A DNA stretch of 64,000 nt from Acholeplasmataceae bacterium (GTDB taxonomy: Bacteria > Bacillota_I > Bacilli_A > Acholeplasmatales > Acholeplasmataceae), in assembly GCA_965657915.1 (NCBI GenBank), contig CBFHPN010000006.1, forward strand, positions 3,057 to 67,056. Reading direction: 5' to 3'. Numbering within the stretch: the first letter of the stretch is position 1; each line of letters starts with the position of its first letter. Under the pieces are notes generated by a model, which saw only the letters and a program-made list of their open reading frames with translations, was not told the origin of the DNA and ran no database searches. Below are positions 1 through 64,000 of this stretch, piece by piece. A program made the translations under genes and the position numbers.

Positions 1-792
1 ACAGTGTGTAATGCCTTGAGACCCTTCAACAATGTTTGCAGCATCTTGACCAGTTGCTAAGTAAAAGGCAAGAAGCATATTTGCATAATGTGCGTTCGCT
101 GTAAGAAGACCACCTGAGGCAATAGAACCAATTAAATTCTTTTTAATGTTTAAGTCCACAATTTTTTCAGGTGTTGTTCGTAATGATTGTTCAACAATTT
201 CTCTTGGAATCGTAATCTCAGCAATCACATGTTTACCACGTCCCAAAATTGAATTAACTGCAGATACTTTTTTATCGGTACAGTAATTTCCAGAAACGCT
301 AATATAGTTGAGTTCAGGATATAACGTTAAAATAGCTTCAGCTAATTGATCTGAAGCAAATGTTGTCATATTATGACCCGATGCATTGCCGGTCTCATAT
401 CCGAAACGTAAATATAATAAATTACCGACAATTTTCGCATCGATTTGTTTTAAAAAAGCATATTTAGATTGCTTAGAAATAATCGTTTCTTGAAAATAGT
501 CTTTTTTGGATTGAACATCATCTAACACACGCTTCGCAACACGCGCATTAGGTGCTTCTAACAAAATAGAACGTGTCATCATATCTGATAACACGGTCGT
601 GGTTAAGGTTTTTGCAAGCCTAGTAATTTTCGCACCACGTCCTACAGAATGAAACAACGTTGTTTCGTAAGTAGTAATCGGTGGCGCAAGCTCGATATGC
701 GATTGAGATTGAGTTAAATAATGCATGTCTGCAAAATAAATAGGACCAACAACTTGTGTTGGGATGCCTGTAAAATACAATTGGTTTTTCAT
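1..792 (-). CDS. HMG-CoA reductase, class I-type catalytic core, N-terminal ~264 codons (3' end lies outside the window)
   Basis: Not in the ORF track because no stop falls in the window. The minus-strand frame opens at ATG 792..790 and stays open to base 1. My translation reads MKNQLYFTGIP..TTYETTLFHSVGRGAK..GNASGHNM..SGNYCTDKKVSAVNSILGRGKHV..ATGQDAANIVEGS, matching class I HMGR core motifs (NYCTDKK, GQDAA). Confidence 0.75.
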   Translation of the reverse strand, partial: MKNQLYFTGIPTQVVGPIYFADMHYLTQSQSHIELAPPITTYETTLFHSVGRGAKITRLAKTLTTTVLSDMMTRSILLEAPNARVAKRVLDDVQSKKDYFQETIISKQSKYAFLKQIDAKIVGNLLYLRFGYETGNASGHNMTTFASDQLAEAILTLYPELNYISVSGNYCTDKKVSAVNSILGRGKHVIAEITIPREIVEQSLRTTPEKIVDLNIKKNLIGSIASGGLLTANAHYANMLLAFYLATGQDAANIVEGSQGITHC

Positions 793-901
793 AAAAGACC
801 TACCTAAAGTGGACTTACTTATATTTTACACTATTTAAGGGATATTTATTTATATTTTGCGATATTAAATAGAAAAAGCATATTTTCACATGAATGTAAT
901 G

Positions 902-937
902 CACAGTATTGTGTAATACACAACACTGTGTTATAAT
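902..937 (+). promoter_or_regulatory. padR promoter (extended -10 TGTTATAAT at 929..937) overlapped by a 29-bp near-perfect palindrome; candidate PadR operator
   Basis: cacagtATTGTGTAaTACACAAcactgtg (902..930) is its own reverse complement apart from 2 symmetric mismatches. The inner TGTGTA-n-TACACA is perfect. TGnTATAAT follows directly. Confidence 0.5.
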
Positions 938-953
938 CATGGTAGGAGAATTT

Positions 954-1304
954 ATGGAAGCTCAATTTAAAAAAGGAATCATTGAATTATGCATTTTAAC
1001 ACTTATTGCACATGAAGACATGTATGGTTATCAAATCATAAAGTCATTTGAAAATGTGATCGATGTGAGTGATAATACGGTTTATCCCATTCTTAGAAGA
1101 CTCACACTAGAACAATATTTTGAAACATATTTAGTGCCATCCAATGAAGGCGCACCTAGAAAAATGTATCAAATCAGTCATAAAGGACTTAATCATCTTA
1201 CAGCATTAAGACAAACCTGGGATCAGTTTATTGGTGGTGTCTATCACATATTAAATTTAAAGGAGTTGGATTATGAACACATTCTTAAACGCATTAAAAA
1301 ATGA
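954..1304 (+). CDS. PadR family transcriptional regulator
   Basis: ORF track 909..1304. I prefer ATG 954, preceded by GGTAGGAGA. Winged-helix PadR signature: ELCILTLIAHEDMYGYQIIK...VSDNTVYPILRRL...RKMYQISHKG. Confidence 0.85.
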   Translation: MEAQFKKGIIELCILTLIAHEDMYGYQIIKSFENVIDVSDNTVYPILRRLTLEQYFETYLVPSNEGAPRKMYQISHKGLNHLTALRQTWDQFIGGVYHILNLKELDYEHILKRIKK

Positions 1305-2208
1305 ATTATTAGTTTCAGGATTTTCATCAAAAGAAGTAGAAGAAATTTTAAAAGACTATGAAGAAATGATTTCTCAAGCGATGAGACAAGGCTTAAGTGA
1401 ACATTCGATAGAAGACACGTTTGGAACCGTGAAGCAAATTGTTGATGAAATTAAATCTGACCATCATCCAAAACAGTTAGAAGATATCGGAGAAGAAGTT
1501 CAGTCATATAATATTGATGAAATTAAAGACATTGATATTGATTTAGTCAACGAAGACATTAAACTATCCACACACGATGAATCTTATTTTAAGTTAACGT
1601 ATGATGGTATATTAGATAAAAATCGAATTTTAATTGAGGTACAAAATCAAACACTCACGATAAAAAACAGAAAAAAATACCATGGCTTTAAAAAAGAAAG
1701 AAACAAATTATCGTTTTATCTATATGTTCCTAAGCAAGTACGTTTAAATACAGTGGCAGTAGGGAGTATCAACGGTGAAATCGTAGTTTCAAATATCACA
1801 GGCAATCAATTAAAAGCCTATAGTGTAAATGGGTTAACAAAACTCGCTGAAAATGAGTTTTTAGAAATTAAATTTGATGGTGTCAATGCGAAAACATGGA
1901 TTCAAAAAAACTTTTCTGACACACTTAATGCAAAAACAGTGTCTGGAAAACTAGAAATAGAACATAATGATGTCAATGAAAAAATGAGTATTACAACTGT
2001 TTCTGCGCATGTCAATCTCACTGAAACCATGCCACAAGAACTCAAAATCAATACAGTGAGTGGACATATCGAAAGCAAAGAGTGTTATCCTGAAAAACTA
2101 TCATTAAATACCATTTCAGGTAACGTAAAATTCAGCAACAAAGACAAAACAAAACACATACTTATCGCAAACAAAAACAGTATTAGCGGTAAAATCATTT
2201 TTAATTAA
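1273..2208 (+). CDS. DUF1700-like N-terminus plus DUF4097-like beta-rich C-terminal repeats (typical PadR partner protein)
   Basis: Overlaps the padR 3' end; SD AAGGAG precedes ATG 1273. The N-terminus MNTFLNALKNELLVSGFSSKEVEEILKDYEEMI resembles DUF1700. The C-terminus has repeated ..VSG.I.. / INT(V/I)SG.. units. Confidence 0.6.
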   Translation: MNTFLNALKNELLVSGFSSKEVEEILKDYEEMISQAMRQGLSEHSIEDTFGTVKQIVDEIKSDHHPKQLEDIGEEVQSYNIDEIKDIDIDLVNEDIKLSTHDESYFKLTYDGILDKNRILIEVQNQTLTIKNRKKYHGFKKERNKLSFYLYVPKQVRLNTVAVGSINGEIVVSNITGNQLKAYSVNGLTKLAENEFLEIKFDGVNAKTWIQKNFSDTLNAKTVSGKLEIEHNDVNEKMSITTVSAHVNLTETMPQELKINTVSGHIESKECYPEKLSLNTISGNVKFSNKDKTKHILIANKNSISGKIIFN

Positions 2209-2219
2209 AGGAGATTCAA

Positions 2220-2591
2220 GTGAAATATCATCTAGCACTCATTAAAATTCCTGTAAGTAATATTACGGAATCGTTAAAATTTTATGAGGAACATTTAAAT
2301 ATCAACAATATTTTTTTCGAGGAAACATATGGATGGGCTCAATTTGATCTAGACGGAATCCCTTTTGCATTATATCAAGTTAAACTTGGTGGTGGTGAAA
2401 GAACGTTAGGTGGCTCCATTGATTTTCATCTAGCATTAGATGAACGTGAATTTAAGGTACGCTCAAAAAAATGGTTAGATCTCGGCATACTCTTTGAAAA
2501 TATGATTCATCAAGGCAATGATGGTTCATCCTTTGTTGAGTTAGAAGATCCAGATCATAATACATTGAAGATAATGATGATAAAAAAATAG
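2220..2591 (+). CDS. VOC (glyoxalase/bleomycin-resistance fold) family protein
   Basis: GTG start after AAGGAGA. 123 aa with a pattern typical of small VOC proteins (IKIPVSNITESLKFYEEHL, ..FVELEDPDHNTLKI). Confidence 0.5.
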   Translation: MKYHLALIKIPVSNITESLKFYEEHLNINNIFFEETYGWAQFDLDGIPFALYQVKLGGGERTLGGSIDFHLALDEREFKVRSKKWLDLGILFENMIHQGNDGSSFVELEDPDHNTLKIMMIKK

Positions 2592-2613
2592 CCAAATTAA
2601 TTGGCTATTTTTT
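2583..2613. terminator. bidirectional intrinsic terminator
   Basis: atagccaa-attaa-ttggctat hairpin flanked by an A-run and a T-run, between convergent genes. Confidence 0.7.
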
Positions 2614-3353
2614 TATATGTTCATAAAACGGGATAAAAATGTTTTCGTTCTCTCTTTTTTTGGAGATATAAAAAGTTGATCTTGAGGTTGAATCTCAATA
2701 ATTTCACCTTGGTCCATATAGACAACACGATCTGATATTTCTTTAGCAAACGCCATCTCATGCGTGACAATTACCATCGTCATCCCTGTTTTGGCAACAT
2801 CTTTAATGACCTTTAAAACGTCACCTACCATTTCTGGATCAAGTGCACTTGTAGGCTCATCAAATAGCATAATATCTGGATGCATCATCAGGGCTCTTGC
2901 AATTGCAACACGCTGTTTTTGACCACCTGATAATGTTTGAACAGATTGATAGGCAAAGCTTTCAAGACCAACAAGTGATAATTTATCTATTGCCTCTTTA
3001 CACGTTTCTTCATGACTTTTCTGTAGTAATTTTTTTGGCGCTAAAATGAGATTATCGATCACATTTAAATGATTGAATAAATTGAAACTTTGAAACACCA
3101 TGCCCATATTCATGCGGTGTTTATTGATATCAATGGTTGGATCCATTAAATTTTGATTATGATATAAAATTGAGCCACTATTGGGGTGTTCTAATAAATT
3201 TAAACATCTTAATAATGTGGTTTTACCAGAACCAGAAGCACCAATAATCGAAACAACTTCACCTTTGTTGATATCTAAAGAAACCCGATTTAAAACAAGA
3301 TTGTCTCCAAAGGATTTTTCTAGGTTTTCAACTTTTAATAACACATCACTCAT
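2613..3353 (-). CDS. polar amino-acid ABC transporter ATP-binding protein
   Basis: Walker [10 protein letters not shown], signature [15 protein letters not shown], Walker [12 protein letters not shown]. GlnQ/ArtP-like length. Confidence 0.9.
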
Positions 3354-4093
3354 ACCATTGCTTCCTTTCTTAGAGACGTTTTTTCAAACTTGTTTACAAG
3401 TAGTGATGCAATGAGTGTCATACTTAAATATAAAATCGCTGCAATAAAAAAGCCTTCAGTTGTTCTGTAATTAGGAGAGGTTGCAAGTTGCGTTGCTCTA
3501 AATAATTCTGTGACACCAATGACAGATAAAACAGAGGTATCTTTTAAATTAATAATGAATTCATTGCCGATCGCAGGTAAAGATTGTCTGATTGCTTGTG
3601 GCAACACAATCAATTTCATCGACTGAGCGTGAGAAAACCCTAACGATCTTGAGGCTTCAAGTTGACCATGATCAACACCATTAATACCACTTCTTAATAC
3701 CTCAGTAATATAGGCAGTTGTATTTAACGTGACAACAACAAATCCAGCAACCAGTGGTGTCCAAAAACTGATTTGAAGTCTTGATAACCCATAATAAAAG
3801 ATCATTGCTTGAACCATCATCGGTGTCCCTCTAAAGATCGTAATATAAATATTGATGAATTTTTGAGAGACAATGGTAAAGAAAATAGATACTTTGGATT
3901 GTCTCAAAGTATCTATTTTTGTTGTCCTTACAATCGTGAAAAAGAAGGCGATGATAAAACCGCCAACTGTTCCAATGACCGATAACATAATGGTATAGAA
4001 AATGCCTGTAAAAAAGAATTGTTGATAGGTTGTAATTAAATACCAAACAGTCTCAAAAAAAGCATCTCTAGGAGGTAAAGAAGCAAGAATCAT
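3350..4093 (-). CDS. amino-acid ABC transporter permease (His/Glu/Gln/Arg/opine family)
   Basis: Multi-TM protein. Contains an EAS..LG-type EAA loop ([24 protein letters not shown]). Overlaps the ATPase start by 4 nt. Confidence 0.85.
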
Positions 4094-4923
4094 TATTGTG
4101 GTTGACGCGTTAACGCAGCTTCCATATAATCATTTCTAGTTTCTGTTGAAATTGCATTTAAGGCATCATTAATGGCTGATAATAACGCCGTATCTTCTTG
4201 ACGCAATGCAACCGATACTGTCACATCTTCAGGTGTGACAGTAAAGCCAGAACCATCCGTAAATGTGATAAAACTTAAATTTGAATTCGCCGCAACAATA
4301 CCCATTGCGACAGGCAATTCTGCAACAAATCCATCACTTGCATTATTTAATAACGCAGTCACAAGCGATGCATAATCATTAAGTGCTGCTTGATGATTCA
4401 CACCCGTAATTTGATCGATAAGATCATCTTGAAGTGTCCCTAATTGAGCAACAATTCTTGCACCATTAAAATCATCTAAAGATGTTGCATCTGCATAGTT
4501 ACCATCATTACGAACAACCATGACTTGTTCACTTTGGAAATATGGATCACTAAATGCAACTGTTTGTGCACGTTCTGATGTTGGTGACATCCCTGCAATG
4601 ATTAAATCAATTTCGCCAGCGAGTAATGCTGGAATTAATCCGTCCCATTCGATTGCACGAATTACAAGCGTTAACCCAAGCGCATCTGCAATTTCTTGTG
4701 CCATCACAACGTCAAACCCATCTGCATAAAATCCGGTTTGGTTTGCGATTGGAACTGTAAAACCATTTTCTGTAGGCGTTGCCCAGTTAAAAGGTGCATA
4801 AGCAGCCTCTAAACCTACAACAATCTCAGTTTCTGAGGTGATATCAAAACCACTCTCTGTACTACATGCACTAACTGTAACCACAGCAGTGAATAAAACG
4901 ATGAGTAACAATATTTTTCTCAT
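4093..4923 (-). CDS. amino-acid ABC transporter substrate-binding lipoprotein (predicted lysine-related because of the upstream L-box)
   Basis: ORF track 4093..4977. I prefer ATG 4923 (MRKILLLIVLFTAVVTVSAC, signal peptide plus lipobox Cys) with GAGGAAG upstream. Family-3 SBP-like sequence. Confidence 0.85.
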   Translation of the reverse strand: MRKILLLIVLFTAVVTVSACSTESGFDITSETEIVVGLEAAYAPFNWATPTENGFTVPIANQTGFYADGFDVVMAQEIADALGLTLVIRAIEWDGLIPALLAGEIDLIIAGMSPTSERAQTVAFSDPYFQSEQVMVVRNDGNYADATSLDDFNGARIVAQLGTLQDDLIDQITGVNHQAALNDYASLVTALLNNASDGFVAELPVAMGIVAANSNLSFITFTDGSGFTVTPEDVTVSVALRQEDTALLSAINDALNAISTETRNDYMEAALTRQPQ

Positions 4924-4955
4924 ACTCTCTTCCTCTTTTCTTTGTTTTTTTAACA

Positions 4956-5027
4956 AAAAAAGCATCCAAGAGGACACCTAACGATCAATGGGTTAAATTG
5001 ATTAGCGCCTCTACAAATGTAGGAGTA
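4956..5027 (-). terminator. expression-platform hairpin plus U-run of the lysine riboswitch
   Basis: Minus-strand RNA ..CAUUUGUAGAGGCGCUAAUCAAUUUAACCCAUUGAUCGUUAGGUGUCCUCUUGGAUGCUUUUUUU. This is a long imperfect hairpin (AUCAAU/AUUGAU, AGAGG/CCUCU, CAU/AUG) followed by U7, just upstream of the SD. Confidence 0.55.
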
Positions 5028-5160
5028 CCGTAAGTATTTCTTACAGTCCCATAATTCAACTATGCCTAATTGAATTATTCGGCGATGATTACCTTTCCAA
5101 TTTTTCTAAGAATGCCTTCTCCAAATTGTACTTATTTACACCGCAGCCTCTAATGCTCTT
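5028..5160 (-). promoter_or_regulatory. lysine riboswitch (L-box) aptamer
   Basis: The minus-strand RNA UUAGAGGCUGCGG..AAGUAC..UUUGGAGAAGG..GGAAAGGUAAUCAUCGCCGAAU..UGGGACUGUAAGAAA matches block for block the B. subtilis lysC L-box as I recall it (AGAGGUGCG, AGUA, UUGGAGA, GAAAGG..CGCCGAA, CUGUCAAGAAA). A TATAAT sits at 5181..5176 on the minus strand. Confidence 0.8.
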
Positions 5161-5315
5161 AAATTGTATGATGTAATTATAAATGATAATGTTGATATAT
5201 CAAGTAAAAAGAAATAAAAACGTTTTCAAAGTATTTTGGATTTCAATTTTATCGTAAAAATATCGCCTTTAAAGGATGTGAAGTGATATAATATTTTGTG
5301 AAAAGGAGTATTTTT

Positions 5316-5672
5316 ATGATTACTACATATTCTATAACGGGTGCATTCATTGTTTTATTTTTTTTATTAGCTTCAGTGAACGGCATAAAACAATTTGTTA
5401 AGTCTCCAATTATTGATGCAATTGCAAAGCAACATCGAATATTTGGAATATTCGCAACACTTTCCGCATTTATCCATATGGGATATTCTGTTTCTCAAGG
5501 TCAATTAAGACCGACAGGTGCAATGACGTTATTAGCATTACTGTCAACAGGTTTATTCGGTGCACTTTTTGCAACTAAAAAGAAACCTTGGATGTATGTC
5601 GCACATCGCATCATGGGACCTGTTACTGTTGTTTTAATTGTGATTCATATCATCTTCAATTCAACGATCTAA
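5316..5672 (+). CDS. small 4-TM membrane protein with two H-x13-H helices (possible di-haem cytochrome b-like / DUF4405-like protein)
   Basis: ORF track 5298..5672. I prefer ATG 5316, 7 nt after AAAGGAG. Extended -10 TGATATAAT at 5284..5292. QHRIFGIFATLSAFIH and AHRIMGPVTVVLIVIH are internal repeats. Confidence 0.6.
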   Translation: MITTYSITGAFIVLFFLLASVNGIKQFVKSPIIDAIAKQHRIFGIFATLSAFIHMGYSVSQGQLRPTGAMTLLALLSTGLFGALFATKKKPWMYVAHRIMGPVTVVLIVIHIIFNSTI

Positions 5673-5673
5673 T

Positions 5674-6564
5674 ATGAAAAATATGATCACGTATATAAAA
5701 ACTGTATTTCAAGGATTTCTCATGGGAATTGCGGCAATCATTCCTGGTGTATCCTCAGGTACGGTTGCTGTTTTACTGAAGTTTTATGACAAACTTGTTG
5801 AAGCAGTCGATACCATTGTGAGTTTAAAAAAAGGGTTTATTGCTGCTGGTATATTTATCGTATTAATTTATGGTGGTAACTTCATCGCGTTATTTACATT
5901 AGCTGGCCCTATGAATGATTTACTTGAGAATTTCCCTAATGAAATGAGACTCTTTTTTATTGGACTTATTATTGGGAGTATGCCACTTATCATTAATAAA
6001 ATTCAAGCTCAAGGCAAAACGAATATATTTACTTGGAAACTCATCATTCCTTTTATGTTAAGTGCTGGGTTTTTAATTTTACTCAATATATTTACAGGTG
6101 AAAATACCAATGCTGAACCAATACGAACACTTACGCTTGGTAATAGTTTTTTAATTTTCTTTACAGGGGTGATCGCTTCAGCAACCGCCATCATTCCGGG
6201 TGTGAGTGGCTCTATGGTGCAACTTGCCATTGGCATGTATCCAACATTTACCTATGCGTTAGAAGAGTTTAATATACCGATTTTAATTGTTTTATTTTTT
6301 GGAATGGCGTTAGGGCTTGTTTTTGCAGCAAAACTCATTAGTTTTTTATTAAAACATGCCTATCATGTCACGTATGCAACGATTGTCGGACTACTTGTAG
6401 GATCGGTATTTCAAATATTACCTACATTTTCAGGATCAGAAACAATTCTAAATTATGTTGTTTTTGTTTGTGTATTAAGTTTTGGGTTTTTACTAGCTTA
6501 TGCATCCAATGCATTTGATAGAAAAAAGAAAGTAATTAAAGAAAAGATAACGTCAGAGGTTTAA
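5674..6564 (+). CDS. DUF368 family membrane protein (family linked to polyprenyl-phosphate recycling)
   Basis: Duplicated signature IIPGVSSGTVAVLL and IIPGVSGSMVQLAIG in a ~10-TM protein. Starts 1 nt after the previous stop. Confidence 0.75.
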   Translation: MKNMITYIKTVFQGFLMGIAAIIPGVSSGTVAVLLKFYDKLVEAVDTIVSLKKGFIAAGIFIVLIYGGNFIALFTLAGPMNDLLENFPNEMRLFFIGLIIGSMPLIINKIQAQGKTNIFTWKLIIPFMLSAGFLILLNIFTGENTNAEPIRTLTLGNSFLIFFTGVIASATAIIPGVSGSMVQLAIGMYPTFTYALEEFNIPILIVLFFGMALGLVFAAKLISFLLKHAYHVTYATIVGLLVGSVFQILPTFSGSETILNYVVFVCVLSFGFLLAYASNAFDRKKKVIKEKITSEV

Positions 6565-6565
6565 G

Positions 6566-7219
6566 ATGAAACTCCCATTATTGATGAGAAAAAGTTTAGC
6601 AGAATTTTTTGGTACATTCATGATTGTTTTTATCGGTTTAGGAACAGTTTACTTTGCAAGCGATGCGAATACATTAACAGTTGCGCTCGCATTTGGTTTG
6701 GCAGTTGCTGCTGGGATATTTACATTAGGTCATATTTCTGGAGGACAATTTAATCCAGCGGTTTCAACGGCGATGCTGATTGATAAAAGATTAACACTTA
6801 AAGAGTTTGCAGTTTATGTCGTCTCTCAGTTTGCAGGTGCATTATTTGGACTCGCCTTATTACTTGTGGCATCTCCTGAAGTCGATGCATTTGTTGCGCC
6901 AAACACAAATATCGTCATCATTTTATTTGAAATGTTTGTGACGTATGTGTTTGTGTATGTGATTCTTGCAGTTTCTCAAAGAAAACACTTCGCGCCACAC
7001 GTTGCATTTATTATTGGATTGACGTTAGTCGGTTTGATTTTAGTAAGTGCCAGTGTGACTGGCGCAGCACTTAATCCAGCGGTTATTTTTGCAGCGCTTT
7101 TAATGAGTCAAGGATTACATGTATACTTTGCTTATTTGATAGGGACCTTATCTGGCGCAGTTCTTGCAGCTTTAACATATAACGTTTTAAAATTCAAAGA
7201 TGATCAAACAGTTGAATAA
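6566..7219 (+). CDS. MIP/aquaporin family channel
   Basis: Two NPA boxes (GGQFNPAVS and GAALNPAVI) in a 6-TM protein of 217 aa. Confidence 0.85.
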   Translation: MKLPLLMRKSLAEFFGTFMIVFIGLGTVYFASDANTLTVALAFGLAVAAGIFTLGHISGGQFNPAVSTAMLIDKRLTLKEFAVYVVSQFAGALFGLALLLVASPEVDAFVAPNTNIVIILFEMFVTYVFVYVILAVSQRKHFAPHVAFIIGLTLVGLILVSASVTGAALNPAVIFAALLMSQGLHVYFAYLIGTLSGAVLAALTYNVLKFKDDQTVE

Positions 7220-7251
7220 AAAAAAGCGATGTCTAAGACATCGTTTTTTTT
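7220..7251. terminator. bidirectional intrinsic terminator
   Basis: aaaaaa-gcgatgtc-taa-gacatcgt-tttttttt between convergent genes. The MATE stop codon lies inside the hairpin. Confidence 0.75.
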
Positions 7252-8585
7252 AACTTTTTAAAGATTGCAAGTGTAATAAAATAGAGTAAGAAGGTAGCGA
7301 GCCAGTTAATCACAACAATCCCGTACCATACACCGTCAATTCCCAAATTAAAAGTTGTACCTAAAAGTGGAAAAATAAGTAGTGGTAATAGTTGTCTAAA
7401 TATCCCAATGATAAGTGCAAATAGAGGTTTTTTAATTCCTTGTAAAGCGGATGTATTGACATTGATGATCAAGTACGTGACAAACCCTATCGTATCAATT
7501 CTTAAATACCGAGCACCAATTCTAATAACATCAGGATTAGAATTGAAGATGGACATGAGTAGTGGTGCAAAAATAAAGACGATGACACCACCCGTGATCA
7601 CCAACAGCAGCCCCATTTTCATGGCTGTTTTTTTAGTTTCAGCCATTCGATCAAACTGTTTAGCGCCTAAGTTTTGTCCAATAATCGTAATAATGGCAAC
7701 GTTGAGTCCAATCGAAGGGAGAAGCGCGACTTGTTGGATTCTTAAAGCTGCACCATAAGATGCAACTGAAATATCGCCTCCATATAATAAAACATAGTAA
7801 TTAATAATAAAAACACCAATTGCAATCGCTGCTAAGTTTAATGAAGAAGGGATACCTTGAACAAAGATATCTAACATAACTTTTGGAGATGAATCTTTAA
7901 TAGACATCTTTTTAATGTCAAATAGTTCTGATTTTAATACGTGAGACCCCATATAAATTGTGCCGAAAGATTGAACAAGAATGGTTGCTAACGCAACACC
8001 TTGGGTTCCAAGTTCAGGAAGTCCAAACCATCCAAATATAAAAAGAGGATCCAAAATTAGATTTAAGAAAAACCCGATGACTAAGTAATTTCTAAAAGGT
8101 TTTGTATTACCTTGAGACGAAAGTATCGCATTAAAGACAAAATTCAATAAAAAGAAAATGGCTCCAATAAAAATCGTATTTGTATAGTCTAGTCCGTATT
8201 GAAGTGCTTGACCTGAAGCACCAGCAAGTTCAAACAGAGGTGTGATGATATTAGGTAACACAAAAATAAATAGCAATCCAAAGAATAAACTGATGAGGAG
8301 CGCATTTAAAATGAGTTTATGAAAATCATGAATTTCTTTTTTACCAAGTGCAACAGAAATTAAAGCAGTAAGACCATTTCCAAACCCCGATGCTATGGCA
8401 ATGATAATAAAGAATATAGGAAATGATAACGTTAATCCAGATAAAGCATCGGTTGAGATTTGGCCTGCGAAAATAGTATCGACAACATTAAAAAAAGTAT
8501 TAAACAAAAAACCAATCGATGTAGGGATTGCGATACGTTTAATGTGTTTTGAGATGGATCCCTGAGTTAAATTTGATTGTTGCAT
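7233..8585 (-). CDS. MATE family efflux transporter
   Basis: ORF track 7233..8681. I prefer ATG 8585 (MQQSNLTQGSISKHIKRIAIPT), the typical MATE N-terminus. 12 TM segments. Confidence 0.85.
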   Translation of the reverse strand: MQQSNLTQGSISKHIKRIAIPTSIGFLFNTFFNVVDTIFAGQISTDALSGLTLSFPIFFIIIAIASGFGNGLTALISVALGKKEIHDFHKLILNALLISLFFGLLFIFVLPNIITPLFELAGASGQALQYGLDYTNTIFIGAIFFLLNFVFNAILSSQGNTKPFRNYLVIGFFLNLILDPLFIFGWFGLPELGTQGVALATILVQSFGTIYMGSHVLKSELFDIKKMSIKDSSPKVMLDIFVQGIPSSLNLAAIAIGVFIINYYVLLYGGDISVASYGAALRIQQVALLPSIGLNVAIITIIGQNLGAKQFDRMAETKKTAMKMGLLLVITGGVIVFIFAPLLMSIFNSNPDVIRIGARYLRIDTIGFVTYLIINVNTSALQGIKKPLFALIIGIFRQLLPLLIFPLLGTTFNLGIDGVWYGIVVINWLATFLLYFITLAIFKKLKKTMS

Positions 8586-8691
8586 GATGACCTCACTAAA
8601 TTCATCATATATAAAAAAATCAGATAAGTCTATTTGAATGACTTTACAAGATTTATTTTTTATAACTTTACAAGACAACAAAAAGGCGATG

Positions 8692-8700
8692 TGTTATAAT
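8692..8700 (+). promoter_or_regulatory. extended -10 (TGTTATAAT) of the nqr-like operon
   Basis: Exact TGnTATAAT about 48 nt upstream of ATG 8748. Confidence 0.5.
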
Positions 8701-8747
8701 ATTTTCGTGAAAGTTACGTATGTTTTTATAATTACATGGAGGCATTT

Positions 8748-9668
8748 ATGCAAAATCAAGAACACCGTCATTTAGGACACATCCTAAATAACAAAAACAT
8801 GTACATTCTTACAGCGTTTTTAGTAACTTTACTTATTATTTCAGCATTTATTTATAGTTTTTATGTTGTGATATTAGGTCTTGTTGCCGTGGTTGTTGCT
8901 GTAGTAGTAGAGTACTTGTTTTCTTACTTTAGAAAAAAGCCATTTGAAATGACAGGCATTTTTGTAACACCACTTATTTTGACGTTACTGATGCCACCAG
9001 AACTGCCTATATTTATGGTCGCTGTCGGATCATTTTTCTCAGTATTTTTCGGAAAAATGATTTTTGGAGGATTAGGAAAAAATTTATTTAATCCAGCAAT
9101 TGTTGGCTATTTATTCTTAATTATTACATTTCCTGTAGAACTTACGACGCAGTATATTGTTCCTGGAACAGATTTGTTTACATCAGCGACGTTACTTCGT
9201 GATAGAAGTTTTGGTTTATCACTCACCAACATTAGCGATGTTTTACTTGGGGGATATGCCGGAACCATTGGTAATACATTTAAGTTAGGCGTTATCATTT
9301 TAGGATTAGGGTTAGTCGTATTAAAAATCAGTGATTGGCGTATACCATTATCGATATTAGTATCACTTGTTGTGTTCACATTTTTATTCGATGCGATTTA
9401 TCCTGAAAAATTCCATGAAGGGCTCATGTCTATTTTTGTCGGTGGATCATTATTTGCAGCATTCTTTGTCGCAACTGACCCTGTGTCTGCACCGTTTACA
9501 AATTGGGGCAAAGTGATTTATGGTGTTGGAATTGCATTCATTACAGTGATTATTCGAGGACTTGCTGCATTTCCAGAAGGGTTTATTTTTGCAATCATCA
9601 TTATGAATTCAATCGCACCAATGATTGATTCTATGAAATGGGTTCAACCTAAGGAGGTTACAGCATGA
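8748..9668 (+). CDS. nqrB: NqrB/RnfD family membrane subunit (RnfD-like size)
   Basis: ORF track 8736..9668. The second ATG (8748) has better spacing from GGAGG. Polytopic protein. TSATLL aligns with the S/T-x-AT flavin-attachment motif of RnfD/NqrB. Confidence 0.75.
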   Translation: MQNQEHRHLGHILNNKNMYILTAFLVTLLIISAFIYSFYVVILGLVAVVVAVVVEYLFSYFRKKPFEMTGIFVTPLILTLLMPPELPIFMVAVGSFFSVFFGKMIFGGLGKNLFNPAIVGYLFLIITFPVELTTQYIVPGTDLFTSATLLRDRSFGLSLTNISDVLLGGYAGTIGNTFKLGVIILGLGLVVLKISDWRIPLSILVSLVVFTFLFDAIYPEKFHEGLMSIFVGGSLFAAFFVATDPVSAPFTNWGKVIYGVGIAFITVIIRGLAAFPEGFIFAIIIMNSIAPMIDSMKWVQPKEVTA

Positions 9669-10288
9669 AACAATACATTAAAATGTTATCGTTTGTTTTC
9701 ATTATGGGTTTTCTAACCTCAATTGTATTTGTAGGCATGGACGCTTTAACTGCAGAAAGAATTGAAATGAACAAAGATGCAGCGATTTATTCTGCAGTCC
9801 TTACACACAATGACATCACGTATAATTCAGGGAATTTAGCAGAAGTATTTAATGACAATATTACTGTAGAAGAAGTAACTTACAACGGTCAATTGCTCTC
9901 TTTTTACATCAATGAAGTGAATGGGAACGTTTCATTTCTTTATGGTGTATTTTCATTGGGTGGATTATGGGGACCAGTTCGTGGTGTGATCACCTTAGAA
10001 AGTGATTTTCAAACCATTGTAAATGTTACCGTATTAGAAGAGCAAGAAACACCAGGTCTTGGTGGAAAAGTTAAAAATAGAGAATTTTTAGATCAATTCA
10101 TAGGGTTACAACTACTTCCAGAACTTGAAAGACCTGTTGAAGTGAATAAAGACGCAGCAGCAAATAAAGCAAATGAAGTTGATGAAATTTCTGGTGCTAC
10201 TGGAACTTCAACTGCATTTGAAAGATTACTGAATGATAGTTATCAAATTTACCGTGATTTATGGCTTAATCGTGGAGGAGCATCATGA
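9665..10288 (+). CDS. nqrC: NqrC/RnfG family FMN-binding subunit
   Basis: ATGA overlap with the upstream gene. N-terminal anchor helix. DEISGATGTSTAF contains the SGAT covalent-FMN motif. Confidence 0.75.
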   Translation: MKQYIKMLSFVFIMGFLTSIVFVGMDALTAERIEMNKDAAIYSAVLTHNDITYNSGNLAEVFNDNITVEEVTYNGQLLSFYINEVNGNVSFLYGVFSLGGLWGPVRGVITLESDFQTIVNVTVLEEQETPGLGGKVKNREFLDQFIGLQLLPELERPVEVNKDAAANKANEVDEISGATGTSTAFERLLNDSYQIYRDLWLNRGGAS

Positions 10289-10902
10289 AACTGATACGTT
10301 TAAGATATAAAAAATGGTTTAATGTTTTAAGAGATGGATTTAAATCAAATAACCCAGTATTTGTTGCAGTACTTGGGATTTGTAGTTCACTTGCCATTAC
10401 GAATACAGTTGCAAATGCAATCGCGATGGGACTTGGTGTTACATTTGTTGTCATGTTAAGTTCGGCAACAGTGTCACTTTTAAGAAGTTTTATTCCGTCT
10501 AAAGTGAGAATGGTGACATACATGGTCATCATCTCAACCTATACGATTGCCGTTCAAATGTTTTTACAAGCATATTTCCCTGACATATATTCAGCACTTG
10601 GTGCTTATGTAGGATTAATCATTACCAATTGTATTGTCATGGGACGTGCAGAAGCGTTTGCAGTAAAAAACCCGGTAAGATATACACTTGTTGATGGATT
10701 TGCAAGTGGTATGGGATATATGTTTGTGTTAATTTTAGTATCAATTATTAGGGAGCCGCTTGCTTTTGGTACATTGCTAGGATATCAAGTAATGCCTGAA
10801 GGATTTACGCCTTGGGTAACCATGGCAATTGCGCCAGGTGGATTTTTCATTCTTGGTGTCTTCATTTGGATACTTAGAGACTGGGCTAAAACATATGAAT
10901 AA
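10285..10902 (+). CDS. nqrD: NqrD/RnfE family membrane subunit
   Basis: ATGA overlap. Conserved Cys pair (LGICSSLAITN, IITNCIVMGRAEAF) as in NqrD/RnfE. Confidence 0.8.
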   Translation: MKLIRLRYKKWFNVLRDGFKSNNPVFVAVLGICSSLAITNTVANAIAMGLGVTFVVMLSSATVSLLRSFIPSKVRMVTYMVIISTYTIAVQMFLQAYFPDIYSALGAYVGLIITNCIVMGRAEAFAVKNPVRYTLVDGFASGMGYMFVLILVSIIREPLAFGTLLGYQVMPEGFTPWVTMAIAPGGFFILGVFIWILRDWAKTYE

Positions 10903-10913
10903 AGGAGAAAGAC

Positions 10914-11483
10914 ATGTTTGATTTATTATTAGATTCAATACTAAGTAGTAATATTGCACTAACCTTTATTTTGGGGATGTGTCCACTCATTGCGATTTCT
11001 ACAAATGTCAAAAATGCTAGAGGGATGGGAATTGCAGTTGTCTTAGTTGTGACATTAACAGCGATGATCAATTGGCCAATCTTCCAGTTATTAAAAACAA
11101 CAAATACAGAACAAGTAATGTTACTTGCATTCATTATTACAATTGCAGCAACCGTTCAAATCTTAGAAATATTAATGGAAAAATTCTTACCACAACTATA
11201 TAACGCATTTGGTATTTACTTACCACTCATTACTGTGAACTGTGTCGTTCTTGCAGTGTCACAATTCTTTGTGAATAGAGATTATAATTTTGTTGAGACA
11301 ACAACATTTGCGTTTGGTAGTGGTGTTGGTTGGTTACTTGCGATTGTATTAGTTGCTTCACTTAGAGAAAAATTAGCAGTATATGGTGATTTACCTAAAG
11401 GGTTACGAGGAAAAGCAATTGTATTTTTAATTTTAGGAATTTTATCACTCGCATTTATTGGATTTAGAGGATTATCATTCTAA
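10914..11483 (+). CDS. nqrE: NqrE/RnfA family membrane subunit
   Basis: Conserved Cys pair (ILGMCPLIAIS, ITVNCVVLAVS). 189 aa with 6 TM segments. Confidence 0.8.
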   Translation: MFDLLLDSILSSNIALTFILGMCPLIAISTNVKNARGMGIAVVLVVTLTAMINWPIFQLLKTTNTEQVMLLAFIITIAATVQILEILMEKFLPQLYNAFGIYLPLITVNCVVLAVSQFFVNRDYNFVETTTFAFGSGVGWLLAIVLVASLREKLAVYGDLPKGLRGKAIVFLILGILSLAFIGFRGLSF

Positions 11484-11505
11484 TGCTTAAGGAGGAAAAC
11501 AACAT

Positions 11506-12588
11506 ATGAATTTATTTTTCCCGGTTGTCATTATTGGTGTACTGACTGTCATTACTTTAATCTTAATCGTCTTAGACAAAGTGATGGGCGGAAGTAGCGA
11601 GAAAATGATCACCATTAATAACGATACTCAAATCGCTGTGTATGGAGATGATACTGTTCTTTCCACACTTGCGAGCAATAAAATATTCATTCCATCTGCA
11701 TGTGGTGGTAAAGCGACATGTGGCTTTTGTAAGTTTAGACTCATTGATAATGCTCCAGACGTAAAACCAACTGAAGAACCATTTTTATCTAAAGAAGAAA
11801 GAGATCATGGTGTTCGTTTATCTTGTCAAGTCAAAGTTAAAGAATCACTTAACATCGAACTTCCATCATCACTTTTAACTGCAAAAGAATATCAAACAGT
11901 TGTTTCTCACGTTGAAGATTTAACCTATGATATTAAGCTTGTTCGTTTTGAAATGATAGAGCCTAAAACTGTTGATTTTAAACCAGGTCAATATATGCAA
12001 ATTAAAGTACCTGGTATTGATATCATCCGTGCGTATTCACTAGCATCTAATGCGAGTGAAAAAAACTATGTTGAGATGCTTATTCGCTATGTGCCAAATG
12101 GTGCAGCAACAACATTTGTTCATAAAGCTTTAGAAGAGCAAGATAAAATCATTTTAACCGGACCTTATGGAGACTTCTTCTTACAAGAAAAATCAGAACG
12201 TCCAATTGTATGTATCGCAGGTGGCTCAGGAAAAGCGCCAATTCGTTCGATCTTATTTAGATTAAAAGAACTCGGTATGACAAGAAAAGTCAAATATTTC
12301 TTTGGCGCACGTGCTGTAAGAGACTTGTATTATACTGAAGAACTCATGCAACTTCAAAAAGAATTCCCAAACTTTGAATACATTCCAGCGTTATCAGAAC
12401 CACTTGAAGAAGATAACTGGCAAGGTGCAACAGGTCTTATTACAGATGTATTAGACCGTATGACAGGTGATTTAAAAGATCACGAAGCGTATTTATGTGG
12501 ATCACCAGGAATGATTGATGCATGTATTAAAGTCTTAAATAAGCATGACATTCAAAAAGAAAATGTCTACTACGACAAATTCTCATAA
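11506..12588 (+). CDS. nqrF: NqrF-type subunit: TM anchor, 2Fe-2S ferredoxin domain and FAD/NADH-binding reductase
   Basis: N-terminal helix; SACGGKATCGFCKF..LSCQV (Cx4CxxC...C); RAYSLAS (RxYS FAD motif); IAGGSGKAP; ALSEPLEEDNWQGATGLI, close to the V. cholerae NqrF ALSDPQPEDNWTGYTGFI as I recall it. Confidence 0.8.
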   Translation: MNLFFPVVIIGVLTVITLILIVLDKVMGGSSEKMITINNDTQIAVYGDDTVLSTLASNKIFIPSACGGKATCGFCKFRLIDNAPDVKPTEEPFLSKEERDHGVRLSCQVKVKESLNIELPSSLLTAKEYQTVVSHVEDLTYDIKLVRFEMIEPKTVDFKPGQYMQIKVPGIDIIRAYSLASNASEKNYVEMLIRYVPNGAATTFVHKALEEQDKIILTGPYGDFFLQEKSERPIVCIAGGSGKAPIRSILFRLKELGMTRKVKYFFGARAVRDLYYTEELMQLQKEFPNFEYIPALSEPLEEDNWQGATGLITDVLDRMTGDLKDHEAYLCGSPGMIDACIKVLNKHDIQKENVYYDKFS

Positions 12589-12615
12589 TATTTACTAAAA
12601 ACATATAAAAACACA

Positions 12616-12624
12616 TGTTATAAT
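12616..12624 (+). promoter_or_regulatory. extended -10 (TGTTATAAT) for the ABC-2/ALDH operon, placed just upstream of the nqrF terminator hairpin
   Basis: Exact TGnTATAAT. The predicted start site falls in or after the left arm of the 12626..12648 hairpin. Confidence 0.4.
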
Positions 12625-12625
12625 G

Positions 12626-12648
12626 AAACCGGGGAACCGGTTTTTTTA
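12626..12648 (+). terminator. intrinsic terminator after nqrF
   Basis: aaccgg-ggaa-ccggtt followed by T7. Confidence 0.65.
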
Positions 12649-12662
12649 TTTGGGAAGGTTAT

Positions 12663-13568
12663 ATGATTGTAATAGAAAAATTAAAAAAATCTTATGGACT
12701 GATTGATGCAGTTAAAAACATCTCTTTTCAAGTAGAAAAAGGTAGTTTTTTTGCATTTTTAGGACCCAATGGTGCAGGGAAGTCAACAACCATCAATATA
12801 CTATGTACCTTACTTGAAAAAAACAGTGGGAATATTCAAATAGGAAAGTATGAATTAGGTAAAGAAGATGATCACATTCGAAAGCTTATTGGTGTTGTCT
12901 TTCAACAGTATATGTTAGATAGAAAATTAACGATTAGACAAAACTTGATGATTAGAGGATCTTTTTATCATTTAAGTAAGGACGAGATACAAAAAAGAAT
13001 TCATAATCTTCAACTATTACTAAATATTGATTATCTTGATCAGGCATATGGAACATTATCGGGTGGCCAAAAAAGACGTGCTGATATTGCTCGAGCACTC
13101 ATTCATGAACCACAAATTTTAATTTTAGATGAACCCACAACTGGATTAGATCCTAAAACAAGAAAAGATGTGTGGGAAGTGATTGACACATTAAGAAAAA
13201 AGAAGATGACGATTTTTTTAACAACGCATTATATGGAAGAAGCTGCAAACGCGGATAAAATTGTGATTATCAACAAAGGAGAAATTGTTGCTGAAGGATC
13301 TCCTGATCAACTAAAGAAAGCGTATGCTAAAGATACACTTAGACTTGCAGGTAACATAGAGGCAATGATCAATTATTGTGTTGAAAACGGCCTTATATTT
13401 GAACAAAAAAATGATGTTATTTATATTGAAACATCAAGTTTACATGCGATAAACATCATTCAAGATTTAAAAGAACTGATGACCGGATTTGAAATGATTC
13501 AAGCAACATTAGATGATGTCTTTTTAGATATCATCAATAAAGGTGATGAAGATGAACGTCATCTATAA
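12663..13568 (+). CDS. ABC transporter ATP-binding protein (ABC-2/DrrA-like exporter type)
   Basis: GPNGAGKST, LSGGQKRRADIARAL, ILILDEPTTGLD. Confidence 0.9.
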   Translation: MIVIEKLKKSYGLIDAVKNISFQVEKGSFFAFLGPNGAGKSTTINILCTLLEKNSGNIQIGKYELGKEDDHIRKLIGVVFQQYMLDRKLTIRQNLMIRGSFYHLSKDEIQKRIHNLQLLLNIDYLDQAYGTLSGGQKRRADIARALIHEPQILILDEPTTGLDPKTRKDVWEVIDTLRKKKMTIFLTTHYMEEAANADKIVIINKGEIVAEGSPDQLKKAYAKDTLRLAGNIEAMINYCVENGLIFEQKNDVIYIETSSLHAINIIQDLKELMTGFEMIQATLDDVFLDIINKGDEDERHL

Positions 13569-14433
13569 TTTAGTAAAAAGAAATATGATCAATTACTTCT
13601 ATGATAAAACATCAATCTTTTTTAGTATGTTAAGTGTCTTTCTACTTATTCTTGTTTATGTCTTATTTTTAGGTCAACTTCAAGTGAATACTGTCATTGA
13701 AGAAGTCGGTGATATTGATGGAATCAGTGGACTTATTAATAGTTGGTTGGTTGCTGGTCTAATCGTTACCTCTTCAGTCACGGTTCCTATGGCGACCATG
13801 AGTGACATTGTTACAGATAGAGAAAACAAGGTCTTCCAAGATTTTTATATTGCACCAATCAAACGATCAGCGATCGTCTTTGCATATCTTATCTCGTCAG
13901 TAATTATTGGTGTGATGATGGCAACACTTACTTTCTTATTAGGTATGATTTACGTTGGGATCAGCTCAGGTATTTGGATTTCTGTATTTTCTATATTTCA
14001 GATGTTTATCGTCATTATCTTATCATCAACGTTATTTGCAAGTTTAAGTTTTGTTGTCTTATCTTTTGTTAAAACAACATCAGCTGCAGGCACGATTAAT
14101 ACATTAATCGGAACGATGATTGGTTTTTTTGCAGGGATTTATGTTCCATTTGGTGCTTTTAATAGTGCGTTATTACGTCAAATATTGGAAGTCAATCCAG
14201 CAGCTCAAGTGGTCACATTATTACGATCCATTATGATGACACCTTATTTAGAGATTGTATTTGAAGGTGCACCAGTATCAAGTTTAGAGGGATATAAAGA
14301 AGCGTATGGTGTCACAACCACATTTTTCGGTAATTCTATTTCAGGAGTTACCATTGGACTTTTCATCATTGGATGGATTATAATTTTCATAACGATAGGA
14401 ATTACTAGACTTAAAGCATATAAGGAGATTTAA
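13552..14433 (+). CDS. ABC-2 type transporter permease
   Basis: ORF track 13543..14433. GTG 13543, ATG 13546 and ATG 13552 are all possible starts; 13552 has the best spacing from AAAGGTGA. 6-TM permease overlapping the ATPase gene. Confidence 0.75.
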   Translation: MNVIYNLVKRNMINYFYDKTSIFFSMLSVFLLILVYVLFLGQLQVNTVIEEVGDIDGISGLINSWLVAGLIVTSSVTVPMATMSDIVTDRENKVFQDFYIAPIKRSAIVFAYLISSVIIGVMMATLTFLLGMIYVGISSGIWISVFSIFQMFIVIILSSTLFASLSFVVLSFVKTTSAAGTINTLIGTMIGFFAGIYVPFGAFNSALLRQILEVNPAAQVVTLLRSIMMTPYLEIVFEGAPVSSLEGYKEAYGVTTTFFGNSISGVTIGLFIIGWIIIFITIGITRLKAYKEI

Positions 14434-15779
14434 TGGACGTAATATTTAAAGCTCAGCGCTCTTTTTATCTGACGCAAGTAACAAAATCTTTTGAATTTAG
14501 ATATCAACAACTCGATAAATTAAAAAGTGCTGTCAAACAAAATCAAGATGATATTATTAAAGCACTTTATAAAGACTTACATAAATCAACGTTTGAGGCA
14601 TATGTAACTGAAATTGGATATATTTTAAAATCGATTACTTTTTTTCAAAAACATTTAAAGTCATGGATGAAAATAAAGAAGGTTAAAACACCTTCTTTTC
14701 AACTATTCACAACATCATACATACAGCCAGAACCCAAAGGACAAGTCTTAATTATTGGCCCATATAATTATCCATTTCAACTTGTTATTGAACCATTAAT
14801 AGGTGCAATCGCTGCAGGTAATACCGTGATGATCAAGCCAAGTGAATTTACACCAAATGTCGCAAATATCATTGAGAAAATCATCAAGGAAACATTTGAT
14901 GAAAATTATATTAAAGTCATTCAAGGTGGCATTGAAGTCAATCAAGCACTTCTAGAATTACCGTTTAATCATATCTTTTTTACAGGATCAACCAACGTTG
15001 GCCAAATCATCTATGAAAAAGCTGCAAAAAAACTAATCCCTGTGACATTAGAACTTGGAGGAAAAAGTCCTACGATTGTCGATGAAACAGCGCATCTTAA
15101 AGTAACAGCGCGACGCATTATTTATGGTAAGTTTTTAAATGCTGGTCAAACGTGTATCGCACCAGATTATATCTATGTTCAAAAGTCCATTCAAAAAGCA
15201 TTTGAAAATGTCTTACTCGAGACATTATCAGAATTTTATCCTGATTATGAATCAATGACACATGTTGTATCTGATCAACATGTGGAAAGATTAAAAAAAT
15301 TAATCGATAAGAAAAAAGTGATTCATGGAGGAAACATTACAGATAGACATATTGAACCAATCATCATGAGCAATGTTACGTGGGAAGATAACGTGATGCA
15401 AAATGAGATTTTCGGTCCTATTTTACCAATTTTAACATTTGAAACATTAGAAGAAGTGATCCAAATATTACATGAAAAAGATCAACCACTCGCCTTGTAT
15501 ATGTTTTCTACCAATAAGAAAAACATCAAACGTATCTTCAGTGAAATCTCTTTTGGAAATGGCGCGATAAACGATACCATTATGCAAGTCGTTAATCCAC
15601 ATATTCCATTTGGAGGTATTGGCTCAAGTGGTATTGGTCAATACCATGGAAAAGCTTCATTCGAAGTGTTTTCACACATGAAATCATATGTCAATCATTC
15701 AGTAAAAATTGATCCACCGATTGCGTATCCACCCTATACAAAGAAAAAAGAGAAACTCATTAAAAAAATACTAAAATAA
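14433..15779 (+). CDS. aldehyde dehydrogenase, class 3-like (NAD(P)+)
   Basis: TAATG overlap with the permease gene. ELGGKSP (catalytic Glu) and NAGQTCIAPDY (catalytic Cys). 448 aa. Confidence 0.85.
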   Translation: MDVIFKAQRSFYLTQVTKSFEFRYQQLDKLKSAVKQNQDDIIKALYKDLHKSTFEAYVTEIGYILKSITFFQKHLKSWMKIKKVKTPSFQLFTTSYIQPEPKGQVLIIGPYNYPFQLVIEPLIGAIAAGNTVMIKPSEFTPNVANIIEKIIKETFDENYIKVIQGGIEVNQALLELPFNHIFFTGSTNVGQIIYEKAAKKLIPVTLELGGKSPTIVDETAHLKVTARRIIYGKFLNAGQTCIAPDYIYVQKSIQKAFENVLLETLSEFYPDYESMTHVVSDQHVERLKKLIDKKKVIHGGNITDRHIEPIIMSNVTWEDNVMQNEIFGPILPILTFETLEEVIQILHEKDQPLALYMFSTNKKNIKRIFSEISFGNGAINDTIMQVVNPHIPFGGIGSSGIGQYHGKASFEVFSHMKSYVNHSVKIDPPIAYPPYTKKKEKLIKKILK

Positions 15780-15811
15780 AAGATGCACATCGTAATGTGC
15801 ATCTTTTTTTA
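15775..15811. terminator. bidirectional intrinsic terminator
   Basis: agatgcacat-cgta-atgtgcatct flanked by A- and T-runs, between the convergent ALDH and ldh genes. Confidence 0.8.
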
Positions 15812-16741
15812 TGTTAGATGAATATGTGCTTCTTTTAATATTGTCGCAGATTTTTTAAGTAATACTTTTTCTTCATCATTGAGCTTAAGTTTAACAATAT
15901 GATGGATACCGTCTTTGTTGACGACTGCTGGAAGTCCGATAAAAACTTTGTCACAATCATATTCGTCTTCATTGAGTACAGATAGTGGGAGAATCGCATT
16001 TTCATTATTAAGTATTGCAACAACAATTCTATTGAGTGCCATGCCAATACCATAATAGGTAGCTTGTTTCCTTGAAATGATTTCATAAGCTGCATGTCTC
16101 ACATCATCTTCAATAATCTTTAAATCTTCAAATTTCAAAGTATCGATGGTTTCAATGACATCGCCAATTGGTTTTGATCCAACATTCGCATTTGACCAGC
16201 TTACAAATTCACTATCACCGTGTTCACCTAAAATGTACGCATGAACATTTCTTACGTCAATATGAATCCGTTTGGCGATTTCATAACGAAGTCTTGCGGT
16301 ATCAAGAGAAGTTCCACTACCGATGACTTTTGATTTAGGTAAACCAGATGCTTCATAAACCACATACGTTAAAATATCAACTGGATTGGTTGCAACTAAG
16401 AAAATCCCGTTAAAACCAGAGGCCATCACCTCTTTGACAACGGATTTCATAATCGCTGCATTGCGTTTTAATAAATCAAGTCTTGTTTCACCAGGTTTTT
16501 GATTGACACCTGCAGTGATGACAACGATATCTGCATCTTTACAGTCACGATATTCTCCTGCATAAATATCCATTTTTCTAGGCGCAAATACCAAACCATG
16601 ATTTAAATCCATGGCTTCTCCGACTGCCTTTTCTTTATTGACATCAATTAAGACAAGCGTTTCAAAGGTGCCTTTATTGAGTGCACTATAGGCAAAACTC
16701 ATCCCGACAAATCCTGTTCCTATTAAGACAACTTTACTCAT
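15809..16741 (-). CDS. ldh: L-lactate dehydrogenase
   Basis: VLIGTGFVGMS Rossmann motif; NQKPGETRLDL (Gln, lactate-specific position); GEHGDSE. Confidence 0.9.
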   Translation of the reverse strand: MSKVVLIGTGFVGMSFAYSALNKGTFETLVLIDVNKEKAVGEAMDLNHGLVFAPRKMDIYAGEYRDCKDADIVVITAGVNQKPGETRLDLLKRNAAIMKSVVKEVMASGFNGIFLVATNPVDILTYVVYEASGLPKSKVIGSGTSLDTARLRYEIAKRIHIDVRNVHAYILGEHGDSEFVSWSNANVGSKPIGDVIETIDTLKFEDLKIIEDDVRHAAYEIISRKQATYYGIGMALNRIVVAILNNENAILPLSVLNEDEYDCDKVFIGLPAVVNKDGIHHIVKLKLNDEEKVLLKKSATILKEAHIHLT

Positions 16742-18219
16742 TTTAAACTCCTCAAGACATGTTTTTCTACTTGCTGACCAGATAATACAACCATTGGCAT
16801 ACCACCGCCAGGATTCGTTGAGCCTCCTACAAAAAATAAGTTATTATAAAACGTAGAGGTTTTAGGAACTTTAAACCCTAAATTCATCTTACGATTCGCC
16901 TCAACACCGTATATCGAACCCTGATTCGAATAATATTTTTGTTGAATGATTTCAGGCGTCCATAATTCTTTAGAAACAATGTGCTTTCTTAAATCGGTAA
17001 GACCCATACGCTCTAATTTTGTTAGGACAGCTTCTTCAAACTGATCATATTCTTCTTTCGTGAAGGCTTGATCGCCATTCATGACAGAAATATGAGGTAA
17101 GATTTTAATAATTTCATGACCTTCAGGACCTTGAGATGGGTCTGTTTTCATTGGTGCGACTAAATAAATGGTTGGATCACCTGAAAGTTTATGTTTTTTA
17201 AAGATGTTTTCAAAGTTTTGTTTTAAATCTTCAGAAAAGAAGAAGTTGTGGTGTGCGAGTTGAGGATACTGTTTATCAACACCTAGATGTAAAGCAAATC
17301 CTGAACATGCTGGACCATATTTTTTCTTTAAAGAGGATAGTTTTTGATCGGATTCTTTCGTAATTTTTTCATAAAAAGGAATAGCTTCCATGTTGGATAC
17401 AACGGCATCTACTTTTAAGGTTGAACCATCACTTAATGTCACAGAAACAATTTTTCCTTTTTGTTTATCAACATGTAACACTTCAGTATTCGTTTTCACA
17501 GTAATGTTGAGTTCTGACATCAGTTTTTGCATGCCAATAGAGGCTTGATACATACCACCCTCTACATACCATAATCCAAATTTCCACTGGATATAAGGAA
17601 GTAAATTCATGACTGCTGGTGCGTCATAAGGGTTCGATCCAACGTATTTAATAAAATAGTTCATAATATCGACTAAATAAGGGTTCGAAATATATTTTCT
17701 TATCCCTTCATCCATAGTTCTAAAATAATCACTATCTTTAAATATTTTTAAAGGGTTATAATACTTTAAAGTTTGAAGAATCGTTTCTGCTTGGTTTTTA
17801 AATAAAATATCATTGGTAAAATCATATAATTTTTCAGTATATTTGTAAAAAGCTTGTAGTTCTTGATAATCTTTTTCAGAAATATTATCTAACTCTTTCA
17901 TGCCTTCCAAGGTATCTGTTAAATCTATAACATTCCCATCTTCAAAAAAGTTTCTCCAATGTGGAGCTACTGAAACAAGTTTAAAGTAATCCTCTCTTTT
18001 TTTACCGTGCATTTCAAATAATGCATCAAAATATTGAGGCATTGTAAAGATAGAAGGTCCTAAATCAAAAGAAAACCCGTCTTGTTCAAGCACGTTTAAT
18101 TTTCCACCTAAATGTGGATTTTTTTCAATCAATGTAATATGAAAATCTTTATGTTTTGCAAGTGTAATTGCGGCACTCATCCCGCCTAATCCACCACCAA
18201 TGATGACAATTTCTTTCAT
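16738..18219 (-). CDS. crtP: phytoene-desaturase-family oxidase, CrtP-like (4,4'-diaponeurosporene oxygenase type)
   Basis: IIGGGLGGMSAA FAD motif. YFIKYVGSNPYDAPAV, GLWYVEGG, YPQLAHHNFFF, MGLTDLRKHI and GGGMPMVVLSGQQV closely track S. aureus CrtP as I recall it. Confidence 0.7.
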   Translation of the reverse strand: MKEIVIIGGGLGGMSAAITLAKHKDFHITLIEKNPHLGGKLNVLEQDGFSFDLGPSIFTMPQYFDALFEMHGKKREDYFKLVSVAPHWRNFFEDGNVIDLTDTLEGMKELDNISEKDYQELQAFYKYTEKLYDFTNDILFKNQAETILQTLKYYNPLKIFKDSDYFRTMDEGIRKYISNPYLVDIMNYFIKYVGSNPYDAPAVMNLLPYIQWKFGLWYVEGGMYQASIGMQKLMSELNITVKTNTEVLHVDKQKGKIVSVTLSDGSTLKVDAVVSNMEAIPFYEKITKESDQKLSSLKKKYGPACSGFALHLGVDKQYPQLAHHNFFFSEDLKQNFENIFKKHKLSGDPTIYLVAPMKTDPSQGPEGHEIIKILPHISVMNGDQAFTKEEYDQFEEAVLTKLERMGLTDLRKHIVSKELWTPEIIQQKYYSNQGSIYGVEANRKMNLGFKVPKTSTFYNNLFFVGGSTNPGGGMPMVVLSGQQVEKHVLRSLK

Positions 18220-18227
18220 GCTTCCTC

Positions 18228-18815
18228 CTAATAAATGAATGGTATAAATTTGTATCTAGACTTTTTCCAATGTTTATAAGTCTGACCTAATGATGACTCT
18301 AAAATGTGTTCTTCAAGGGTCATTCTGTGATTTAATATATAACCCATCAGTAAATATGCGATAGGCGTTAATATGATATTACTAAAAAATAAAGGGACAC
18401 TTGTTGATAAAAGAAATAAACCTAAATATAACGGATGTCTTAACATTTTATAAGGTCCACTTGAAATGAGTTCATGGGTCTCTGATACGGCAACATTTCT
18501 CGTGAAAAAACGTCCTAAATGAATGATTGAAACATATCGTAACAATAAACCAAGGATATATAATGTGATGCCGATATAGTTGAAGATGTTTTGTGTGAAT
18601 TGATTGTCAAGTGTCCCAATTTGAAGCCAACCGAGAAAAAAGTTAAGTAGAATAATAAGTAAAATAAATTGTAAGATAAAGAAAAAACTTTTTTTCTCTT
18701 GTTTGGATTGTTTTTTTAGATGAGATGGAAAAATGACAAACTCAGCAATCCATAATATGGTCACAACATAAAAAAGATAATATGGCCATGCATTGACGAA
18801 AAAAAATGATAACAT
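18228..18815 (-). CDS. ICMT/PEMT-fold membrane methyltransferase family protein
   Basis: 5-TM protein of 195 aa. The C-terminal GPYKMLRHPLYLG is typical of isoprenylcysteine carboxyl methyltransferase-like proteins. Confidence 0.6.
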   Translation of the reverse strand: MLSFFFVNAWPYYLFYVVTILWIAEFVIFPSHLKKQSKQEKKSFFFILQFILLIILLNFFLGWLQIGTLDNQFTQNIFNYIGITLYILGLLLRYVSIIHLGRFFTRNVAVSETHELISSGPYKMLRHPLYLGLFLLSTSVPLFFSNIILTPIAYLLMGYILNHRMTLEEHILESSLGQTYKHWKKSRYKFIPFIY

Positions 18816-18834
18816 AAAGACCTCAGTTAAACAT

Positions 18835-18843
18835 ATTATAACA
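18835..18843 (-). promoter_or_regulatory. extended -10 (TGTTATAAT on the minus strand) for the ICMT-like/crtP/ldh operon
   Basis: The reverse complement of attataaca is exactly TGnTATAAT, about 20 nt upstream of the gene start. Confidence 0.45.
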
Positions 18844-18912
18844 TGTGAATGGATGAAAACGGTATCGCATTAGAAGGATTTATATTTTATGATAATTTAT
18901 GGATTTAATCTA

Positions 18913-18921
18913 TGCTATAAT
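18913..18921 (+). promoter_or_regulatory. extended -10 (TGCTATAAT) for the M48 protease gene
   Basis: Exact TGnTATAAT 20 nt upstream of ATG 18941. Confidence 0.45.
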
Positions 18922-18940
18922 ATTAAAAATTAGGAGATTT

Positions 18941-20179
18941 ATGATGAATACATACTTTTATTTAGTCATTGGACTTATTTTAGCAATGTTTGCTTTTGAA
19001 CTCATTGTTTCAATCTTAAACTATCGTTACAAGAATCAACCAATTCCCGAAAATGTTCAAGGCTTGTATGATGATGAAAAATATTCAAAATGGCTATCGT
19101 ATTCGATGGCAAATTTTAAGTTTGGACTTGTTTCTAATACTGTCTCTACGTTATTGATGGTTTTACTTTTAGCACTAGGTGTTTTTGGTGCAATCGAAAC
19201 ATTGATGGTTGAGATGACATCGAGTTTATTATTACAAAATCTTTTGTTTCTGTTTGCCTATTTTTTAATCACATTTTTAATAGGGATTCCATTTAGTTAT
19301 TACCGTATTTTTAAAATTGAAGAAGCATTTGGTTTTAATAAGGTTACCAAAAAACTATTTGTCTCTGATAAAATCAAAAGTTTGATCCTCACAATTGTTT
19401 TTGGTGGTGGGATCATTAGTTTACTTTTTGTGATCTATGATGCACTAAAAGAAAATATTTGGAACTTTGTCATAGGTGCGTATGTCATCATATTTGTGGT
19501 CATGTTAGGTTTATTCTTATTTAATGGTCTATTTGTGAGATTATTTAATAAGCTCACGTTACTAGAAGAAGGACCTTTAAAAACAAACATAGATGGACTC
19601 GCTTCAAAACTAGGATTTGAAGTGAAACGTATTTATGTGATGGACGGGTCTAAGAGATCAACCAAACTCAATGCGTTTTTTAGTGGACTTGGTAAAACTA
19701 AAGAAGTTGTTTTATTTGATACACTCATTGAAAAATCATCAGAAGATCAAATATTAGCAGTTTTAGCACACGAACTTGGACATGCAACGCACAAAGATAC
19801 ATTTAAACTATTATTTCAGCAATTATTTGTGATTGGTATCTATGTTTCTATTTTAGGATTGATTTTAACAACAGTTGAGTTACATACTGCATTTAATCTT
19901 TCTAGCATTCACTTTGGATTTGCAATCATATTAATGGCCATCTTATTATCGCCAGTCGATACACTCATCGGACTTATTTCTAATTATATTTCAAGACAAT
20001 TTGAATATAAAGCAGATGCATTTGCAGCAAAACATACTTCTAAAGAAGCAATGATTAGCGCGCTTAAAGTATTAGCTGTTGAAAATTTTTCAAATCTTAC
20101 GCCACATCCACTATATGTGAAACTCTATTATAATCATCCAACCATTTCAGAAAGAATTGCTTCTGTATTAGCATCCTAA
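18941..20179 (+). CDS. M48 family zinc metalloprotease, Ste24/CAAX-prenyl-protease-like
   Basis: ORF track 18899..20179. I prefer ATG 18941 after TAGGAGA. Multi-TM N-domain, HELGHATHKD (HExxH), C-terminal NHPTISERI. Confidence 0.8.
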   Translation: MMNTYFYLVIGLILAMFAFELIVSILNYRYKNQPIPENVQGLYDDEKYSKWLSYSMANFKFGLVSNTVSTLLMVLLLALGVFGAIETLMVEMTSSLLLQNLLFLFAYFLITFLIGIPFSYYRIFKIEEAFGFNKVTKKLFVSDKIKSLILTIVFGGGIISLLFVIYDALKENIWNFVIGAYVIIFVVMLGLFLFNGLFVRLFNKLTLLEEGPLKTNIDGLASKLGFEVKRIYVMDGSKRSTKLNAFFSGLGKTKEVVLFDTLIEKSSEDQILAVLAHELGHATHKDTFKLLFQQLFVIGIYVSILGLILTTVELHTAFNLSSIHFGFAIILMAILLSPVDTLIGLISNYISRQFEYKADAFAAKHTSKEAMISALKVLAVENFSNLTPHPLYVKLYYNHPTISERIASVLAS

Positions 20180-20194
20180 TATTTAACATATTTA

Positions 20195-20227
20195 AAAAGC
20201 GATAGATAAGTTATCGCTTTTTTTTTA
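20195..20227 (+). terminator. intrinsic terminator
   Basis: aagcgata-gataagt-tatcgctt followed by T9. Confidence 0.75.
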
Positions 20228-20257
20228 TGTGTTATGTTATACTACACATGTAATACA

Positions 20258-20365
20258 ATCTTCAGGGCAGGGTGCAATTCCCGATCGGCGGTAAAGTCCG
20301 CGAGCCTACGGGCAGGATTTGGTGAAATTCCAAAACCGACAGTATAGTCTGGATGGGAGAAGATA
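20258..20365 (+). promoter_or_regulatory. FMN riboswitch (RFN element)
   Basis: CUUCAGGGCAGGGUGCAAUUCCCGAUCGGCGGUAAAGUCCGCGAGC...GGAUUUGGUGAAAUUCCAAAACCGACAGUAUAGUCUGGAUGGGAGAAG matches the RFN consensus. TATACT -10 at 20238..20243. Confidence 0.9.
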
Positions 20366-20395
20366 TGGTTTTTTAACCTTATTTTTTACTTTACT

Positions 20396-20425
20396 ATGCC
20401 CTGAAAATGGGCATTTTTATTTTTA
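20396..20425 (+). terminator. FMN-riboswitch attenuator terminator
   Basis: atgccc-tgaaaa(t)-gggcat followed by a T-rich run, immediately before the ribD SD. Confidence 0.7.
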
Positions 20426-20438
20426 TTAGGAGTGAATC

Positions 20439-21509
20439 ATGAATGAAATTTACATGAATAAAGCACTAGAACTTGCAAAAAAAGGAGGACTTCATGTTAA
20501 ACCTAATCCTCTTGTTGGCGCAATCATTGTAAAAAATAATGAGATCATTGGTGAAGGATATCATCAACAATACGGACACGCTCATGCTGAAATTAATGCT
20601 TTTTTAAACGCTAAAGAAGATGTTACAGGTGCAACGATGTATGTGACATTAGAACCTTGCAGTCATGAAGGAAAAACAGGATCATGTGCTAAAAAAATCA
20701 TTGAAAAAGGGATCAAAGAAATTTATATTGCGTCATCAGATCCAAATCCATTAGTCTCTGGTAAAGGCATTCAAATGTTAACAGATGCCGGTATTCAAGT
20801 TCATCTGGGCTTATGTCAAGATGAAAGTGATCATATCAACAAACACTTTTATCATTACATTACAAAAGATAGACCATATGTCTTATTAAAGATGGCACTG
20901 ACGCTAGATGGAAAATATGCAACCGATCATTTTGATAGTGCATGGATTACGAACGAAAGTTCTAGAAATGATGTACATGTCACAAGATCACATTATCAAG
21001 CCATGATGGTTGGACTCAATACTGTGATTCAAGATGATCCGAAGCTCAATATAAGATTAGAACACTATACAGGAAAACAACCGATTAGAATCATTTTAGA
21101 TCCAAAAGGGGATATACCTATGAATCGCCACGTCATTCAAGATGAATTAGAAACTTGGATCATCACCTCATTGATGTCAAAAGATAAGCAAAAAAAGATT
21201 GAACATTTTGGTAACCGGGTTATTTATGTTGATCTTAAAGACGAGGCCCTCGACTTAAAAGATGTATTAAACAAAGTGCACAAACTAGGGATTCAAAATA
21301 TGATGGTTGAAGGTGGTAAAACACTTCATGAAAGTTTTATAAGAGATCAATTATTTGATGAAGTACAAGCATATATAGCACCAAAGTTTATTGGTGGCAC
21401 TCAAACACTTCAACATTTAAACATTTCAAAGATGAGTGAAGCACTTGAATTAAATGATGTTTCATTTCAAATTTTTGATGACAATATAAAAATTACTGGG
21501 AGAAAATAA
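20439..21509 (+). CDS. ribD: bifunctional riboflavin biosynthesis deaminase/reductase RibD
   Basis: HAEINA...PCSHEGKTGSC deaminase zinc motif plus a C-terminal reductase domain. First gene after the RFN element. Confidence 0.9.
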   Translation: MNEIYMNKALELAKKGGLHVKPNPLVGAIIVKNNEIIGEGYHQQYGHAHAEINAFLNAKEDVTGATMYVTLEPCSHEGKTGSCAKKIIEKGIKEIYIASSDPNPLVSGKGIQMLTDAGIQVHLGLCQDESDHINKHFYHYITKDRPYVLLKMALTLDGKYATDHFDSAWITNESSRNDVHVTRSHYQAMMVGLNTVIQDDPKLNIRLEHYTGKQPIRIILDPKGDIPMNRHVIQDELETWIITSLMSKDKQKKIEHFGNRVIYVDLKDEALDLKDVLNKVHKLGIQNMMVEGGKTLHESFIRDQLFDEVQAYIAPKFIGGTQTLQHLNISKMSEALELNDVSFQIFDDNIKITGRK

Positions 21510-21511
21510 TT

Positions 21512-22123
21512 ATGTTTACAGGAATTATTCAAGATGTCGGAACAATCACATCGATAAAAAAAGGATCTAACTCTCAACAAATCACCATCGAAACATCCAT
21601 TTTAGAAGATGTTCACATTGGGGATTCGATTGCAGCCAATGGGCTATGCCTTACAGTCACGACGTTAAAAGATACCACCTATACAGTCGATGTAATGGCA
21701 GAATCACTAAGAAGATCTAATTTAGGAAGTTTAGACGTCGGATCAAAGGTAAATCTAGAAAAAGCGATGGCAATGGGAGATCGCTTTGGAGGTCATATGG
21801 TTTCTGGTCATATCGATGATGTCGGTACCATTTCAAAAACGTTTGTTGAAGATAATGCGACATGGGTGGACATTGATGTACCGGATCATTTAAGAAAATA
21901 TTGTATTTTAAAGGGATCCATCGCGATTGATGGGATTAGTTTAACAATTTCAAGATTAACTGATAAAGGCGTTTCTGTTTCTATTATCCCGCATACAAAA
22001 GACCAAACAACGCTACTATCTAAAAAAATAGGCGATCATGTCAATTTAGAAATGGACATGATGATTAAATACGTTGAAAAGTTATTACAACCGACTAAAG
22101 AAAATTTAACAAAGGAGAAATGA
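21512..22123 (+). CDS. ribE: riboflavin synthase (alpha chain)
   Basis: [11 protein letters not shown]-terminus and an internal duplicated barrel (NGLCLTV / DGISLTI). Confidence 0.9.
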
Positions 22124-22127
22124 GAAG

Positions 22128-23339
22128 ATGATGGCGATTAAACTTAATACCATTGAAGACGCAATCTTAGATATTCAATTAGGTAAGATGGTCATTGTCG
22201 TTGATGATGAAGATCGAGAAAATGAAGGTGATCTTGTCATGGCAGCAGAAAAAGTGAGACCTGAAGATGTCAATTTTATGGCGACTTATGGTAAAGGACT
22301 CATTTGTGTTCCACTCAAAGAATCAAACGCTCAAAAACTAGGTTTAGATGAAATGGTTAAAAAAAATACCGATGTGTTTAGAACGAATTTTACAATATCA
22401 GTTGATGCAATCGATACAACAACAGGTATATCTGCAAAAGAACGCGCACATACAATTCAAATGTTGGTTCATGATAAAGCGACTGATCGAGACTTTAGAA
22501 AGCCTGGACATATCTTTCCCCTCATTGCTCAAGAAGGTGGTGTATTAAAACGTGCTGGCCATACTGAAGCAAGTATTGATCTTGCATTACTTGCTGGATT
22601 AAAACCTGTTGGTGTCATTTGTGAAATTATGAATGATGATGGATCCATGGCAAGACTTGACGATTTAATGATGTATAAAGAAAAACATCAATTGAAAATC
22701 ATTTCAATTCAAGATTTAATCGAATATAAAAGAAAAAAAGAAACCTATATTACACGTTCAGCAAGTGCAGTGATGCCAACCATTTCGGGTGAATTTGAAA
22801 TGGTTGGGTATGAAAATATATTAAATAAAGAACATCACGTTGCACTTGTAAAAGGTGATGTTAAAGGTAAAGAAGATGTTTTAGTAAGAGTACACTCTGA
22901 GTGTTTAACGGGAGATGCATTTGGATCTTTACGTTGTGATTGTGGAGATCAACTTCATGCAGCGATGCATACGATTGAAGAAGAGGGATTAGGCATTGTT
23001 TTATACATGAGACAAGAAGGCAGAGGGATTGGGTTAATTAATAAAATTAAAGCATACCATCTTCAAGATCAAGGGTATGATACCGTTGAAGCTAATTTAA
23101 AATTAGGCTTTAAAGATGATTTAAGAGATTATGGTATTGGTGCACAGATTTTAGCGGATTTAGGCGTGAAATCGATAAGATTAATGACGAACAATCCAAG
23201 AAAAATCGTTGGACTAGAAGGCTATGGCATTAAAATTTCTGACCGAGTATCCATTCAAATGAATCATAATGAAAGAAATGAATTTTATTTAAAAACAAAA
23301 AAACAAAAACTTGGGCATATGCTCGACATAAAGGAGTAG
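22128..23339 (+). CDS. ribBA: bifunctional 3,4-dihydroxy-2-butanone-4-phosphate synthase / GTP cyclohydrolase II
   Basis: [12 protein letters not shown] (DHBP synthase) and [19 protein letters not shown] (GCH II zinc site). Confidence 0.9.
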
Positions 23340-23341
23340 AG

Positions 23342-23803
23342 ATGAAAACAATTGAAGGAAATTACATGGGTAAAGGTTTAAAAGTTGCGATCGTGATGAG
23401 TCGTTTTAATGAGATGATTGTTAAACAACTTGTTGAAGGTGCAAAAGATGGTTTAATCAGACACGGTGTTGATGAAAAAGACATCACAGTTGTTGCAGTA
23501 CCTGGTGCATATGAAATTCCACTGGCAGTTAAAAAAGTGGCAGAATTACAATCATATGATGCGATTATTGCATGCGGTGCAGTCATCCGTGGTGCAACCC
23601 CACACTTTGATATGGTTGCTAACGAAGTAACGGGTGGTATTGCGAAAGTTTCTCTTGAAAGTGGTGTCCCAGTCATTAACGCAGTTCTCACAACTGATTC
23701 TATTGAACAAGCAATTGAACGCGCTGGAACAAAAGCAGGAAACAAAGGATTCGATGCAGCTTTATCAGCCATAGAAATGGTAAATGTCATAAATAATCTA
23801 TAA
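23342..23803 (+). CDS. ribH: 6,7-dimethyl-8-ribityllumazine synthase
   Basis: [10 protein letters not shown]...VPGAYEIP...[12 protein letters not shown]. Confidence 0.9.
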
Positions 23804-23831
23804 AAAAACGTTGCTTAGGCAACGTTTTTCT
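23804..23831. terminator. bidirectional intrinsic terminator
   Basis: aaaaaa-acgttgc-ttag-gcaacgt-ttttt between convergent genes. Confidence 0.75.
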
Positions 23832-24567
23832 TTTGAAATTTATAAAGTAACACATACATTAAACTCATCACAAATGCTCCTAGAAGCGTTGTTAAAGATA
23901 AATAAACAAAATTAAATTTAAAAAAATCAAATAAAATAAGTTCATGTCCCCATTCAAAAAATAATTCAAGAGGGGTTCCATTTTCAGGCTTTAAGCTATA
24001 AAAATAATTTGCATATTGACCCGATATGAGATATAAAATATTATTCATTATTATTGATAATATAAATAATATAAAGACAACAATAAACGTTTTTTTAAGA
24101 TAATGAAAATCAAGTTTGATAAAGCCTTTAAAATAAGCCCATAGTGGTAATGTCACTAAAATCATGTGTCCGAAAATATATGCAAAACCTCTAAAGGTTA
24201 GTATAGTGTCATAGTGACTTAAGCTATTTGCGAAAATAATAGAAACAAATGCAGCTGGCAAATTCAAAATAAGTGCAAAATTAAACCAAATTTGTTGTTT
24301 TTTTAAGAAAGCAATCAATAATACAAAATTCGCAAAATGACATATTTGTAAAGGTAATAACTCGATATCAAAATTAAGACCATTAGTAATAAATATTTCT
24401 AAATTTCTTGAAAACAAAATGACAATTGCAACAATACTTAACCAAATGCCAATTTTAGTATTGGTTTCATCATTAGTGTTTTTTGTAAAATATAATAAAA
24501 TAAATAGTGAGATAAACGGAGACACTACAAATAGTAAATGACCGATAGAATACATTTCAAATGTCAT
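23815..24567 (-). CDS. polytopic membrane protein, possibly YwaF/TIGR02206-like (function unknown)
   Basis: 250 aa with about 7 TM segments and an LPLQICHFANF motif. Family assignment is from memory only. Confidence 0.35.
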   Translation of the reverse strand: MTFEMYSIGHLLFVVSPFISLFILLYFTKNTNDETNTKIGIWLSIVAIVILFSRNLEIFITNGLNFDIELLPLQICHFANFVLLIAFLKKQQIWFNFALILNLPAAFVSIIFANSLSHYDTILTFRGFAYIFGHMILVTLPLWAYFKGFIKLDFHYLKKTFIVVFILFILSIIMNNILYLISGQYANYFYSLKPENGTPLELFFEWGHELILFDFFKFNFVYLSLTTLLGAFVMSLMYVLLYKFQKKNVA

Positions 24568-24597
24568 AACTACTCCCTTTGATTTGGCTTAAATAAA

Positions 24598-24626
24598 ATT
24601 ATAACAACAAAGATGTAAATTTTCAA
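24598..24626 (-). promoter_or_regulatory. near-consensus sigma-A promoter (TTGAAA - 17 nt - TGTTATAAT) for 23815..24567
   Basis: Minus strand reads ttgaaaatttacatctttgttgttataat. An ATGTAA..TTACAT inverted repeat overlaps the -35. Confidence 0.6.
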
Positions 24627-24647
24627 TTACATTTGACATAAAATTCA

Positions 24648-26108
24648 CTAAGATATTTTTTCAATGTGTAGTTTTGAGTTAATTAAGTGGCTTTCTTTAG
24701 TATCTTCATCCATTTTATTTAATAAGTTAACCATCATGGACATTCTAGGGTTAGATTTTAAAGTATCTTTATGTTTGTCTATGAAATTCCAATACAAACC
24801 GTTAAACGGACAAGCCTTTTCACCAGTTTTTATGGTTGGATCGTATTTACAACCCTCACAATAGTTACTCATTTTCTTTATATAAGACGCACCAGATATA
24901 TATGGTTTTGTTGACATTAAGCCACCATCAGCATATAACCCCATTCCCATAACATTAGGTGTGACAACCCAATCAAATGAATCAATATATAGGCTATTAA
25001 ACCAATCATTGACTTCAATCGGGTTGACACCTATAAGATTCGCATAATTGGATAAAATCATAAGTCTTTGAATATGATGGTTATATCCATTTTCTAAAGT
25101 TTCTTCAATGGTATGTGATAAACAGGATAAATCTGTATTTGCACTCCAATAAAAAGCAGGTAAAGAGTGGTGATGTTTTAAAGCGTTTTTGTCATGATAA
25201 TCCGGTGTATTTAAATACACGCCACGGATATATTCCCGCCAACCAAGAACTTGTCTGATGAAGCCTTCAGCAGGTTGAATTTCACAGACGCCATCATGAT
25301 ACGCTTGTTCGACTGCTTTAATCACATCCATGGGACTAAGTAGACCTAAATTCAAAGAAGAAGAAATAAGCGCATGCGACATGAAAGGCTCATGTTTAAT
25401 CATGACATCTTGATGATCACCAAACGTTGAAAGTCTGTAGTCAATAAAATGTTTGAGTGCTTGATTTGCTTGAGCGTGAGAAACAGGATAAATAAACGTA
25501 TCCAAATTACCTGGATGATCACTAAATAAAGCGTTTGTCCAATCAATTGATTGTTGCGTTAAAACATCGATTTCAAAGGTTAAAGGTTCATGAAAACGCA
25601 ATCCCTTTTTAAAGGGTTTCCTATTATCCCCGTCAAAGGAAAATTTACCGCCAATAGGTAAATCATGATGCATTAAAATTTGATGTTTGTGTCGAAGCTT
25701 TCTGTATATTGTATCCATTTTCCATGGTTGTTTAGAAAGTAAAACTTTCCATTCATCTCTCGATACGATAAATAATGGATCATCAACATATGTAACATTC
25801 GTTAATGGTTTTATAAAGTTAAAATCAGCGTAATCATTAGGTAAAAATACATACGTTTGTGCGTGATTGTATGTCTCATAGAATGTATTTAAATCTTCAA
25901 TCAAAAGGTAACTCAAAGGATATGTTTTTTGATATGTGTCAATAAAATGTAGTATTGCACTATGATGAAGTGCAATTCTTTTTTTATGATATAGATGTCT
26001 CTTATAAAAAGATAGATGCTCAAATACAATAATTTCATCAAATTCAATATTGAGATGATTAATATAGGTTTGATTCAGTTGAAATGGAAACAATAATAAA
26101 GTTTTCAT
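24648..26108 (-). CDS. FeS-cluster cryptochrome/photolyase family protein (FeS-BCP; CryB/PhrB (6-4)-photolyase-like)
   Basis: HHIQRLMILSNYANL..VNDWF..YIDSFDWVVTPNVMGM..ADGG..KPYISGASYIKKMSNYCEGCKYD...KACPFNGLYWNF parallels R. sphaeroides CryB as I recall it. Four Cys (SCLSH, CEGC, ACPF) fit the 4Fe-4S ligands. Confidence 0.8.
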   Translation of the reverse strand: MKTLLLFPFQLNQTYINHLNIEFDEIIVFEHLSFYKRHLYHKKRIALHHSAILHFIDTYQKTYPLSYLLIEDLNTFYETYNHAQTYVFLPNDYADFNFIKPLTNVTYVDDPLFIVSRDEWKVLLSKQPWKMDTIYRKLRHKHQILMHHDLPIGGKFSFDGDNRKPFKKGLRFHEPLTFEIDVLTQQSIDWTNALFSDHPGNLDTFIYPVSHAQANQALKHFIDYRLSTFGDHQDVMIKHEPFMSHALISSSLNLGLLSPMDVIKAVEQAYHDGVCEIQPAEGFIRQVLGWREYIRGVYLNTPDYHDKNALKHHHSLPAFYWSANTDLSCLSHTIEETLENGYNHHIQRLMILSNYANLIGVNPIEVNDWFNSLYIDSFDWVVTPNVMGMGLYADGGLMSTKPYISGASYIKKMSNYCEGCKYDPTIKTGEKACPFNGLYWNFIDKHKDTLKSNPRMSMMVNLLNKMDEDTKESHLINSKLHIEKIS

Positions 26109-27463
26109 GAGCGGCTCACTTTTTTTACAGGTTTAGGATAGTTTTGAATACCATATAAAATACGTTCTTTTTCTGAGAATTCACTTATTTTATATTTTAA
26201 TGGATTCGGAACATCTTTTATTTCGGGTAAAAAAACATCTAAAAATTGACAGTTTGTATCATAACGTTCTCCTTGCGTGATGTAGTTAAACATTCTATTT
26301 TCTCGAGGATCATTTCCTAGCCCTGCGTTATAGAGCCAATTGAGGGTATTAGAAGAAACGTCATAATCAATCAAATAAGATTCAAAAAATGCAGCACCGA
26401 TACGCCAATCTTGATTTAAAAATTTCGTTAAAAAATTAGCAACATTTTGTCTTCCTCTATTCGACATATATCCAGTTTGAACAAGTTGCCTCATATTTGC
26501 ATCAATGAGTGGATACCCTGTTTTTCCCTCTTTCCATGCTGTAATAAAGTATTGATTAGGAGAAATATGATGTGATTGTGACAACCCTGCTTGATTGAAA
26601 ATACGATTGTGATATTTTTTGTGAGTAAAATAAAAGTAATCACGCCATAGTAACTCAAAATAAATCCAATAAGTCGAATCATTTTTAACATAAGTTGCTT
26701 CATACTTTTTAACCTCATTCATAATACGATTAACAGATAATGCACCCATTGAGAGATAAGCTGAAAATTTCGTGGAATCATTAAAATTCAACATACCATT
26801 ACGAGTTTCTTTGTATGTTTTTGCAAGTTGATCATTAAATAAATAATTTGTTAAATGGTTTAATGCTGCAGTTTCACCAGGTTGGATGTAGTGATTGATT
26901 TGTAAAATATTCAGATCATCTAAATTCGGAATATCGCTTTCTATAGATATTTTTGGTTGTTGAACTAAAGTGTCACACTCTTTAAAATTAACAGGAAATC
27001 GTTCGATTTTATGTCTAAATTGTGTAAAAACAAATGGCAAATCTTCTATTGAAAAAGGCAGCATATGTGTTTTGTAAAGTGGTTTCATTTCCTCATGATA
27101 GGTCGGTATGTTTAAGGTGGAAATGAAATCATATCTTTTTCTTTCCTCCTCACCAGGTAGTTTTTCAAAATATATAGATTCTATATTAAGTTCTCTAATC
27201 AATTCTTTTAATATAAAAGCAAAGTCCCCTTTTTTTACAAGAAGCGGAATATTCAATGTATTCAGTTGCTGATTTAAATCGAGCAATGTATCATATAAAA
27301 AAGACAACCAAGGATCACTTTTCTTTTTGAACCCAAAATTATTGAGATTAAACCAAGCTTCATCAAATACAAAAAGTCCCACTACTGAACCACTTTCCAG
27401 TGCTTTTTTCAGCAAAGGTTGATCATGGATTCGCAAATCATTTTGAAAGAGGTAAAGGTTCAT
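26105..27463 (-). CDS. DASH-type cryptochrome
   Basis: MNLYLFQNDLRIHDQPLL N-terminus; TGYPLIDANMRQL; GYMSNRGRQNVANFL; DYDVSSNTLNW. ATGA-coupled to the downstream FeS-BCP gene. Confidence 0.8.
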   Translation of the reverse strand: MNLYLFQNDLRIHDQPLLKKALESGSVVGLFVFDEAWFNLNNFGFKKKSDPWLSFLYDTLLDLNQQLNTLNIPLLVKKGDFAFILKELIRELNIESIYFEKLPGEEERKRYDFISTLNIPTYHEEMKPLYKTHMLPFSIEDLPFVFTQFRHKIERFPVNFKECDTLVQQPKISIESDIPNLDDLNILQINHYIQPGETAALNHLTNYLFNDQLAKTYKETRNGMLNFNDSTKFSAYLSMGALSVNRIMNEVKKYEATYVKNDSTYWIYFELLWRDYFYFTHKKYHNRIFNQAGLSQSHHISPNQYFITAWKEGKTGYPLIDANMRQLVQTGYMSNRGRQNVANFLTKFLNQDWRIGAAFFESYLIDYDVSSNTLNWLYNAGLGNDPRENRMFNYITQGERYDTNCQFLDVFLPEIKDVPNPLKYKISEFSEKERILYGIQNYPKPVKKVSRS

Positions 27464-27474
27464 ATAAACTCCTA

Positions 27475-27483
27475 TGTTATAAT
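27475..27483 (+). promoter_or_regulatory. extended -10 (TGTTATAAT) placed 7 nt before the arcA ATG (leaderless mRNA predicted)
   Basis: TGnTATAAT ends at 27483 and the ATG is at 27490. There is no SD in between. Confidence 0.5.
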
Positions 27484-27489
27484 CATACT

Positions 27490-28641
27490 ATGATAGTAAA
27501 ACACGATACAGATCCATTACAAGTTGTATTGGTTCATCAACCAGGTAAAGAAATTGAACAACTCATGCCAGGTAATCTTACAAGATTACTTTTTGATGAT
27601 GTTCCTTTTTTAGATCAAGCCATTCAAGAACATCAAACCATGACGGATTACCTAATACAACATCATGTTCAAGTTCATGATATTACCGAACTTGCTATTG
27701 AAGTCATACAAGATGATCGTCTTAAAGATGAACTTATTAATATCATCATACACGATTTAAAGCAACAATCACAATCTGTGGTAGAACGTGTGAGAAAAAA
27801 ACTTAAAGCATCTTCTTTAGAATCGATTGTGAATACGTATGTTGGGGGACTGACGTATATGGAATTAGATTTAGATAATAAAAAGACGCTTTTTATTTTA
27901 GATCCGCTTCCCAATTTATTATTTCAAAGAGATCCAATGTTTATGATTCATGACATATGCGTGATTAGTCATATGAACATGGAAGCAAGAAGAAGAGAAG
28001 CAATGCTATCAAAGTTTATCATTAAACATCACCCACTATTTATGCATCAACGCATGATTGACATGTCTGATCAAAAACATTCTATTGAAGGTGGGGATAT
28101 CATACTATTGGATGATTATATCTTGATTGGTATTTCAGAACGGACAACAAAAGAAGCTGCAATAGAATTAATCAAACGATTAAAAGCATTTGATTTATCA
28201 TATCAAACGATACTCATAGAATTACCAAATCATCGCAGTTATATGCATTTAGATACTGTCATCACCCCCATTAAAAAAGATGTATTTGTCTATGATAAAC
28301 ATGCATTTGAAAATAGCCTCTTGTATCAATTAGTCAACGATGAGATGGAAATCATTCATACGTCATTTGAGGTATTGATGAAGCAACAATTTGGTGATAT
28401 TTCATTTATTGAAGTAGGGGATGGTGATCAAATTTATGCAAAGAGAGAACAGTGGAATGATGCTGCAAATACATTAGCCATCGCGCCTAATCATATTATT
28501 TGTTACGATAGAAATGTGATTACAAATGAACTATTTAAATCACATGGAGTAACGTACTTTTCTATGCCGTCTTCTGAGTTATCTAGAGGACGTGGTGGTC
28601 CGCATTGTATGACCATGCCACTTTATAGAAAAAGCCTCTAA
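27490..28641 (+). CDS. arcA: arginine deiminase
   Basis: ORF track 27400..28641, but its first 30 codons are antisense to cry-DASH. From ATG 27490: VVLVHQPGKEIEQLMPGNLTRLLFDDVPFLDQAIQEH (ArcA N-terminus). C-terminal GGPHCMTMPL holds the catalytic Cys. Confidence 0.85.
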   Translation: MIVKHDTDPLQVVLVHQPGKEIEQLMPGNLTRLLFDDVPFLDQAIQEHQTMTDYLIQHHVQVHDITELAIEVIQDDRLKDELINIIIHDLKQQSQSVVERVRKKLKASSLESIVNTYVGGLTYMELDLDNKKTLFILDPLPNLLFQRDPMFMIHDICVISHMNMEARRREAMLSKFIIKHHPLFMHQRMIDMSDQKHSIEGGDIILLDDYILIGISERTTKEAAIELIKRLKAFDLSYQTILIELPNHRSYMHLDTVITPIKKDVFVYDKHAFENSLLYQLVNDEMEIIHTSFEVLMKQQFGDISFIEVGDGDQIYAKREQWNDAANTLAIAPNHIICYDRNVITNELFKSHGVTYFSMPSSELSRGRGGPHCMTMPLYRKSL

Positions 28642-29606
28642 CGAGGCTTTAGCATGATTTCAATCCCAGAAGCAACGCCTTCATCTTCATAGATGAGGGT
28701 GTTTTTTTTATATAGTTTTAAATGAATGTTTCCAGATAGACCTTCTTTGATGGTTTCATTCATTTGACCTAATCGAGGAGAAGGTAAATCTTTATAGTCT
28801 GATGTTGTCGCGGTCACAACTAATTTTAAAGTGCGTTTTTTGAGTGTTATTGAAACTGAAGTATCATCATAAGTAATATGTTTAACAGCACTTAAATTAT
28901 AAGTCGCAAAACGGTACTCTCTGCCTTCTATTACTAAAACACAGATTAATCCTTTAAATTTAAAAAATAAAAAAGGGATGGTTGCATAAGATAACATAAA
29001 TGATGTTTTAGGATCTTTAAAATGATTCGATTGCATCCAAGTATAACTACTAGGAAAAGATGTACCCCAGTCTTTTTCGATATAACCCTTTCCATGATTA
29101 AAGGAAATGGCTTCTTTCTCAAGTAAAATTGAACCTTTTACTTGATGAGACATCGAGACGATGCCGTGATAGGTTTCCATAAAACCTAAATATCCAAACG
29201 GTCCCATAATGGATGGAAAAATTAAGCTTTTTTTAATTGGCGTAAGGTGCTGATTTTCTAAATGAACTTGCAAATCTAATTCTTCATTATCGATTGAAAA
29301 AAACATGGATTCACTAGAAAATATGTTGTGTGCAATTTGAATCTTAAATATCTTTGGATGGAAAGAGAAGTCTTTAATATCATATTTGAAATAATATGTT
29401 TTCAATGTTTCATTCTCTTTTGTTCGATCAGAAATAAAAACTTGAATAAAGGCATGTGTATCATGTTTATTTAAACTAATTCCTGGTATAAAGGCAAAGG
29501 TATGAGACAAATTTTTTGTTACATACTTAAAATACCAACCTTCAAAGTAGTTTTTTTTCTTTAAATGTCCTTGAAATATTTCGGGGTGAAATGTCTTATA
29601 AAACAT
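28638..29606 (-). CDS. tocopherol-cyclase family (PF14249-like) protein
   Basis: YFEGWYFKYV and GYIEKDWGTSFPSSYTWMQSN parallel the plant VTE1 motifs FFEGWYFRV and SEKNWGGGFPRKWFWVQCN (recalled). 322 aa, apparently soluble. Confidence 0.65.
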   Translation of the reverse strand: MFYKTFHPEIFQGHLKKKNYFEGWYFKYVTKNLSHTFAFIPGISLNKHDTHAFIQVFISDRTKENETLKTYYFKYDIKDFSFHPKIFKIQIAHNIFSSESMFFSIDNEELDLQVHLENQHLTPIKKSLIFPSIMGPFGYLGFMETYHGIVSMSHQVKGSILLEKEAISFNHGKGYIEKDWGTSFPSSYTWMQSNHFKDPKTSFMLSYATIPFLFFKFKGLICVLVIEGREYRFATYNLSAVKHITYDDTSVSITLKKRTLKLVVTATTSDYKDLPSPRLGQMNETIKEGLSGNIHLKLYKKNTLIYEDEGVASGIEIMLKPR

Positions 29607-29615
29607 GATTTTCTC

Positions 29616-29645
29616 CTAAAAAAAAGACTAAGTTTCCTTAGTCTT
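29616..29645 (-). terminator. intrinsic terminator immediately after the heliorhodopsin gene
   Basis: Minus-strand RNA agacuaag-gaaa-cuuagucu followed by U8. Confidence 0.75.
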
Positions 29646-29654
29646 TAGTATAGC
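29646..29654 (-). promoter_or_regulatory. extended -10 (TGCTATACT, minus strand) for the tocopherol-cyclase-like gene, abutting the terminator
   Basis: The reverse complement of agtatagca is TGCTATACT. The predicted start site lies inside the first hairpin arm. Confidence 0.4.
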
Positions 29655-29659
29655 ATATC

Positions 29660-30487
29660 TTATGAAGGTTGGAATGCTCCAAATAGAACTAGCCATGTAA
29701 GTAATGTTTTAGCGACAAGAGATAAGATGACATAACCTCTTTCTCCATATAAGTAATCTTTAAATTTACCTATTCCAGCATATTGTAAGTACATGTTTAC
29801 TGGGAATGTATTAAATGCAATAAAGTAAGTTGCTAAGATTGCCCAAACGAATCCAGGAACATTTTCTAAATTAGGGTTCACACCAATATAGAATGCGATG
29901 GCAACCCATGGTGCAAGACCTACGATTGAACCAAAGATAAATGGTAGCCAATTGACTTTTTTACCAACTTTAGACTCACCTTGGTTAAGTAATTCCATAT
30001 CTAAACCAAAGAAGTTCATCGCTGCATTTGCAAGTGCGATTAGTGCGAATACAGCAACATCTCTCACACCAAATAATGATGAAATTAAGATAATCATGAG
30101 TGATGAAGATAATGCATATTCATACCATCTAAATTTGTTAATACCAACTTTTAAACCTGCACGGTATTCATCTTTCCAAACAAATGCAATTAAAAAGTGG
30201 AAGATACCAGAAATAAGTAAGAAACTCGCTGTCATTTGTAAGAACGGTAATTCAAATAAGGTATCAGTGTTCGTTAAGATTAATCCTTCTCCTTGAACAA
30301 ATTCTAAGTAATTCCCAATCACTGGGATGGTAAATGCACCTTGACTTGTCATACTTGGGTAAATGAAGAATGCAAAAATCATCATAAATAACCCTTGAAC
30401 TAAATGGACAACACCCATTTTTTTATTAAATGAGATGAGTTTATCAATTTTCACATCAACATTTAATGTTTGAACTTCTGTAGACAT
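29660..30487 (-). CDS. heliorhodopsin
   Basis: ORF track 29660..30541. I prefer ATG 30487 after AAAGGAGA. Motifs VVHLVQG, IFHFLIAF, FRWYEYALSSSLMIILIS and LYGERGYVILSLVAKTLLTW match heliorhodopsin 48C12 (VFHLLQM, LFHFIVS, FRWVEYSLSSSVMIVLIA, LRGERAYIVLSLVAKSALAW). This includes the Schiff-base Lys, the Glu counterion and both His positions. Confidence 0.85.
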   Translation of the reverse strand: MSTEVQTLNVDVKIDKLISFNKKMGVVHLVQGLFMMIFAFFIYPSMTSQGAFTIPVIGNYLEFVQGEGLILTNTDTLFELPFLQMTASFLLISGIFHFLIAFVWKDEYRAGLKVGINKFRWYEYALSSSLMIILISSLFGVRDVAVFALIALANAAMNFFGLDMELLNQGESKVGKKVNWLPFIFGSIVGLAPWVAIAFYIGVNPNLENVPGFVWAILATYFIAFNTFPVNMYLQYAGIGKFKDYLYGERGYVILSLVAKTLLTWLVLFGAFQPS

Positions 30488-30519
30488 AATAATCTCCTTT
30501 ATATTATGATTATGCCTTG

Positions 30520-30528
30520 AGTATATCA
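30520..30528 (-). promoter_or_regulatory. extended -10 (TGATATACT, minus strand) for the heliorhodopsin gene
   Basis: The reverse complement of agtatatca is TGATATACT, about 33 nt upstream of ATG 30487. Confidence 0.4.
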
Positions 30529-30564
30529 CACAATCTATCACGATGTTAGAGAATCTTTTTGTTA

Positions 30565-30573
30565 TGGTAAAAT
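30565..30573 (+). promoter_or_regulatory. extended -10 (TGGTAAAAT) for crtN-crtM-phr
   Basis: TGnTAAAAT 22 nt upstream of ATG 30595. Confidence 0.4.
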
Positions 30574-30594
30574 ATGGAAGAAAATAAGGTGAAT

Positions 30595-32085
30595 ATGAAA
30601 AAAGTCATTATCATAGGTGCTGGCACAGCTGGGCTATCTTCAGCAATTAGACTTCAATCAAAAGGATTCCAAGTTGAAATCTATGAAAAAAACGACCGTG
30701 TTGGCGGTCGTATGTTTCAACTTAAAGACAAAGGGTTTACCTTTGATTATGGTCCGACCATTACGATGTTACCTGATGAATATAAAGATGTATTTATCGC
30801 TTCAGGTGTGAATCCAGATGATTATTTACAGATGACAGCACTTGATCCACTTTATAAATTATACTTTAGAGATGGAACATCATTTCAAGTATCTTCAAAT
30901 TTAAATCAATTGATGAAAGAACTGGAAAAATTCGGTGAAGATGAAGCATATGGATATTTATCATATTTATCTGATGTATACGGACGCTATATCATTGCAA
31001 AAAAACATTTTTTAGATGTTTCATATCGAAGAAAAAGAGATTTTTTTAATTTAAAAACACCTTATCATGGGTACCGTTTAAAAACACTTAACAATGCATA
31101 TGATTCTATTTCAAGATTTGTTAAAAATGAAAAACTAAGACAAGCATTATCGTTTCAAACGTTATATATTGGTGTTTCTCCATTTCAAGGTCCATCCATT
31201 TATACCATCATCCCGATGATAGAATTACTTTATGGGATTCATTACATTAAGGGTGGGATGTATCAAATGGCTACTGCCATGGAAAAACGTTTTTTAGAGC
31301 TTGGTGGAAAAATTCATTTGAATCAATCTGTTGATGAAATCATGATTAAAGATCAAATTGCACAAGGGATAAGAATTAATGATGATATCAAAGAAGCAGA
31401 TATCATTTTAACGAATGCAGATTTTCCTTGGGCTGTTGAAAACTTAATTAAAGAACCTAAAAATAGAGGGAAATTTAAAGATAAAAAAGTTAAAAAAATG
31501 ACATATTCATCTTCAGTATTCATTATGTATATGGGACTTGATAAAAAGTATCCCACGGATATCCATTCATTAAGATTTGCTGCAGATTTCAAGAAAAATA
31601 TTCATGATTTATTTGAGTCAAAAATACCTGAAGACCCATCATTTTATTTATATTCACCCTCTCAAATTGATGAAAGTGTTGCACCTAAAGGAAAAGAAAT
31701 TTTATATGTTTTAGTACCTGTTCCTAATACACAAGATAAACATGTCAACTGGGATGAAGCACAGGTGACGTATTATCAATCTAAAATTTTATCAATGATC
31801 GAACAAATCCCAACGTTTCATGATATTAGAGAACATATTGAAGTCATGCATGTCTCAACGCCAAATACATGGGAAGAAAAATTTAATTTAAATCACGGTG
31901 CAACGTTTGGACTTCGTCCTACCTTGAGCCAAAGTTTATACTTTAGACCGCAAGCAACATTAAAACCTTTAAAAAATGTTTACTTCACAGGATCATCAAC
32001 GCATCCTGGTCCTGGCGTTCCAATTGTTTTAAAATCAGCAAAACTTGCTGTCAATGAAATACTAAAGGATCATCCGCATGAATGA
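30595..32085 (+). CDS. crtN: 4,4'-diapophytoene desaturase-like (CrtN type) phytoene desaturase family protein
   Basis: ORF track 30574..32085. I prefer ATG 30595 (MKKVIIIGAGTAGL). GGRMFQLKDKGFTFDYGPTITMLPDEYKDVF, FQTLYIGVSPFQGPSIYTIIPMIE and GSSTHPGPGVPIVLKSAKL track S. aureus CrtN as recalled. Confidence 0.8.
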   Translation: MKKVIIIGAGTAGLSSAIRLQSKGFQVEIYEKNDRVGGRMFQLKDKGFTFDYGPTITMLPDEYKDVFIASGVNPDDYLQMTALDPLYKLYFRDGTSFQVSSNLNQLMKELEKFGEDEAYGYLSYLSDVYGRYIIAKKHFLDVSYRRKRDFFNLKTPYHGYRLKTLNNAYDSISRFVKNEKLRQALSFQTLYIGVSPFQGPSIYTIIPMIELLYGIHYIKGGMYQMATAMEKRFLELGGKIHLNQSVDEIMIKDQIAQGIRINDDIKEADIILTNADFPWAVENLIKEPKNRGKFKDKKVKKMTYSSSVFIMYMGLDKKYPTDIHSLRFAADFKKNIHDLFESKIPEDPSFYLYSPSQIDESVAPKGKEILYVLVPVPNTQDKHVNWDEAQVTYYQSKILSMIEQIPTFHDIREHIEVMHVSTPNTWEEKFNLNHGATFGLRPTLSQSLYFRPQATLKPLKNVYFTGSSTHPGPGVPIVLKSAKLAVNEILKDHPHE

Positions 32086-32995
32086 TTGGTTTACGTTCAG
32101 TTTATTGATATTTGCGGGTGTCGTCGTTTTCTTACTTACGTTGATTTACTTAAGAGAGAGACGTCTTATTAAGTACTGCGAACAGATCATTAAAAAAAAT
32201 TCACTCACCTTTTATAAAGCTTTTTCAAAAATTGAAAACAAAAAGCAGAGACAAGCCATTTACGTTGTTTATGCTTTTTGTCGTTATGCAGATGATTTAA
32301 TTGATGAACACCAAGATATTGAGGGTCTAAACCAATTAGAACTAGAACTAGAAGCATTTAAAAATCATAAAAAGACCTCACTAAAAGTATTTAAAGCTTT
32401 GAGTCTCATCAAAGATCAGTTTTATGGTGAAAATTATGACTATCAACCATACTTTGAAATGATCCAAGGTCAAAGGATGGATATCACCATCGCTTCGTAT
32501 GAAACCATGGATGATGTTTTAGCGTATTGTTATTATGTAGCGTCTTCAGTAGGTCTGATGTTACTTCCGATTTTAGCACCGAGTAAACATCAGGAATTAA
32601 AAGAATTCGCAATACAACTTGGATATGCGATGCAAATCACTAATTTCTTACGGGATGTTGGAGAAGATTATCTCAAAGGAAGAATTTATATTCCTCAAGC
32701 CGATTTGAAAAAGTTTCAAGTCGATCTTGACCATGAGTTCAAGATGGGTCCAACAGACTCATTTAAAACACTATTTAATCATTTAGCAACGCAAGCAAGA
32801 CAATACTATCAATACGCATATGATCATATGGAAGCATTTAGTCAAGATGTAAGAACACCATTACTTTATGCAGCTAAATTATATGAAGCCATCCTTGATG
32901 AGTGTATGACAGATTATGATGTATTTACGAAAAAGCATTTTGTTTCTCATGCTAAAAAAATAGATATCATTAAAGGACTTCAAAAAAATCTTTAA
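32078..32995 (+). CDS. crtM: squalene/phytoene synthase family, CrtM-like (4,4'-diapophytoene synthase type)
   Basis: 8-nt overlap with crtN. YAFCRYADDLID and NFLRDVGEDY are the two Asp-rich motifs. Has an N-terminal TM helix. Confidence 0.8.
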   Translation: MNDWFTFSLLIFAGVVVFLLTLIYLRERRLIKYCEQIIKKNSLTFYKAFSKIENKKQRQAIYVVYAFCRYADDLIDEHQDIEGLNQLELELEAFKNHKKTSLKVFKALSLIKDQFYGENYDYQPYFEMIQGQRMDITIASYETMDDVLAYCYYVASSVGLMLLPILAPSKHQELKEFAIQLGYAMQITNFLRDVGEDYLKGRIYIPQADLKKFQVDLDHEFKMGPTDSFKTLFNHLATQARQYYQYAYDHMEAFSQDVRTPLLYAAKLYEAILDECMTDYDVFTKKHFVSHAKKIDIIKGLQKNL

Positions 32996-33015
32996 ACACA
33001 TACGTTGGAGTGTAT

Positions 33016-34386
33016 ATGAATACAAATAGAATCAAAGTTATTCAAGAAGTCACCAATCACAATCAGCATAAAATCTTATATTGGATGCAAAGTGCGCAAC
33101 GCATCCATTATAATCATGCACTTAATCATGCGATTGAACTTGCTAACAAACACAAAAAAGAACTGCACGTGATGTTTAATATTATACCTTCTTATAAAGA
33201 TGCAAATCGTAGACACTATATGTTTATGTTAGAGGGAATCAAAGAGTTAGAACGAACATTTTTAGAACTTAAAATACCGTTTAAAGTAACCTTTGGACTC
33301 CCTGATGAAAACATTTCAAAACACTTAAATGATGATGATATATTAATCCTTGATAAAGCATACTTAAAACAACCACGACAATGGAGAAACGCTTTATATC
33401 AACGTATTAAAGGTAAAAATACCATTATTGAAATTGATACCGAACTGATTGTTCCTGTGGAACATGCATCTAGTAAAATGGAATACGGGGCATATACCAT
33501 ACGTCCTAAACTTCATAAACTTTTTGATGTCTTTAATGATCATGACGTGTTGCCGGCATATAAAGGTCCATATCAAAAACTTACTTCAGATGTAGAACTA
33601 AATGATTTAGATGCTTTTATAGAAACACTTCCTATTGATCAATCCGTGATTGAGACATCTTTATTTAAAGGTGGATATGGCGAAGCAGTTCAAAGACTTC
33701 AAACATTTATTCAATTTAAAGCAAAAGATTATTTAGAAAGAAATGCACCGGGTGAACAAGTGACGTCTACACTTTCGCCTTATTTGCATTTTGGTCAAAT
33801 ATCGTCACTTGAAATCGTTCACGCCATTCAACACGCTAAAGATGAAGGGATGATCAATCAAGAGACCTTTGATGGTATTTTTGAACAAGTGTTTGTGAGA
33901 AGAGAACTTGCCTTTAATTTTGTCTATTATAATCAAAACTACGATCAATTTGACTATATAACAGAACCTTGGGCATACAAAACGATGCAAGAACATCAAG
34001 ATGACTTTAGACCTTTCATTTATTCAAAAGAAACGTTAGAATCTTCCCAGACTCACGATCCATATTTCAATGCTGCCATGGATGAAATGAAAGTGAGTGG
34101 CTATATGCATAATTATATGCGCATGTATTGGGCTAAAAAAATTATTGAATGGTCAAATTCATATCAAGAAGCATATGAAACGACCTTATATTTAAATAAT
34201 AAATACTTCTTAGATGGTAGAGATCCAAATTCATATACGAGTGTTGCATGGAATTATGGTCGTCATGATCGTGCATGGAATGAAAGAACCATCTTAGGTA
34301 AATTGCGTTACATGAATGATAAAGGATTAGAAAGAAAGTTTGACATGAAGAAATACATCAACTATGTTGAAAGTATAAAAAAATAA
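33016..34386 (+). CDS. class II CPD photolyase
   Basis: ORF track 33010..34386; ATG 33016 lies 5 nt after GGAG. ILYWMQSAQRIHYNHAL, SPYLHFGQIS, GYMHNYMRMYWAKKIIEW, DGRDPNSYTSVAWNYGRHDRAW, LRYMN..GLERKFD. Confidence 0.85.
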   Translation: MNTNRIKVIQEVTNHNQHKILYWMQSAQRIHYNHALNHAIELANKHKKELHVMFNIIPSYKDANRRHYMFMLEGIKELERTFLELKIPFKVTFGLPDENISKHLNDDDILILDKAYLKQPRQWRNALYQRIKGKNTIIEIDTELIVPVEHASSKMEYGAYTIRPKLHKLFDVFNDHDVLPAYKGPYQKLTSDVELNDLDAFIETLPIDQSVIETSLFKGGYGEAVQRLQTFIQFKAKDYLERNAPGEQVTSTLSPYLHFGQISSLEIVHAIQHAKDEGMINQETFDGIFEQVFVRRELAFNFVYYNQNYDQFDYITEPWAYKTMQEHQDDFRPFIYSKETLESSQTHDPYFNAAMDEMKVSGYMHNYMRMYWAKKIIEWSNSYQEAYETTLYLNNKYFLDGRDPNSYTSVAWNYGRHDRAWNERTILGKLRYMNDKGLERKFDMKKYINYVESIKK

Positions 34387-34409
34387 GACCTCAAGGTCTT
34401 ATTTTTTTA
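34378..34409. terminator. bidirectional intrinsic terminator
   Basis: aaaaaa-taagacc-tcaa-ggtctta-ttttttt between convergent genes. Confidence 0.75.
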
Positions 34410-35178
34410 ATTTTGGGAAGAAAATGGGTGTATGCTTAGCATATTCTTGATACAGTGCGTTATCTTGATATCTTTTTTCAAGTAAGGGTACACCAGATAC
34501 ATATCTAAGAAGATATCCCATTATCAGTGTGCCAATAATTGCAAAAGCATAATGTAAATCAAAACTATAAAACATAATGACAAAATAACTCATCCAAATC
34601 ATAAAGTCACCAAAGTAGTTCGGATGTCTGGTGTAAGCCCATAACCCTTTATCCATGATTTTCCCCTTATTATTTGGGTTCGACTTAAAGCGCTTAAGTT
34701 GAGCATCTGATACACTTTCAAAGATAAAGCCAATGATAAATAAGACAATCCCTAACCCTAACACCACATAATGAAACCATTCTAAACCTTCTTTGACATA
34801 AAAGACACTTTGAAGGGGCAATGAAATTACAAATGCAAGTAATATCTGGAGATAAAAGACTTTAAAGTAAGCATGAACATAAGGAATATTTCCCCATTTT
34901 TTTCTCATGTTGACATAACGGTAATCTTCAGGTTTAGACCAGTTACGTAACAATAAATAGTAAGTGAGTCTTAATCCCCATAAAGTAACAAAACTTAGTA
35001 TCGAAATAGAAGCGAGGGTAACTACGTCTGTATATAGAAAGACGGTCCAAGTGATCACAACAAAGCTTAGTCCCCAAGCAATGTCAATCAGTCCTAGATT
35101 TTTCTTGATGACACTGATTAAAAACCAAACATGTAAATAAATAAAAAGAACACTTGCTAAAACAATCAAATGTGTCAT
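34399..35178 (-). CDS. DUF1295 family membrane protein (steroid-reductase/ICMT-like fold)
   Basis: ORF track 34399..35238. ATG 35178 forms an ATGA overlap with the upstream gene. GLWAYTRHPNYFGDFMIW motif. Confidence 0.65.
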   Translation of the reverse strand: MTHLIVLASVLFIYLHVWFLISVIKKNLGLIDIAWGLSFVVITWTVFLYTDVVTLASISILSFVTLWGLRLTYYLLLRNWSKPEDYRYVNMRKKWGNIPYVHAYFKVFYLQILLAFVISLPLQSVFYVKEGLEWFHYVVLGLGIVLFIIGFIFESVSDAQLKRFKSNPNNKGKIMDKGLWAYTRHPNYFGDFMIWMSYFVIMFYSFDLHYAFAIIGTLIMGYLLRYVSGVPLLEKRYQDNALYQEYAKHTPIFFPKLKK

Positions 35179-35567
35179 AAAAGATGACCAATTAAATAGG
35201 TGAGTGTGGAGACAGAAAATCCTAAAAATGTTCCCCATGTGATATCTATGAGTGTGACTTTAATCGGCCACTTATCAAGGGTTGCTAAGTTTGTTAAGTC
35301 GTATGTTGCATACGTAATGAAACCATAAAGTCCACCATAAAGCATGGCATGATTCAGTGACATAGCATCTAAGGCTGGAACAATTGCAAAAATCATTAAA
35401 AAGATAATATACAAAACATAAAAAACAAGCGCAGCATACCAATTTGGTTTTTTCGCTAAAATATAACCAATTTGTGTTTGGTACATCTTTTTAGCAAATA
35501 GACCTAACCATAAAATGTCAATGATAAAAAAGATGATAAATGCAATGAGAAAAATTAATATGTTCAT
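35175..35567 (-). CDS. DUF2177 family membrane protein
   Basis: FIIDILWLGLFAKKMY...YATYDLTNLATLDKWP, the characteristic DUF2177 pattern as recalled. 130 aa with 4 TM segments. Confidence 0.6.
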   Translation of the reverse strand: MNILIFLIAFIIFFIIDILWLGLFAKKMYQTQIGYILAKKPNWYAALVFYVLYIIFLMIFAIVPALDAMSLNHAMLYGGLYGFITYATYDLTNLATLDKWPIKVTLIDITWGTFLGFSVSTLTYLIGHLL

Positions 35568-36400
35568 GATGTCTCCTTTGTTGAAACTACAATGTGATCA
35601 AATGGAATTTCTATGTGTAAAGCTTTTAACTGATCTAAAATAAATTGTCTCAAGTCTCGTTCAACACTAAATTGTGTATTCGGTTTTGTTTGACATGTTA
35701 ATGTCATTTCAATCCCAGAAGCTAAAAATTGAGTCACACCTAAAACTAAAGCATTAGAAATGACATCATCATGGTTAGATTTAAAGTTGACTAAGGCTTC
35801 ATTTAAACTTGATGACATGGTTTTAATATCCGTTTCATATGGCACTGAAAATGTAATAATTGCTTGCGAGTAAAATCTAGAGAAGTTAATGACTGGACTC
35901 ATTTGACTATTAGAAAAAATTTGGATGTGACCTGTCCAATGTTGTAATGTTGTTGATTTTAAACCGAGTTCTAAAACAGTGCCTCTAAAACCCTTCACTT
36001 CGACAACATCTCCAATATCATAGTGGTTTTCAAACACAATAAAAAATCCTGCAATCATATCTTGAATCATACGCTGTGCACCAAGACCAATCACAAGGCC
36101 TACAATGCCAAGACCAGCAATGGCTGGAATCACATCGACGCCCCAAATGGATAAAATCACTAAAATAGCGATGATAAAAACAGTATATCTGAGTAAACTA
36201 AAAAGAAGTTTGGATAGTGTTTTAAAGCGCGTCACTTGTTTTTGTTTTGATTCAGCATGTCTTAAATATCGTTTAATCAAAGATTGAACTAAAAGAAGTC
36301 CTAAAAAAGAGACAATGACAATTAAAACTGTAAAAAAGATATTAGCAAAAATAGGATCATTTATGAGATCTTCATATAATTCTGAAAAGAAAGTAAGCAT
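35564..36400 (-). CDS. small-conductance mechanosensitive channel (MscS family)
   Basis: 3 TM segments followed by IQDMIAGFFIVFENHYDIGDVVEVKGFRGTVLELGLKSTTLQ. Confidence 0.85.
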   Translation of the reverse strand: MLTFFSELYEDLINDPIFANIFFTVLIVIVSFLGLLLVQSLIKRYLRHAESKQKQVTRFKTLSKLLFSLLRYTVFIIAILVILSIWGVDVIPAIAGLGIVGLVIGLGAQRMIQDMIAGFFIVFENHYDIGDVVEVKGFRGTVLELGLKSTTLQHWTGHIQIFSNSQMSPVINFSRFYSQAIITFSVPYETDIKTMSSSLNEALVNFKSNHDDVISNALVLGVTQFLASGIEMTLTCQTKPNTQFSVERDLRQFILDQLKALHIEIPFDHIVVSTKETS

Positions 36401-36496
36401 CGTATCACCTCGATGTAATTATACCATATTTTACGTGAATAAAACGTGCGTTAAAGGACACTTCATGATACAATATGTTTGCACAAAGGAGGCCTT

Positions 36497-37981
36497 ATGA
36501 ATCATCAATTAACACCATATTTCACCAAACTTGTTGAATATATAAAAAAAGACAGAGTTCCTTTTGATGTTCCAGGTCACAAAATGGGTATTTTTGAAAA
36601 TGATATGATCGCTTTTTTAGGTAAAGATGTTTTTAGAATGGATGTCAATGCACCAGACGGCTTAGATAATTTAAATGTTCCTAAAGGTGTTATTAAAGAT
36701 TCACAAGCTTTATTTGCAGATGCTTTTAAAGCAGAACATGCATTTTTTCTTACCGGTGGAACAACATTAGGTATTTTAGCGTTGATTATGTCTACTGCAA
36801 AAGCAAAAGAAAAAATCATTATGCCACGTAATGTACATAAATCAATCATCTCAGCGCTTATCATGAGTGGTGCTATGCCTATTTTTGTAGAACCTGTGAT
36901 TGATGAAGATCTTGGAATCGCAAACCATATGCCGCTCGAATCATTAAAAAAACAAATTGCCAATCACCCAGATGCTAAAGCTGTTCTCATCATTAATCCA
37001 ACATATTTTGGCGTTGCAAGTAACATTGAAGAGATTGTAGATATTGTGCATCAACACAACATGCTTGTGCTTGCTGATGAAGCACACGGGTCTCACATGG
37101 TCTTTAGTGATGAACTTCCAATGACTGCCATGCAAGCGGGGGCTGATTTATCCGCAACATCGATTCATAAAACAAGTGGATCACTTACCCAAAGTTCAGC
37201 GATTTTAGCACAAGGCTCACGATTTGATTACACAAGATTAGTTGCAACCATTCACATGGTTCAATCCACGTCACCTTCGGCTTTGTTACTTGCAAGCTTA
37301 GATGTTGCTAGAAAAGCCATGTATTTTCAGGCAAAAGATAAGATTGAAAACTTAATTCCAAAAGTTAGAGAAATGATTGTAAAAATCAATACATTAAAAG
37401 GTATCAAAGCATACACAAAAGAAGATTTTTTAAAGCAAGGTGCAACGCATTTTGATGAAACCAAACTGATTATCAAAGTCACAGGATTAGGACTTACAGG
37501 ATTTGATATGTATCATCTTTTATCTGAAAAATATGACATTCAAGTTGAGCTTGCAGAAACCAAACTGGTCTTGTGTGTATTATCAGTGGGAACGACGCAA
37601 TCACATTTGGATAGAGTGTATGAAGCGCTCCTTGAGTTATCAAATACCTATGGTCATCAAGATTTAAAAGTTGAAACATATAAACCTAAGGGAAGTTTCC
37701 CCGAAGCATATGTACGTCCTAGAAGTGCATATCATGCCCCAACAAGAAATGTAAAATATGAAGAAGCGGTTGGAGAAATTGCTGCGGAATCTGTGATGAT
37801 TTATCCACCAGGCATTCCAATCTTAATTCCAGGAGAAATCATTGATCAAGCACTTGTTGATGAACTGGTGTTTTACACATCTCAAGGATCAACCATATTA
37901 AGTGAATCAGAAGATGGTTATTTTAAAGTTGTAGATAAATTAACTTGGCCCAAGTGGGAGGAGATAGACGATGAGCTTTAA
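36497..37981 (+). CDS. Orn/Lys/Arg decarboxylase family PLP enzyme (probable arginine decarboxylase, given the agmatinase partner)
   Basis: ORF track 36479..37981. I prefer ATG 36497 after AAAGGAGG. SIHKTSGSLTQSS contains the PLP Lys. Overlaps speB by 11 nt. Confidence 0.75.
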   Translation: MNHQLTPYFTKLVEYIKKDRVPFDVPGHKMGIFENDMIAFLGKDVFRMDVNAPDGLDNLNVPKGVIKDSQALFADAFKAEHAFFLTGGTTLGILALIMSTAKAKEKIIMPRNVHKSIISALIMSGAMPIFVEPVIDEDLGIANHMPLESLKKQIANHPDAKAVLIINPTYFGVASNIEEIVDIVHQHNMLVLADEAHGSHMVFSDELPMTAMQAGADLSATSIHKTSGSLTQSSAILAQGSRFDYTRLVATIHMVQSTSPSALLLASLDVARKAMYFQAKDKIENLIPKVREMIVKINTLKGIKAYTKEDFLKQGATHFDETKLIIKVTGLGLTGFDMYHLLSEKYDIQVELAETKLVLCVLSVGTTQSHLDRVYEALLELSNTYGHQDLKVETYKPKGSFPEAYVRPRSAYHAPTRNVKYEEAVGEIAAESVMIYPPGIPILIPGEIIDQALVDELVFYTSQGSTILSESEDGYFKVVDKLTWPKWEEIDDEL

Positions 37982-38852
37982 GAAAGTCGACTTAAGTTTT
38001 CAAAGTTGTAAAAGTGAATATGACGAAAGTGATGTTGTGATATTCAGCGTTCCTATGGACTGGACAACGAGTTTTAGACCAGGAACAAGATTTGCAGGGA
38101 ATCAAGTAAGGGTTGATTCTTTTGGCATTGAGTGGTATTCACCTCATCGTGAAGCCAATTTAAGAGATTATAAAACATCTGATATTGGTGATTTAGACTT
38201 ACCAATCGGTGATGTTGAAAATAGCTTAAAAGTTATATATGAGACCTCAAAAAAAATTTATGACGATCATAAATTTCCAATGATGATTGGTGGTGAGCAC
38301 TTAGTGACGTTGCCAGTCCTACAAGCTGCTAAAGAAAAATATGAGAATTTGCATGTCATTCATTTAGATGCACATACCGATTTACGTGCATCATTTTTTG
38401 GTCGTGAACTCTCTCATGCAACGTTTATGTATCATGCACACAAGTTTTTAGGCGATCATACCATATATCAATTTGGGATTAGAAGTGGTGATCAACATGA
38501 ATTTGATTGGGCAAAAAAACATATCCATCAACGACTATTCGATTTTGAAGGATTAGAAAAAGCAGTTGAAACACTAAAAGATGTCCCTGTTTATATCACC
38601 ATTGATATTGATGTCTTAGATCCTTCAGTCGTTCCGGGTACAGGGACACCTGAACCAGGTGGCATGCAATATAAAGATGTATTGTGGGCATTTGAACAAT
38701 TTGAAAAACTAGGACACATTGTCGGATGTGATTTAGTAGAACTTAATCCATATTTAGACCCATCTGGTGCATCTACAGCAGTAGCTGTGAAAACAATTCG
38801 AGAACTCACATTAATTTTACAAAAAAACATTTCAAAAAATAAAACAATATAA
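37971..38852 (+). CDS. speB: agmatinase
   Basis: Arginase-fold Mn ligands: GGEHLVT, HLDAHTDL, ITIDIDVLDPSVVPGTGTPEPGG. Confidence 0.85.
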   Translation: MSFKKVDLSFQSCKSEYDESDVVIFSVPMDWTTSFRPGTRFAGNQVRVDSFGIEWYSPHREANLRDYKTSDIGDLDLPIGDVENSLKVIYETSKKIYDDHKFPMMIGGEHLVTLPVLQAAKEKYENLHVIHLDAHTDLRASFFGRELSHATFMYHAHKFLGDHTIYQFGIRSGDQHEFDWAKKHIHQRLFDFEGLEKAVETLKDVPVYITIDIDVLDPSVVPGTGTPEPGGMQYKDVLWAFEQFEKLGHIVGCDLVELNPYLDPSGASTAVAVKTIRELTLILQKNISKNKTI

Positions 38853-38944
38853 AAACGTTATCAACAAACAAAAATAACCGAATGTGTTGATAAAAAACCT
38901 TAAAAACACTATAATAAGTAATGTAAATTCGATAGGAGGCTTAT

Positions 38945-40033
38945 ATGCTATTCAAAGATTTTGATCCACAAAAAGGAAAGCGCCTTGAAATTTTAGATGC
39001 CCAAGGAAACGTAACAAACGCAAAACTTGAGCCTAAAATTGATAAAGAGACGCTTTTAAAAATGTATAAAACCATGACATTAGGTCGTGTTGCAGACATT
39101 AAAGCATTACAATATCAACGTCAGGGACGTATGCTTACATATGCACCAAACATGGGACAGGAAGCTGCTCAAGTAGGTTCTATGGCTGCACTTGATAAAA
39201 AAGACTGGTTATCACCAGGATTCCGTGATTTAAACTTAATGTTATACCGCGGTGTACCATTAAAACAAGTCTATTTATATTGGTACGGTAACGAATGGGG
39301 TAACCATTTCGAAGAAGATATGAGAATTTTACCAATCAACATCATCATTGGTTCTCAAGTTGCACATGCTGCAGGTGTCGCATATGCCTCTAAAATTCAA
39401 AACAAAGGTGAAGTAGCTCTTGCTGTCATCGGTGATGGTGGTACCTCACACGGTGAATTTTATGAAGGATTAAACTTCGCTGCAAGTTATGATGCACCCC
39501 TTGTTGTATTAATTCAAAATAATCAATACGCAATCTCAACACCACGTCGTAAAGCAACAAAAGCAGAAACGCTTGCTCAAAAAGCAGTTGCATTTGGAGC
39601 AGAAGGCATTCAAGTGGATGGAAACGATGTCCTTGCGATGTATGTTGCAATGCAAACAGCTGCTGAACATGCACGTTCAGGTAAAGGTGTTGTTTTAGTT
39701 GAAGCTGTTACATACCGTATGGGACCACACACGACATCTGATGACCCATCAATCTATCGTACAAAAGAAGAAGAGCAAGAATGGGCGAAAAAAGATCCAA
39801 TCGCACGCTTCAAGAAATACTTAATGGACAAAGGATTATGGTCTGAAGAAGAAGAAGCAAAACTAGATGAAGAAAATAATGCATTTGTTAAAGAAACATT
39901 TGAGTGGGTTGAAGCGAACGGTGCGGCAACACTTGAAGATATCTTCAAATATACGTATGCAGAAATGACACCACAACTTACTGAACAATATGAAACTCAC
40001 AAAAAATTCCTTGAAGAAAGCGAGGGTAAATAA
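38945..40033 (+). CDS. pdhA: pyruvate dehydrogenase E1 alpha subunit
   Basis: GDGGTSHGEFYEGLNFA is the TPP motif. Gene order is E1a-E1b-E2-E3. Confidence 0.9.
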   Translation: MLFKDFDPQKGKRLEILDAQGNVTNAKLEPKIDKETLLKMYKTMTLGRVADIKALQYQRQGRMLTYAPNMGQEAAQVGSMAALDKKDWLSPGFRDLNLMLYRGVPLKQVYLYWYGNEWGNHFEEDMRILPINIIIGSQVAHAAGVAYASKIQNKGEVALAVIGDGGTSHGEFYEGLNFAASYDAPLVVLIQNNQYAISTPRRKATKAETLAQKAVAFGAEGIQVDGNDVLAMYVAMQTAAEHARSGKGVVLVEAVTYRMGPHTTSDDPSIYRTKEEEQEWAKKDPIARFKKYLMDKGLWSEEEEAKLDEENNAFVKETFEWVEANGAATLEDIFKYTYAEMTPQLTEQYETHKKFLEESEGK

Positions 40034-40035
40034 TC

Positions 40036-41019
40036 ATGGCTGTTTTAAATTTAGTTCAAGCAATTAATCAAGCACTCGATCAAAAAATGGAAGATGATGG
40101 CCGTGTTGTTATCTTCGGTGAAGACTCAGGTTACGAAGGTGGCGTATTCCGTGTCACTGCAGGACTTCAAAAGAAATATGGTGAAGACCGTGTATTTGAT
40201 ACACCAATTGCAGAAGCTGCAATTACTGGTTCAGCAATCGGTATGGCTGTGAATGGACTTGTTCCAGTTGCAGAAATCCAATTTGATGGATTCGTTTTCC
40301 CAGGAATCACTGAAATCGTAACACACATGGCAAGATACCGTAACCGTTCACGTGGACGTTATGGATTACCCATCGTTGTTCGTTTCCCTGTTGGTGGTGG
40401 GATTCGTGCCCTTGAACACCATAGTGAATCTTTAGAAGCTTTATTTGGACAAATTCCTGGATTAAAAGTCGTGATGCCATCGACACCATATGATGCAAAG
40501 GGATTATTAATTTCAGCTATTGAAGATCCAGATCCAGTCATTTTCATGGAACCAAAACGTATTTACCGTTCTGGTAAACAAGAAGTGCCTGAAGAAATGT
40601 ATCGTATACCAATTGGTAAAGCGAAAGTTGTCAAAGAAGGAAGCGATGTCACCGTTGTTGCATGGGGACCATTTGTTCGTGAAGTAGAAAAAGCAATGGA
40701 GTTATTAAAAGCTCAAGGCGAAAATATTGACATTGAACTTATTGACTTAAGAACCATTAATCCAATTGATGAAGACACCATTATCAATTCCGTTAAAAAA
40801 ACTGGACGCTTTGTTGTTGTTCAAGAAGCTGTAAAAACATATGGACCTGGTGCAGAACTGATTGCACTCGTCAATGAAAAAGCATTCTTACACTTAGAAG
40901 CACAACCTACACGTGTGACAGGATTTGATGTTACTGTACCACTTCCACGTGGAGAACATTTCTTTTTTATTCAACCAGAAAGAATTGCAGCTGAAATTAA
41001 AAAAGTTGCGAAATTTTAA
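40036..41019 (+). CDS. pdhB: pyruvate dehydrogenase E1 beta subunit
   Basis: FGEDSGYEGGVFRVT...DTPIAEAAITG. 327 aa. Confidence 0.9.
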   Translation: MAVLNLVQAINQALDQKMEDDGRVVIFGEDSGYEGGVFRVTAGLQKKYGEDRVFDTPIAEAAITGSAIGMAVNGLVPVAEIQFDGFVFPGITEIVTHMARYRNRSRGRYGLPIVVRFPVGGGIRALEHHSESLEALFGQIPGLKVVMPSTPYDAKGLLISAIEDPDPVIFMEPKRIYRSGKQEVPEEMYRIPIGKAKVVKEGSDVTVVAWGPFVREVEKAMELLKAQGENIDIELIDLRTINPIDEDTIINSVKKTGRFVVVQEAVKTYGPGAELIALVNEKAFLHLEAQPTRVTGFDVTVPLPRGEHFFFIQPERIAAEIKKVAKF

Positions 41020-41030
41020 GGAGGCCTTAC

Positions 41031-42320
41031 ATGTTTGATTTTAAATTCTCAGATGTTGGTGAAGGCTTACACGAAGGTGTCATTTTAGAATGGCATTTCA
41101 AAGAAGGCGATGCTGTTAAAGAAGGACAACTTTTGGTTGTTATTGAAACAGACAAAGTCAATGCTGAACTTACAGCACCAGTGTCTGGTGTCATTAAAAA
41201 ATTAGGTGCCCAAGTTGGACAATTGATTCACGTTGGTGAAACGTTGGTTGTCATTGATGATGGTACAGGCGGAGAAGCACCTCAAGAAGCTGAACCAAAA
41301 GCGACTGAAGAAGTAAAAAAAGAAGCTGCTGGTGAAGGCGAAGAAAATGAACAAGGTGTGATCGGTGAAATTGAAGTTTCATCTGCTGTGATGGCGTCTT
41401 CTAATGAAGGTGTGACGGCAACGCCAGCGAAAGCTCAAGCTTCTCAAAGAGCACTCGCAACACCTGCTGCTAGAAAGTTAGCACGTGATTTGGGTGTTGA
41501 TATTAATCAAGTCAAAGGATCTGGCGCACATGGTCGTGTCATGAAAGAAGATATTTTAGCATCTTCTGGTACAACGTCGACACAAACAGTTGCTGCTCCA
41601 AAAGTGACCATTTCTACACAAGGTAATGTTGAAGTTGTTCCAATTACGAAATTAAGAAAAGCCATCGTTTCAGCGATGACACGTTCTAAACAAATCATTC
41701 CACATACTGTCTTAATTCAAGAATTAGAAGTGGATCAACTTGTCGAACTTCGTCAATCTGTTAAAAATCAAGAATTGTATGCAGATGTTAAAATCACATA
41801 CATGCCATTCATTATGAAAGCTGTTGTGAAAGCACTTCAAGCATTCCCAATTTTCAATAGTTCATTTGATCAAGAAAATGATCAAGTGGTATTAAAGAAA
41901 TTTTATAATTTAGGAATGGCTGTTGATACTCCAGATGGATTAATTGTTCCTGTTATTAAAGATGCCGATCACCTATCTGTTGTTGGTCTTGCAAGAGAAA
42001 CTCGTCGACTTGCAGATTTAACAAGAGATCGTAAAGTTCAACTTGCAGATTTAAAAGATGCGACATTCTCAATCACAAACTTTGGATCCATTGGTGTACC
42101 ATTTGGAACACCAATCATCAATCACCCTGAAGTTGCCATTTTAGGAGTCGGTAATATTTCAAGAAAACCAGTTGTTCGTGGCGATCAAGTTGTCCCTGGA
42201 TATGTGATGCCTTTATCACTTGCTGTTGACCATAGAATTATTGATGGTGCAGATGCAGGTCGTTTCTTAAACTTAGTGAAACAACTTCTTGAAAATCCAA
42301 GTCTGTTACTCATTGATTAA
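41031..42320 (+). CDS. pdhC: dihydrolipoamide acetyltransferase E2 (single lipoyl domain)
   Basis: IETDKVNAEL lipoyl-Lys motif, an Ala/Glu/Pro-rich linker, an ATPAARKLA subunit-binding domain, and the C-terminal catalytic motif DHRIIDGA. Confidence 0.9.
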   Translation: MFDFKFSDVGEGLHEGVILEWHFKEGDAVKEGQLLVVIETDKVNAELTAPVSGVIKKLGAQVGQLIHVGETLVVIDDGTGGEAPQEAEPKATEEVKKEAAGEGEENEQGVIGEIEVSSAVMASSNEGVTATPAKAQASQRALATPAARKLARDLGVDINQVKGSGAHGRVMKEDILASSGTTSTQTVAAPKVTISTQGNVEVVPITKLRKAIVSAMTRSKQIIPHTVLIQELEVDQLVELRQSVKNQELYADVKITYMPFIMKAVVKALQAFPIFNSSFDQENDQVVLKKFYNLGMAVDTPDGLIVPVIKDADHLSVVGLARETRRLADLTRDRKVQLADLKDATFSITNFGSIGVPFGTPIINHPEVAILGVGNISRKPVVRGDQVVPGYVMPLSLAVDHRIIDGADAGRFLNLVKQLLENPSLLLID

Positions 42321-42329
42321 GGTGATATC

Positions 42330-43700
42330 ATGAAATCATACGATATCGTTGTATTAGGTAGTGGACCAGGTGGTTACGTTGCTGCAATTAAAGGCGCACA
42401 ATTAGGCAAAAAAGTAGCCATTATTGAAAAAGAATCTATTGGTGGCGTTTGTTTAAATTGGGGTTGTATCCCAACAAAAACCTTATTAAAAAATGCAAAA
42501 GTCTATAAATATGTTCAACATGCACTTGATTATGGAGTGGTTGTGGATGGAAAAGTATCTGTAGATTGGTCAAAAATGCTCGCACGCAAAAATAAAGTTG
42601 TTAAACAACTTACGGGTGGTGTATCAGGTTTATTAAAGAAAAACAAAGTTGACGTCTATATGGGTGTTGGTAAAGTTTTATCTAAAAATAAAGTTGAAGT
42701 TAACGGTGAAACGCTAGACACTAAAAACTTAATTTTAGCAACAGGTGCATCGCCATTAACACCTCCAATTCCAGGATTAAAAGAAGGACTTCAATCTGGA
42801 TTTGTTAAAACATCAAAAGAAATGTTAGATACAGAATCGATTCCAGAAGAACTTGTGATTATTGGTGGCGGGGTCATCGGTGTAGAATTTGCAACGATTT
42901 TCTCATCAATGTCTAAAAAAGTGACGATTATTGAAAAACTAGAAGGTATTTTACCAACAGTTGATGATGATATTCGCAGTAAATACACACCGATTTTAGC
43001 AAAAGATGGAATTGAGATATTGACTTCTGCTGAAGTGAAAACCATCGGTAAAGACAGTGTAACATACTTAAAAGATGGGAAAGAAACAACAATCAAAGCT
43101 TCTGTTGTCTTACTATCGATTGGTATGAAACCAAATTCTGAAGGTTTAGAAGTTTTAAATCTTAAATTAGACAGAGCATCTGTCGTTACGAATGAGAAAT
43201 TAGAAACTTCAGTCTCAGGTGTCTATGCCATCGGTGATTTAAATGGCAAATACATGCTCGCGCATGTTGCATCGACTGAAGGACTTGTTGCTGTTGAAAA
43301 CATTTGTGGACACAAAACAACGATGGATTATACACAAATCCCAAGTGCCATTTATGGATCTCCAGAAATCGGGATGATTGGATTAACAGAAAAAGAAGCA
43401 AAAGCTCAAGGGAAAGATTATAAAGTTTCAACATTTCCTCTTGCAGCGAATGGTCGCAGTTTAGGAGAAAACGAACCAAACGGTTTTATCAAAATTATTT
43501 TTGATAAAAAATACGGTGAAGTCTTAGGTGCCCATTTACTTGCATATAATGCATCAGAACTTCTTGGTGAAATTGGTGTCACCATGAAACTAGAAGGTAC
43601 TGCAGAAGAAATTGCACAAACCATTCATGCGCATCCTACGCTTTCTGAAATTATTTTAGAAGCTGCACATGGTTTTGATGGAAAACCAATTCATATATAA
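42330..43700 (+). CDS. pdhD: dihydrolipoyl dehydrogenase E3
   Basis: GSGPGGYVAAI, redox disulfide GGVCLNWGCIPTK, C-terminal HAHPTLSE. Confidence 0.9.
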   Translation: MKSYDIVVLGSGPGGYVAAIKGAQLGKKVAIIEKESIGGVCLNWGCIPTKTLLKNAKVYKYVQHALDYGVVVDGKVSVDWSKMLARKNKVVKQLTGGVSGLLKKNKVDVYMGVGKVLSKNKVEVNGETLDTKNLILATGASPLTPPIPGLKEGLQSGFVKTSKEMLDTESIPEELVIIGGGVIGVEFATIFSSMSKKVTIIEKLEGILPTVDDDIRSKYTPILAKDGIEILTSAEVKTIGKDSVTYLKDGKETTIKASVVLLSIGMKPNSEGLEVLNLKLDRASVVTNEKLETSVSGVYAIGDLNGKYMLAHVASTEGLVAVENICGHKTTMDYTQIPSAIYGSPEIGMIGLTEKEAKAQGKDYKVSTFPLAANGRSLGENEPNGFIKIIFDKKYGEVLGAHLLAYNASELLGEIGVTMKLEGTAEEIAQTIHAHPTLSEIILEAAHGFDGKPIHI

Positions 43701-43702
43701 TC

Positions 43703-43730
43703 AAAAAAGTGGTGAGATACCACTTTTTTT
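43703..43730 (+). terminator. intrinsic terminator after the pdh operon
   Basis: agtggt-gagat-accact followed by T7. Confidence 0.7.
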
Positions 43731-43756
43731 ATGCTAAAATATCATCAGGGGAACAC

Positions 43757-44677
43757 ATGACATATTTACTTATTTTTAATCCAAAATCAGGCAAAGGAAA
43801 AATTCAAAAAGATTTACCAAAAATTCAATCTTTTTTTAAAGAGAAAAAAATGTCTTTAGATATTCATGAAACAGTATCTCAAGATGATGCACGAAACTAT
43901 TTATTACACGCAAAGAAAAGTTATGATTGCGTGATGGTTGCTGGCGGTGATGGTACCATATCTACGGTTTTAAATGGCTTATTAAAACTGGATAAAAAAC
44001 CGATATTGGGCGTCTTACCTTACGGATCTGCAAATGATGTGAGTCATATTTTAGGCATTAAAAAAAATATTTTAAAAACGTTAGAACTATATACCACAAC
44101 ACAACCATCTTATATTGATGCATATCAAATGAATGATCATTTCTTTATGTATACTGCAGCTGCTGGTTTATTCACAAGAATTAGTTATGACATTTCAAGG
44201 CAGTCGCTGAATCAATTTGGACAAATCGCGTATTATATTGAAGGTATTAAAGATTTAACGTCTGAATATAATTTCCAAATGGAATTCCAAACACATCAAA
44301 AGACATTTCAAAAAAATGTAACCCTACTATTAGGATTATCCGCAAATAGAGTTGGAGGCATTCCTTTATTATTCAAAACAAAATCGAAATTAGATGATGG
44401 ATTATTTGAAATTAATTTGTTTGAAAGCAAAGGCTTTTTATCCAAACTTCGCGTCTTAAGTTTTTTTATAAGATTTGGTAGAAAAGTTCGAAGCGATATT
44501 GTGTTAAAAAGTGATTATTTTAAAATCAACACATCAAAAGATGTCAGATGGAATGCTGATGGTGAACATGTTTGTAATGGTGACATTGAAATTAAAGTTT
44601 TACCTAAAATACTACCTGTCTTTATGTCTCAACGTGCAAAAAGAAAATTATTAGTAAAAAATGAATTTCAAAAATAA
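43757..44677 (+). CDS. diacylglycerol/lipid kinase family protein (YegS/DagK type)
   Basis: ORF track 43709..44677. I prefer ATG 43757 (YLLIFNPKSGKGK). VAGGDGTISTVLNGL; LPYGSANDV. Confidence 0.8.
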   Translation: MTYLLIFNPKSGKGKIQKDLPKIQSFFKEKKMSLDIHETVSQDDARNYLLHAKKSYDCVMVAGGDGTISTVLNGLLKLDKKPILGVLPYGSANDVSHILGIKKNILKTLELYTTTQPSYIDAYQMNDHFFMYTAAAGLFTRISYDISRQSLNQFGQIAYYIEGIKDLTSEYNFQMEFQTHQKTFQKNVTLLLGLSANRVGGIPLLFKTKSKLDDGLFEINLFESKGFLSKLRVLSFFIRFGRKVRSDIVLKSDYFKINTSKDVRWNADGEHVCNGDIEIKVLPKILPVFMSQRAKRKLLVKNEFQK

Positions 44678-44750
44678 CGCAAATAAATCGCGATTGAAAG
44701 TGTCCTCATATAGAAGATTTTCATGATCAAACATCATATAACAATACATA

Positions 44751-44776
44751 AAAAAAGACGTTAACGTCTTTTTTTA
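44751..44776 (+). terminator. intrinsic terminator
   Basis: aagacg-ttaa-cgtctt followed by a T-run. Confidence 0.7.
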
Positions 44777-44898
44777 TTACCTTTAAAGGCTTGAATACGT
44801 TTTCATAAAACAAAGCATTGCATTTTCATTTCATGAGCGTATAATCGTGATGGAAACGGACGATAAAAGGTATTTTTTGCTTTTATGAAGGAGTTATA

Positions 44899-46161
44899 AT
44901 GGATATCTATATATTTTTACTGTTAAGTGGAATCGCGTTACTCACTGGATATTTTTTTGGAAGAATCGCTGAAAAATTAAACTTACCAGCAATCACAGGG
45001 TATGTCATTGCAGGTGTATGCTTAGGGCCATCTATATTTGGTGTCATCTCAAATGAAACACTTGAAGGGTTTAACATTATAAACAATGTTGTATTGGGTA
45101 TTATCGCATACCAAATAGGAACTGAATTATGGTTACCAAAACTTAAAAAAAGTGGTAAGTCTATCCTCATGATCACAACTGTTCAAGCACTACTAACCGC
45201 AATCTTTGTTTTTGGGTTTGTATATTTGATTGATGGTCGTCTATGGTTAGCATTGACTTTATCAGCCATTGCAACCGCAACTGCTCCTGCGCCAATTATG
45301 GTGATGATTAAAAAATATAAGGCAAAAGGCCCTATTGTTGATACAGTCGTTCCTGTTGTTGGGATTGATGATATGTTTGGGGTAGTTATTTTTGGACTTT
45401 TTACATCCATTGCAGTTTCTACACTTGGTGCAACGGTATTAAATATTGAATCTGCATTGATTGAACCAATGACTGAAGTTGTATTATCTGTATTGGTTGG
45501 ATCTGTTTTTGGACTCTTTTTAGGTGTGATGTCTAAAATATTTGTTGTGAAATTAGAAAAGAAAGACAAATATATCGCATACCTCATCATCTCACTCTCT
45601 TCAGTTCTCATTAGTGTCTATTTAACACATACGTTTCACTTATCAAATATCTTAACACCAATGATGATTGGGATGGTCTTTACGAATTTTATTAAAAAAG
45701 AACCTTTTGAAATTCAAGAAGCGGCAATTTCTAACTTTTCTGGTCCATTCATTATTTTATTTTTTACATTAGCAGGCGCACAACTTTCCCTTAATGTTTT
45801 AGTAGATGCTGGCTTCATTGCATTGCTATATATTATTTTTAGATCCATCGGTAAAATTGGTGGCGCGTATTTAGGTGGTGTCCTTACCAAGGCACCTAGA
45901 AATGTAAAAATAGGTACAGGATTATCGATTTTACCTCAAGGTGGGGTGGAAATAGGCATGTTGGTTGCAGTGTCTTCGGTATTTCCAACAAGTGAAGCAC
46001 TACTTATTAAAACGGTTGTATTAACAGGTATTTTATTCTTTGAAATTGTTGGACCGATTTTATTTAAGAAAACTTTAGAGCACTTTGGGGAAATAAAAAT
46101 TTCTAAAAAACTACTAAAACAAAAAGAACGAAACGCAAGTGAACTTGTTGTTGAAGCGTAA
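44899..46161 (+). CDS. cation:proton antiporter (CPA/Na_H_exchanger family)
   Basis: About 12 TM segments. The N-terminus LPAITGYVIAGVCLGPSIFG is typical of CPA2-type exchangers. Confidence 0.75.
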   Translation: MDIYIFLLLSGIALLTGYFFGRIAEKLNLPAITGYVIAGVCLGPSIFGVISNETLEGFNIINNVVLGIIAYQIGTELWLPKLKKSGKSILMITTVQALLTAIFVFGFVYLIDGRLWLALTLSAIATATAPAPIMVMIKKYKAKGPIVDTVVPVVGIDDMFGVVIFGLFTSIAVSTLGATVLNIESALIEPMTEVVLSVLVGSVFGLFLGVMSKIFVVKLEKKDKYIAYLIISLSSVLISVYLTHTFHLSNILTPMMIGMVFTNFIKKEPFEIQEAAISNFSGPFIILFFTLAGAQLSLNVLVDAGFIALLYIIFRSIGKIGGAYLGGVLTKAPRNVKIGTGLSILPQGGVEIGMLVAVSSVFPTSEALLIKTVVLTGILFFEIVGPILFKKTLEHFGEIKISKKLLKQKERNASELVVEA

Positions 46162-46242
46162 GTGATAGTTAATAAATAGTGTTTCATTTAAGTTAGAAGC
46201 ATATGATAACTCATAAATTGAATATATATAAATTAAAAAAAT

Positions 46243-46270
46243 AAAAGGATGAATTTTTCGTCCTTTTATT
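46243..46270 (+). terminator. probable intrinsic terminator
   Basis: aaaaggatg-aattttt-cgtcctttt (one G-U pair) with a short T-run. Confidence 0.5.
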
Positions 46271-46353
46271 GTATTTCAAAGAACATTAGAGTATTCTAAT
46301 ATTAGAAATCACTATTACTTGGCAACTTTATAGAATATTATTGTGAGGGAAAT

Positions 46354-47859
46354 ATGTCTTTAATACTTGTGATTGACCAAGGGACAACATCAACGAGAAC
46401 CATTATTTTTAACAAGCAATCAGAAATCATTTCAATGGCTCAAAAAGAAATTACACAATACTATCCAAATCCAGGATGGGTTTATCATGATGCCAATGAA
46501 ATTTGGTTATCGGTTTTAACAACCATGACGCAAGCGATTTATCAAAAAAATATTGATCCTAAAGAAATTCTTGTCATCGGGATTACCAATCAACGAGAAA
46601 CTGTTGTTGCTTGGGATAAAAAAACTGAACAACCACTTCATCATGCAATTGTATGGCAATCAAGACAAACTCAAGAACATTGTGAAAGACTTAAAAAAGA
46701 AGGATATGAATCAATGATTCAAGATAAAACTGGACTAGTGATTGATCCATATTTTTCAGCAACCAAATTTGCTTGGCTCATGAACAATATTCCAAATATC
46801 GATACATTCATTAAAGAAGATAGACTCGCTTTTGGAACCATCGATAGTTTCATTACATATAAACTTACTGGTAATCATGTGACCGACGTATCCAACGCAT
46901 CAAGAACGATGCTGTTTAATATTCATACATTATCTTGGGATGTAGACTTACTTTCATTATTTGAGATTCCTTTTAAAACGTTACCAGACGTCAAACCATC
47001 CTCATGTATATTTGGAAATACTAAGCCACATCACTTTTTTGGAAAAGAAATTCCAATCGGTGGGATTTTAGGAGATCAACAAGCGGCTTTATTTGGTCAA
47101 CGTGCTTTTCAACAAGGTGATGTTAAAAATACATACGGCACAGGTTGTTTTTTACTCATGAATACCGGAAATGACATCTCAAAATCTAAACTAGGATTAT
47201 TATCAACAGTTGCTTGGCAAATAGGTGAACATGTGACGTATGCGCTAGAAGGATCCGTTTTTGTGGCAGGTTCTGCTGTACAGTGGTTAAGAGATGGATT
47301 AAAAATCATTGGTGATGCAAAAGAAACAGAACCACACGCATATGCGTTACCACACAATGAGGGCGTATACATGGTTCCAGCATTTGTTGGTCTAGGCACA
47401 CCTTATTGGTCAAGTGAGGCAAGAGGTGCGATATTTGGCATTACCCGAGGCACAACAGAAAAGCATTTTTCTCGTGCTGCACTCGAATCGATTGCGTATC
47501 AAAGCTATGATGTGATTGAAGCGATGAAAAAAGATAGTCATCTTCCAATCACGAAGATCCATGTTGATGGTGGTGCAACAAGTAATCCATTTTTAATGCA
47601 GTTTCAAGCAGATATCATGGGTCTTGATGTCATTAAACCTGATCAATTAGAATCCACGGCACGCGGTGTTGCTTGGATGGCAGGATTAACTGTGGGGATG
47701 TATAAAGATTTAGAGACGATTTTAAGGATTGATATCCCGTCTAAAACGTATCATCCCTTGATGTCAAATGATCTAAGAGAAAAGTTATTAGAAGGTTGGC
47801 AAGAAGCAGTGAAAGCAACCATACAATATAAAAGACCATCCTTAGATGATCTTAAGTGA
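46354..47859 (+). CDS. glpK: glycerol kinase
   Basis: LVIDQGTTSTR, GITNQRETVVAWD, GDQQAALFGQ, TYGTGCF, VDGGAT. Confidence 0.92.
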   Translation: MSLILVIDQGTTSTRTIIFNKQSEIISMAQKEITQYYPNPGWVYHDANEIWLSVLTTMTQAIYQKNIDPKEILVIGITNQRETVVAWDKKTEQPLHHAIVWQSRQTQEHCERLKKEGYESMIQDKTGLVIDPYFSATKFAWLMNNIPNIDTFIKEDRLAFGTIDSFITYKLTGNHVTDVSNASRTMLFNIHTLSWDVDLLSLFEIPFKTLPDVKPSSCIFGNTKPHHFFGKEIPIGGILGDQQAALFGQRAFQQGDVKNTYGTGCFLLMNTGNDISKSKLGLLSTVAWQIGEHVTYALEGSVFVAGSAVQWLRDGLKIIGDAKETEPHAYALPHNEGVYMVPAFVGLGTPYWSSEARGAIFGITRGTTEKHFSRAALESIAYQSYDVIEAMKKDSHLPITKIHVDGGATSNPFLMQFQADIMGLDVIKPDQLESTARGVAWMAGLTVGMYKDLETILRIDIPSKTYHPLMSNDLREKLLEGWQEAVKATIQYKRPSLDDLK

Positions 47860-48466
47860 CAAATATTTCTGGATGTAAATCAACATATTTATTAAGAGAT
47901 CGTTGAAGTAAAACTTTATCAAACATGACGTCAACGTATTCATAGTGGTGACCCCTTAAATGAATGCATTTCAAATATGAGATTGGTGTTTTATACGTTT
48001 GTTCATAACCTAATTTATATAAATTGAGTTGTAAGGTTAAATGTGTTTGATGAAGATGTGCCATACGCTTCACATCAACAATACCTTGACCTTTTATAAA
48101 AGGAGAAGTCACAATCATATCAAATCTTCCTGCAGCAATGACAACACCTAAATGTGAAATGACAACAATTTGTTCATTTTTAACAACATCAATTTGATGT
48201 TGTTTTTTTAATTTTAAATAATTTTTAAATTCCATTAAATGACTAACTTCACCCGTGAGTTCAAAATGTTCGATGGCATCATGCAGTTCAGTGCCTCTTT
48301 CAGCAGCACGCGCTAAAATCGTTGGGTCTACCCGTTTATAAGGTGAAGGTAATAGTTCTTTGATGAGTTGAGTCACAGATATGACGGGCACATGATCGAC
48401 CCAATATTGATGTGTATCGGAATCAAATTCGATGTAATAGTCTTCTACTTGTAAAGATGTTTTCAT
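47852..48466 (-). CDS. PD-(D/E)XK (RecB/Cas4-like) nuclease superfamily protein
   Basis: Motif series RGTELHDAIE ... GRFDMIV ... IVDVKR ... LQLNLY (GxxxH, D, D/ExK, QxxxY). Its 3' end overlaps the glpK 3' end by 8 bp (convergent). Confidence 0.55.
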   Translation of the reverse strand: MKTSLQVEDYYIEFDSDTHQYWVDHVPVISVTQLIKELLPSPYKRVDPTILARAAERGTELHDAIEHFELTGEVSHLMEFKNYLKLKKQHQIDVVKNEQIVVISHLGVVIAAGRFDMIVTSPFIKGQGIVDVKRMAHLHQTHLTLQLNLYKLGYEQTYKTPISYLKCIHLRGHHYEYVDVMFDKVLLQRSLNKYVDLHPEIFVT

Positions 48467-49368
48467 GAGAGTGCCTCTAATAAATCATTTTTGATGATGT
48501 CATCTTTTAAAAGATGTGTCATGGATGCGATGATATTGTTATACATGGATGAAGGTTTTGAAAGGAGCATATGTTCATAAAATAAATGGTTTTTTAAATC
48601 ATTCATATAGGTCTCATCTGCTTGTAAATATTTTTGATACGCCATGTGAATGTGTGAACTATAAATAAAATATGCATCGTGCCACATATGTGCCACTTGA
48701 AAGAAAAAAGCAGCAAGCTTTATATAATCTTTTTGCTCATTTGTTTGTTTAGATAAAACAATCAAATATTGATCCATGACAATATCAAAAAGTAAGATTT
48801 GAGACATATAGAAGTTTTTCTCAAGTAAACTAGAGGTGATAACATCGTGATGCGAGATATCATCAAATAAATAGGCATATAAAACGAAATAACTTAAGGA
48901 TTCAATATTTGGAATTGAAGCATCAAAGACATCTTTATTCGTTTCAAAGATATGTTTGAGTTGATCAATAGACATTAAATTCAATTGAAATTCATAATAG
49001 GATACGTATAGCGAAACGAGTGTGTTCAGAGGTTTTGAATCTTTATCATAATTTTTCAAAGCGTCATAATAAGGTTTGGCAAGTTCAAGTTCTTGATAAT
49101 GCGTATACGTGAAAAACTCGATGATTCCTGAAGGTTTTTGTTTGATTTTTAAAACATACATTAAGATATCAGGTAAATCAACACCAAGCTTAAAGATAAG
49201 TTTTTCAAGTGTATCTAATGGAATTGGTAAGTCTTGATTAAGATAACGTCGATAACTCCTCTCAGAAGTTATATTCTCAATAAGATCTTCAATCGAGAGT
49301 TTCTTTTCTTTTCTTAACGTTTCTACAGCTTCCAAATACAAGGTGAGTTCATGATTAGAGTAGGGCAT
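48463..49368 (-). CDS. HTH (XRE-like) regulator with long helical C-terminal domain, Rgg/RRNPP-like
   Basis: The N-terminus LRKEKKLSIEDLIENITSERSYRRYLNQDLPIPLDTLEKLIFKLG fits an HTH. About 300 aa. Paralog of the upstream gene; ATGA overlap with the nuclease gene. Confidence 0.5.
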   Translation of the reverse strand: MPYSNHELTLYLEAVETLRKEKKLSIEDLIENITSERSYRRYLNQDLPIPLDTLEKLIFKLGVDLPDILMYVLKIKQKPSGIIEFFTYTHYQELELAKPYYDALKNYDKDSKPLNTLVSLYVSYYEFQLNLMSIDQLKHIFETNKDVFDASIPNIESLSYFVLYAYLFDDISHHDVITSSLLEKNFYMSQILLFDIVMDQYLIVLSKQTNEQKDYIKLAAFFFQVAHMWHDAYFIYSSHIHMAYQKYLQADETYMNDLKNHLFYEHMLLSKPSSMYNNIIASMTHLLKDDIIKNDLLEALS

Positions 49369-50318
49369 TAAAACGCACCTTCTTTCATAAAATACACATG
49401 ATCTAAAGATGTATGAGAGATGATCATGTTTAATTCATCTAATGACAATTTGTTTAAAATGAATGGATCATCTTTCAATGTATAGGTTTTATTTTGAAGT
49501 CGTTTTATCATGATGTATTGAATCAGGTATAAAGGGAATCGTTTGTCATCTTTAGATATGTAATCAAGTGCATCATTAAAAAATGACATAAAACTATCAT
49601 CTAAATGATGTTTTTTAACATTGTTCAATGCAAATTCAAAGATGTGATCGATAAAAGATGTGAATTTTATTTTTAATGCAGAATCTGAAAATAAAACGCG
49701 AGCAAGCGACTGTATCATGGCATTCATATCAAGATCATACTGTTGTGTGATGAGTTGTTTATGACCTAACATAAGATCAATTAAAATTGGAACAACTTGA
49801 ATTTGATCGTCATACGGTCCATCTTTAAGAAGTAAAAGCAATATTTTAAGTGCATTTCTATCAATGATGCTTCTGGATTTAAGTTGCTCAATATTGATTT
49901 GATTTTTTAAAAAGTGAATATATTCAAAGCTATTAATTTGATGATTAAGAAATGCATAACGTTTTAATAAAGAAGGTAAAATAACATCGCCTACATGTGT
50001 ATAAAAAGGAGGTTTGACCTTTTCAATCAAAGGTTTTGCTTCATCAAACATCTCATGATCTAAATAATGAGATAAATAGATTTCCTCTTGATGCTTGATC
50101 GAAATATGATTTAAAGAGAAAATAATAAAGTCGCGCATTCTCATTTGTAGCCGTTCAACGAGTAATACTAAGACTTCAAAATTAAAAGGTTTTCCTTCAT
50201 TCACATAGCGTCGATATGAACGTTCAGAAACAATCCCGTCTAAAAAGATTTGATAGGTAAGTTTTTTCTGAATACGAAGATGTTCAATGACTTCAGTGAA
50301 TTGATTTTGACCAATCAT
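49368..50318 (-). CDS. HTH (XRE-like) regulator, Rgg/RRNPP-like paralog
   Basis: LRIQKKLTYQIFLDGIVSERSYRRYVNEGKPFNFEVLVLLVERL shares SERSYRRY with the neighbouring gene. SD AAGGAG precedes ATG 50318. Confidence 0.5.
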   Translation of the reverse strand: MIGQNQFTEVIEHLRIQKKLTYQIFLDGIVSERSYRRYVNEGKPFNFEVLVLLVERLQMRMRDFIIFSLNHISIKHQEEIYLSHYLDHEMFDEAKPLIEKVKPPFYTHVGDVILPSLLKRYAFLNHQINSFEYIHFLKNQINIEQLKSRSIIDRNALKILLLLLKDGPYDDQIQVVPILIDLMLGHKQLITQQYDLDMNAMIQSLARVLFSDSALKIKFTSFIDHIFEFALNNVKKHHLDDSFMSFFNDALDYISKDDKRFPLYLIQYIMIKRLQNKTYTLKDDPFILNKLSLDELNMIISHTSLDHVYFMKEGAF

Positions 50319-50574
50319 ATAGACTCCTTAGACATAGTGTATCACAAAATTTTATATAAATTTCTTATAGAACACAGTTGAAATCTTAAAAAAAAATTAA
50401 TTTCGGACAGATTTGCCGTTTTTTTATCAAATGATTTATGTTTTAATACATATGTAGTTGGACATCCATCGTATTGGGGGATATATGGATGTTAGGGGGG
50501 ACTACCTACAAACACGTTATTTTTACGTGTTTTTTTAATGGTTCTTTGATATGATTAAATAGAGGTCTTAAAAG

Positions 50575-50649
50575 ATGAAACGTACACTTGAAAGAAAAAT
50601 GAGTAATACGATGAAAGAACATCAATATTTTGAGTTGATCGCACTGTGA
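50575..50649 (+). CDS. candidate 24-aa micro-ORF (MKRTLERKMSNTMKEHQYFELIAL), GTGA-coupled to the next gene
   Basis: AGAGG lies 9 nt upstream of the ATG. Its TGA stop overlaps the SD-less GTG start of 50646..51281. No homology evidence is available. Confidence 0.3.
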   Translation: MKRTLERKMSNTMKEHQYFELIAL

Positions 50650-51281
50650 TAAAAGAAACAGAATTATTTCAACCCGTGAAACAATTATTTGAATCACTTG
50701 GATTTGAAGTAGAAGCAGAAATTGAACATATTGATATCATTGCAAAAAAAGATGATCGATATATTGCGATTGAACTTAAAAAAGAACTTAATATTCATGT
50801 CATTGCTCAAATTTTAAAGCGACAAACATTAACAGATGAAGCTTATATTGCAATTTTAAAACCAACAAAAAAAGTGATGGCTTCTGTAACATTTAAAGAT
50901 AAAATACTGATCTTAAAACGATTAGGCATTGGGTTAATTTTTGTAGATAAGCAAACTGTAATTTATAAAGAATCTGAAGTGATTTTACCAAAGAAAAAAT
51001 ATAAGAAGAAAAAGAGACTCATTGATACATTTCAAGCATTAAACAATGAGAATATTGGTGGTTCAAGTCAAACAAAACGGATGACATTATATAAGAAACA
51101 GGCAATGTCGATTGCGCAGTGTTTAGGACAAGATATTAAAAAACCTTCTCAAATCAAAAACGAAACAAAGATAGAAAAAACATATTCGATCTTATATAAA
51201 AATTATTATCATTGGTTTGAATCTCTAGGAAATGGACAGTACCAACTTACTGCTTTAGGTAAAAAAGACAACAACATTTAA
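50646..51281 (+). CDS. hypothetical protein with PD-(D/E)XK-like core (possibly DUF2161-like)
   Basis: GTG start with an in-frame stop 15 nt upstream. EIEHIDIIAKKDDRYIAIELKKE fits a D..(D/E)xK nuclease-fold core. The C-terminal half is lysine-rich. Confidence 0.4.
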   Translation: MIKETELFQPVKQLFESLGFEVEAEIEHIDIIAKKDDRYIAIELKKELNIHVIAQILKRQTLTDEAYIAILKPTKKVMASVTFKDKILILKRLGIGLIFVDKQTVIYKESEVILPKKKYKKKKRLIDTFQALNNENIGGSSQTKRMTLYKKQAMSIAQCLGQDIKKPSQIKNETKIEKTYSILYKNYYHWFESLGNGQYQLTALGKKDNNI

Positions 51282-51325
51282 CTTTATTCATGTAAAGTGA
51301 TATAATGAAATCAAAGGGGAGAATG

Positions 51326-51613
51326 ATGGCAAAATCAAAATTTCAAAATCCACTTCTTGATGAACTTTTTGAATCATTTTTAGAAATTAATTCAAGAAAA
51401 GAATGGTATAAAGTATTTGAAGATTTATGTACCATTCAAGAAATCAAAGATATGACATTACGCTTTGAAGTCGCTAAAAAATTAAATGAGGGATTAAGTT
51501 ATCAAATCATTAGTGAACAAACCGGTGCATCCTCAACGACGATATCAAGAGTTGCCAAAGCTTTAGGATATGGTGAAGGTGGATATCAATTGTTATTAAG
51601 AAAAAAAGATTAG
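51326..51613 (+). CDS. YerC/YecD family TrpR-like protein
   Basis: ORF track 51305..51613, but ATG 51305 sits inside an extended -10 (TGATATAAT, 51298..51306). I prefer ATG 51326 after AAGGGGAG. DLCTIQEIKDMTLRFEVAKKL..GLSYQIISEQTGASSTTISRV. Confidence 0.75.
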   Translation: MAKSKFQNPLLDELFESFLEINSRKEWYKVFEDLCTIQEIKDMTLRFEVAKKLNEGLSYQIISEQTGASSTTISRVAKALGYGEGGYQLLLRKKD

Positions 51614-51634
51614 ATCATTATCTAATCTTTTTTA
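51601..51634. terminator. bidirectional intrinsic terminator
   Basis: agattagat-catt-atctaatct flanked by A- and T-runs. Confidence 0.75.
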
Positions 51635-52435
51635 TTTCACTAATCGTTTTCTAATTTTCCCTGAAATAAAATCAATAATTGTGACAGTAATAACAAGTAA
51701 AATAACAATTGTAAATGTTCTATCCCATGCTCGACTTCTAATTGCAAAAAGTAATGGAGCACCGATACCTCCTGCACCAACAAGTCCTAGTGTTGATGCT
51801 GCACGCATGTTGATTTCAAACCTGAATAAAGTATAACTCATAAACTCTGGCGCAATTTGAGGTAGTATGGCACGAAATAATACTTCAAGTTTATTTCCAC
51901 CAACAGATTCTATCGCCTCTTTAACTCCAATATCCATAGATTCTATCGCTTCTGAATATAATTTCCCTAACATACCGATTGAATGGATTCCTAATGCTAA
52001 AATACCAGCTGGTGCACCAGGTCCAACAATTGCAATAAAAATTAATGCGAGTATGAGTTCTGGAAATGTACGAATCATTGTAATGATAAATTTACCGACT
52101 CGAGCTGTCTTAATACCTACGATATTTTGTGCTGCAAAAATCGAAAATGGTATGGCAAGTATCCCAGATATAAAAGTCCCAGCTATTGCAATCGCAAGTG
52201 TTTCTAAAATTGCATAGGGTAGACCATCTATGGTCATATTTGTTAAATAATCAAAATCAGGATTTAAAAGTCCTTCAATCATCCCATTAATTGTTCCTTG
52301 AGCCGTAATTGCGATGCCACGATAATTAAGGGATTGAATGCTCCAAATTAATAAAGAAATAAATAAAATATATCCAAGAATTCTTGTTAGACGACCTTTA
52401 TTTTCTTTTTGAGGAGGTATAATAGCTGTATGCAT
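51632..52435 (-). CDS. phnE: phosphonate-type ABC transporter permease (PhnE family)
   Basis: PhnE-like EAA region EAIESVGGNKLEVLFRAILPQIAPEF. 6 TM segments. Confidence 0.8.
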   Translation of the reverse strand: MHTAIIPPQKENKGRLTRILGYILFISLLIWSIQSLNYRGIAITAQGTINGMIEGLLNPDFDYLTNMTIDGLPYAILETLAIAIAGTFISGILAIPFSIFAAQNIVGIKTARVGKFIITMIRTFPELILALIFIAIVGPGAPAGILALGIHSIGMLGKLYSEAIESMDIGVKEAIESVGGNKLEVLFRAILPQIAPEFMSYTLFRFEINMRAASTLGLVGAGGIGAPLLFAIRSRAWDRTFTIVILLVITVTIIDFISGKIRKRLVK

Positions 52436-53229
52436 TATTTCACCAACCTCCTTCTTAAATATGAAGAAATATAGTCAATGATTAGAACAGTAACAAAAGA
52501 CATAATGACGATCATCCCAACCCGATCGAATTGTCTCCATGCAAGTACACGTTCATAGACTTGTCCAATACCCCCTGCACCAACATAACCTAAGACAGCT
52601 GCAGCACGAACATTCACTTCAAAAGCATATAAAGTATATGATAAATATTGCGGTAATATTTGAGGTAATATCGCAAACCTTAAAATTTCCAACTTGTTGC
52701 CACCTGAAGAAACAAGAGCTTCAATGGGTCCTAAATCAATACTTTCAATAGATTCATAGAGCATTTTAGATACTAAACCAAATGAAAAGATACTTAATGC
52801 AAGCACACCAGCGAAGTTACCAATTCCAAATATTGCAACAAACAGTGAAGCCATCACAAGTGCTGGAATTGTTCTTACGACATTAAGGATAAATCTTGAA
52901 GGTACCCTTAAATAAACTGTTGGTGTAAATATAGAAGAAGCTAGTAATGCTATAGGAAATGCAAAAAATGCACCAACAGTCGATCCTAATATCGCCATTT
53001 GGATCGTTTCGATTAATCCTCTTATTGCATTATCTGTAAAACTCCAATCTGGTGGAAAAAACATTCTAGATAATAAACGTCCAGAATAAATTAAATTTTG
53101 AAAAATTTCGATAAAACTAAATCCAGCAAACCAAAAACTTATTAAAATTATTAGTGCAAAAGAGCAAGCTTGAATGAAAAATTTATAATGAGATGGTTTA
53201 GAAAGATTCTTAGGATCGATATAATTCAT
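52435..53229 (-). CDS. phnE: phosphonate-type ABC transporter permease (PhnE family)
   Basis: EALVSSGGNKLEILRFAILPQILPQY. Paralog of the neighbouring permease. Confidence 0.8.
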   Translation of the reverse strand: MNYIDPKNLSKPSHYKFFIQACSFALIILISFWFAGFSFIEIFQNLIYSGRLLSRMFFPPDWSFTDNAIRGLIETIQMAILGSTVGAFFAFPIALLASSIFTPTVYLRVPSRFILNVVRTIPALVMASLFVAIFGIGNFAGVLALSIFSFGLVSKMLYESIESIDLGPIEALVSSGGNKLEILRFAILPQILPQYLSYTLYAFEVNVRAAAVLGYVGAGGIGQVYERVLAWRQFDRVGMIVIMSFVTVLIIDYISSYLRRRLVK

Positions 53230-54059
53230 TAGACGTTCTCTCCATCACCAACGAAATCATCATGTGATATTGGACGACCATACACTCTCTCTAAATCATT
53301 TATTATTTGTTTTTGATTTCCTTTTGTAACTGGAACATCATACACAATTTCTCCAGCTCTTACACCAACAATACGTGTTGCATAATTAAGTGCCAAGTCA
53401 ACATGATGTAAATTAGCGATGACAGTCATACCATCCTCAGTATTCAGTTTTTTTATATAAGCCATGACTTCAAAAGTTGTAATAGGATCAAGTGAAGCAA
53501 CAGGTTCATCTGCTAATAAAATTTTTGCTTGTTGAGCAATACTTCTAGCAATCGCAACACGTTGCATTTGTCCACCTGATAATTGAGATGCACGCGAATA
53601 AGTTTTATCTAAAATATCTACTTTAGATAATGCTTGGTATGCAATTTGTTTATCTTCTTCAGGAAATATGCCTAAAATTGTTTTCCAAGTTGGATGATAG
53701 GCTACACGTCCAGATAAAACATTTTGTAAGACACTCATGCGTTTTACAATATTAAAAGATTGAAAAATCATACCTATTTGAGTTCTTAATTGTCTTAACT
53801 TTTTTCCTTTTAATGAAGTGATATCAACAAAATGATCTGAATCATCAAAACTTAAAGTATCCGGGTTGACACCATCAAAAAACACATGTCCATCAGTAGG
53901 ATCAATGATTGTATTAATGCATCTTAATAATGTGGATTTACCCGCACCACTTAGACCTAATATAGCAACGTATTCACCTTTTTTTATCGTGAGATTAATG
54001 TTTTTTAATGCTTTTACACCATTATCATAAGTTTTAGAAACATTTTCAATACGAATCAT
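53229..54059 (-). CDS. phnC: phosphonate-type ABC transporter ATP-binding protein (PhnC family)
   Basis: [46 protein letters not shown]. Confidence 0.85.
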
Positions 54060-54079
54060 AGATTTTCTCCTTTAAAGTA

Positions 54080-54112
54080 AATAAATAGCCACCAATGGTG
54101 GCTATTTTTATT
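54080..54112 (-). terminator. intra-operon hairpin/attenuator between phnD and phnC
   Basis: atagccac-caatg-gtggctat, with T-rich sequence on both sides. Confidence 0.55.
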
Positions 54113-54137
54113 ATATCATTATGATTAAATTTTTAGA

Positions 54138-55043
54138 TTAAGAGAAATCCCAATCTTCTTGTCTTTGTAAGTAAGTTCTTACGATATCGTATTCTGAGTC
54201 AACTGCAGTTGCATAACCTTTGTGAGAATAAATTGCATCCATTACAGCAATCTTGTCAGCATCCGCAGCAATTGCTAAGAAAGCTTCTTGAATTTTAACT
54301 TTTAAATCTGGATCTAACGTAGGAATTACGGCAATGGTATCATTAGGTATATTTTCAGTGTCTTGTAAGAAGACGACTAATTCATTTACATTTGGATAAT
54401 CACCTGCGACAAGTGTACGCGCATCTTTGAATGTAAACGCAGCATCTGCATCACCATTGATAACTGCTAATACAGCATTATCATGTCCACCTGCATTTAC
54501 CCAAGTAACATCAGTTTGAGGATCAATGTTATTGTCAGCAAGTAAGTTTGCAGGCCATACAAATCCTGAAGTAGATGTGAAAGATGAAATAGCTATTTTC
54601 TTACCAGCCAAATCAGCAACACTTGTAATGCCTGAATCTTTGCCAACAATAAGTTGTGACTTATAACCATCTACAAGCGTAGTTAAAGGTGAACCATCAT
54701 CAGCAACATCATAACGTAATGCTTTTAAGATAACCTCAGCAGCACCTTCATCTGCAGCTAAAACATATGAAGCTGGCGCTAATAAACCAACATGTACTTG
54801 GTTTGATGCCATTGCTTCAATTAAACCATTGTAGTCTGTTGCAACAGTAACGTTGACTTCCATACCAAGTTCAGCCTCTAATAAAGCTTCGAGTGGTCCA
54901 CGTTGTGCATCTAAGACAGCAGTATCTCTTGATGGAATTAATTGTACTTCTAATACATCAGGTAGCACATAGTCAACAGCTTGACAAGAAGCTAAAGCAA
55001 ATGTAGCTACTAAAGTTAAAGCAACTAAAAATAATTTTTTCAT
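54138..55043 (-). CDS. phnD: phosphate/phosphite/phosphonate ABC substrate-binding lipoprotein (PhnD family)
   Basis: MKKLFLVALTLVATFALASC lipobox. PhnD-like body (LIPSRD.., SSFTSTSGFVWP). Confidence 0.8.
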   Translation of the reverse strand: MKKLFLVALTLVATFALASCQAVDYVLPDVLEVQLIPSRDTAVLDAQRGPLEALLEAELGMEVNVTVATDYNGLIEAMASNQVHVGLLAPASYVLAADEGAAEVILKALRYDVADDGSPLTTLVDGYKSQLIVGKDSGITSVADLAGKKIAISSFTSTSGFVWPANLLADNNIDPQTDVTWVNAGGHDNAVLAVINGDADAAFTFKDARTLVAGDYPNVNELVVFLQDTENIPNDTIAVIPTLDPDLKVKIQEAFLAIAADADKIAVMDAIYSHKGYATAVDSEYDIVRTYLQRQEDWDFS

Positions 55044-55103
55044 TTCTTTCTCCCTTTTTTTTATAATATAATTATAGCATTAAATAAAAAGTACCTTTTA
55101 ACT

Positions 55104-55132
55104 TTTACATGAAATTTTACAATATTTTTACA
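55104..55132 (+). promoter_or_regulatory. three phased TTTACA direct repeats (Pho-box-like), spacing 12 and 11 nt
   Basis: TTTACA at 55104, 55116 and 55127, in the divergent phnD / DUF975 control region. Minus-strand extended -10 TGCTATAAT at 55071..55079; plus-strand TGTTAAAAT at 55167..55175. Confidence 0.5.
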
Positions 55133-55202
55133 CTTTAAAATAGGTGTTTCATGGATTATCTATATGTGTTAAAATAGAAACAAACACATCAAGAGGTCTA
55201 TT

Positions 55203-56018
55203 ATGATATTTGAATCTAAACATCAAGCTCGTGCAGACATTAAAGGTAAAGTACTTCAAGGATTTTTTGCAATTATTTTAGTAAGTATTTTTACATTTTT
55301 CGCTACGTATTTAGTTGATCTTGTCAACCCTTTTCCAACGCCGGTTCCAGTATTAGGGGAGAACTTTTGGGAACAGGCAGATGCCTATTCACCTGAATTT
55401 TTACCAGGAACTATTTTCAGTTTGATTACAAGCATTGGCTTGAGTTTTTTCTTTGCAAGTGTATTAACAATTGGATTAAATAATTTTTTTATTAGAAATC
55501 ACCAAGGTAAAGAACTTGATATTATGACATCATTGTTTATTGGATTTAAAACAAAATATCCATTGATTTTGAAAACATTCTTCGCAGTATTTCTTGCACT
55601 TGTAGGATACCTTGTTATTGTTTATGGACTCGTTGTTGCGGGTCTAATTTTAGCTTTCACTGAACCGATATTAAGTGCAGTCATTTCAGTTCTTGTCTTT
55701 GTAGGTTTTATATTTTTAATTGTCAAAGTATTAGACTATGTATTTGTTTCATTTTTATTAGCCGATGAAGATATCTCATTCGATACACCTAAAGAATACT
55801 TAGAAGCTTCCAAAAATATGATTAAAGGATACAAACTTGAAGCTGTATTATTAGGATTTACATTTATCTTGTGGTTTTTTGCATCTGTATTTACTTTTTT
55901 CTTACTATTCATTTGGTTATTCCCATATGTCTATCAGTCATATGCAAACTTTTATTTAAATTTAAAGCCTAAACCTCATATAGAGGCTGAACCATTAGAT
56001 CATGAATTTGATCAATAA
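55203..56018 (+). CDS. DUF975-like integral membrane protein
   Basis: N-terminus ..HQARADIKGKVLQGFFAIILVSIF followed by about 6 TM segments. Family assignment is from memory. Confidence 0.45.
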   Translation: MIFESKHQARADIKGKVLQGFFAIILVSIFTFFATYLVDLVNPFPTPVPVLGENFWEQADAYSPEFLPGTIFSLITSIGLSFFFASVLTIGLNNFFIRNHQGKELDIMTSLFIGFKTKYPLILKTFFAVFLALVGYLVIVYGLVVAGLILAFTEPILSAVISVLVFVGFIFLIVKVLDYVFVSFLLADEDISFDTPKEYLEASKNMIKGYKLEAVLLGFTFILWFFASVFTFFLLFIWLFPYVYQSYANFYLNLKPKPHIEAEPLDHEFDQ

Positions 56019-56051
56019 AAAAAGAAGCTTATTAATAAGCTTCTTTTTTTA
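56017..56051. terminator. bidirectional intrinsic terminator
   Basis: agaagcttat-ta-ataagcttct palindrome flanked by A- and T-runs. Confidence 0.75.
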
Positions 56052-56685
56052 TTTTGTTTACAAGTTTAATAAAGTAATCAATCATTGGTCCAATGGTGAT
56101 TGCCAATATGACCGTACCTATAGAAACTGAACCTAAACCAATACCAATAAATAAACCTTGAGTGATCGCGATGAGTACGGCTAATAATTCAACACCGACA
56201 CGCACTTTTAAGAAGTTATTGATTTTAAATATTTCCATAAATGCAAATGTCATCTCATCGTACACCATCGAAGGAAACTTTGTTGTGATCATGAGAGATA
56301 AACCAAACGGTAATAAAGTCGAACCAAAGATAAACCATAACATTTGTTCAATAAAACCCGAAGGGTTCAACGCATTTAAGATGATGATATCCCATATGTC
56401 CATCATTGTGGCAATTCCAAAGATCGGAATAATGACAATTAAGTACTTTAAATTTTTTCGATAAATTAAAATAAAACCTAGAATTGTAAAATTAGTAATT
56501 AAGGATGCAGTCCCTAATGTAATATCAAATAATAATCGAGAATGGTCATTGACCGCATCCCATGAACCAGCACCAATCGTTGATCTTAAGATAAGATTGA
56601 CGCCACCACCTGCGATAAACATTCCTAATATATACATGACGACTCTAAAGTAAAACCATTTATTTTTAAATATTGCTAAGTTCAT
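56032..56685 (-). CDS. YczE/YitT-like membrane protein
   Basis: ORF track 56032..56700. I prefer ATG 56685 after AGGAGAAC. GMFIAGGGVNLILRSTIGAGSWDAV is typical of the family as recalled. Confidence 0.45.
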   Translation of the reverse strand: MNLAIFKNKWFYFRVVMYILGMFIAGGGVNLILRSTIGAGSWDAVNDHSRLLFDITLGTASLITNFTILGFILIYRKNLKYLIVIIPIFGIATMMDIWDIIILNALNPSGFIEQMLWFIFGSTLLPFGLSLMITTKFPSMVYDEMTFAFMEIFKINNFLKVRVGVELLAVLIAITQGLFIGIGLGSVSIGTVILAITIGPMIDYFIKLVNKIKKEAY

Positions 56686-56719
56686 ATGTTCTCCTAACAC
56701 GCCATATGATTATATAGGA

Positions 56720-58558
56720 TTATGATGTATAATTCAATCCATATTGATAAGGAAATAAAAATGTAGTAGGATCATAGGTATCTTGCCACGATGTGCGTCC
56801 CCAAGTAGAAGTGTCTTTTGGCCATGAGTAGCTGAGTTTTCCTGTGAAATTTGCTTCTCCATAAAGAAGTTCAGCAAGACCATAACCACCTTCAGTTCCA
56901 GGTAAAAATGCAGCAATGAAAGTATCAAAAGCATTTAAATGGTTGTCTAAAAGTAAAGGTCTTCCACTAAATAAAATACCAATGACAATTTTACCATCTG
57001 ATTTTGCTTGTACTGCAAGTTCTAACGCTTGCATGTTTTCTGGATGTGCATTTCCACTTGTGAGTGAAGGATAGCCTTGGTCTCCATAGCCTTCAGCATA
57101 AGGCATCTCGGTCAGAGCAATCACAACAACATCACTTTCAGCATAACTTACAAGACTTGTTTTTTGACTAAGTCCATCTTTTAAAGAAGTTCCAACATTA
57201 AATTCGTTATCAAGATTTCCTTGCCAATTTGTTGTCCATCCACCTGACATAAACCCAATATGATCAGCTGCTGGTCCTGTTAAATGTACTTTATGAGTTG
57301 AATTAAGTGGCAATGACGATTCATTTTTAAGTAACACTGCACTTTTCGTTGCAAGCTCACGCGCGAGTAACACGTGATCAAGTTTCATATCATTTGTGTA
57401 TGGAAGTTGAAAGGTAGGGTGGTGAATAAGATTGGATTGAACTTTCACACGTAAAATTCTAAAAACAGCATCATTGATACGTTCTATTGTAATATCATTA
57501 TTTCCAACGGCAAATAACAATTCTTGATACGCTGATTTCCAATCATAAGGTTCCATGAGCATATCCACACCTGCATTAACAGAAGTGACGATTTGTTGGT
57601 AAAAACTGCCTTCAAGTTGATGAATCGCATTCCAGTCACTAATGATAAAACCTTCAAAACCTAACTCATCTTTAAGAAGTTCTTGAAGATAGATTTGACT
57701 ACCATGCATTTTAATGCCATTAATACTACTGTAAGATGCCATGACAGTCGGCACTTTTGCTTCAATTGCTTCTAAATAAGGCGTTAAATGTACATCGATA
57801 TTGATCTCATTGATCATGGCATTTCCTTGATCAACACCCATGGTGCCACCATCCGCCAAAAAGTGTTTCGCAGTTGGAACAATTCCGTTTTCTATGTAAC
57901 CTAAAATTGCCGGTTTTGTTAAATTTTCAAATAACTCAGGATGTTCTCCATAACTTTCATAAGAACGTCCCCAGCCAATATGTTGATTCACAGATAAACT
58001 TGGTGCAAAATTCCAAGTAATTCCAGTTGTAAGAAGTTGTTCAGCGGTTGCTTTAGATAATGCGTATGTTAACTCAGGATCGTTAATCACGCCCATATTA
58101 ATTTGATGCGGGAAAATCGTCATATCATAGACATTGTTATGTCCATGGACAGCATCTACACCGTACAAGAGTGGAATACCCGAAGAAGAAGATAATGCCG
58201 CTTCTTGAAAGTCTACAACCATGTCATACCACGCTTGATAATCATCAAACATATCATTAGGGTGACTTCCACCGCCAGATAAAATAGAACCAATATTATA
58301 AGATTTTACTTCATCTAATGAAATATAGCCTCGTTCTGCTTGTATCATTTGGCCGACTTTCTCTTCAAGCGTTAACGCATCAAGTAATGTTTGAGCAAGT
58401 TCATCGCATGTACCGTCATAAATATCACAAGGCGGCTCTAAATAACAAGAATAACTCTCTGGGTCATCACAAGGTAAGATTGGATCAATTTCTGGGACTT
58501 GCTCGACACAACCCGCAAGTAAAATGAGTATTAAAAATGTTGTTAATAGTTTTTTCAT
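56720..58558 (-). CDS. glycoside hydrolase family 3 lipoprotein (beta-glucosidase/BglX-like)
   Basis: MKKLLTTFLILILLAGC lipobox. GH3 motifs KHFLADGGT and GFIISDWNAI (nucleophile Asp), plus the C-terminal alpha/beta sandwich domain. Confidence 0.85.
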   Translation of the reverse strand: MKKLLTTFLILILLAGCVEQVPEIDPILPCDDPESYSCYLEPPCDIYDGTCDELAQTLLDALTLEEKVGQMIQAERGYISLDEVKSYNIGSILSGGGSHPNDMFDDYQAWYDMVVDFQEAALSSSSGIPLLYGVDAVHGHNNVYDMTIFPHQINMGVINDPELTYALSKATAEQLLTTGITWNFAPSLSVNQHIGWGRSYESYGEHPELFENLTKPAILGYIENGIVPTAKHFLADGGTMGVDQGNAMINEINIDVHLTPYLEAIEAKVPTVMASYSSINGIKMHGSQIYLQELLKDELGFEGFIISDWNAIHQLEGSFYQQIVTSVNAGVDMLMEPYDWKSAYQELLFAVGNNDITIERINDAVFRILRVKVQSNLIHHPTFQLPYTNDMKLDHVLLARELATKSAVLLKNESSLPLNSTHKVHLTGPAADHIGFMSGGWTTNWQGNLDNEFNVGTSLKDGLSQKTSLVSYAESDVVVIALTEMPYAEGYGDQGYPSLTSGNAHPENMQALELAVQAKSDGKIVIGILFSGRPLLLDNHLNAFDTFIAAFLPGTEGGYGLAELLYGEANFTGKLSYSWPKDTSTWGRTSWQDTYDPTTFLFPYQYGLNYTS

Positions 58559-58570
58559 GAAACCCCTTTT

Positions 58571-58600
58571 TAAATAAATAAAGAGACATTGTCTCTTTAT
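58571..58600 (-). terminator. probable terminator after the second phn-type operon
   Basis: aaagagac-att-gtctcttt, with T-rich sequence downstream on the minus strand. Confidence 0.5.
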
Positions 58601-59418
58601 TCACCTGAAATTAATTTTTTTCTAATTTTAGTTGAGAAAAATTCAACAAAAAGTACGACAATGACGATTCCCCATAATGCAGCAGCAGCATCTTGCCATC
58701 TAAATGCACTCATCGCTGTTAATAAGGTAAAACCTATACCTCCAGCCCCTACAATCCCTAAGACGGTTGCGTTTTTGACATTAATTTCAAATCGATAGAT
58801 CATAACAGATACGAAATTTGCAGTAAGTTGAGGTATGATACCAAATCTAATCTTTTGAAAGAGTGATGCTCCTGAGGCATCTAAAGCTTGTAATATACCA
58901 GGATCGATATCTTCAATAACTTCAACATACATTTTAGAAATCATTCCGATCGATAATACACCAATGGTCAATACACCTGTTAGTGGTCCTGGACCAGAAA
59001 CTCTTACAAACATAAGCGCAAGTAAGAAAAACGGAAACGATCTTATAATTGTGATCACTGTTGATCCCAAATATGCAAATTTACCAACGATATTTTTTGA
59101 AGACAAAAATGCAAAAGGTAATGATAAGATTGACCCTAGAAGCGTACCTAAAAAAGCTATACCAAGAGTTTCAAACATTAAAAAAGGTATACTGTCTACA
59201 TCAAAAGAAAATATAAGATCCCATGTTGGATTGATAAGTGCTCTTAAAATATTCCTTGAGATTTGAATACTACTTTCTGTAATACCTGGATAATTAATAA
59301 CACTTAACGACCAAGTTAATAATAATGTTATGACTGTTATGATGATCACATTTCTAACAGTCGTTTTTGGTCTAGAATCATAGACCTCTAAGATAAGATT
59401 TTGAGAAGTTATTTTCAT
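58597..59418 (-). CDS. phnE: phosphonate-type ABC transporter permease (PhnE family)
   Basis: QALDASGASLFQKIRFGIIPQLTANF EAA region. 6 TM segments. Confidence 0.8.
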   Translation of the reverse strand: MKITSQNLILEVYDSRPKTTVRNVIIITVITLLLTWSLSVINYPGITESSIQISRNILRALINPTWDLIFSFDVDSIPFLMFETLGIAFLGTLLGSILSLPFAFLSSKNIVGKFAYLGSTVITIIRSFPFFLLALMFVRVSGPGPLTGVLTIGVLSIGMISKMYVEVIEDIDPGILQALDASGASLFQKIRFGIIPQLTANFVSVMIYRFEINVKNATVLGIVGAGGIGFTLLTAMSAFRWQDAAAALWGIVIVVLFVEFFSTKIRKKLISGE

Positions 59419-60293
59419 GTTAATTTACCTCTCACATATCTTGAAATATTTTCAACAATAATAACAACAAAAAGAAGTGATAGTACAATCATAGAAACAT
59501 TTCCATATTCTTTAAGAGACATTTGATCATTAAGAATAAGTCCAATACCGCCAGCACCAACAAAACCTAAAATCGCACTCGCTCTTAAATTGATTTCAAA
59601 GTTATACAGTATTATTGAATAAAACCGACCACTTACTTGTGGAATAATTGATGTTCTAAATGCAGTAAATTTATCAGCACCTGTTGATTCTATTGCAACA
59701 AAAGGTCCTAAATCAATTGTTTCTATGACTTCATACATCATCTTAGTAATGATTCCAAACGTAAAGATAATAGTAGCTAATAGTCCTATAAAAGTACCAA
59801 AACCAAAAATAAAAGAAAAAATTAGTGCATATACTAATGTAGGAAAAGTTCTTATAATTGATAAAACAAACTTTATTACAATTGGAATCTTGGAATTTTT
59901 CATTAAATTTTGAGAGGCTAAAAATGCGATTGGAAGTGCCAATAGTGTTCCGATAAAAGTCCCGAGTAAAGAAATTTGAATTGTCACTAATAAAGGATCG
60001 ATGACACGTTCAAAATAAGAAAAATTAATATCCGAAATCATTAAATTTAAGATCGTAAAAAAATTCGGAATTCTGCTAATGAAAAATTGAAATCCAAATC
60101 GTTGAAAAAAAGCACTCACAATTAGGTTCCAAAAATACAAAAATATAATCAGAATGATAATGGAATACAGAAGTGTATAACTTTTGGGTTTAGTAATAAC
60201 CGTTCCATCTGATAAAGTGAGCATTCTTTTTTGAAGAGACTTGGTTTTGAGAGATTTTAAAAGATTACTTATCTTTGAACATAATATCTTCAT
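59415..60293 (-). CDS. phnE: phosphonate-type ABC transporter permease (PhnE family)
   Basis: VAIESTGADKFTAFRTSIIPQVSGRF. The start is uncertain: ATG 60293 (GGAGAG upstream, 29-nt overlap with phnC) or ATG 60224. Confidence 0.75.
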   Translation of the reverse strand: MKILCSKISNLLKSLKTKSLQKRMLTLSDGTVITKPKSYTLLYSIIILIIFLYFWNLIVSAFFQRFGFQFFISRIPNFFTILNLMISDINFSYFERVIDPLLVTIQISLLGTFIGTLLALPIAFLASQNLMKNSKIPIVIKFVLSIIRTFPTLVYALIFSFIFGFGTFIGLLATIIFTFGIITKMMYEVIETIDLGPFVAIESTGADKFTAFRTSIIPQVSGRFYSIILYNFEINLRASAILGFVGAGGIGLILNDQMSLKEYGNVSMIVLSLLFVVIIVENISRYVRGKLT

Positions 60294-61035
60294 CAGTCAA
60301 CTCTCTCCCATAAATTTTCTTTAATAAATCTTCAGAAATTTCGTTTGACGGACCATCATAAATAATTTCACCATTATTGATTCCAATGACACGATGTGCA
60401 TATTTAAGCGCTAAGTCAACATGGTGCATATTTACTAAAATTGTAATATTTTCATCAGAATTGATTTTTTTAAAATCACTCATGATTTGATTAGCAGTGA
60501 TTGGATCTAATGATGCTACAGGTTCATCTGCCAAAATGATGCTTGGATTTTGAGAAAGCGTTCTGGCCAATGCAACACGTTGTTGTTGGCCACCACTAAG
60601 CTGATCTGCACGAATAAAAGCTTTTTCAAGAATACCCACTTTATGTAAGGATTCTAATGCCTTCAATTTATCATCTTTCGTATACAGGCCAAAAAGAGTT
60701 CTAAAAAACCCCATATCAGCTGCTCTAGCTGATAAGACATTATTAATAACAGACGTTCTATTAATTAAGTTGAATGATTGAAAAACCATTCCGATTTCTC
60801 TTCGAAAAGTTCTTAAACTTTTCCCTTTTAAATCTTTAACTTTTTTGTCATTAACAATTAAGGTACCATCTGTTAGTTCAATCATTTTGTTAACTAATTT
60901 AATCAAAGTTGATTTTCCTGCACCAGATAACCCGATAATAGCTACAAATTCGCCTTGTTTAATTTTAAGAGATACATCTTTTAATGCTTTTACACCATTA
61001 TTGTAGGTTTTACTTACATTTTCAAATACTATCAT
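60265..61035 (-). CDS. phnC: phosphonate-type ABC transporter ATP-binding protein (PhnC family)
   Basis: [45 protein letters not shown]. Confidence 0.85.
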   Translation of the reverse strand: MIVFENVSKTYNNGVKALKDVSLKIKQGEFVAIIGLSGAGKSTLIKLVNKMIELTDGTLIVNDKKVKDLKGKSLRTFRREIGMVFQSFNLINRTSVINNVLSARAADMGFFRTLFGLYTKDDKLKALESLHKVGILEKAFIRADQLSGGQQQRVALARTLSQNPSIILADEPVASLDPITANQIMSDFKKINSDENITILVNMHHVDLALKYAHRVIGINNGEIIYDGPSNEISEDLLKKIYGRELTDEDIMFKDK

Positions 61036-61046
61036 GGATTCTCCTT

Positions 61047-61082
61047 AAAAAAAGTAGACTTAGATGTCTAAGTCTACTTTAT
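61047..61082 (-). terminator. intra-operon hairpin/attenuator between phnD and phnC (second operon)
   Basis: aagtagactta-gatgtc-taagtctactt flanked by A- and T-runs. Confidence 0.55.
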
Positions 61083-61109
61083 CATAATATTAACGAAATT
61101 AATAACTAA

Positions 61110-62168
61110 TTAGCCATTAATAAAATCATTTGCTGCACGTGCACCATCATAATCAGAATCTTGTGCTCTTGTGTAACCTTCATGGCTATACACTTTGAAA
61201 ATATCAGCAACAACATTAAACATTCCAGCAGGACTTGGTAAAGCTGTTTGATCAGTTACTAAATTAATGAAAGCTTGTTCAATTGCTTCTTGTAAAGCAT
61301 CACTTACTGTTGCTTTAGAAACCGTTATTGTATCATTATAAATTCCATCAGTAACGAATAGTACATCAGTCTCAGCCCAAATTGTAGCATTTCTTCCATA
61401 TCCACCTTCGCCTGAAGAATTCCATTCATCAGCATAGTCTCTACGGAAATCAGCATATCCAAATGCAACATCTACTTGTCCTGAAGCAAGTGCAGCTGCA
61501 GCTCCACCATAACCAGGTACTTGAATAACGTTTTCAGCAGGTAAATCAGCTAACGTATATCCGAATAATTCTTTTAATAATAGTGATGGATATACTCTAC
61601 CAGCTGAAGAAGTTGGAGATTGTACACCAATTTTAACATCTTGTAGATCATCCCAAGTTAAAGCTGTACCAGCATTAACTTTTGCTGCTAATGCACGTGC
61701 TTTATCAGTAATTCCGGCAATACCTAGTGAACGGTAGTATGTAACTTGGTATTCAGGATCAGACTCAGTCGCTAAACCATCATTCCAATCTTTTGCATTA
61801 GCAGAATCTTTTGATAAACCACCACGAGTTGCAGTTAAAGCTACATCCATATTAGAACCATCTGCATACACTGCATATGTTCCGCCTGGTATGAAACCAA
61901 TATCTGCTGTACCAGCATCTAATGCCTCACCAACAGCTTCATAAGAAGTCCCAACATAAACGCTAACCGTTTCAAAATCAAATCCTAGTTCTGAAAGTTC
62001 AGCTTTTAAATATGTAGGTAAATATGAAATACCTTGAACAAGTGTTGCATTGTCTCTTGAAGGAACAAAGAACACACTTAAATTTGTTTTTTCTGGAGTT
62101 GCTTCACAAGATGCTAAACTTACAGTACCAACTAAAACAATGAAAAGTAAGACAACTTTCTTTAACAT
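61110..62168 (-). CDS. phnD: PhnD-family ABC substrate-binding lipoprotein (second copy, longer)
   Basis: MLKKVVLLFIVLVGTVSLASC lipobox. FVPSRD.., SPTSSAGRVYP. Confidence 0.75.
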   Translation of the reverse strand: MLKKVVLLFIVLVGTVSLASCEATPEKTNLSVFFVPSRDNATLVQGISYLPTYLKAELSELGFDFETVSVYVGTSYEAVGEALDAGTADIGFIPGGTYAVYADGSNMDVALTATRGGLSKDSANAKDWNDGLATESDPEYQVTYYRSLGIAGITDKARALAAKVNAGTALTWDDLQDVKIGVQSPTSSAGRVYPSLLLKELFGYTLADLPAENVIQVPGYGGAAAALASGQVDVAFGYADFRRDYADEWNSSGEGGYGRNATIWAETDVLFVTDGIYNDTITVSKATVSDALQEAIEQAFINLVTDQTALPSPAGMFNVVADIFKVYSHEGYTRAQDSDYDGARAANDFING

Positions 62169-62237
62169 TTTAATTCTCCTTTTTGTAAATTTATAATTTT
62201 ATTGTATCATGAATGTATCTTTAAATAATTCTTTTTT

Positions 62238-62266
62238 AGTAAAAATAAATGTAAAAAAAGTGTAAA
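62238..62266 (-). promoter_or_regulatory. three phased TTTAC(A/T) direct repeats (Pho-box-like) on the phnD coding strand, spacing 11 and 12 nt
   Basis: Plus strand has AGTAAA 62238, TGTAAA 62250 and TGTAAA 62261. Minus strand reads aTTTTACActtTTTTTACAtttaTTTTTACT. Minus-strand extended -10 TGATACAAT at 62201..62209. Confidence 0.5.
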
Positions 62267-62283
62267 ATTTATTGGGTGATAGA

Positions 62284-63771
62284 ATGAAACTTAAAATAGT
62301 ACAAACTTCTGATGTTCATGGGTCTTTAGTAGGATACAAGAATGTCTTGAATTATGTCTCAAAACTAGAGGGACATGTCATAAAAATTGACTCTGGAGAT
62401 GCCATTCAGGGTAGTTCAGAAATGATTTTTTATAAAAAAAATCAAAATCAATTTGACAATCCTATCATAAATGTATTCAATGAAATCGCTTATGATTATT
62501 ATATTCCAGGTAATCATGACTTTAATTATGGGTTAGAATATTTGCATAATTTTACAAAAAAAATTCATTCAAAGACACTCTGTCATAATGTAATTCAAGG
62601 CGAATCAAACTATTTTGGATCTAGCTATGATCTAAAAATCATTGAGGGAGTGACAATATTAATAATTGGATTTACTAATCATTATGTACCAAAATGGGAA
62701 AAAGAAGAAACTATTCCGGGTTTAACTTTCATTAACCCAACAAAGAATTATCACACATTTATTTCAAATTTAAAAGAAAAATATACACCTGATTTAATCA
62801 TCGTTGCGTATCACGGAGGATTTAATTGTGATGAAAACTTCCAGACTCTTAAAAATGGTTCTAATGAAAATGTTGGATGTGAATTATTAAATGATGATAT
62901 CGATTTACTATTAACATCTCATGAACATCGTTTATTCGTAAAAAAGTTTAACAATCTGTGGATTTCTCAACCAGGTTACAAAGGTGTAAATCTCATTCAG
63001 TTTGATATAGAATTCAAAAATGGGAAAAAAGAAATTAATGGTTCTGTCATTGATCTTGAAAATGTAGCTGCAATCAAAGAATTTTCTGGACTTGATAACT
63101 TTAAAAAAGAGAACGAAAAGTTTTTAAATCAAAAAATAGCGCGTAACATTGGGCAATCATTAAAGTTTAAAGACCCTTTTAAAGATAGGTTAAATAAGCC
63201 TGCGATCGCTCAACTTTTTAATGAAATTCAAATGGAAACAGCTGGTGCAAATTTAAGTATTTGTTCATTCCCCAATGATGTTTCAGGCTTAAATGATGAC
63301 ATCACGATAAGAGATGTCTTAGAAACATATGTTTTTTCAAACACCTTATATCTTTGTAAAATCAATGGCAAGACGTTGAAAAAAGCATTACTAGAAAACG
63401 CAAACTTCTTTAAAGTATATGATCATGAAATTGAAATTAACAAAGCATTCGAAAATCCAAAGAAAATGTATTTTCAATATGATTACTATGAAGGTATAGA
63501 ATACACAATCATTGTGAATAAGTATGTAAGTAATGAGATAGTAGATTTAAAATTCAATGGTTTTGAAGTGAATGATAATATGTCATTTTTAATCGCGATG
63601 AATTCATATCGCTATTTAGGGGGTGGATATCAAACTTGGCAGAGAGATCTCGAAGTGATCAAAGAATATCCTATTGATGTTGCTGAAATGATAATTGATT
63701 ATATAACTCGAGAACAACGCATTAAGGTTAATTTTAAGGATAATATAAAAGTACTTAAAGGAATGAACTAA
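62284..63771 (+). CDS. metallophosphoesterase / 5'-nucleotidase family protein (no signal peptide)
   Basis: ORF track 62272..63771. I prefer ATG 62284 (MKLKIVQTSDVHGS). GDAIQGS, GNHDFNYG and YHGG motifs, plus a C-terminal 5'-nucleotidase-like domain. Confidence 0.75.
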   Translation: MKLKIVQTSDVHGSLVGYKNVLNYVSKLEGHVIKIDSGDAIQGSSEMIFYKKNQNQFDNPIINVFNEIAYDYYIPGNHDFNYGLEYLHNFTKKIHSKTLCHNVIQGESNYFGSSYDLKIIEGVTILIIGFTNHYVPKWEKEETIPGLTFINPTKNYHTFISNLKEKYTPDLIIVAYHGGFNCDENFQTLKNGSNENVGCELLNDDIDLLLTSHEHRLFVKKFNNLWISQPGYKGVNLIQFDIEFKNGKKEINGSVIDLENVAAIKEFSGLDNFKKENEKFLNQKIARNIGQSLKFKDPFKDRLNKPAIAQLFNEIQMETAGANLSICSFPNDVSGLNDDITIRDVLETYVFSNTLYLCKINGKTLKKALLENANFFKVYDHEIEINKAFENPKKMYFQYDYYEGIEYTIIVNKYVSNEIVDLKFNGFEVNDNMSFLIAMNSYRYLGGGYQTWQRDLEVIKEYPIDVAEMIIDYITREQRIKVNFKDNIKVLKGMN

Positions 63772-63781
63772 AAAGTTAAAG

Positions 63782-63819
63782 ACTTTTGTGAAAATATCAA
63801 TCACAAAAGTTTTTTTTTA
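63782..63819 (+). terminator. intrinsic terminator
   Basis: acttttgtg-aaaatatcaat-cacaaaagt followed by T9. Confidence 0.75.
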
Positions 63820-63823
63820 ATAT

Positions 63824-63868
63824 AAATGTGATATATTTATAACATTAAGATATATAAATATCACATTT
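63824..63868. promoter_or_regulatory. 11-bp perfect inverted repeat (AAATGTGATAT ... ATATCACATTT) directly upstream of the SD of the last gene; candidate operator
   Basis: The arms lie at 63824..63834 and 63858..63868. GGAGG follows at 63869. Confidence 0.4.
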
Positions 63869-63877
63869 GGAGGATGT

Positions 63878-64000
63878 ATGAACTTAAAATTAAACTATTT
63901 AGGTTTTATCGGATTTTTATTTCTAATTGGATTTGTTGGAATATTTGATTCAGAAGCACGATTTACTCTTTCATTTTTTGCTTCTATTGGTTATTTTAGT
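63878..64000 (+). CDS. hypothetical membrane protein, 5' fragment (continues beyond the window)
   Basis: GGAGG then ATG 63878. The frame is open to the window end: MNLKLNYLGFIGFLFLIGFVGIFDSEARFTLSFFASIGYFS. Confidence 0.5.
   Translation, partial: MNLKLNYLGFIGFLFLIGFVGIFDSEARFTLSFFASIGYFS

Follow-up and report, generated by a model that had tools for sequence, protein, structure and literature searches.

The open reading frame at 29660-30487 on the minus strand is almost certainly a bona fide heliorhodopsin (HeR), judged from its sequence, and the locus as a whole is a sound, largely expected member of the known HeR family. Its sole fresh feature is the conserved pairing of the HeR gene with a gene of the tocopherol cyclase family (TocCyc-like). 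As the overall best explanation, held with moderate confidence, we propose a regulatory HeR that would act on a soluble partner whose gene lies in the same light-related island, most likely a photolyase. The window referred to below is the whole 64-kb stretch of DNA that was analyzed. The features of the locus are as follows.

23815-24567, minus strand: TMEM164-family membrane protein (PF14808)
24648-26108, minus strand: FeS-BCP/(6-4)-photolyase-type protein (PhrB/CryB PDB matches, 1e-108)
26105-27463, minus strand: Cry-DASH (TIGR02765, 428 bits, above cutoff)
27490-28641, plus strand: arginine deiminase (PF02274, 277.9 bits), convergent with the TocCyc-like gene, the 3' ends overlapping by 4 nt
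28638-29606, minus strand: tocopherol-cyclase-family (TocCyc-like) gene, 322 aa (PF14249), with Shine-Dalgarno (SD) AGGAG at 29617-29613
29618-29646, minus strand: intrinsic-terminator-like hairpin with U8, after the HeR stop and before the SD of the TocCyc-like gene
29647-29655, minus strand: second extended -10-like element TGCTATACT, directly 5' of the hairpin
29660-30487, minus strand: HeR coding sequence, 275 aa (ATG 30487-30485, TAA 29662-29660)
30493-30500, minus strand: SD AAAGGAGA, read from the sequence
30520-30549, minus strand: HeR promoter, with extended -10 TGATATACT (30528-30520), -35-like CTAACA (30549-30544) and an 18-nt spacer
30565-32085, plus strand: crtI, phytoene desaturase family, including its promoter (TIGR02734, 433 bits), divergent from HeR
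32078-32995, plus strand: crtB/crtM-type phytoene (squalene/phytoene) synthase (PF00494, 188.9 bits)
33010-34386, plus strand: class II CPD photolyase (TIGR00591, 463 bits, full length)
34399-35238, minus strand: DUF1295 membrane protein, beside DUF2177
35175-35567, minus strand: DUF2177 membrane protein, a published hallmark HeR neighbor

The assignment to the HeR family, already made in the original prediction, is borne out by profile scores, alignment, fold and charge asymmetry, all of which agree. In profile searches the protein scores 271.1 bits with the Pfam Heliorhodopsin model PF18761 (E=9.9e-81, profile positions 2-241 of 242, cutoff 26.7 bits) and 251.9 bits with the NCBIfam HeR equivalog NF038020 (cutoff 100 bits), and its top matches among solved structures are PDB HeRs (E 1e-51 to 4e-40). 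The likeness to the founding HeR 48C12, previously judged by eye, extends over the whole length at 39.5% identity. All four peptides singled out earlier are present and carry the expected residues: VVHLVQG (H28) and IFHFLIAF (H97) align with 48C12 H23 and H80, FRWYEYAL carries the TM3 counterion Glu E123 (48C12 E107), and SLVAKT carries S256 and the Schiff-base Lys K260 of the TM7 SxxxK motif (48C12 S237 and K241). These five signature residues (two His, one Glu, one Ser and one Lys) are invariant in an alignment of 74 diverse HeRs; only one of 76 aligned sequences, a truncated fragment, lacks the Schiff-base Lys. Retinal would thus be expected to attach to K260, opposite E123.

The AF2 model of the protein, of moderate confidence (pLDDT 70.5), contains seven helices (10-46, 82-103, 120-138, 144-167, 180-203, 212-236 and 249-271) and a beta-hairpin in ECL1 between TM1 and TM2 (strands 53-81). 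In fold it matches TaHeR and 48C12 best (TM 0.73-0.82), against at most 0.57 (TMq) for type-1 rhodopsins. By the positive-inside rule, the 14 Lys and Arg residues in the N-terminal-side loops versus one on the opposite side indicate the predicted N-in (inverted) topology of HeRs. The strand of the gene had not been given earlier and was found to be minus. A longer frame starting at GTG 30541 (293 aa) was rejected, because it would reach into the conserved promoter and the relatives align only from MSTEV onward. An antisense frame within the gene (29898-30296, plus strand) was taken as a by-product of the coding strand. The HeR protein sequence is already present in public databases.

Among related loci (designated by L numbers below), the amino acid identity of HeR is 77-95%, versus 38-72% for most neighboring genes; the exceptions are CrtI (91-92%) and the TocCyc-like protein (81%) in the closest locus, L001. 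Saturation at four-fold degenerate sites is equal in HeR and its neighbors, so that recent horizontal transfer was discarded as the cause of this conservation, and by these measures HeR is under exceptional purifying selection. The charged cytoplasmic-loop residues comprise K105/R109/K113/K118, K173/K176/K177 and K241/K243/R250. Within the clade, ICL2 residues K173, G175, K176, K177, N179 and W180 and ICL3 residues G240, K241, F242, K243, D244 and Y245 are invariant and K105 and R109 nearly so, while K113, K118 and R250 lack conservation.

The suggestion of an acholeplasma-like host is supported as well, and the data point to a wall-less Mollicute of the Acholeplasmataceae type. This placement uses the submitter labels of close relatives and synteny: the nearest genome records are labeled Acholeplasmataceae, the best relatives among species representatives reach 95% at the protein and 86-87% at the DNA level, the window uses code 11 (TGA as a stop) at 33% GC, and the same cassette is found in the cultured Peloplasma aerotolerans. 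The latter is described as a cell-wall-less organism from a mud volcano that grows anaerobically, in a description that mentions neither rhodopsin nor photolyase. HeRs are reportedly restricted to monoderms (PMC8612252), and by labels and synteny the host is one; a wall-less host is consistent with that bias, as had been anticipated. Our literature search found no dedicated paper linking heliorhodopsin with Acholeplasma, Izemoplasma or Tenericutes.

Both upstream expression signals named earlier are present and kept in relatives. The SD AAAGGAGA is separated from the ATG by 5 nt (ATTAT), or 6 nt if counted from the GGAG core, and AGGAG or GGAG occupies the same position in 12 related loci. A TGnTATAnT element lies about 30-35 nt 5' of the HeR ATG in nearly all of them. 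A generic promoter scan was uninformative in this AT-rich DNA (11 found versus 12.8 expected, no enrichment), and the support for the HeR promoter therefore comes from conservation in relatives rather than from the scan. The same extended -10 motif marks the promoter of the riboflavin (rib) operon, 11 nt before its FMN riboswitch; this operon lies next door to the island. The HeR promoter stands back-to-back with that of the crtI-crtB-phr operon, of which the class II CPD photolyase is the third and last gene. The extended -10 of crtI is TGGTAAAAT (30565-30573), and translation probably starts at ATG 30595, preceded by an SD AAGGTG (30586-30591), rather than at the start of the open frame (30574); promoter and start context are kept in relatives.

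The hairpin, which begins 13 nt past the HeR stop codon, consists of AAAGACUAAG-GAAA-CUUAGUCUUU (29646-29623), in which GAAA caps a 10-bp stem containing three G-C pairs; the U8 run comes next. Its folding energy is -14.4 kcal/mol (z = -3.72; none of 200 shuffles was as stable), and a hairpin with a T-run occupies this site in all 12 related loci compared, the stem sequence being fully turned over in a compensatory manner. The element called a strong terminator earlier is thus present and also conserved; it is better described as a moderately strong hairpin, and as terminator-like by sequence. The accompanying claim that HeR is monocistronic is not established, since a same-strand TocCyc-like gene, 53 nt 3' of HeR in the window and about 43-78 nt across loci, follows in every related Acholeplasmataceae-type locus. 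The SD of that gene abuts the U-run, which leaves no space for a promoter 3' of the hairpin. A nested promoter is nevertheless possible, because a second TGnTATACT element (TGCTATACT) sits just 5' of the hairpin as a candidate promoter for the TocCyc-like gene. The string TGNTATACT has only three exact matches in the 64 kb, each intergenic and correctly oriented, which is no window-wide enrichment (2.2 expected). The element is kept as TGnTAyAmT in the subclade of the window and is absent from L059-L062. The hairpin would probably give high HeR and low downstream expression; alternatively, it may end the HeR transcript while the nested promoter drives the next gene.

The expectation that photolyase and carotenoid genes flank HeR is confirmed by profile matches. 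The best PDB matches of the class II photolyase are 8oet, 2xry and 3umv (1e-84 to 1e-77), and a class-II-type photolyase is also divergent from HeR in L001-4, L006, L058-L063, L065-67, L071-72, L081 and L132, the genetic link recurring in most related loci. For the crtB/crtM-type synthase, every NCBIfam equivalog is below cutoff and no C40 versus C30 call is made. DUF2177 and DUF1295 genes recur near HeR in L002, L003, L005-7, L021, L038, L081 and L085. The Cry-DASH, FeS-BCP and TMEM164 genes (23815-27463) run in the same direction as HeR and the TocCyc-like gene, and in L002 and L062 they lie directly 3' of the latter. The arginine deiminase, with a 383-aa product in relatives, occurs in L001, L003, L006 and L056-58 but not at this site in L002 and L062; it is a recurrent but dispensable island insert. 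No light-responsive regulator or shared operator was found in the island, the sole regulator in the window being a PadR protein (909-1304), and the only regulatory elements shared within the island are sigma-70-type extended -10s. The window also encodes an Rnf/Nqr-like complex and, elsewhere, a CrtD-like 1-hydroxycarotenoid desaturase homolog. Unannotated frames (47852-50318 and elsewhere) matched nothing in PADLOC, Pfam or NCBIfam except for generic ABC-ATPase similarity at 60265-61035.

By analogy with characterized homologs, the protein would be a slow-photocycle, non-pumping regulatory rhodopsin, and a regulatory or sensory role rather than transport appears likely. Upon illumination, its positively charged cytoplasmic loops may bind and modulate a soluble partner from the same island. 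The most likely candidate would be the class II CPD photolyase, as for TfHeR of Trichococcus flocculiformis, which binds and stimulates such an enzyme via charged ICL residues (E97, R162 and K227), albeit with a weak affinity (Kd about 22 uM) (PMC9769723); OcHeR uses ICL1-3 likewise for partner binding. Such coupling would extend and boost photorepair, and the island could then be seen as a light/UV-protection module that combines three photolyase-family proteins, carotenoids, DUF2177/DUF1295 and the cyclase-like enzyme. That the photolyase is the main partner has, in our judgment, a chance approaching even. Against it, the photolyase lies on the opposite strand and outside the HeR operon, unlike in Trichococcus. 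The tightest genomic partner of HeR is in fact not the photolyase, because no photolyase is within reach in three HeR-TocCyc loci (L005, L007 and L085), while adjacency of the TocCyc-like gene is invariable.

These facts raise the alternative that the real partner is the TocCyc-like enzyme, HeR serving as a light switch for a soluble double-beta-barrel cyclase or hydratase of a lipophilic isoprenoid. Its substrate might be the psi-end of a carotenoid, or a prenyl-quinol from which a chromanol is formed, and light would thereby remodel or protect the membrane of an unwalled cell. The same-strand pair is found in 25 related loci (L001-L007, L056-L062 and 11 metagenome loci), with P. aerotolerans among them; it spans two HeR subclades and stays when all other neighbors change, and each of five sampled homologs at 50-59% identity has HeR upstream. 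The protein scores 60.8 bits with PF14249 (cutoff 26.6 bits), over profile positions 147-333 only (the C-terminal half), has no match in NCBIfam, and has relatives carrying the NCBI/JGI name 'tocopherol cyclase family protein'. Its high-confidence AF2 model (pLDDT 91.9) has a predicted double-beta-barrel fold like that of AttH, kievitone hydratase and the decalin cyclases (matches to 2ich, 7a0q, Fsa2 and Phm7), with the conserved motifs YFEGWY(F/Y)K and EKDWG, and a hydratase product would agree with the presence of the CrtD-like homolog in the window. A link between HeRs and membrane-lipid remodeling has also been hypothesized, with tocopherol cyclase among recurrent HeR neighbors (bioRxiv 10.1101/2021.02.16.431466). 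The family is, however, far larger than its HeR-linked subclade: none of about 36 distant homologs lies near HeR, crtI or crtB, and within the close subclade an adjacent HeR is found in 10 of 17 judgeable loci and is missing in the other seven, with L075 and L076 pairing the enzyme directly with a photolyase instead. In addition, the conserved terminator-like hairpin between the two genes argues against strict stoichiometric co-expression. We therefore regard this alternative as possible but rather unlikely. A universal or exclusive partnership was rejected on these same counts, and also because the HeRs of Izemoplasmatales, Alkalibacterium and Clostridia lack the TocCyc-like gene.

A still bolder version takes HeR, hairpin and TocCyc-like gene as a dedicated two-component photo-module of Acholeplasmataceae, in which either HeR would light-gate an isoprenoid/carotenoid cyclase-hydratase, or the enzyme together with CrtB and CrtI would make the chromophore independently of blh. 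We consider this decidedly unlikely. The pair has been held together through saturating divergence. If the proposal were true, it would define a new partner class for HeRs, with P. aerotolerans DSM 112561 as a compact, culturable test system. We found no description in the literature of a tight, hairpin-separated HeR-TocCyc pair in Acholeplasmataceae, nor in the cultured strain.

A further alternative gives the cassette a chromophore-supplying role. Here CrtB and CrtI would yield an acyclic carotene, and the TocCyc-like enzyme would perform a ring-forming or end-modifying step on a blh-independent route to retinal or an analog. Acholeplasmas produce carotenoids for membrane function, and crtB and crtI are therefore explained without retinal. 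The search for retinal genes covered nearly all frames of at least 110 aa (those not nested inside a longer one) within the 64-kb window, and found no lycopene cyclase, no Blh/Brp and no RPE65-type carotenoid-cleavage oxygenase there; for this reason the nearby carotenoid genes do not amount to a retinal pathway. The gap itself invites a blh-independent route, since blh is rare in HeR-only genomes (bioRxiv 10.1101/2021.02.16.431466) and biochemical work has demonstrated a retinal pathway of as yet unidentified genes in an actinobacterium that carries HeR and lacks blh. Moreover, about half of the HeR-TocCyc loci have crtI and crtB next to HeR, and the modeled cyclase/hydratase fold would suit protonation of isoprenoid double bonds. 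Yet the cassette is linked to no candidate oxygenase that would carry out the obligatory C15=C15' cleavage, crt genes are missing from the vicinity of many HeR-TocCyc loci (L004, L005, L007, L059-L061 and L063-67), Izemoplasmatales HeRs of 74-78% identity have no TocCyc-like gene within 10 kb, and the distant TocCyc-like homologs are without rhodopsin or crt linkage. As the view is limited to 64 kb, the canonical genes may also lie elsewhere in the genome. Taken together, this makes a chromophore-supplying cassette very unlikely.

Light-gated proton channel or pump activity, like that of some giant-virus HeRs, is highly improbable. Proton transport is reported for viral HeRs, and an ion flux driven by light could conceivably be exploited by a fermenter that lacks a wall and has an Rnf/Nqr-like complex. 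But the sequence groups with prokaryotic HeRs, it shares the equivalents of E107, H23, H80 and S237 with the non-transporting 48C12 and TaHeR, which are also its closest structural matches, and in the published neighbor analysis only viral HeRs are assigned transport, a group without conserved neighbors, whereas the neighborhood here is highly conserved. Least probable of all is that the gene is a decaying relic or that its product stays an apoprotein in this host, never binding retinal, as might be read from the lack of a visible retinal biosynthesis gene in the window and from the low-light, mud-volcano habitat of the anaerobic cultured relative. Against this stand strong purifying selection, which has kept the Lys and the pocket residues invariant although synonymous divergence is saturated, the intact and conserved promoter, SD and terminator, the co-localized three genes of the photolyase family, whose products are of use only in light, and more than 120 closely related clusters in metagenomes.

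The favored explanation thus remains a regulatory HeR acting on a soluble product of the island. HeR physiology is being pieced together case by case, with glutamine synthetase, photolyase and ABC transporters as partners. The locus contributes the HeRs of wall-less Mollicutes, which are among the most constrained genes of their own neighborhood; a compact 'light island' of three photolyase-family genes, crtI/crtB and DUF2177/DUF1295 with an adjoining riboflavin operon; and an invariant same-strand TocCyc-like neighbor that is also found in a culture-collection strain. It raises the questions of which island product HeR binds and where retinal comes from in a blh-less small genome. Many elements of the context, which was originally proposed as favorable for studying function, are already in print, namely HeR-photolyase coupling, carotenoid and photolyase flanks, tocopherol cyclase, DUF2177 and the restriction to monoderms. 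Photolyase, tocopherol cyclase and DUF2177 were noted as recurrent near HeRs by Chazan et al. (bioRxiv 10.1101/2021.02.16.431466), while the ten neighbor groups of Kim et al. 2024 (PMC11109279) include photolyase and DUF2177 without tocopherol cyclase. The window locus fits the published 'photolyase' and 'DUF2177' groups.

Compared with known systems, the protein is closest in fold to TaHeR from a Thermoplasmatales archaeon (PDB 6is6; TM 0.76/0.82; sequence E=9e-44), of which the E108 and K238 equivalents are kept; that HeR has an archaeal host and no known conserved photolyase/cyclase cassette. Relative to 48C12 (PDB 6su3, 6su4 and 6uh3; TM 0.73/0.78), the equivalents of H23, H80, R104, W105, E107, Y108, N207, Q216, Y217, S237 and K241 are all present, and all are invariant in the 74 HeRs. 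The differences are some 10 additional residues where TM1 ends and ECL1 begins (FAFFIYPSMTSQ), a longer ICL2 (GESKVGKK), and a Met in place of Q213, as in TaHeR; the host of 48C12 belongs to Actinobacteria rather than Mycoplasmatota, and the neighborhoods differ. The best sequence match among solved structures is the 317-aa HeR of PDB 9vfc (E=1.3e-51), which is very similar in ICL1/TM3 (GINxFRWYEYALSSSLMI) and TM6/TM7 and has a longer N-terminus and a 9-residue ICL3 insertion. The TocCyc-like protein shares its Pfam match with the VTE1 family (PF14249), only the C-terminal half being aligned and no NCBIfam match found, while its modeled double-beta-barrel would be common to the AttH/CrtC-like/kievitone hydratase fold. 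Carnobacteriaceae HeRs (Alkalibacterium) are 48-51% identical to the window HeR. The closest functional parallel to the favored regulatory reading, TfHeR, is likewise a low-GC monoderm HeR with charged cytoplasmic loops and a genetic link to a class II CPD photolyase. In Trichococcus the photolyase is reported to sit in the HeR operon with DUF2238, whereas here it is third in the divergent crtI-crtB-phr operon, and the same-strand neighbor of HeR is the TocCyc-like gene.

The minus-strand ORF predicted at 29660-30487 as a heliorhodopsin (HeR) is a real gene, running from an ATG at 30487 to a TAA at 29662..29660 and encoding 275 aa. It matches nearly the entire Pfam Heliorhodopsin profile with E=9.9e-81 and 271 bits (cutoff 26.7), and scores 251.9 bits with the NCBI HeR equivalog model (cutoff 100). 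The solved structures matched are heliorhodopsins only, including 9vfc (1.3e-51), a Thermoplasmatales archaeon HeR (TaHeR, 6is6; 9e-44), and the founding HeR 48C12 (6su3; 1.2e-40), to which the window protein is 39.5% identical. Since the 48C12 chain is natively numbered in the HMMER alignment, residues could be mapped directly. The predicted functional columns correspond, window to 48C12, as H28=H23, H97=H80, E123=E107, and K260=K241, and the Ser column as S256=S237. In an alignment of 74 diverse HeRs with the window protein and 48C12, the equivalents of H23, H80, E107, S237, and K241 are invariant, as are those of R104, W105, Y108, N207, Q216, and Y217, gaps in truncated fragments excepted.

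An AlphaFold model of moderate confidence (shallow alignment, pLDDT 70.5) has seven helices and the long TM1-TM2 beta-hairpin typical of HeR structures. Foldseek placed TaHeR (TM 0.76/0.82) and 48C12 (0.73/0.78) at the top, with type-1 rhodopsins at TMq of 0.57 or less (up to 0.69 when normalised by the shorter target). The loops carry 14 Lys and Arg residues on the N-terminal side versus one on the opposite side, and thus an N-in orientation is predicted, which is a defining trait of the HeR family. Every family feature that can be judged from sequence was found, and the protein is almost certainly a bona fide HeR. A 132-aa ORF antisense to the gene (29898-30296, +) is probably a by-product of coding-strand composition. 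Two distinct HeR paralogues occur within 10 kb in an Acholeplasmatales MAG (L017, 1-630 and 8819-9592) and a ‘Tenericutes’ MAG (L053, 6161-6985 and 9950-10798), being approximately 77-81% and 46-49% identical to the window HeR.

The proposed acholeplasma-like host was borne out at the family level, on the basis of relatives and not of a marker-gene tree. The closest genome records carry the label Acholeplasmataceae and are 95% (L001) and 87% (L004) identical to the window HeR; L002 and L003, labelled ‘Bacillota’, reach 94% at the protein level and 86-87% at the DNA level, two metagenome scaffolds share 98.5% identity with the window, and Izemoplasmatales follow at 74-78%. TGA serves as stop in 13 of the 61 window genes, and the DNA has 33.2% GC and a coding density of 93%. 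The cultured, cell-wall-less Peloplasma aerotolerans carries the same cassette. These relatives, together with the genetic code and GC content, support the assignment. An Rnf/Nqr-type membrane complex cluster (8736-12588, +; RnfD/NqrB-like, FMN-binding subunit, two Rnf-Nqr subunits, NqrF-like ferredoxin reductase) fits published reports of Rnf in Acholeplasmatales. Elsewhere in the window, a lysine riboswitch (4995-5160, -) precedes an amino-acid ABC transporter (2613-4977, -; binding protein, permease, ATPase), and three consecutive ORFs of 204, 301, and 316 aa (47852-50318, -) had no match in Pfam, NCBIfam or PADLOC.

Profile and PDB matches confirmed photolyase and carotenoid genes around HeR, as listed below.

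Genes of the light island surrounding HeR (window coordinates, strand)
23815-24567, minus: TMEM164-family membrane protein
24648-26108, minus: FeS-BCP/(6-4)-photolyase-type protein (PhrB/CryB matches, 1e-108)
26105-27463, minus: Cry-DASH
27490-28641, plus: arginine deiminase (ADI), inverted
28638-29606, minus: tocopherol-cyclase-family (TocCyc-like) protein, same strand as HeR, downstream
30595-32085, plus: CrtI, divergent from HeR
32078-32995, plus: CrtB/M-type synthase
33010-34386, plus: class II CPD photolyase (best PDB matches 8oet, 2xry, 3umv; 1e-84)
34399-35238, minus: DUF1295 protein
35175-35567, minus: DUF2177 protein

The photolyase/cryptochrome cluster is directly abutted by a riboflavin operon (ribD-E-BA-H, 20235-23803, +) behind an FMN riboswitch (20254-20368), and the -10 element TGTTATACT lies 11 nt ahead of the riboswitch. 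Photolyases use flavin and lumazine as cofactors. ADI lies convergently between the TocCyc-like gene and Cry-DASH, its 3' end overlapping that of the former by 4 nt, and a terminator-like hairpin after ADI (28674-28703, +) falls within the TocCyc-like coding region. Many relatives have ADI at the same spot; L002 and L062 lack it there, and their TocCyc, Cry-DASH, and FeS-BCP genes form an uninterrupted run. The DUF2177 and DUF1295 membrane-protein pair (34399-35567, -) recurs near HeR in L002, L003, L005-7, L021, L038, L081, and L085, and DUF2177 has been published as one of the two families that best characterise HeR neighbourhoods.

Within the 64-kb window, neither a lycopene cyclase nor Blh/Brp nor a carotenoid-cleavage oxygenase was found, so the carotenoid genes constitute no visible retinal pathway. 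Another oxidase of the CrtI family (16738-18219), which most resembles CrtD-type 1-hydroxycarotenoid desaturases at a score below cutoff, directly follows an ICMT-type membrane methyltransferase (18228-18815), with a class-3-like aldehyde dehydrogenase (14433-15779) nearby; this cluster (14433-18815) suggests carotenoid tailing beyond CrtB and CrtI.

In Acholeplasmataceae-type loci, HeR is invariably followed on its own strand by the TocCyc-like gene, which lies approximately 43-78 nt downstream in the window, L001-L007, and L056-L062. The pair is kept where all other genes have changed (L005, L007, L059, L060) and spans two HeR subclades (phmmer scores of about 450-596 and 250-285 bits). For all five sampled TocCyc-like homologues at 50-59% identity, the gene directly upstream is HeR, and a class-II-type photolyase is read in the divergent direction. 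The adjacency was also recorded in L063, L065-67, L071-72, L081-85, and L132, with a conserved hairpin between the genes. Scanning 80 metagenome loci from the enzyme's side, we found the HeR link only in the closer subclade, where 10 of the 17 loci that could be judged have it, as does a further locus with a frameshifted gene. Neither HeR nor a crt gene lies near any of the roughly 36 homologues that are more distant, so the enzyme is not a universal partner of HeRs. In L075 (2090-4631) and L076 (2089-4630), a class II-type photolyase is directly divergent from the TocCyc-like gene and HeR is missing, indicating that enzyme and photolyase remain together even without HeR. The TocCyc-like protein is an enzyme of the light island whose very tight link to HeR is specific to the lineage. 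The double-beta-barrel fold of its high-confidence model (pLDDT 91.9) matches AttH-like proteins, kievitone hydratase, 25-phosphosteroid lyase, and the decalin-forming cyclases Fsa2, Phm7, and CghA, all acting on lipophilic isoprenoid or polyketide substrates.

Some relatives carry a DUF92 membrane protein and a protein of about 218-233 aa beside the photolyase: between crtB and photolyase in L058 (1164-2662) and L062 (1101-2595), and between photolyase and HeR in L060 (3422-4876), which has no crt genes. The smaller protein has a weak CTP_transf_1 match in L062 only. We take DUF92 and CTP_transf_1 to be the families of the plant VTE6 and VTE5 prenol kinases; on that assumption, HeR would have three ‘tocopherol-pathway-like’ families clustered around it. 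The window has neither gene.

The original prediction described HeR as monocistronic. Its Shine-Dalgarno sequence (AAAGGAGA, 30500..30493) and extended -10 element (TGATATACT, 30528..30520, with CTAACA 18 nt upstream) were both located. A generic promoter scan was uninformative in this AT-rich DNA (11 found versus 12.8 expected); nearly all related loci share a TGnTATAnT element, placed approximately 30-35 nt before the HeR start codon. On the opposing strand, the promoter of crtI (TGGTAAAAT, 30565-30573) is also conserved in relatives, and because of its placement the true crtI start is most likely ATG 30595 (MKKVIIIGAG..., SD AAGGTG); the mechanical ORF start at ATG 30574 overlaps the gene's own conserved -10 element. 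The claimed 3' hairpin, a putative terminator, is present (29646..29623; 10 bp, GAAA loop, U8) and folds far better than shuffled sequence (z=-3.72). All 12 related loci have an equivalent hairpin and T-run at the same position, and their stems are wholly unlike (AAAGACTAAG, AAGACCGG, GCCAGG, AAAGCTAG, AAGGGCTAC), indicating that the structure itself is selected; this conservation argues for a real HeR 3' end.

The conserved hairpin favours a monocistronic HeR, but the TocCyc-like SD (AGGAG, 29617..29613) abuts the U-run, so that no promoter would fit between the hairpin and the TocCyc-like gene. Of two possible architectures, one would keep HeR monocistronic and give the TocCyc-like gene a nested promoter. 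Just upstream of the hairpin, loci of the window's subclade have a second element of extended -10-like type (TGCTATACT, 29655..29647); TGNTATACT has only three exact matches in the 64-kb window, the other two lying at the HeR promoter and 11 nt ahead of the FMN riboswitch. If transcription began about 7 nt past TGCTATACT, the RNA would miss most of the hairpin's 5' arm and, we infer, escape termination. The other architecture would be a two-gene operon with an attenuating internal terminator. The L059-L062 subclades are without the second element, so the TocCyc-like partner there would need read-through.

Between the window and L001, L004-L007, and L058, HeR is 77-95% identical versus 38-72% for most neighbours (for example, 80% versus 41-55% in L006 and 87% versus 38-50% in L004); CrtI reaches 91-92% in L001. 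Four-fold degenerate sites are equally saturated (27-47% identical in HeR, 15-48% in neighbours), which rules out recent transfer as the cause. The conservation reflects purifying selection, which is unusually strong on this membrane protein. The cytoplasmic loops ICL2 and ICL3 are invariant within the clade, and partner binding of HeRs has been placed on positively charged ICL1-3 residues (PMC9769723, on the Trichococcus flocculiformis protein TfHeR; also other work).

We propose that HeR would be expressed from its own promoter as a regulatory, non-pumping protein whose conserved cytoplasmic loops would, on illumination, modulate a soluble protein encoded in the island. TfHeR binds and stimulates a class II CPD photolyase from its own operon (PMC9769723), and by this analogy the window's photolyase is the leading candidate, at somewhat under even chances; it is also of class II CPD type, but is divergent from HeR rather than in the same operon. 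The TocCyc-like enzyme, with its tight lineage-specific pairing, is the main rival as the modulated partner, though a rather improbable one. That it supplies the chromophore is a long shot.

The exact window protein is already public on a 72,780-bp NCBI MAG contig, a 94% relative was auto-named ‘heliorhodopsin HeR’, and metagenomes hold at least 120 clusters at 79% identity or more. Our literature search found no paper specifically on Acholeplasmataceae HeRs, and the Peloplasma description makes no mention of rhodopsin. Neighbour surveys place photolyase, tocopherol cyclase, and DUF2177 near HeRs, and they record that blh is rare and that some as yet unrecognised retinal route must exist (bioRxiv 10.1101/2021.02.16.431466). 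HeRs are restricted to monoderms, and some are flanked by carotenoid and photolyase genes (PMC8612252); a 2024 classification has photolyase and DUF2177 groups and no tocopherol-cyclase group (PMC11109279). Against this background, the HeR identification holds but is of an ordinary kind, since the family is known and this type of context has been described before; the conserved HeR-TocCyc pairing, the strength of constraint, and a culturable host add modest value.
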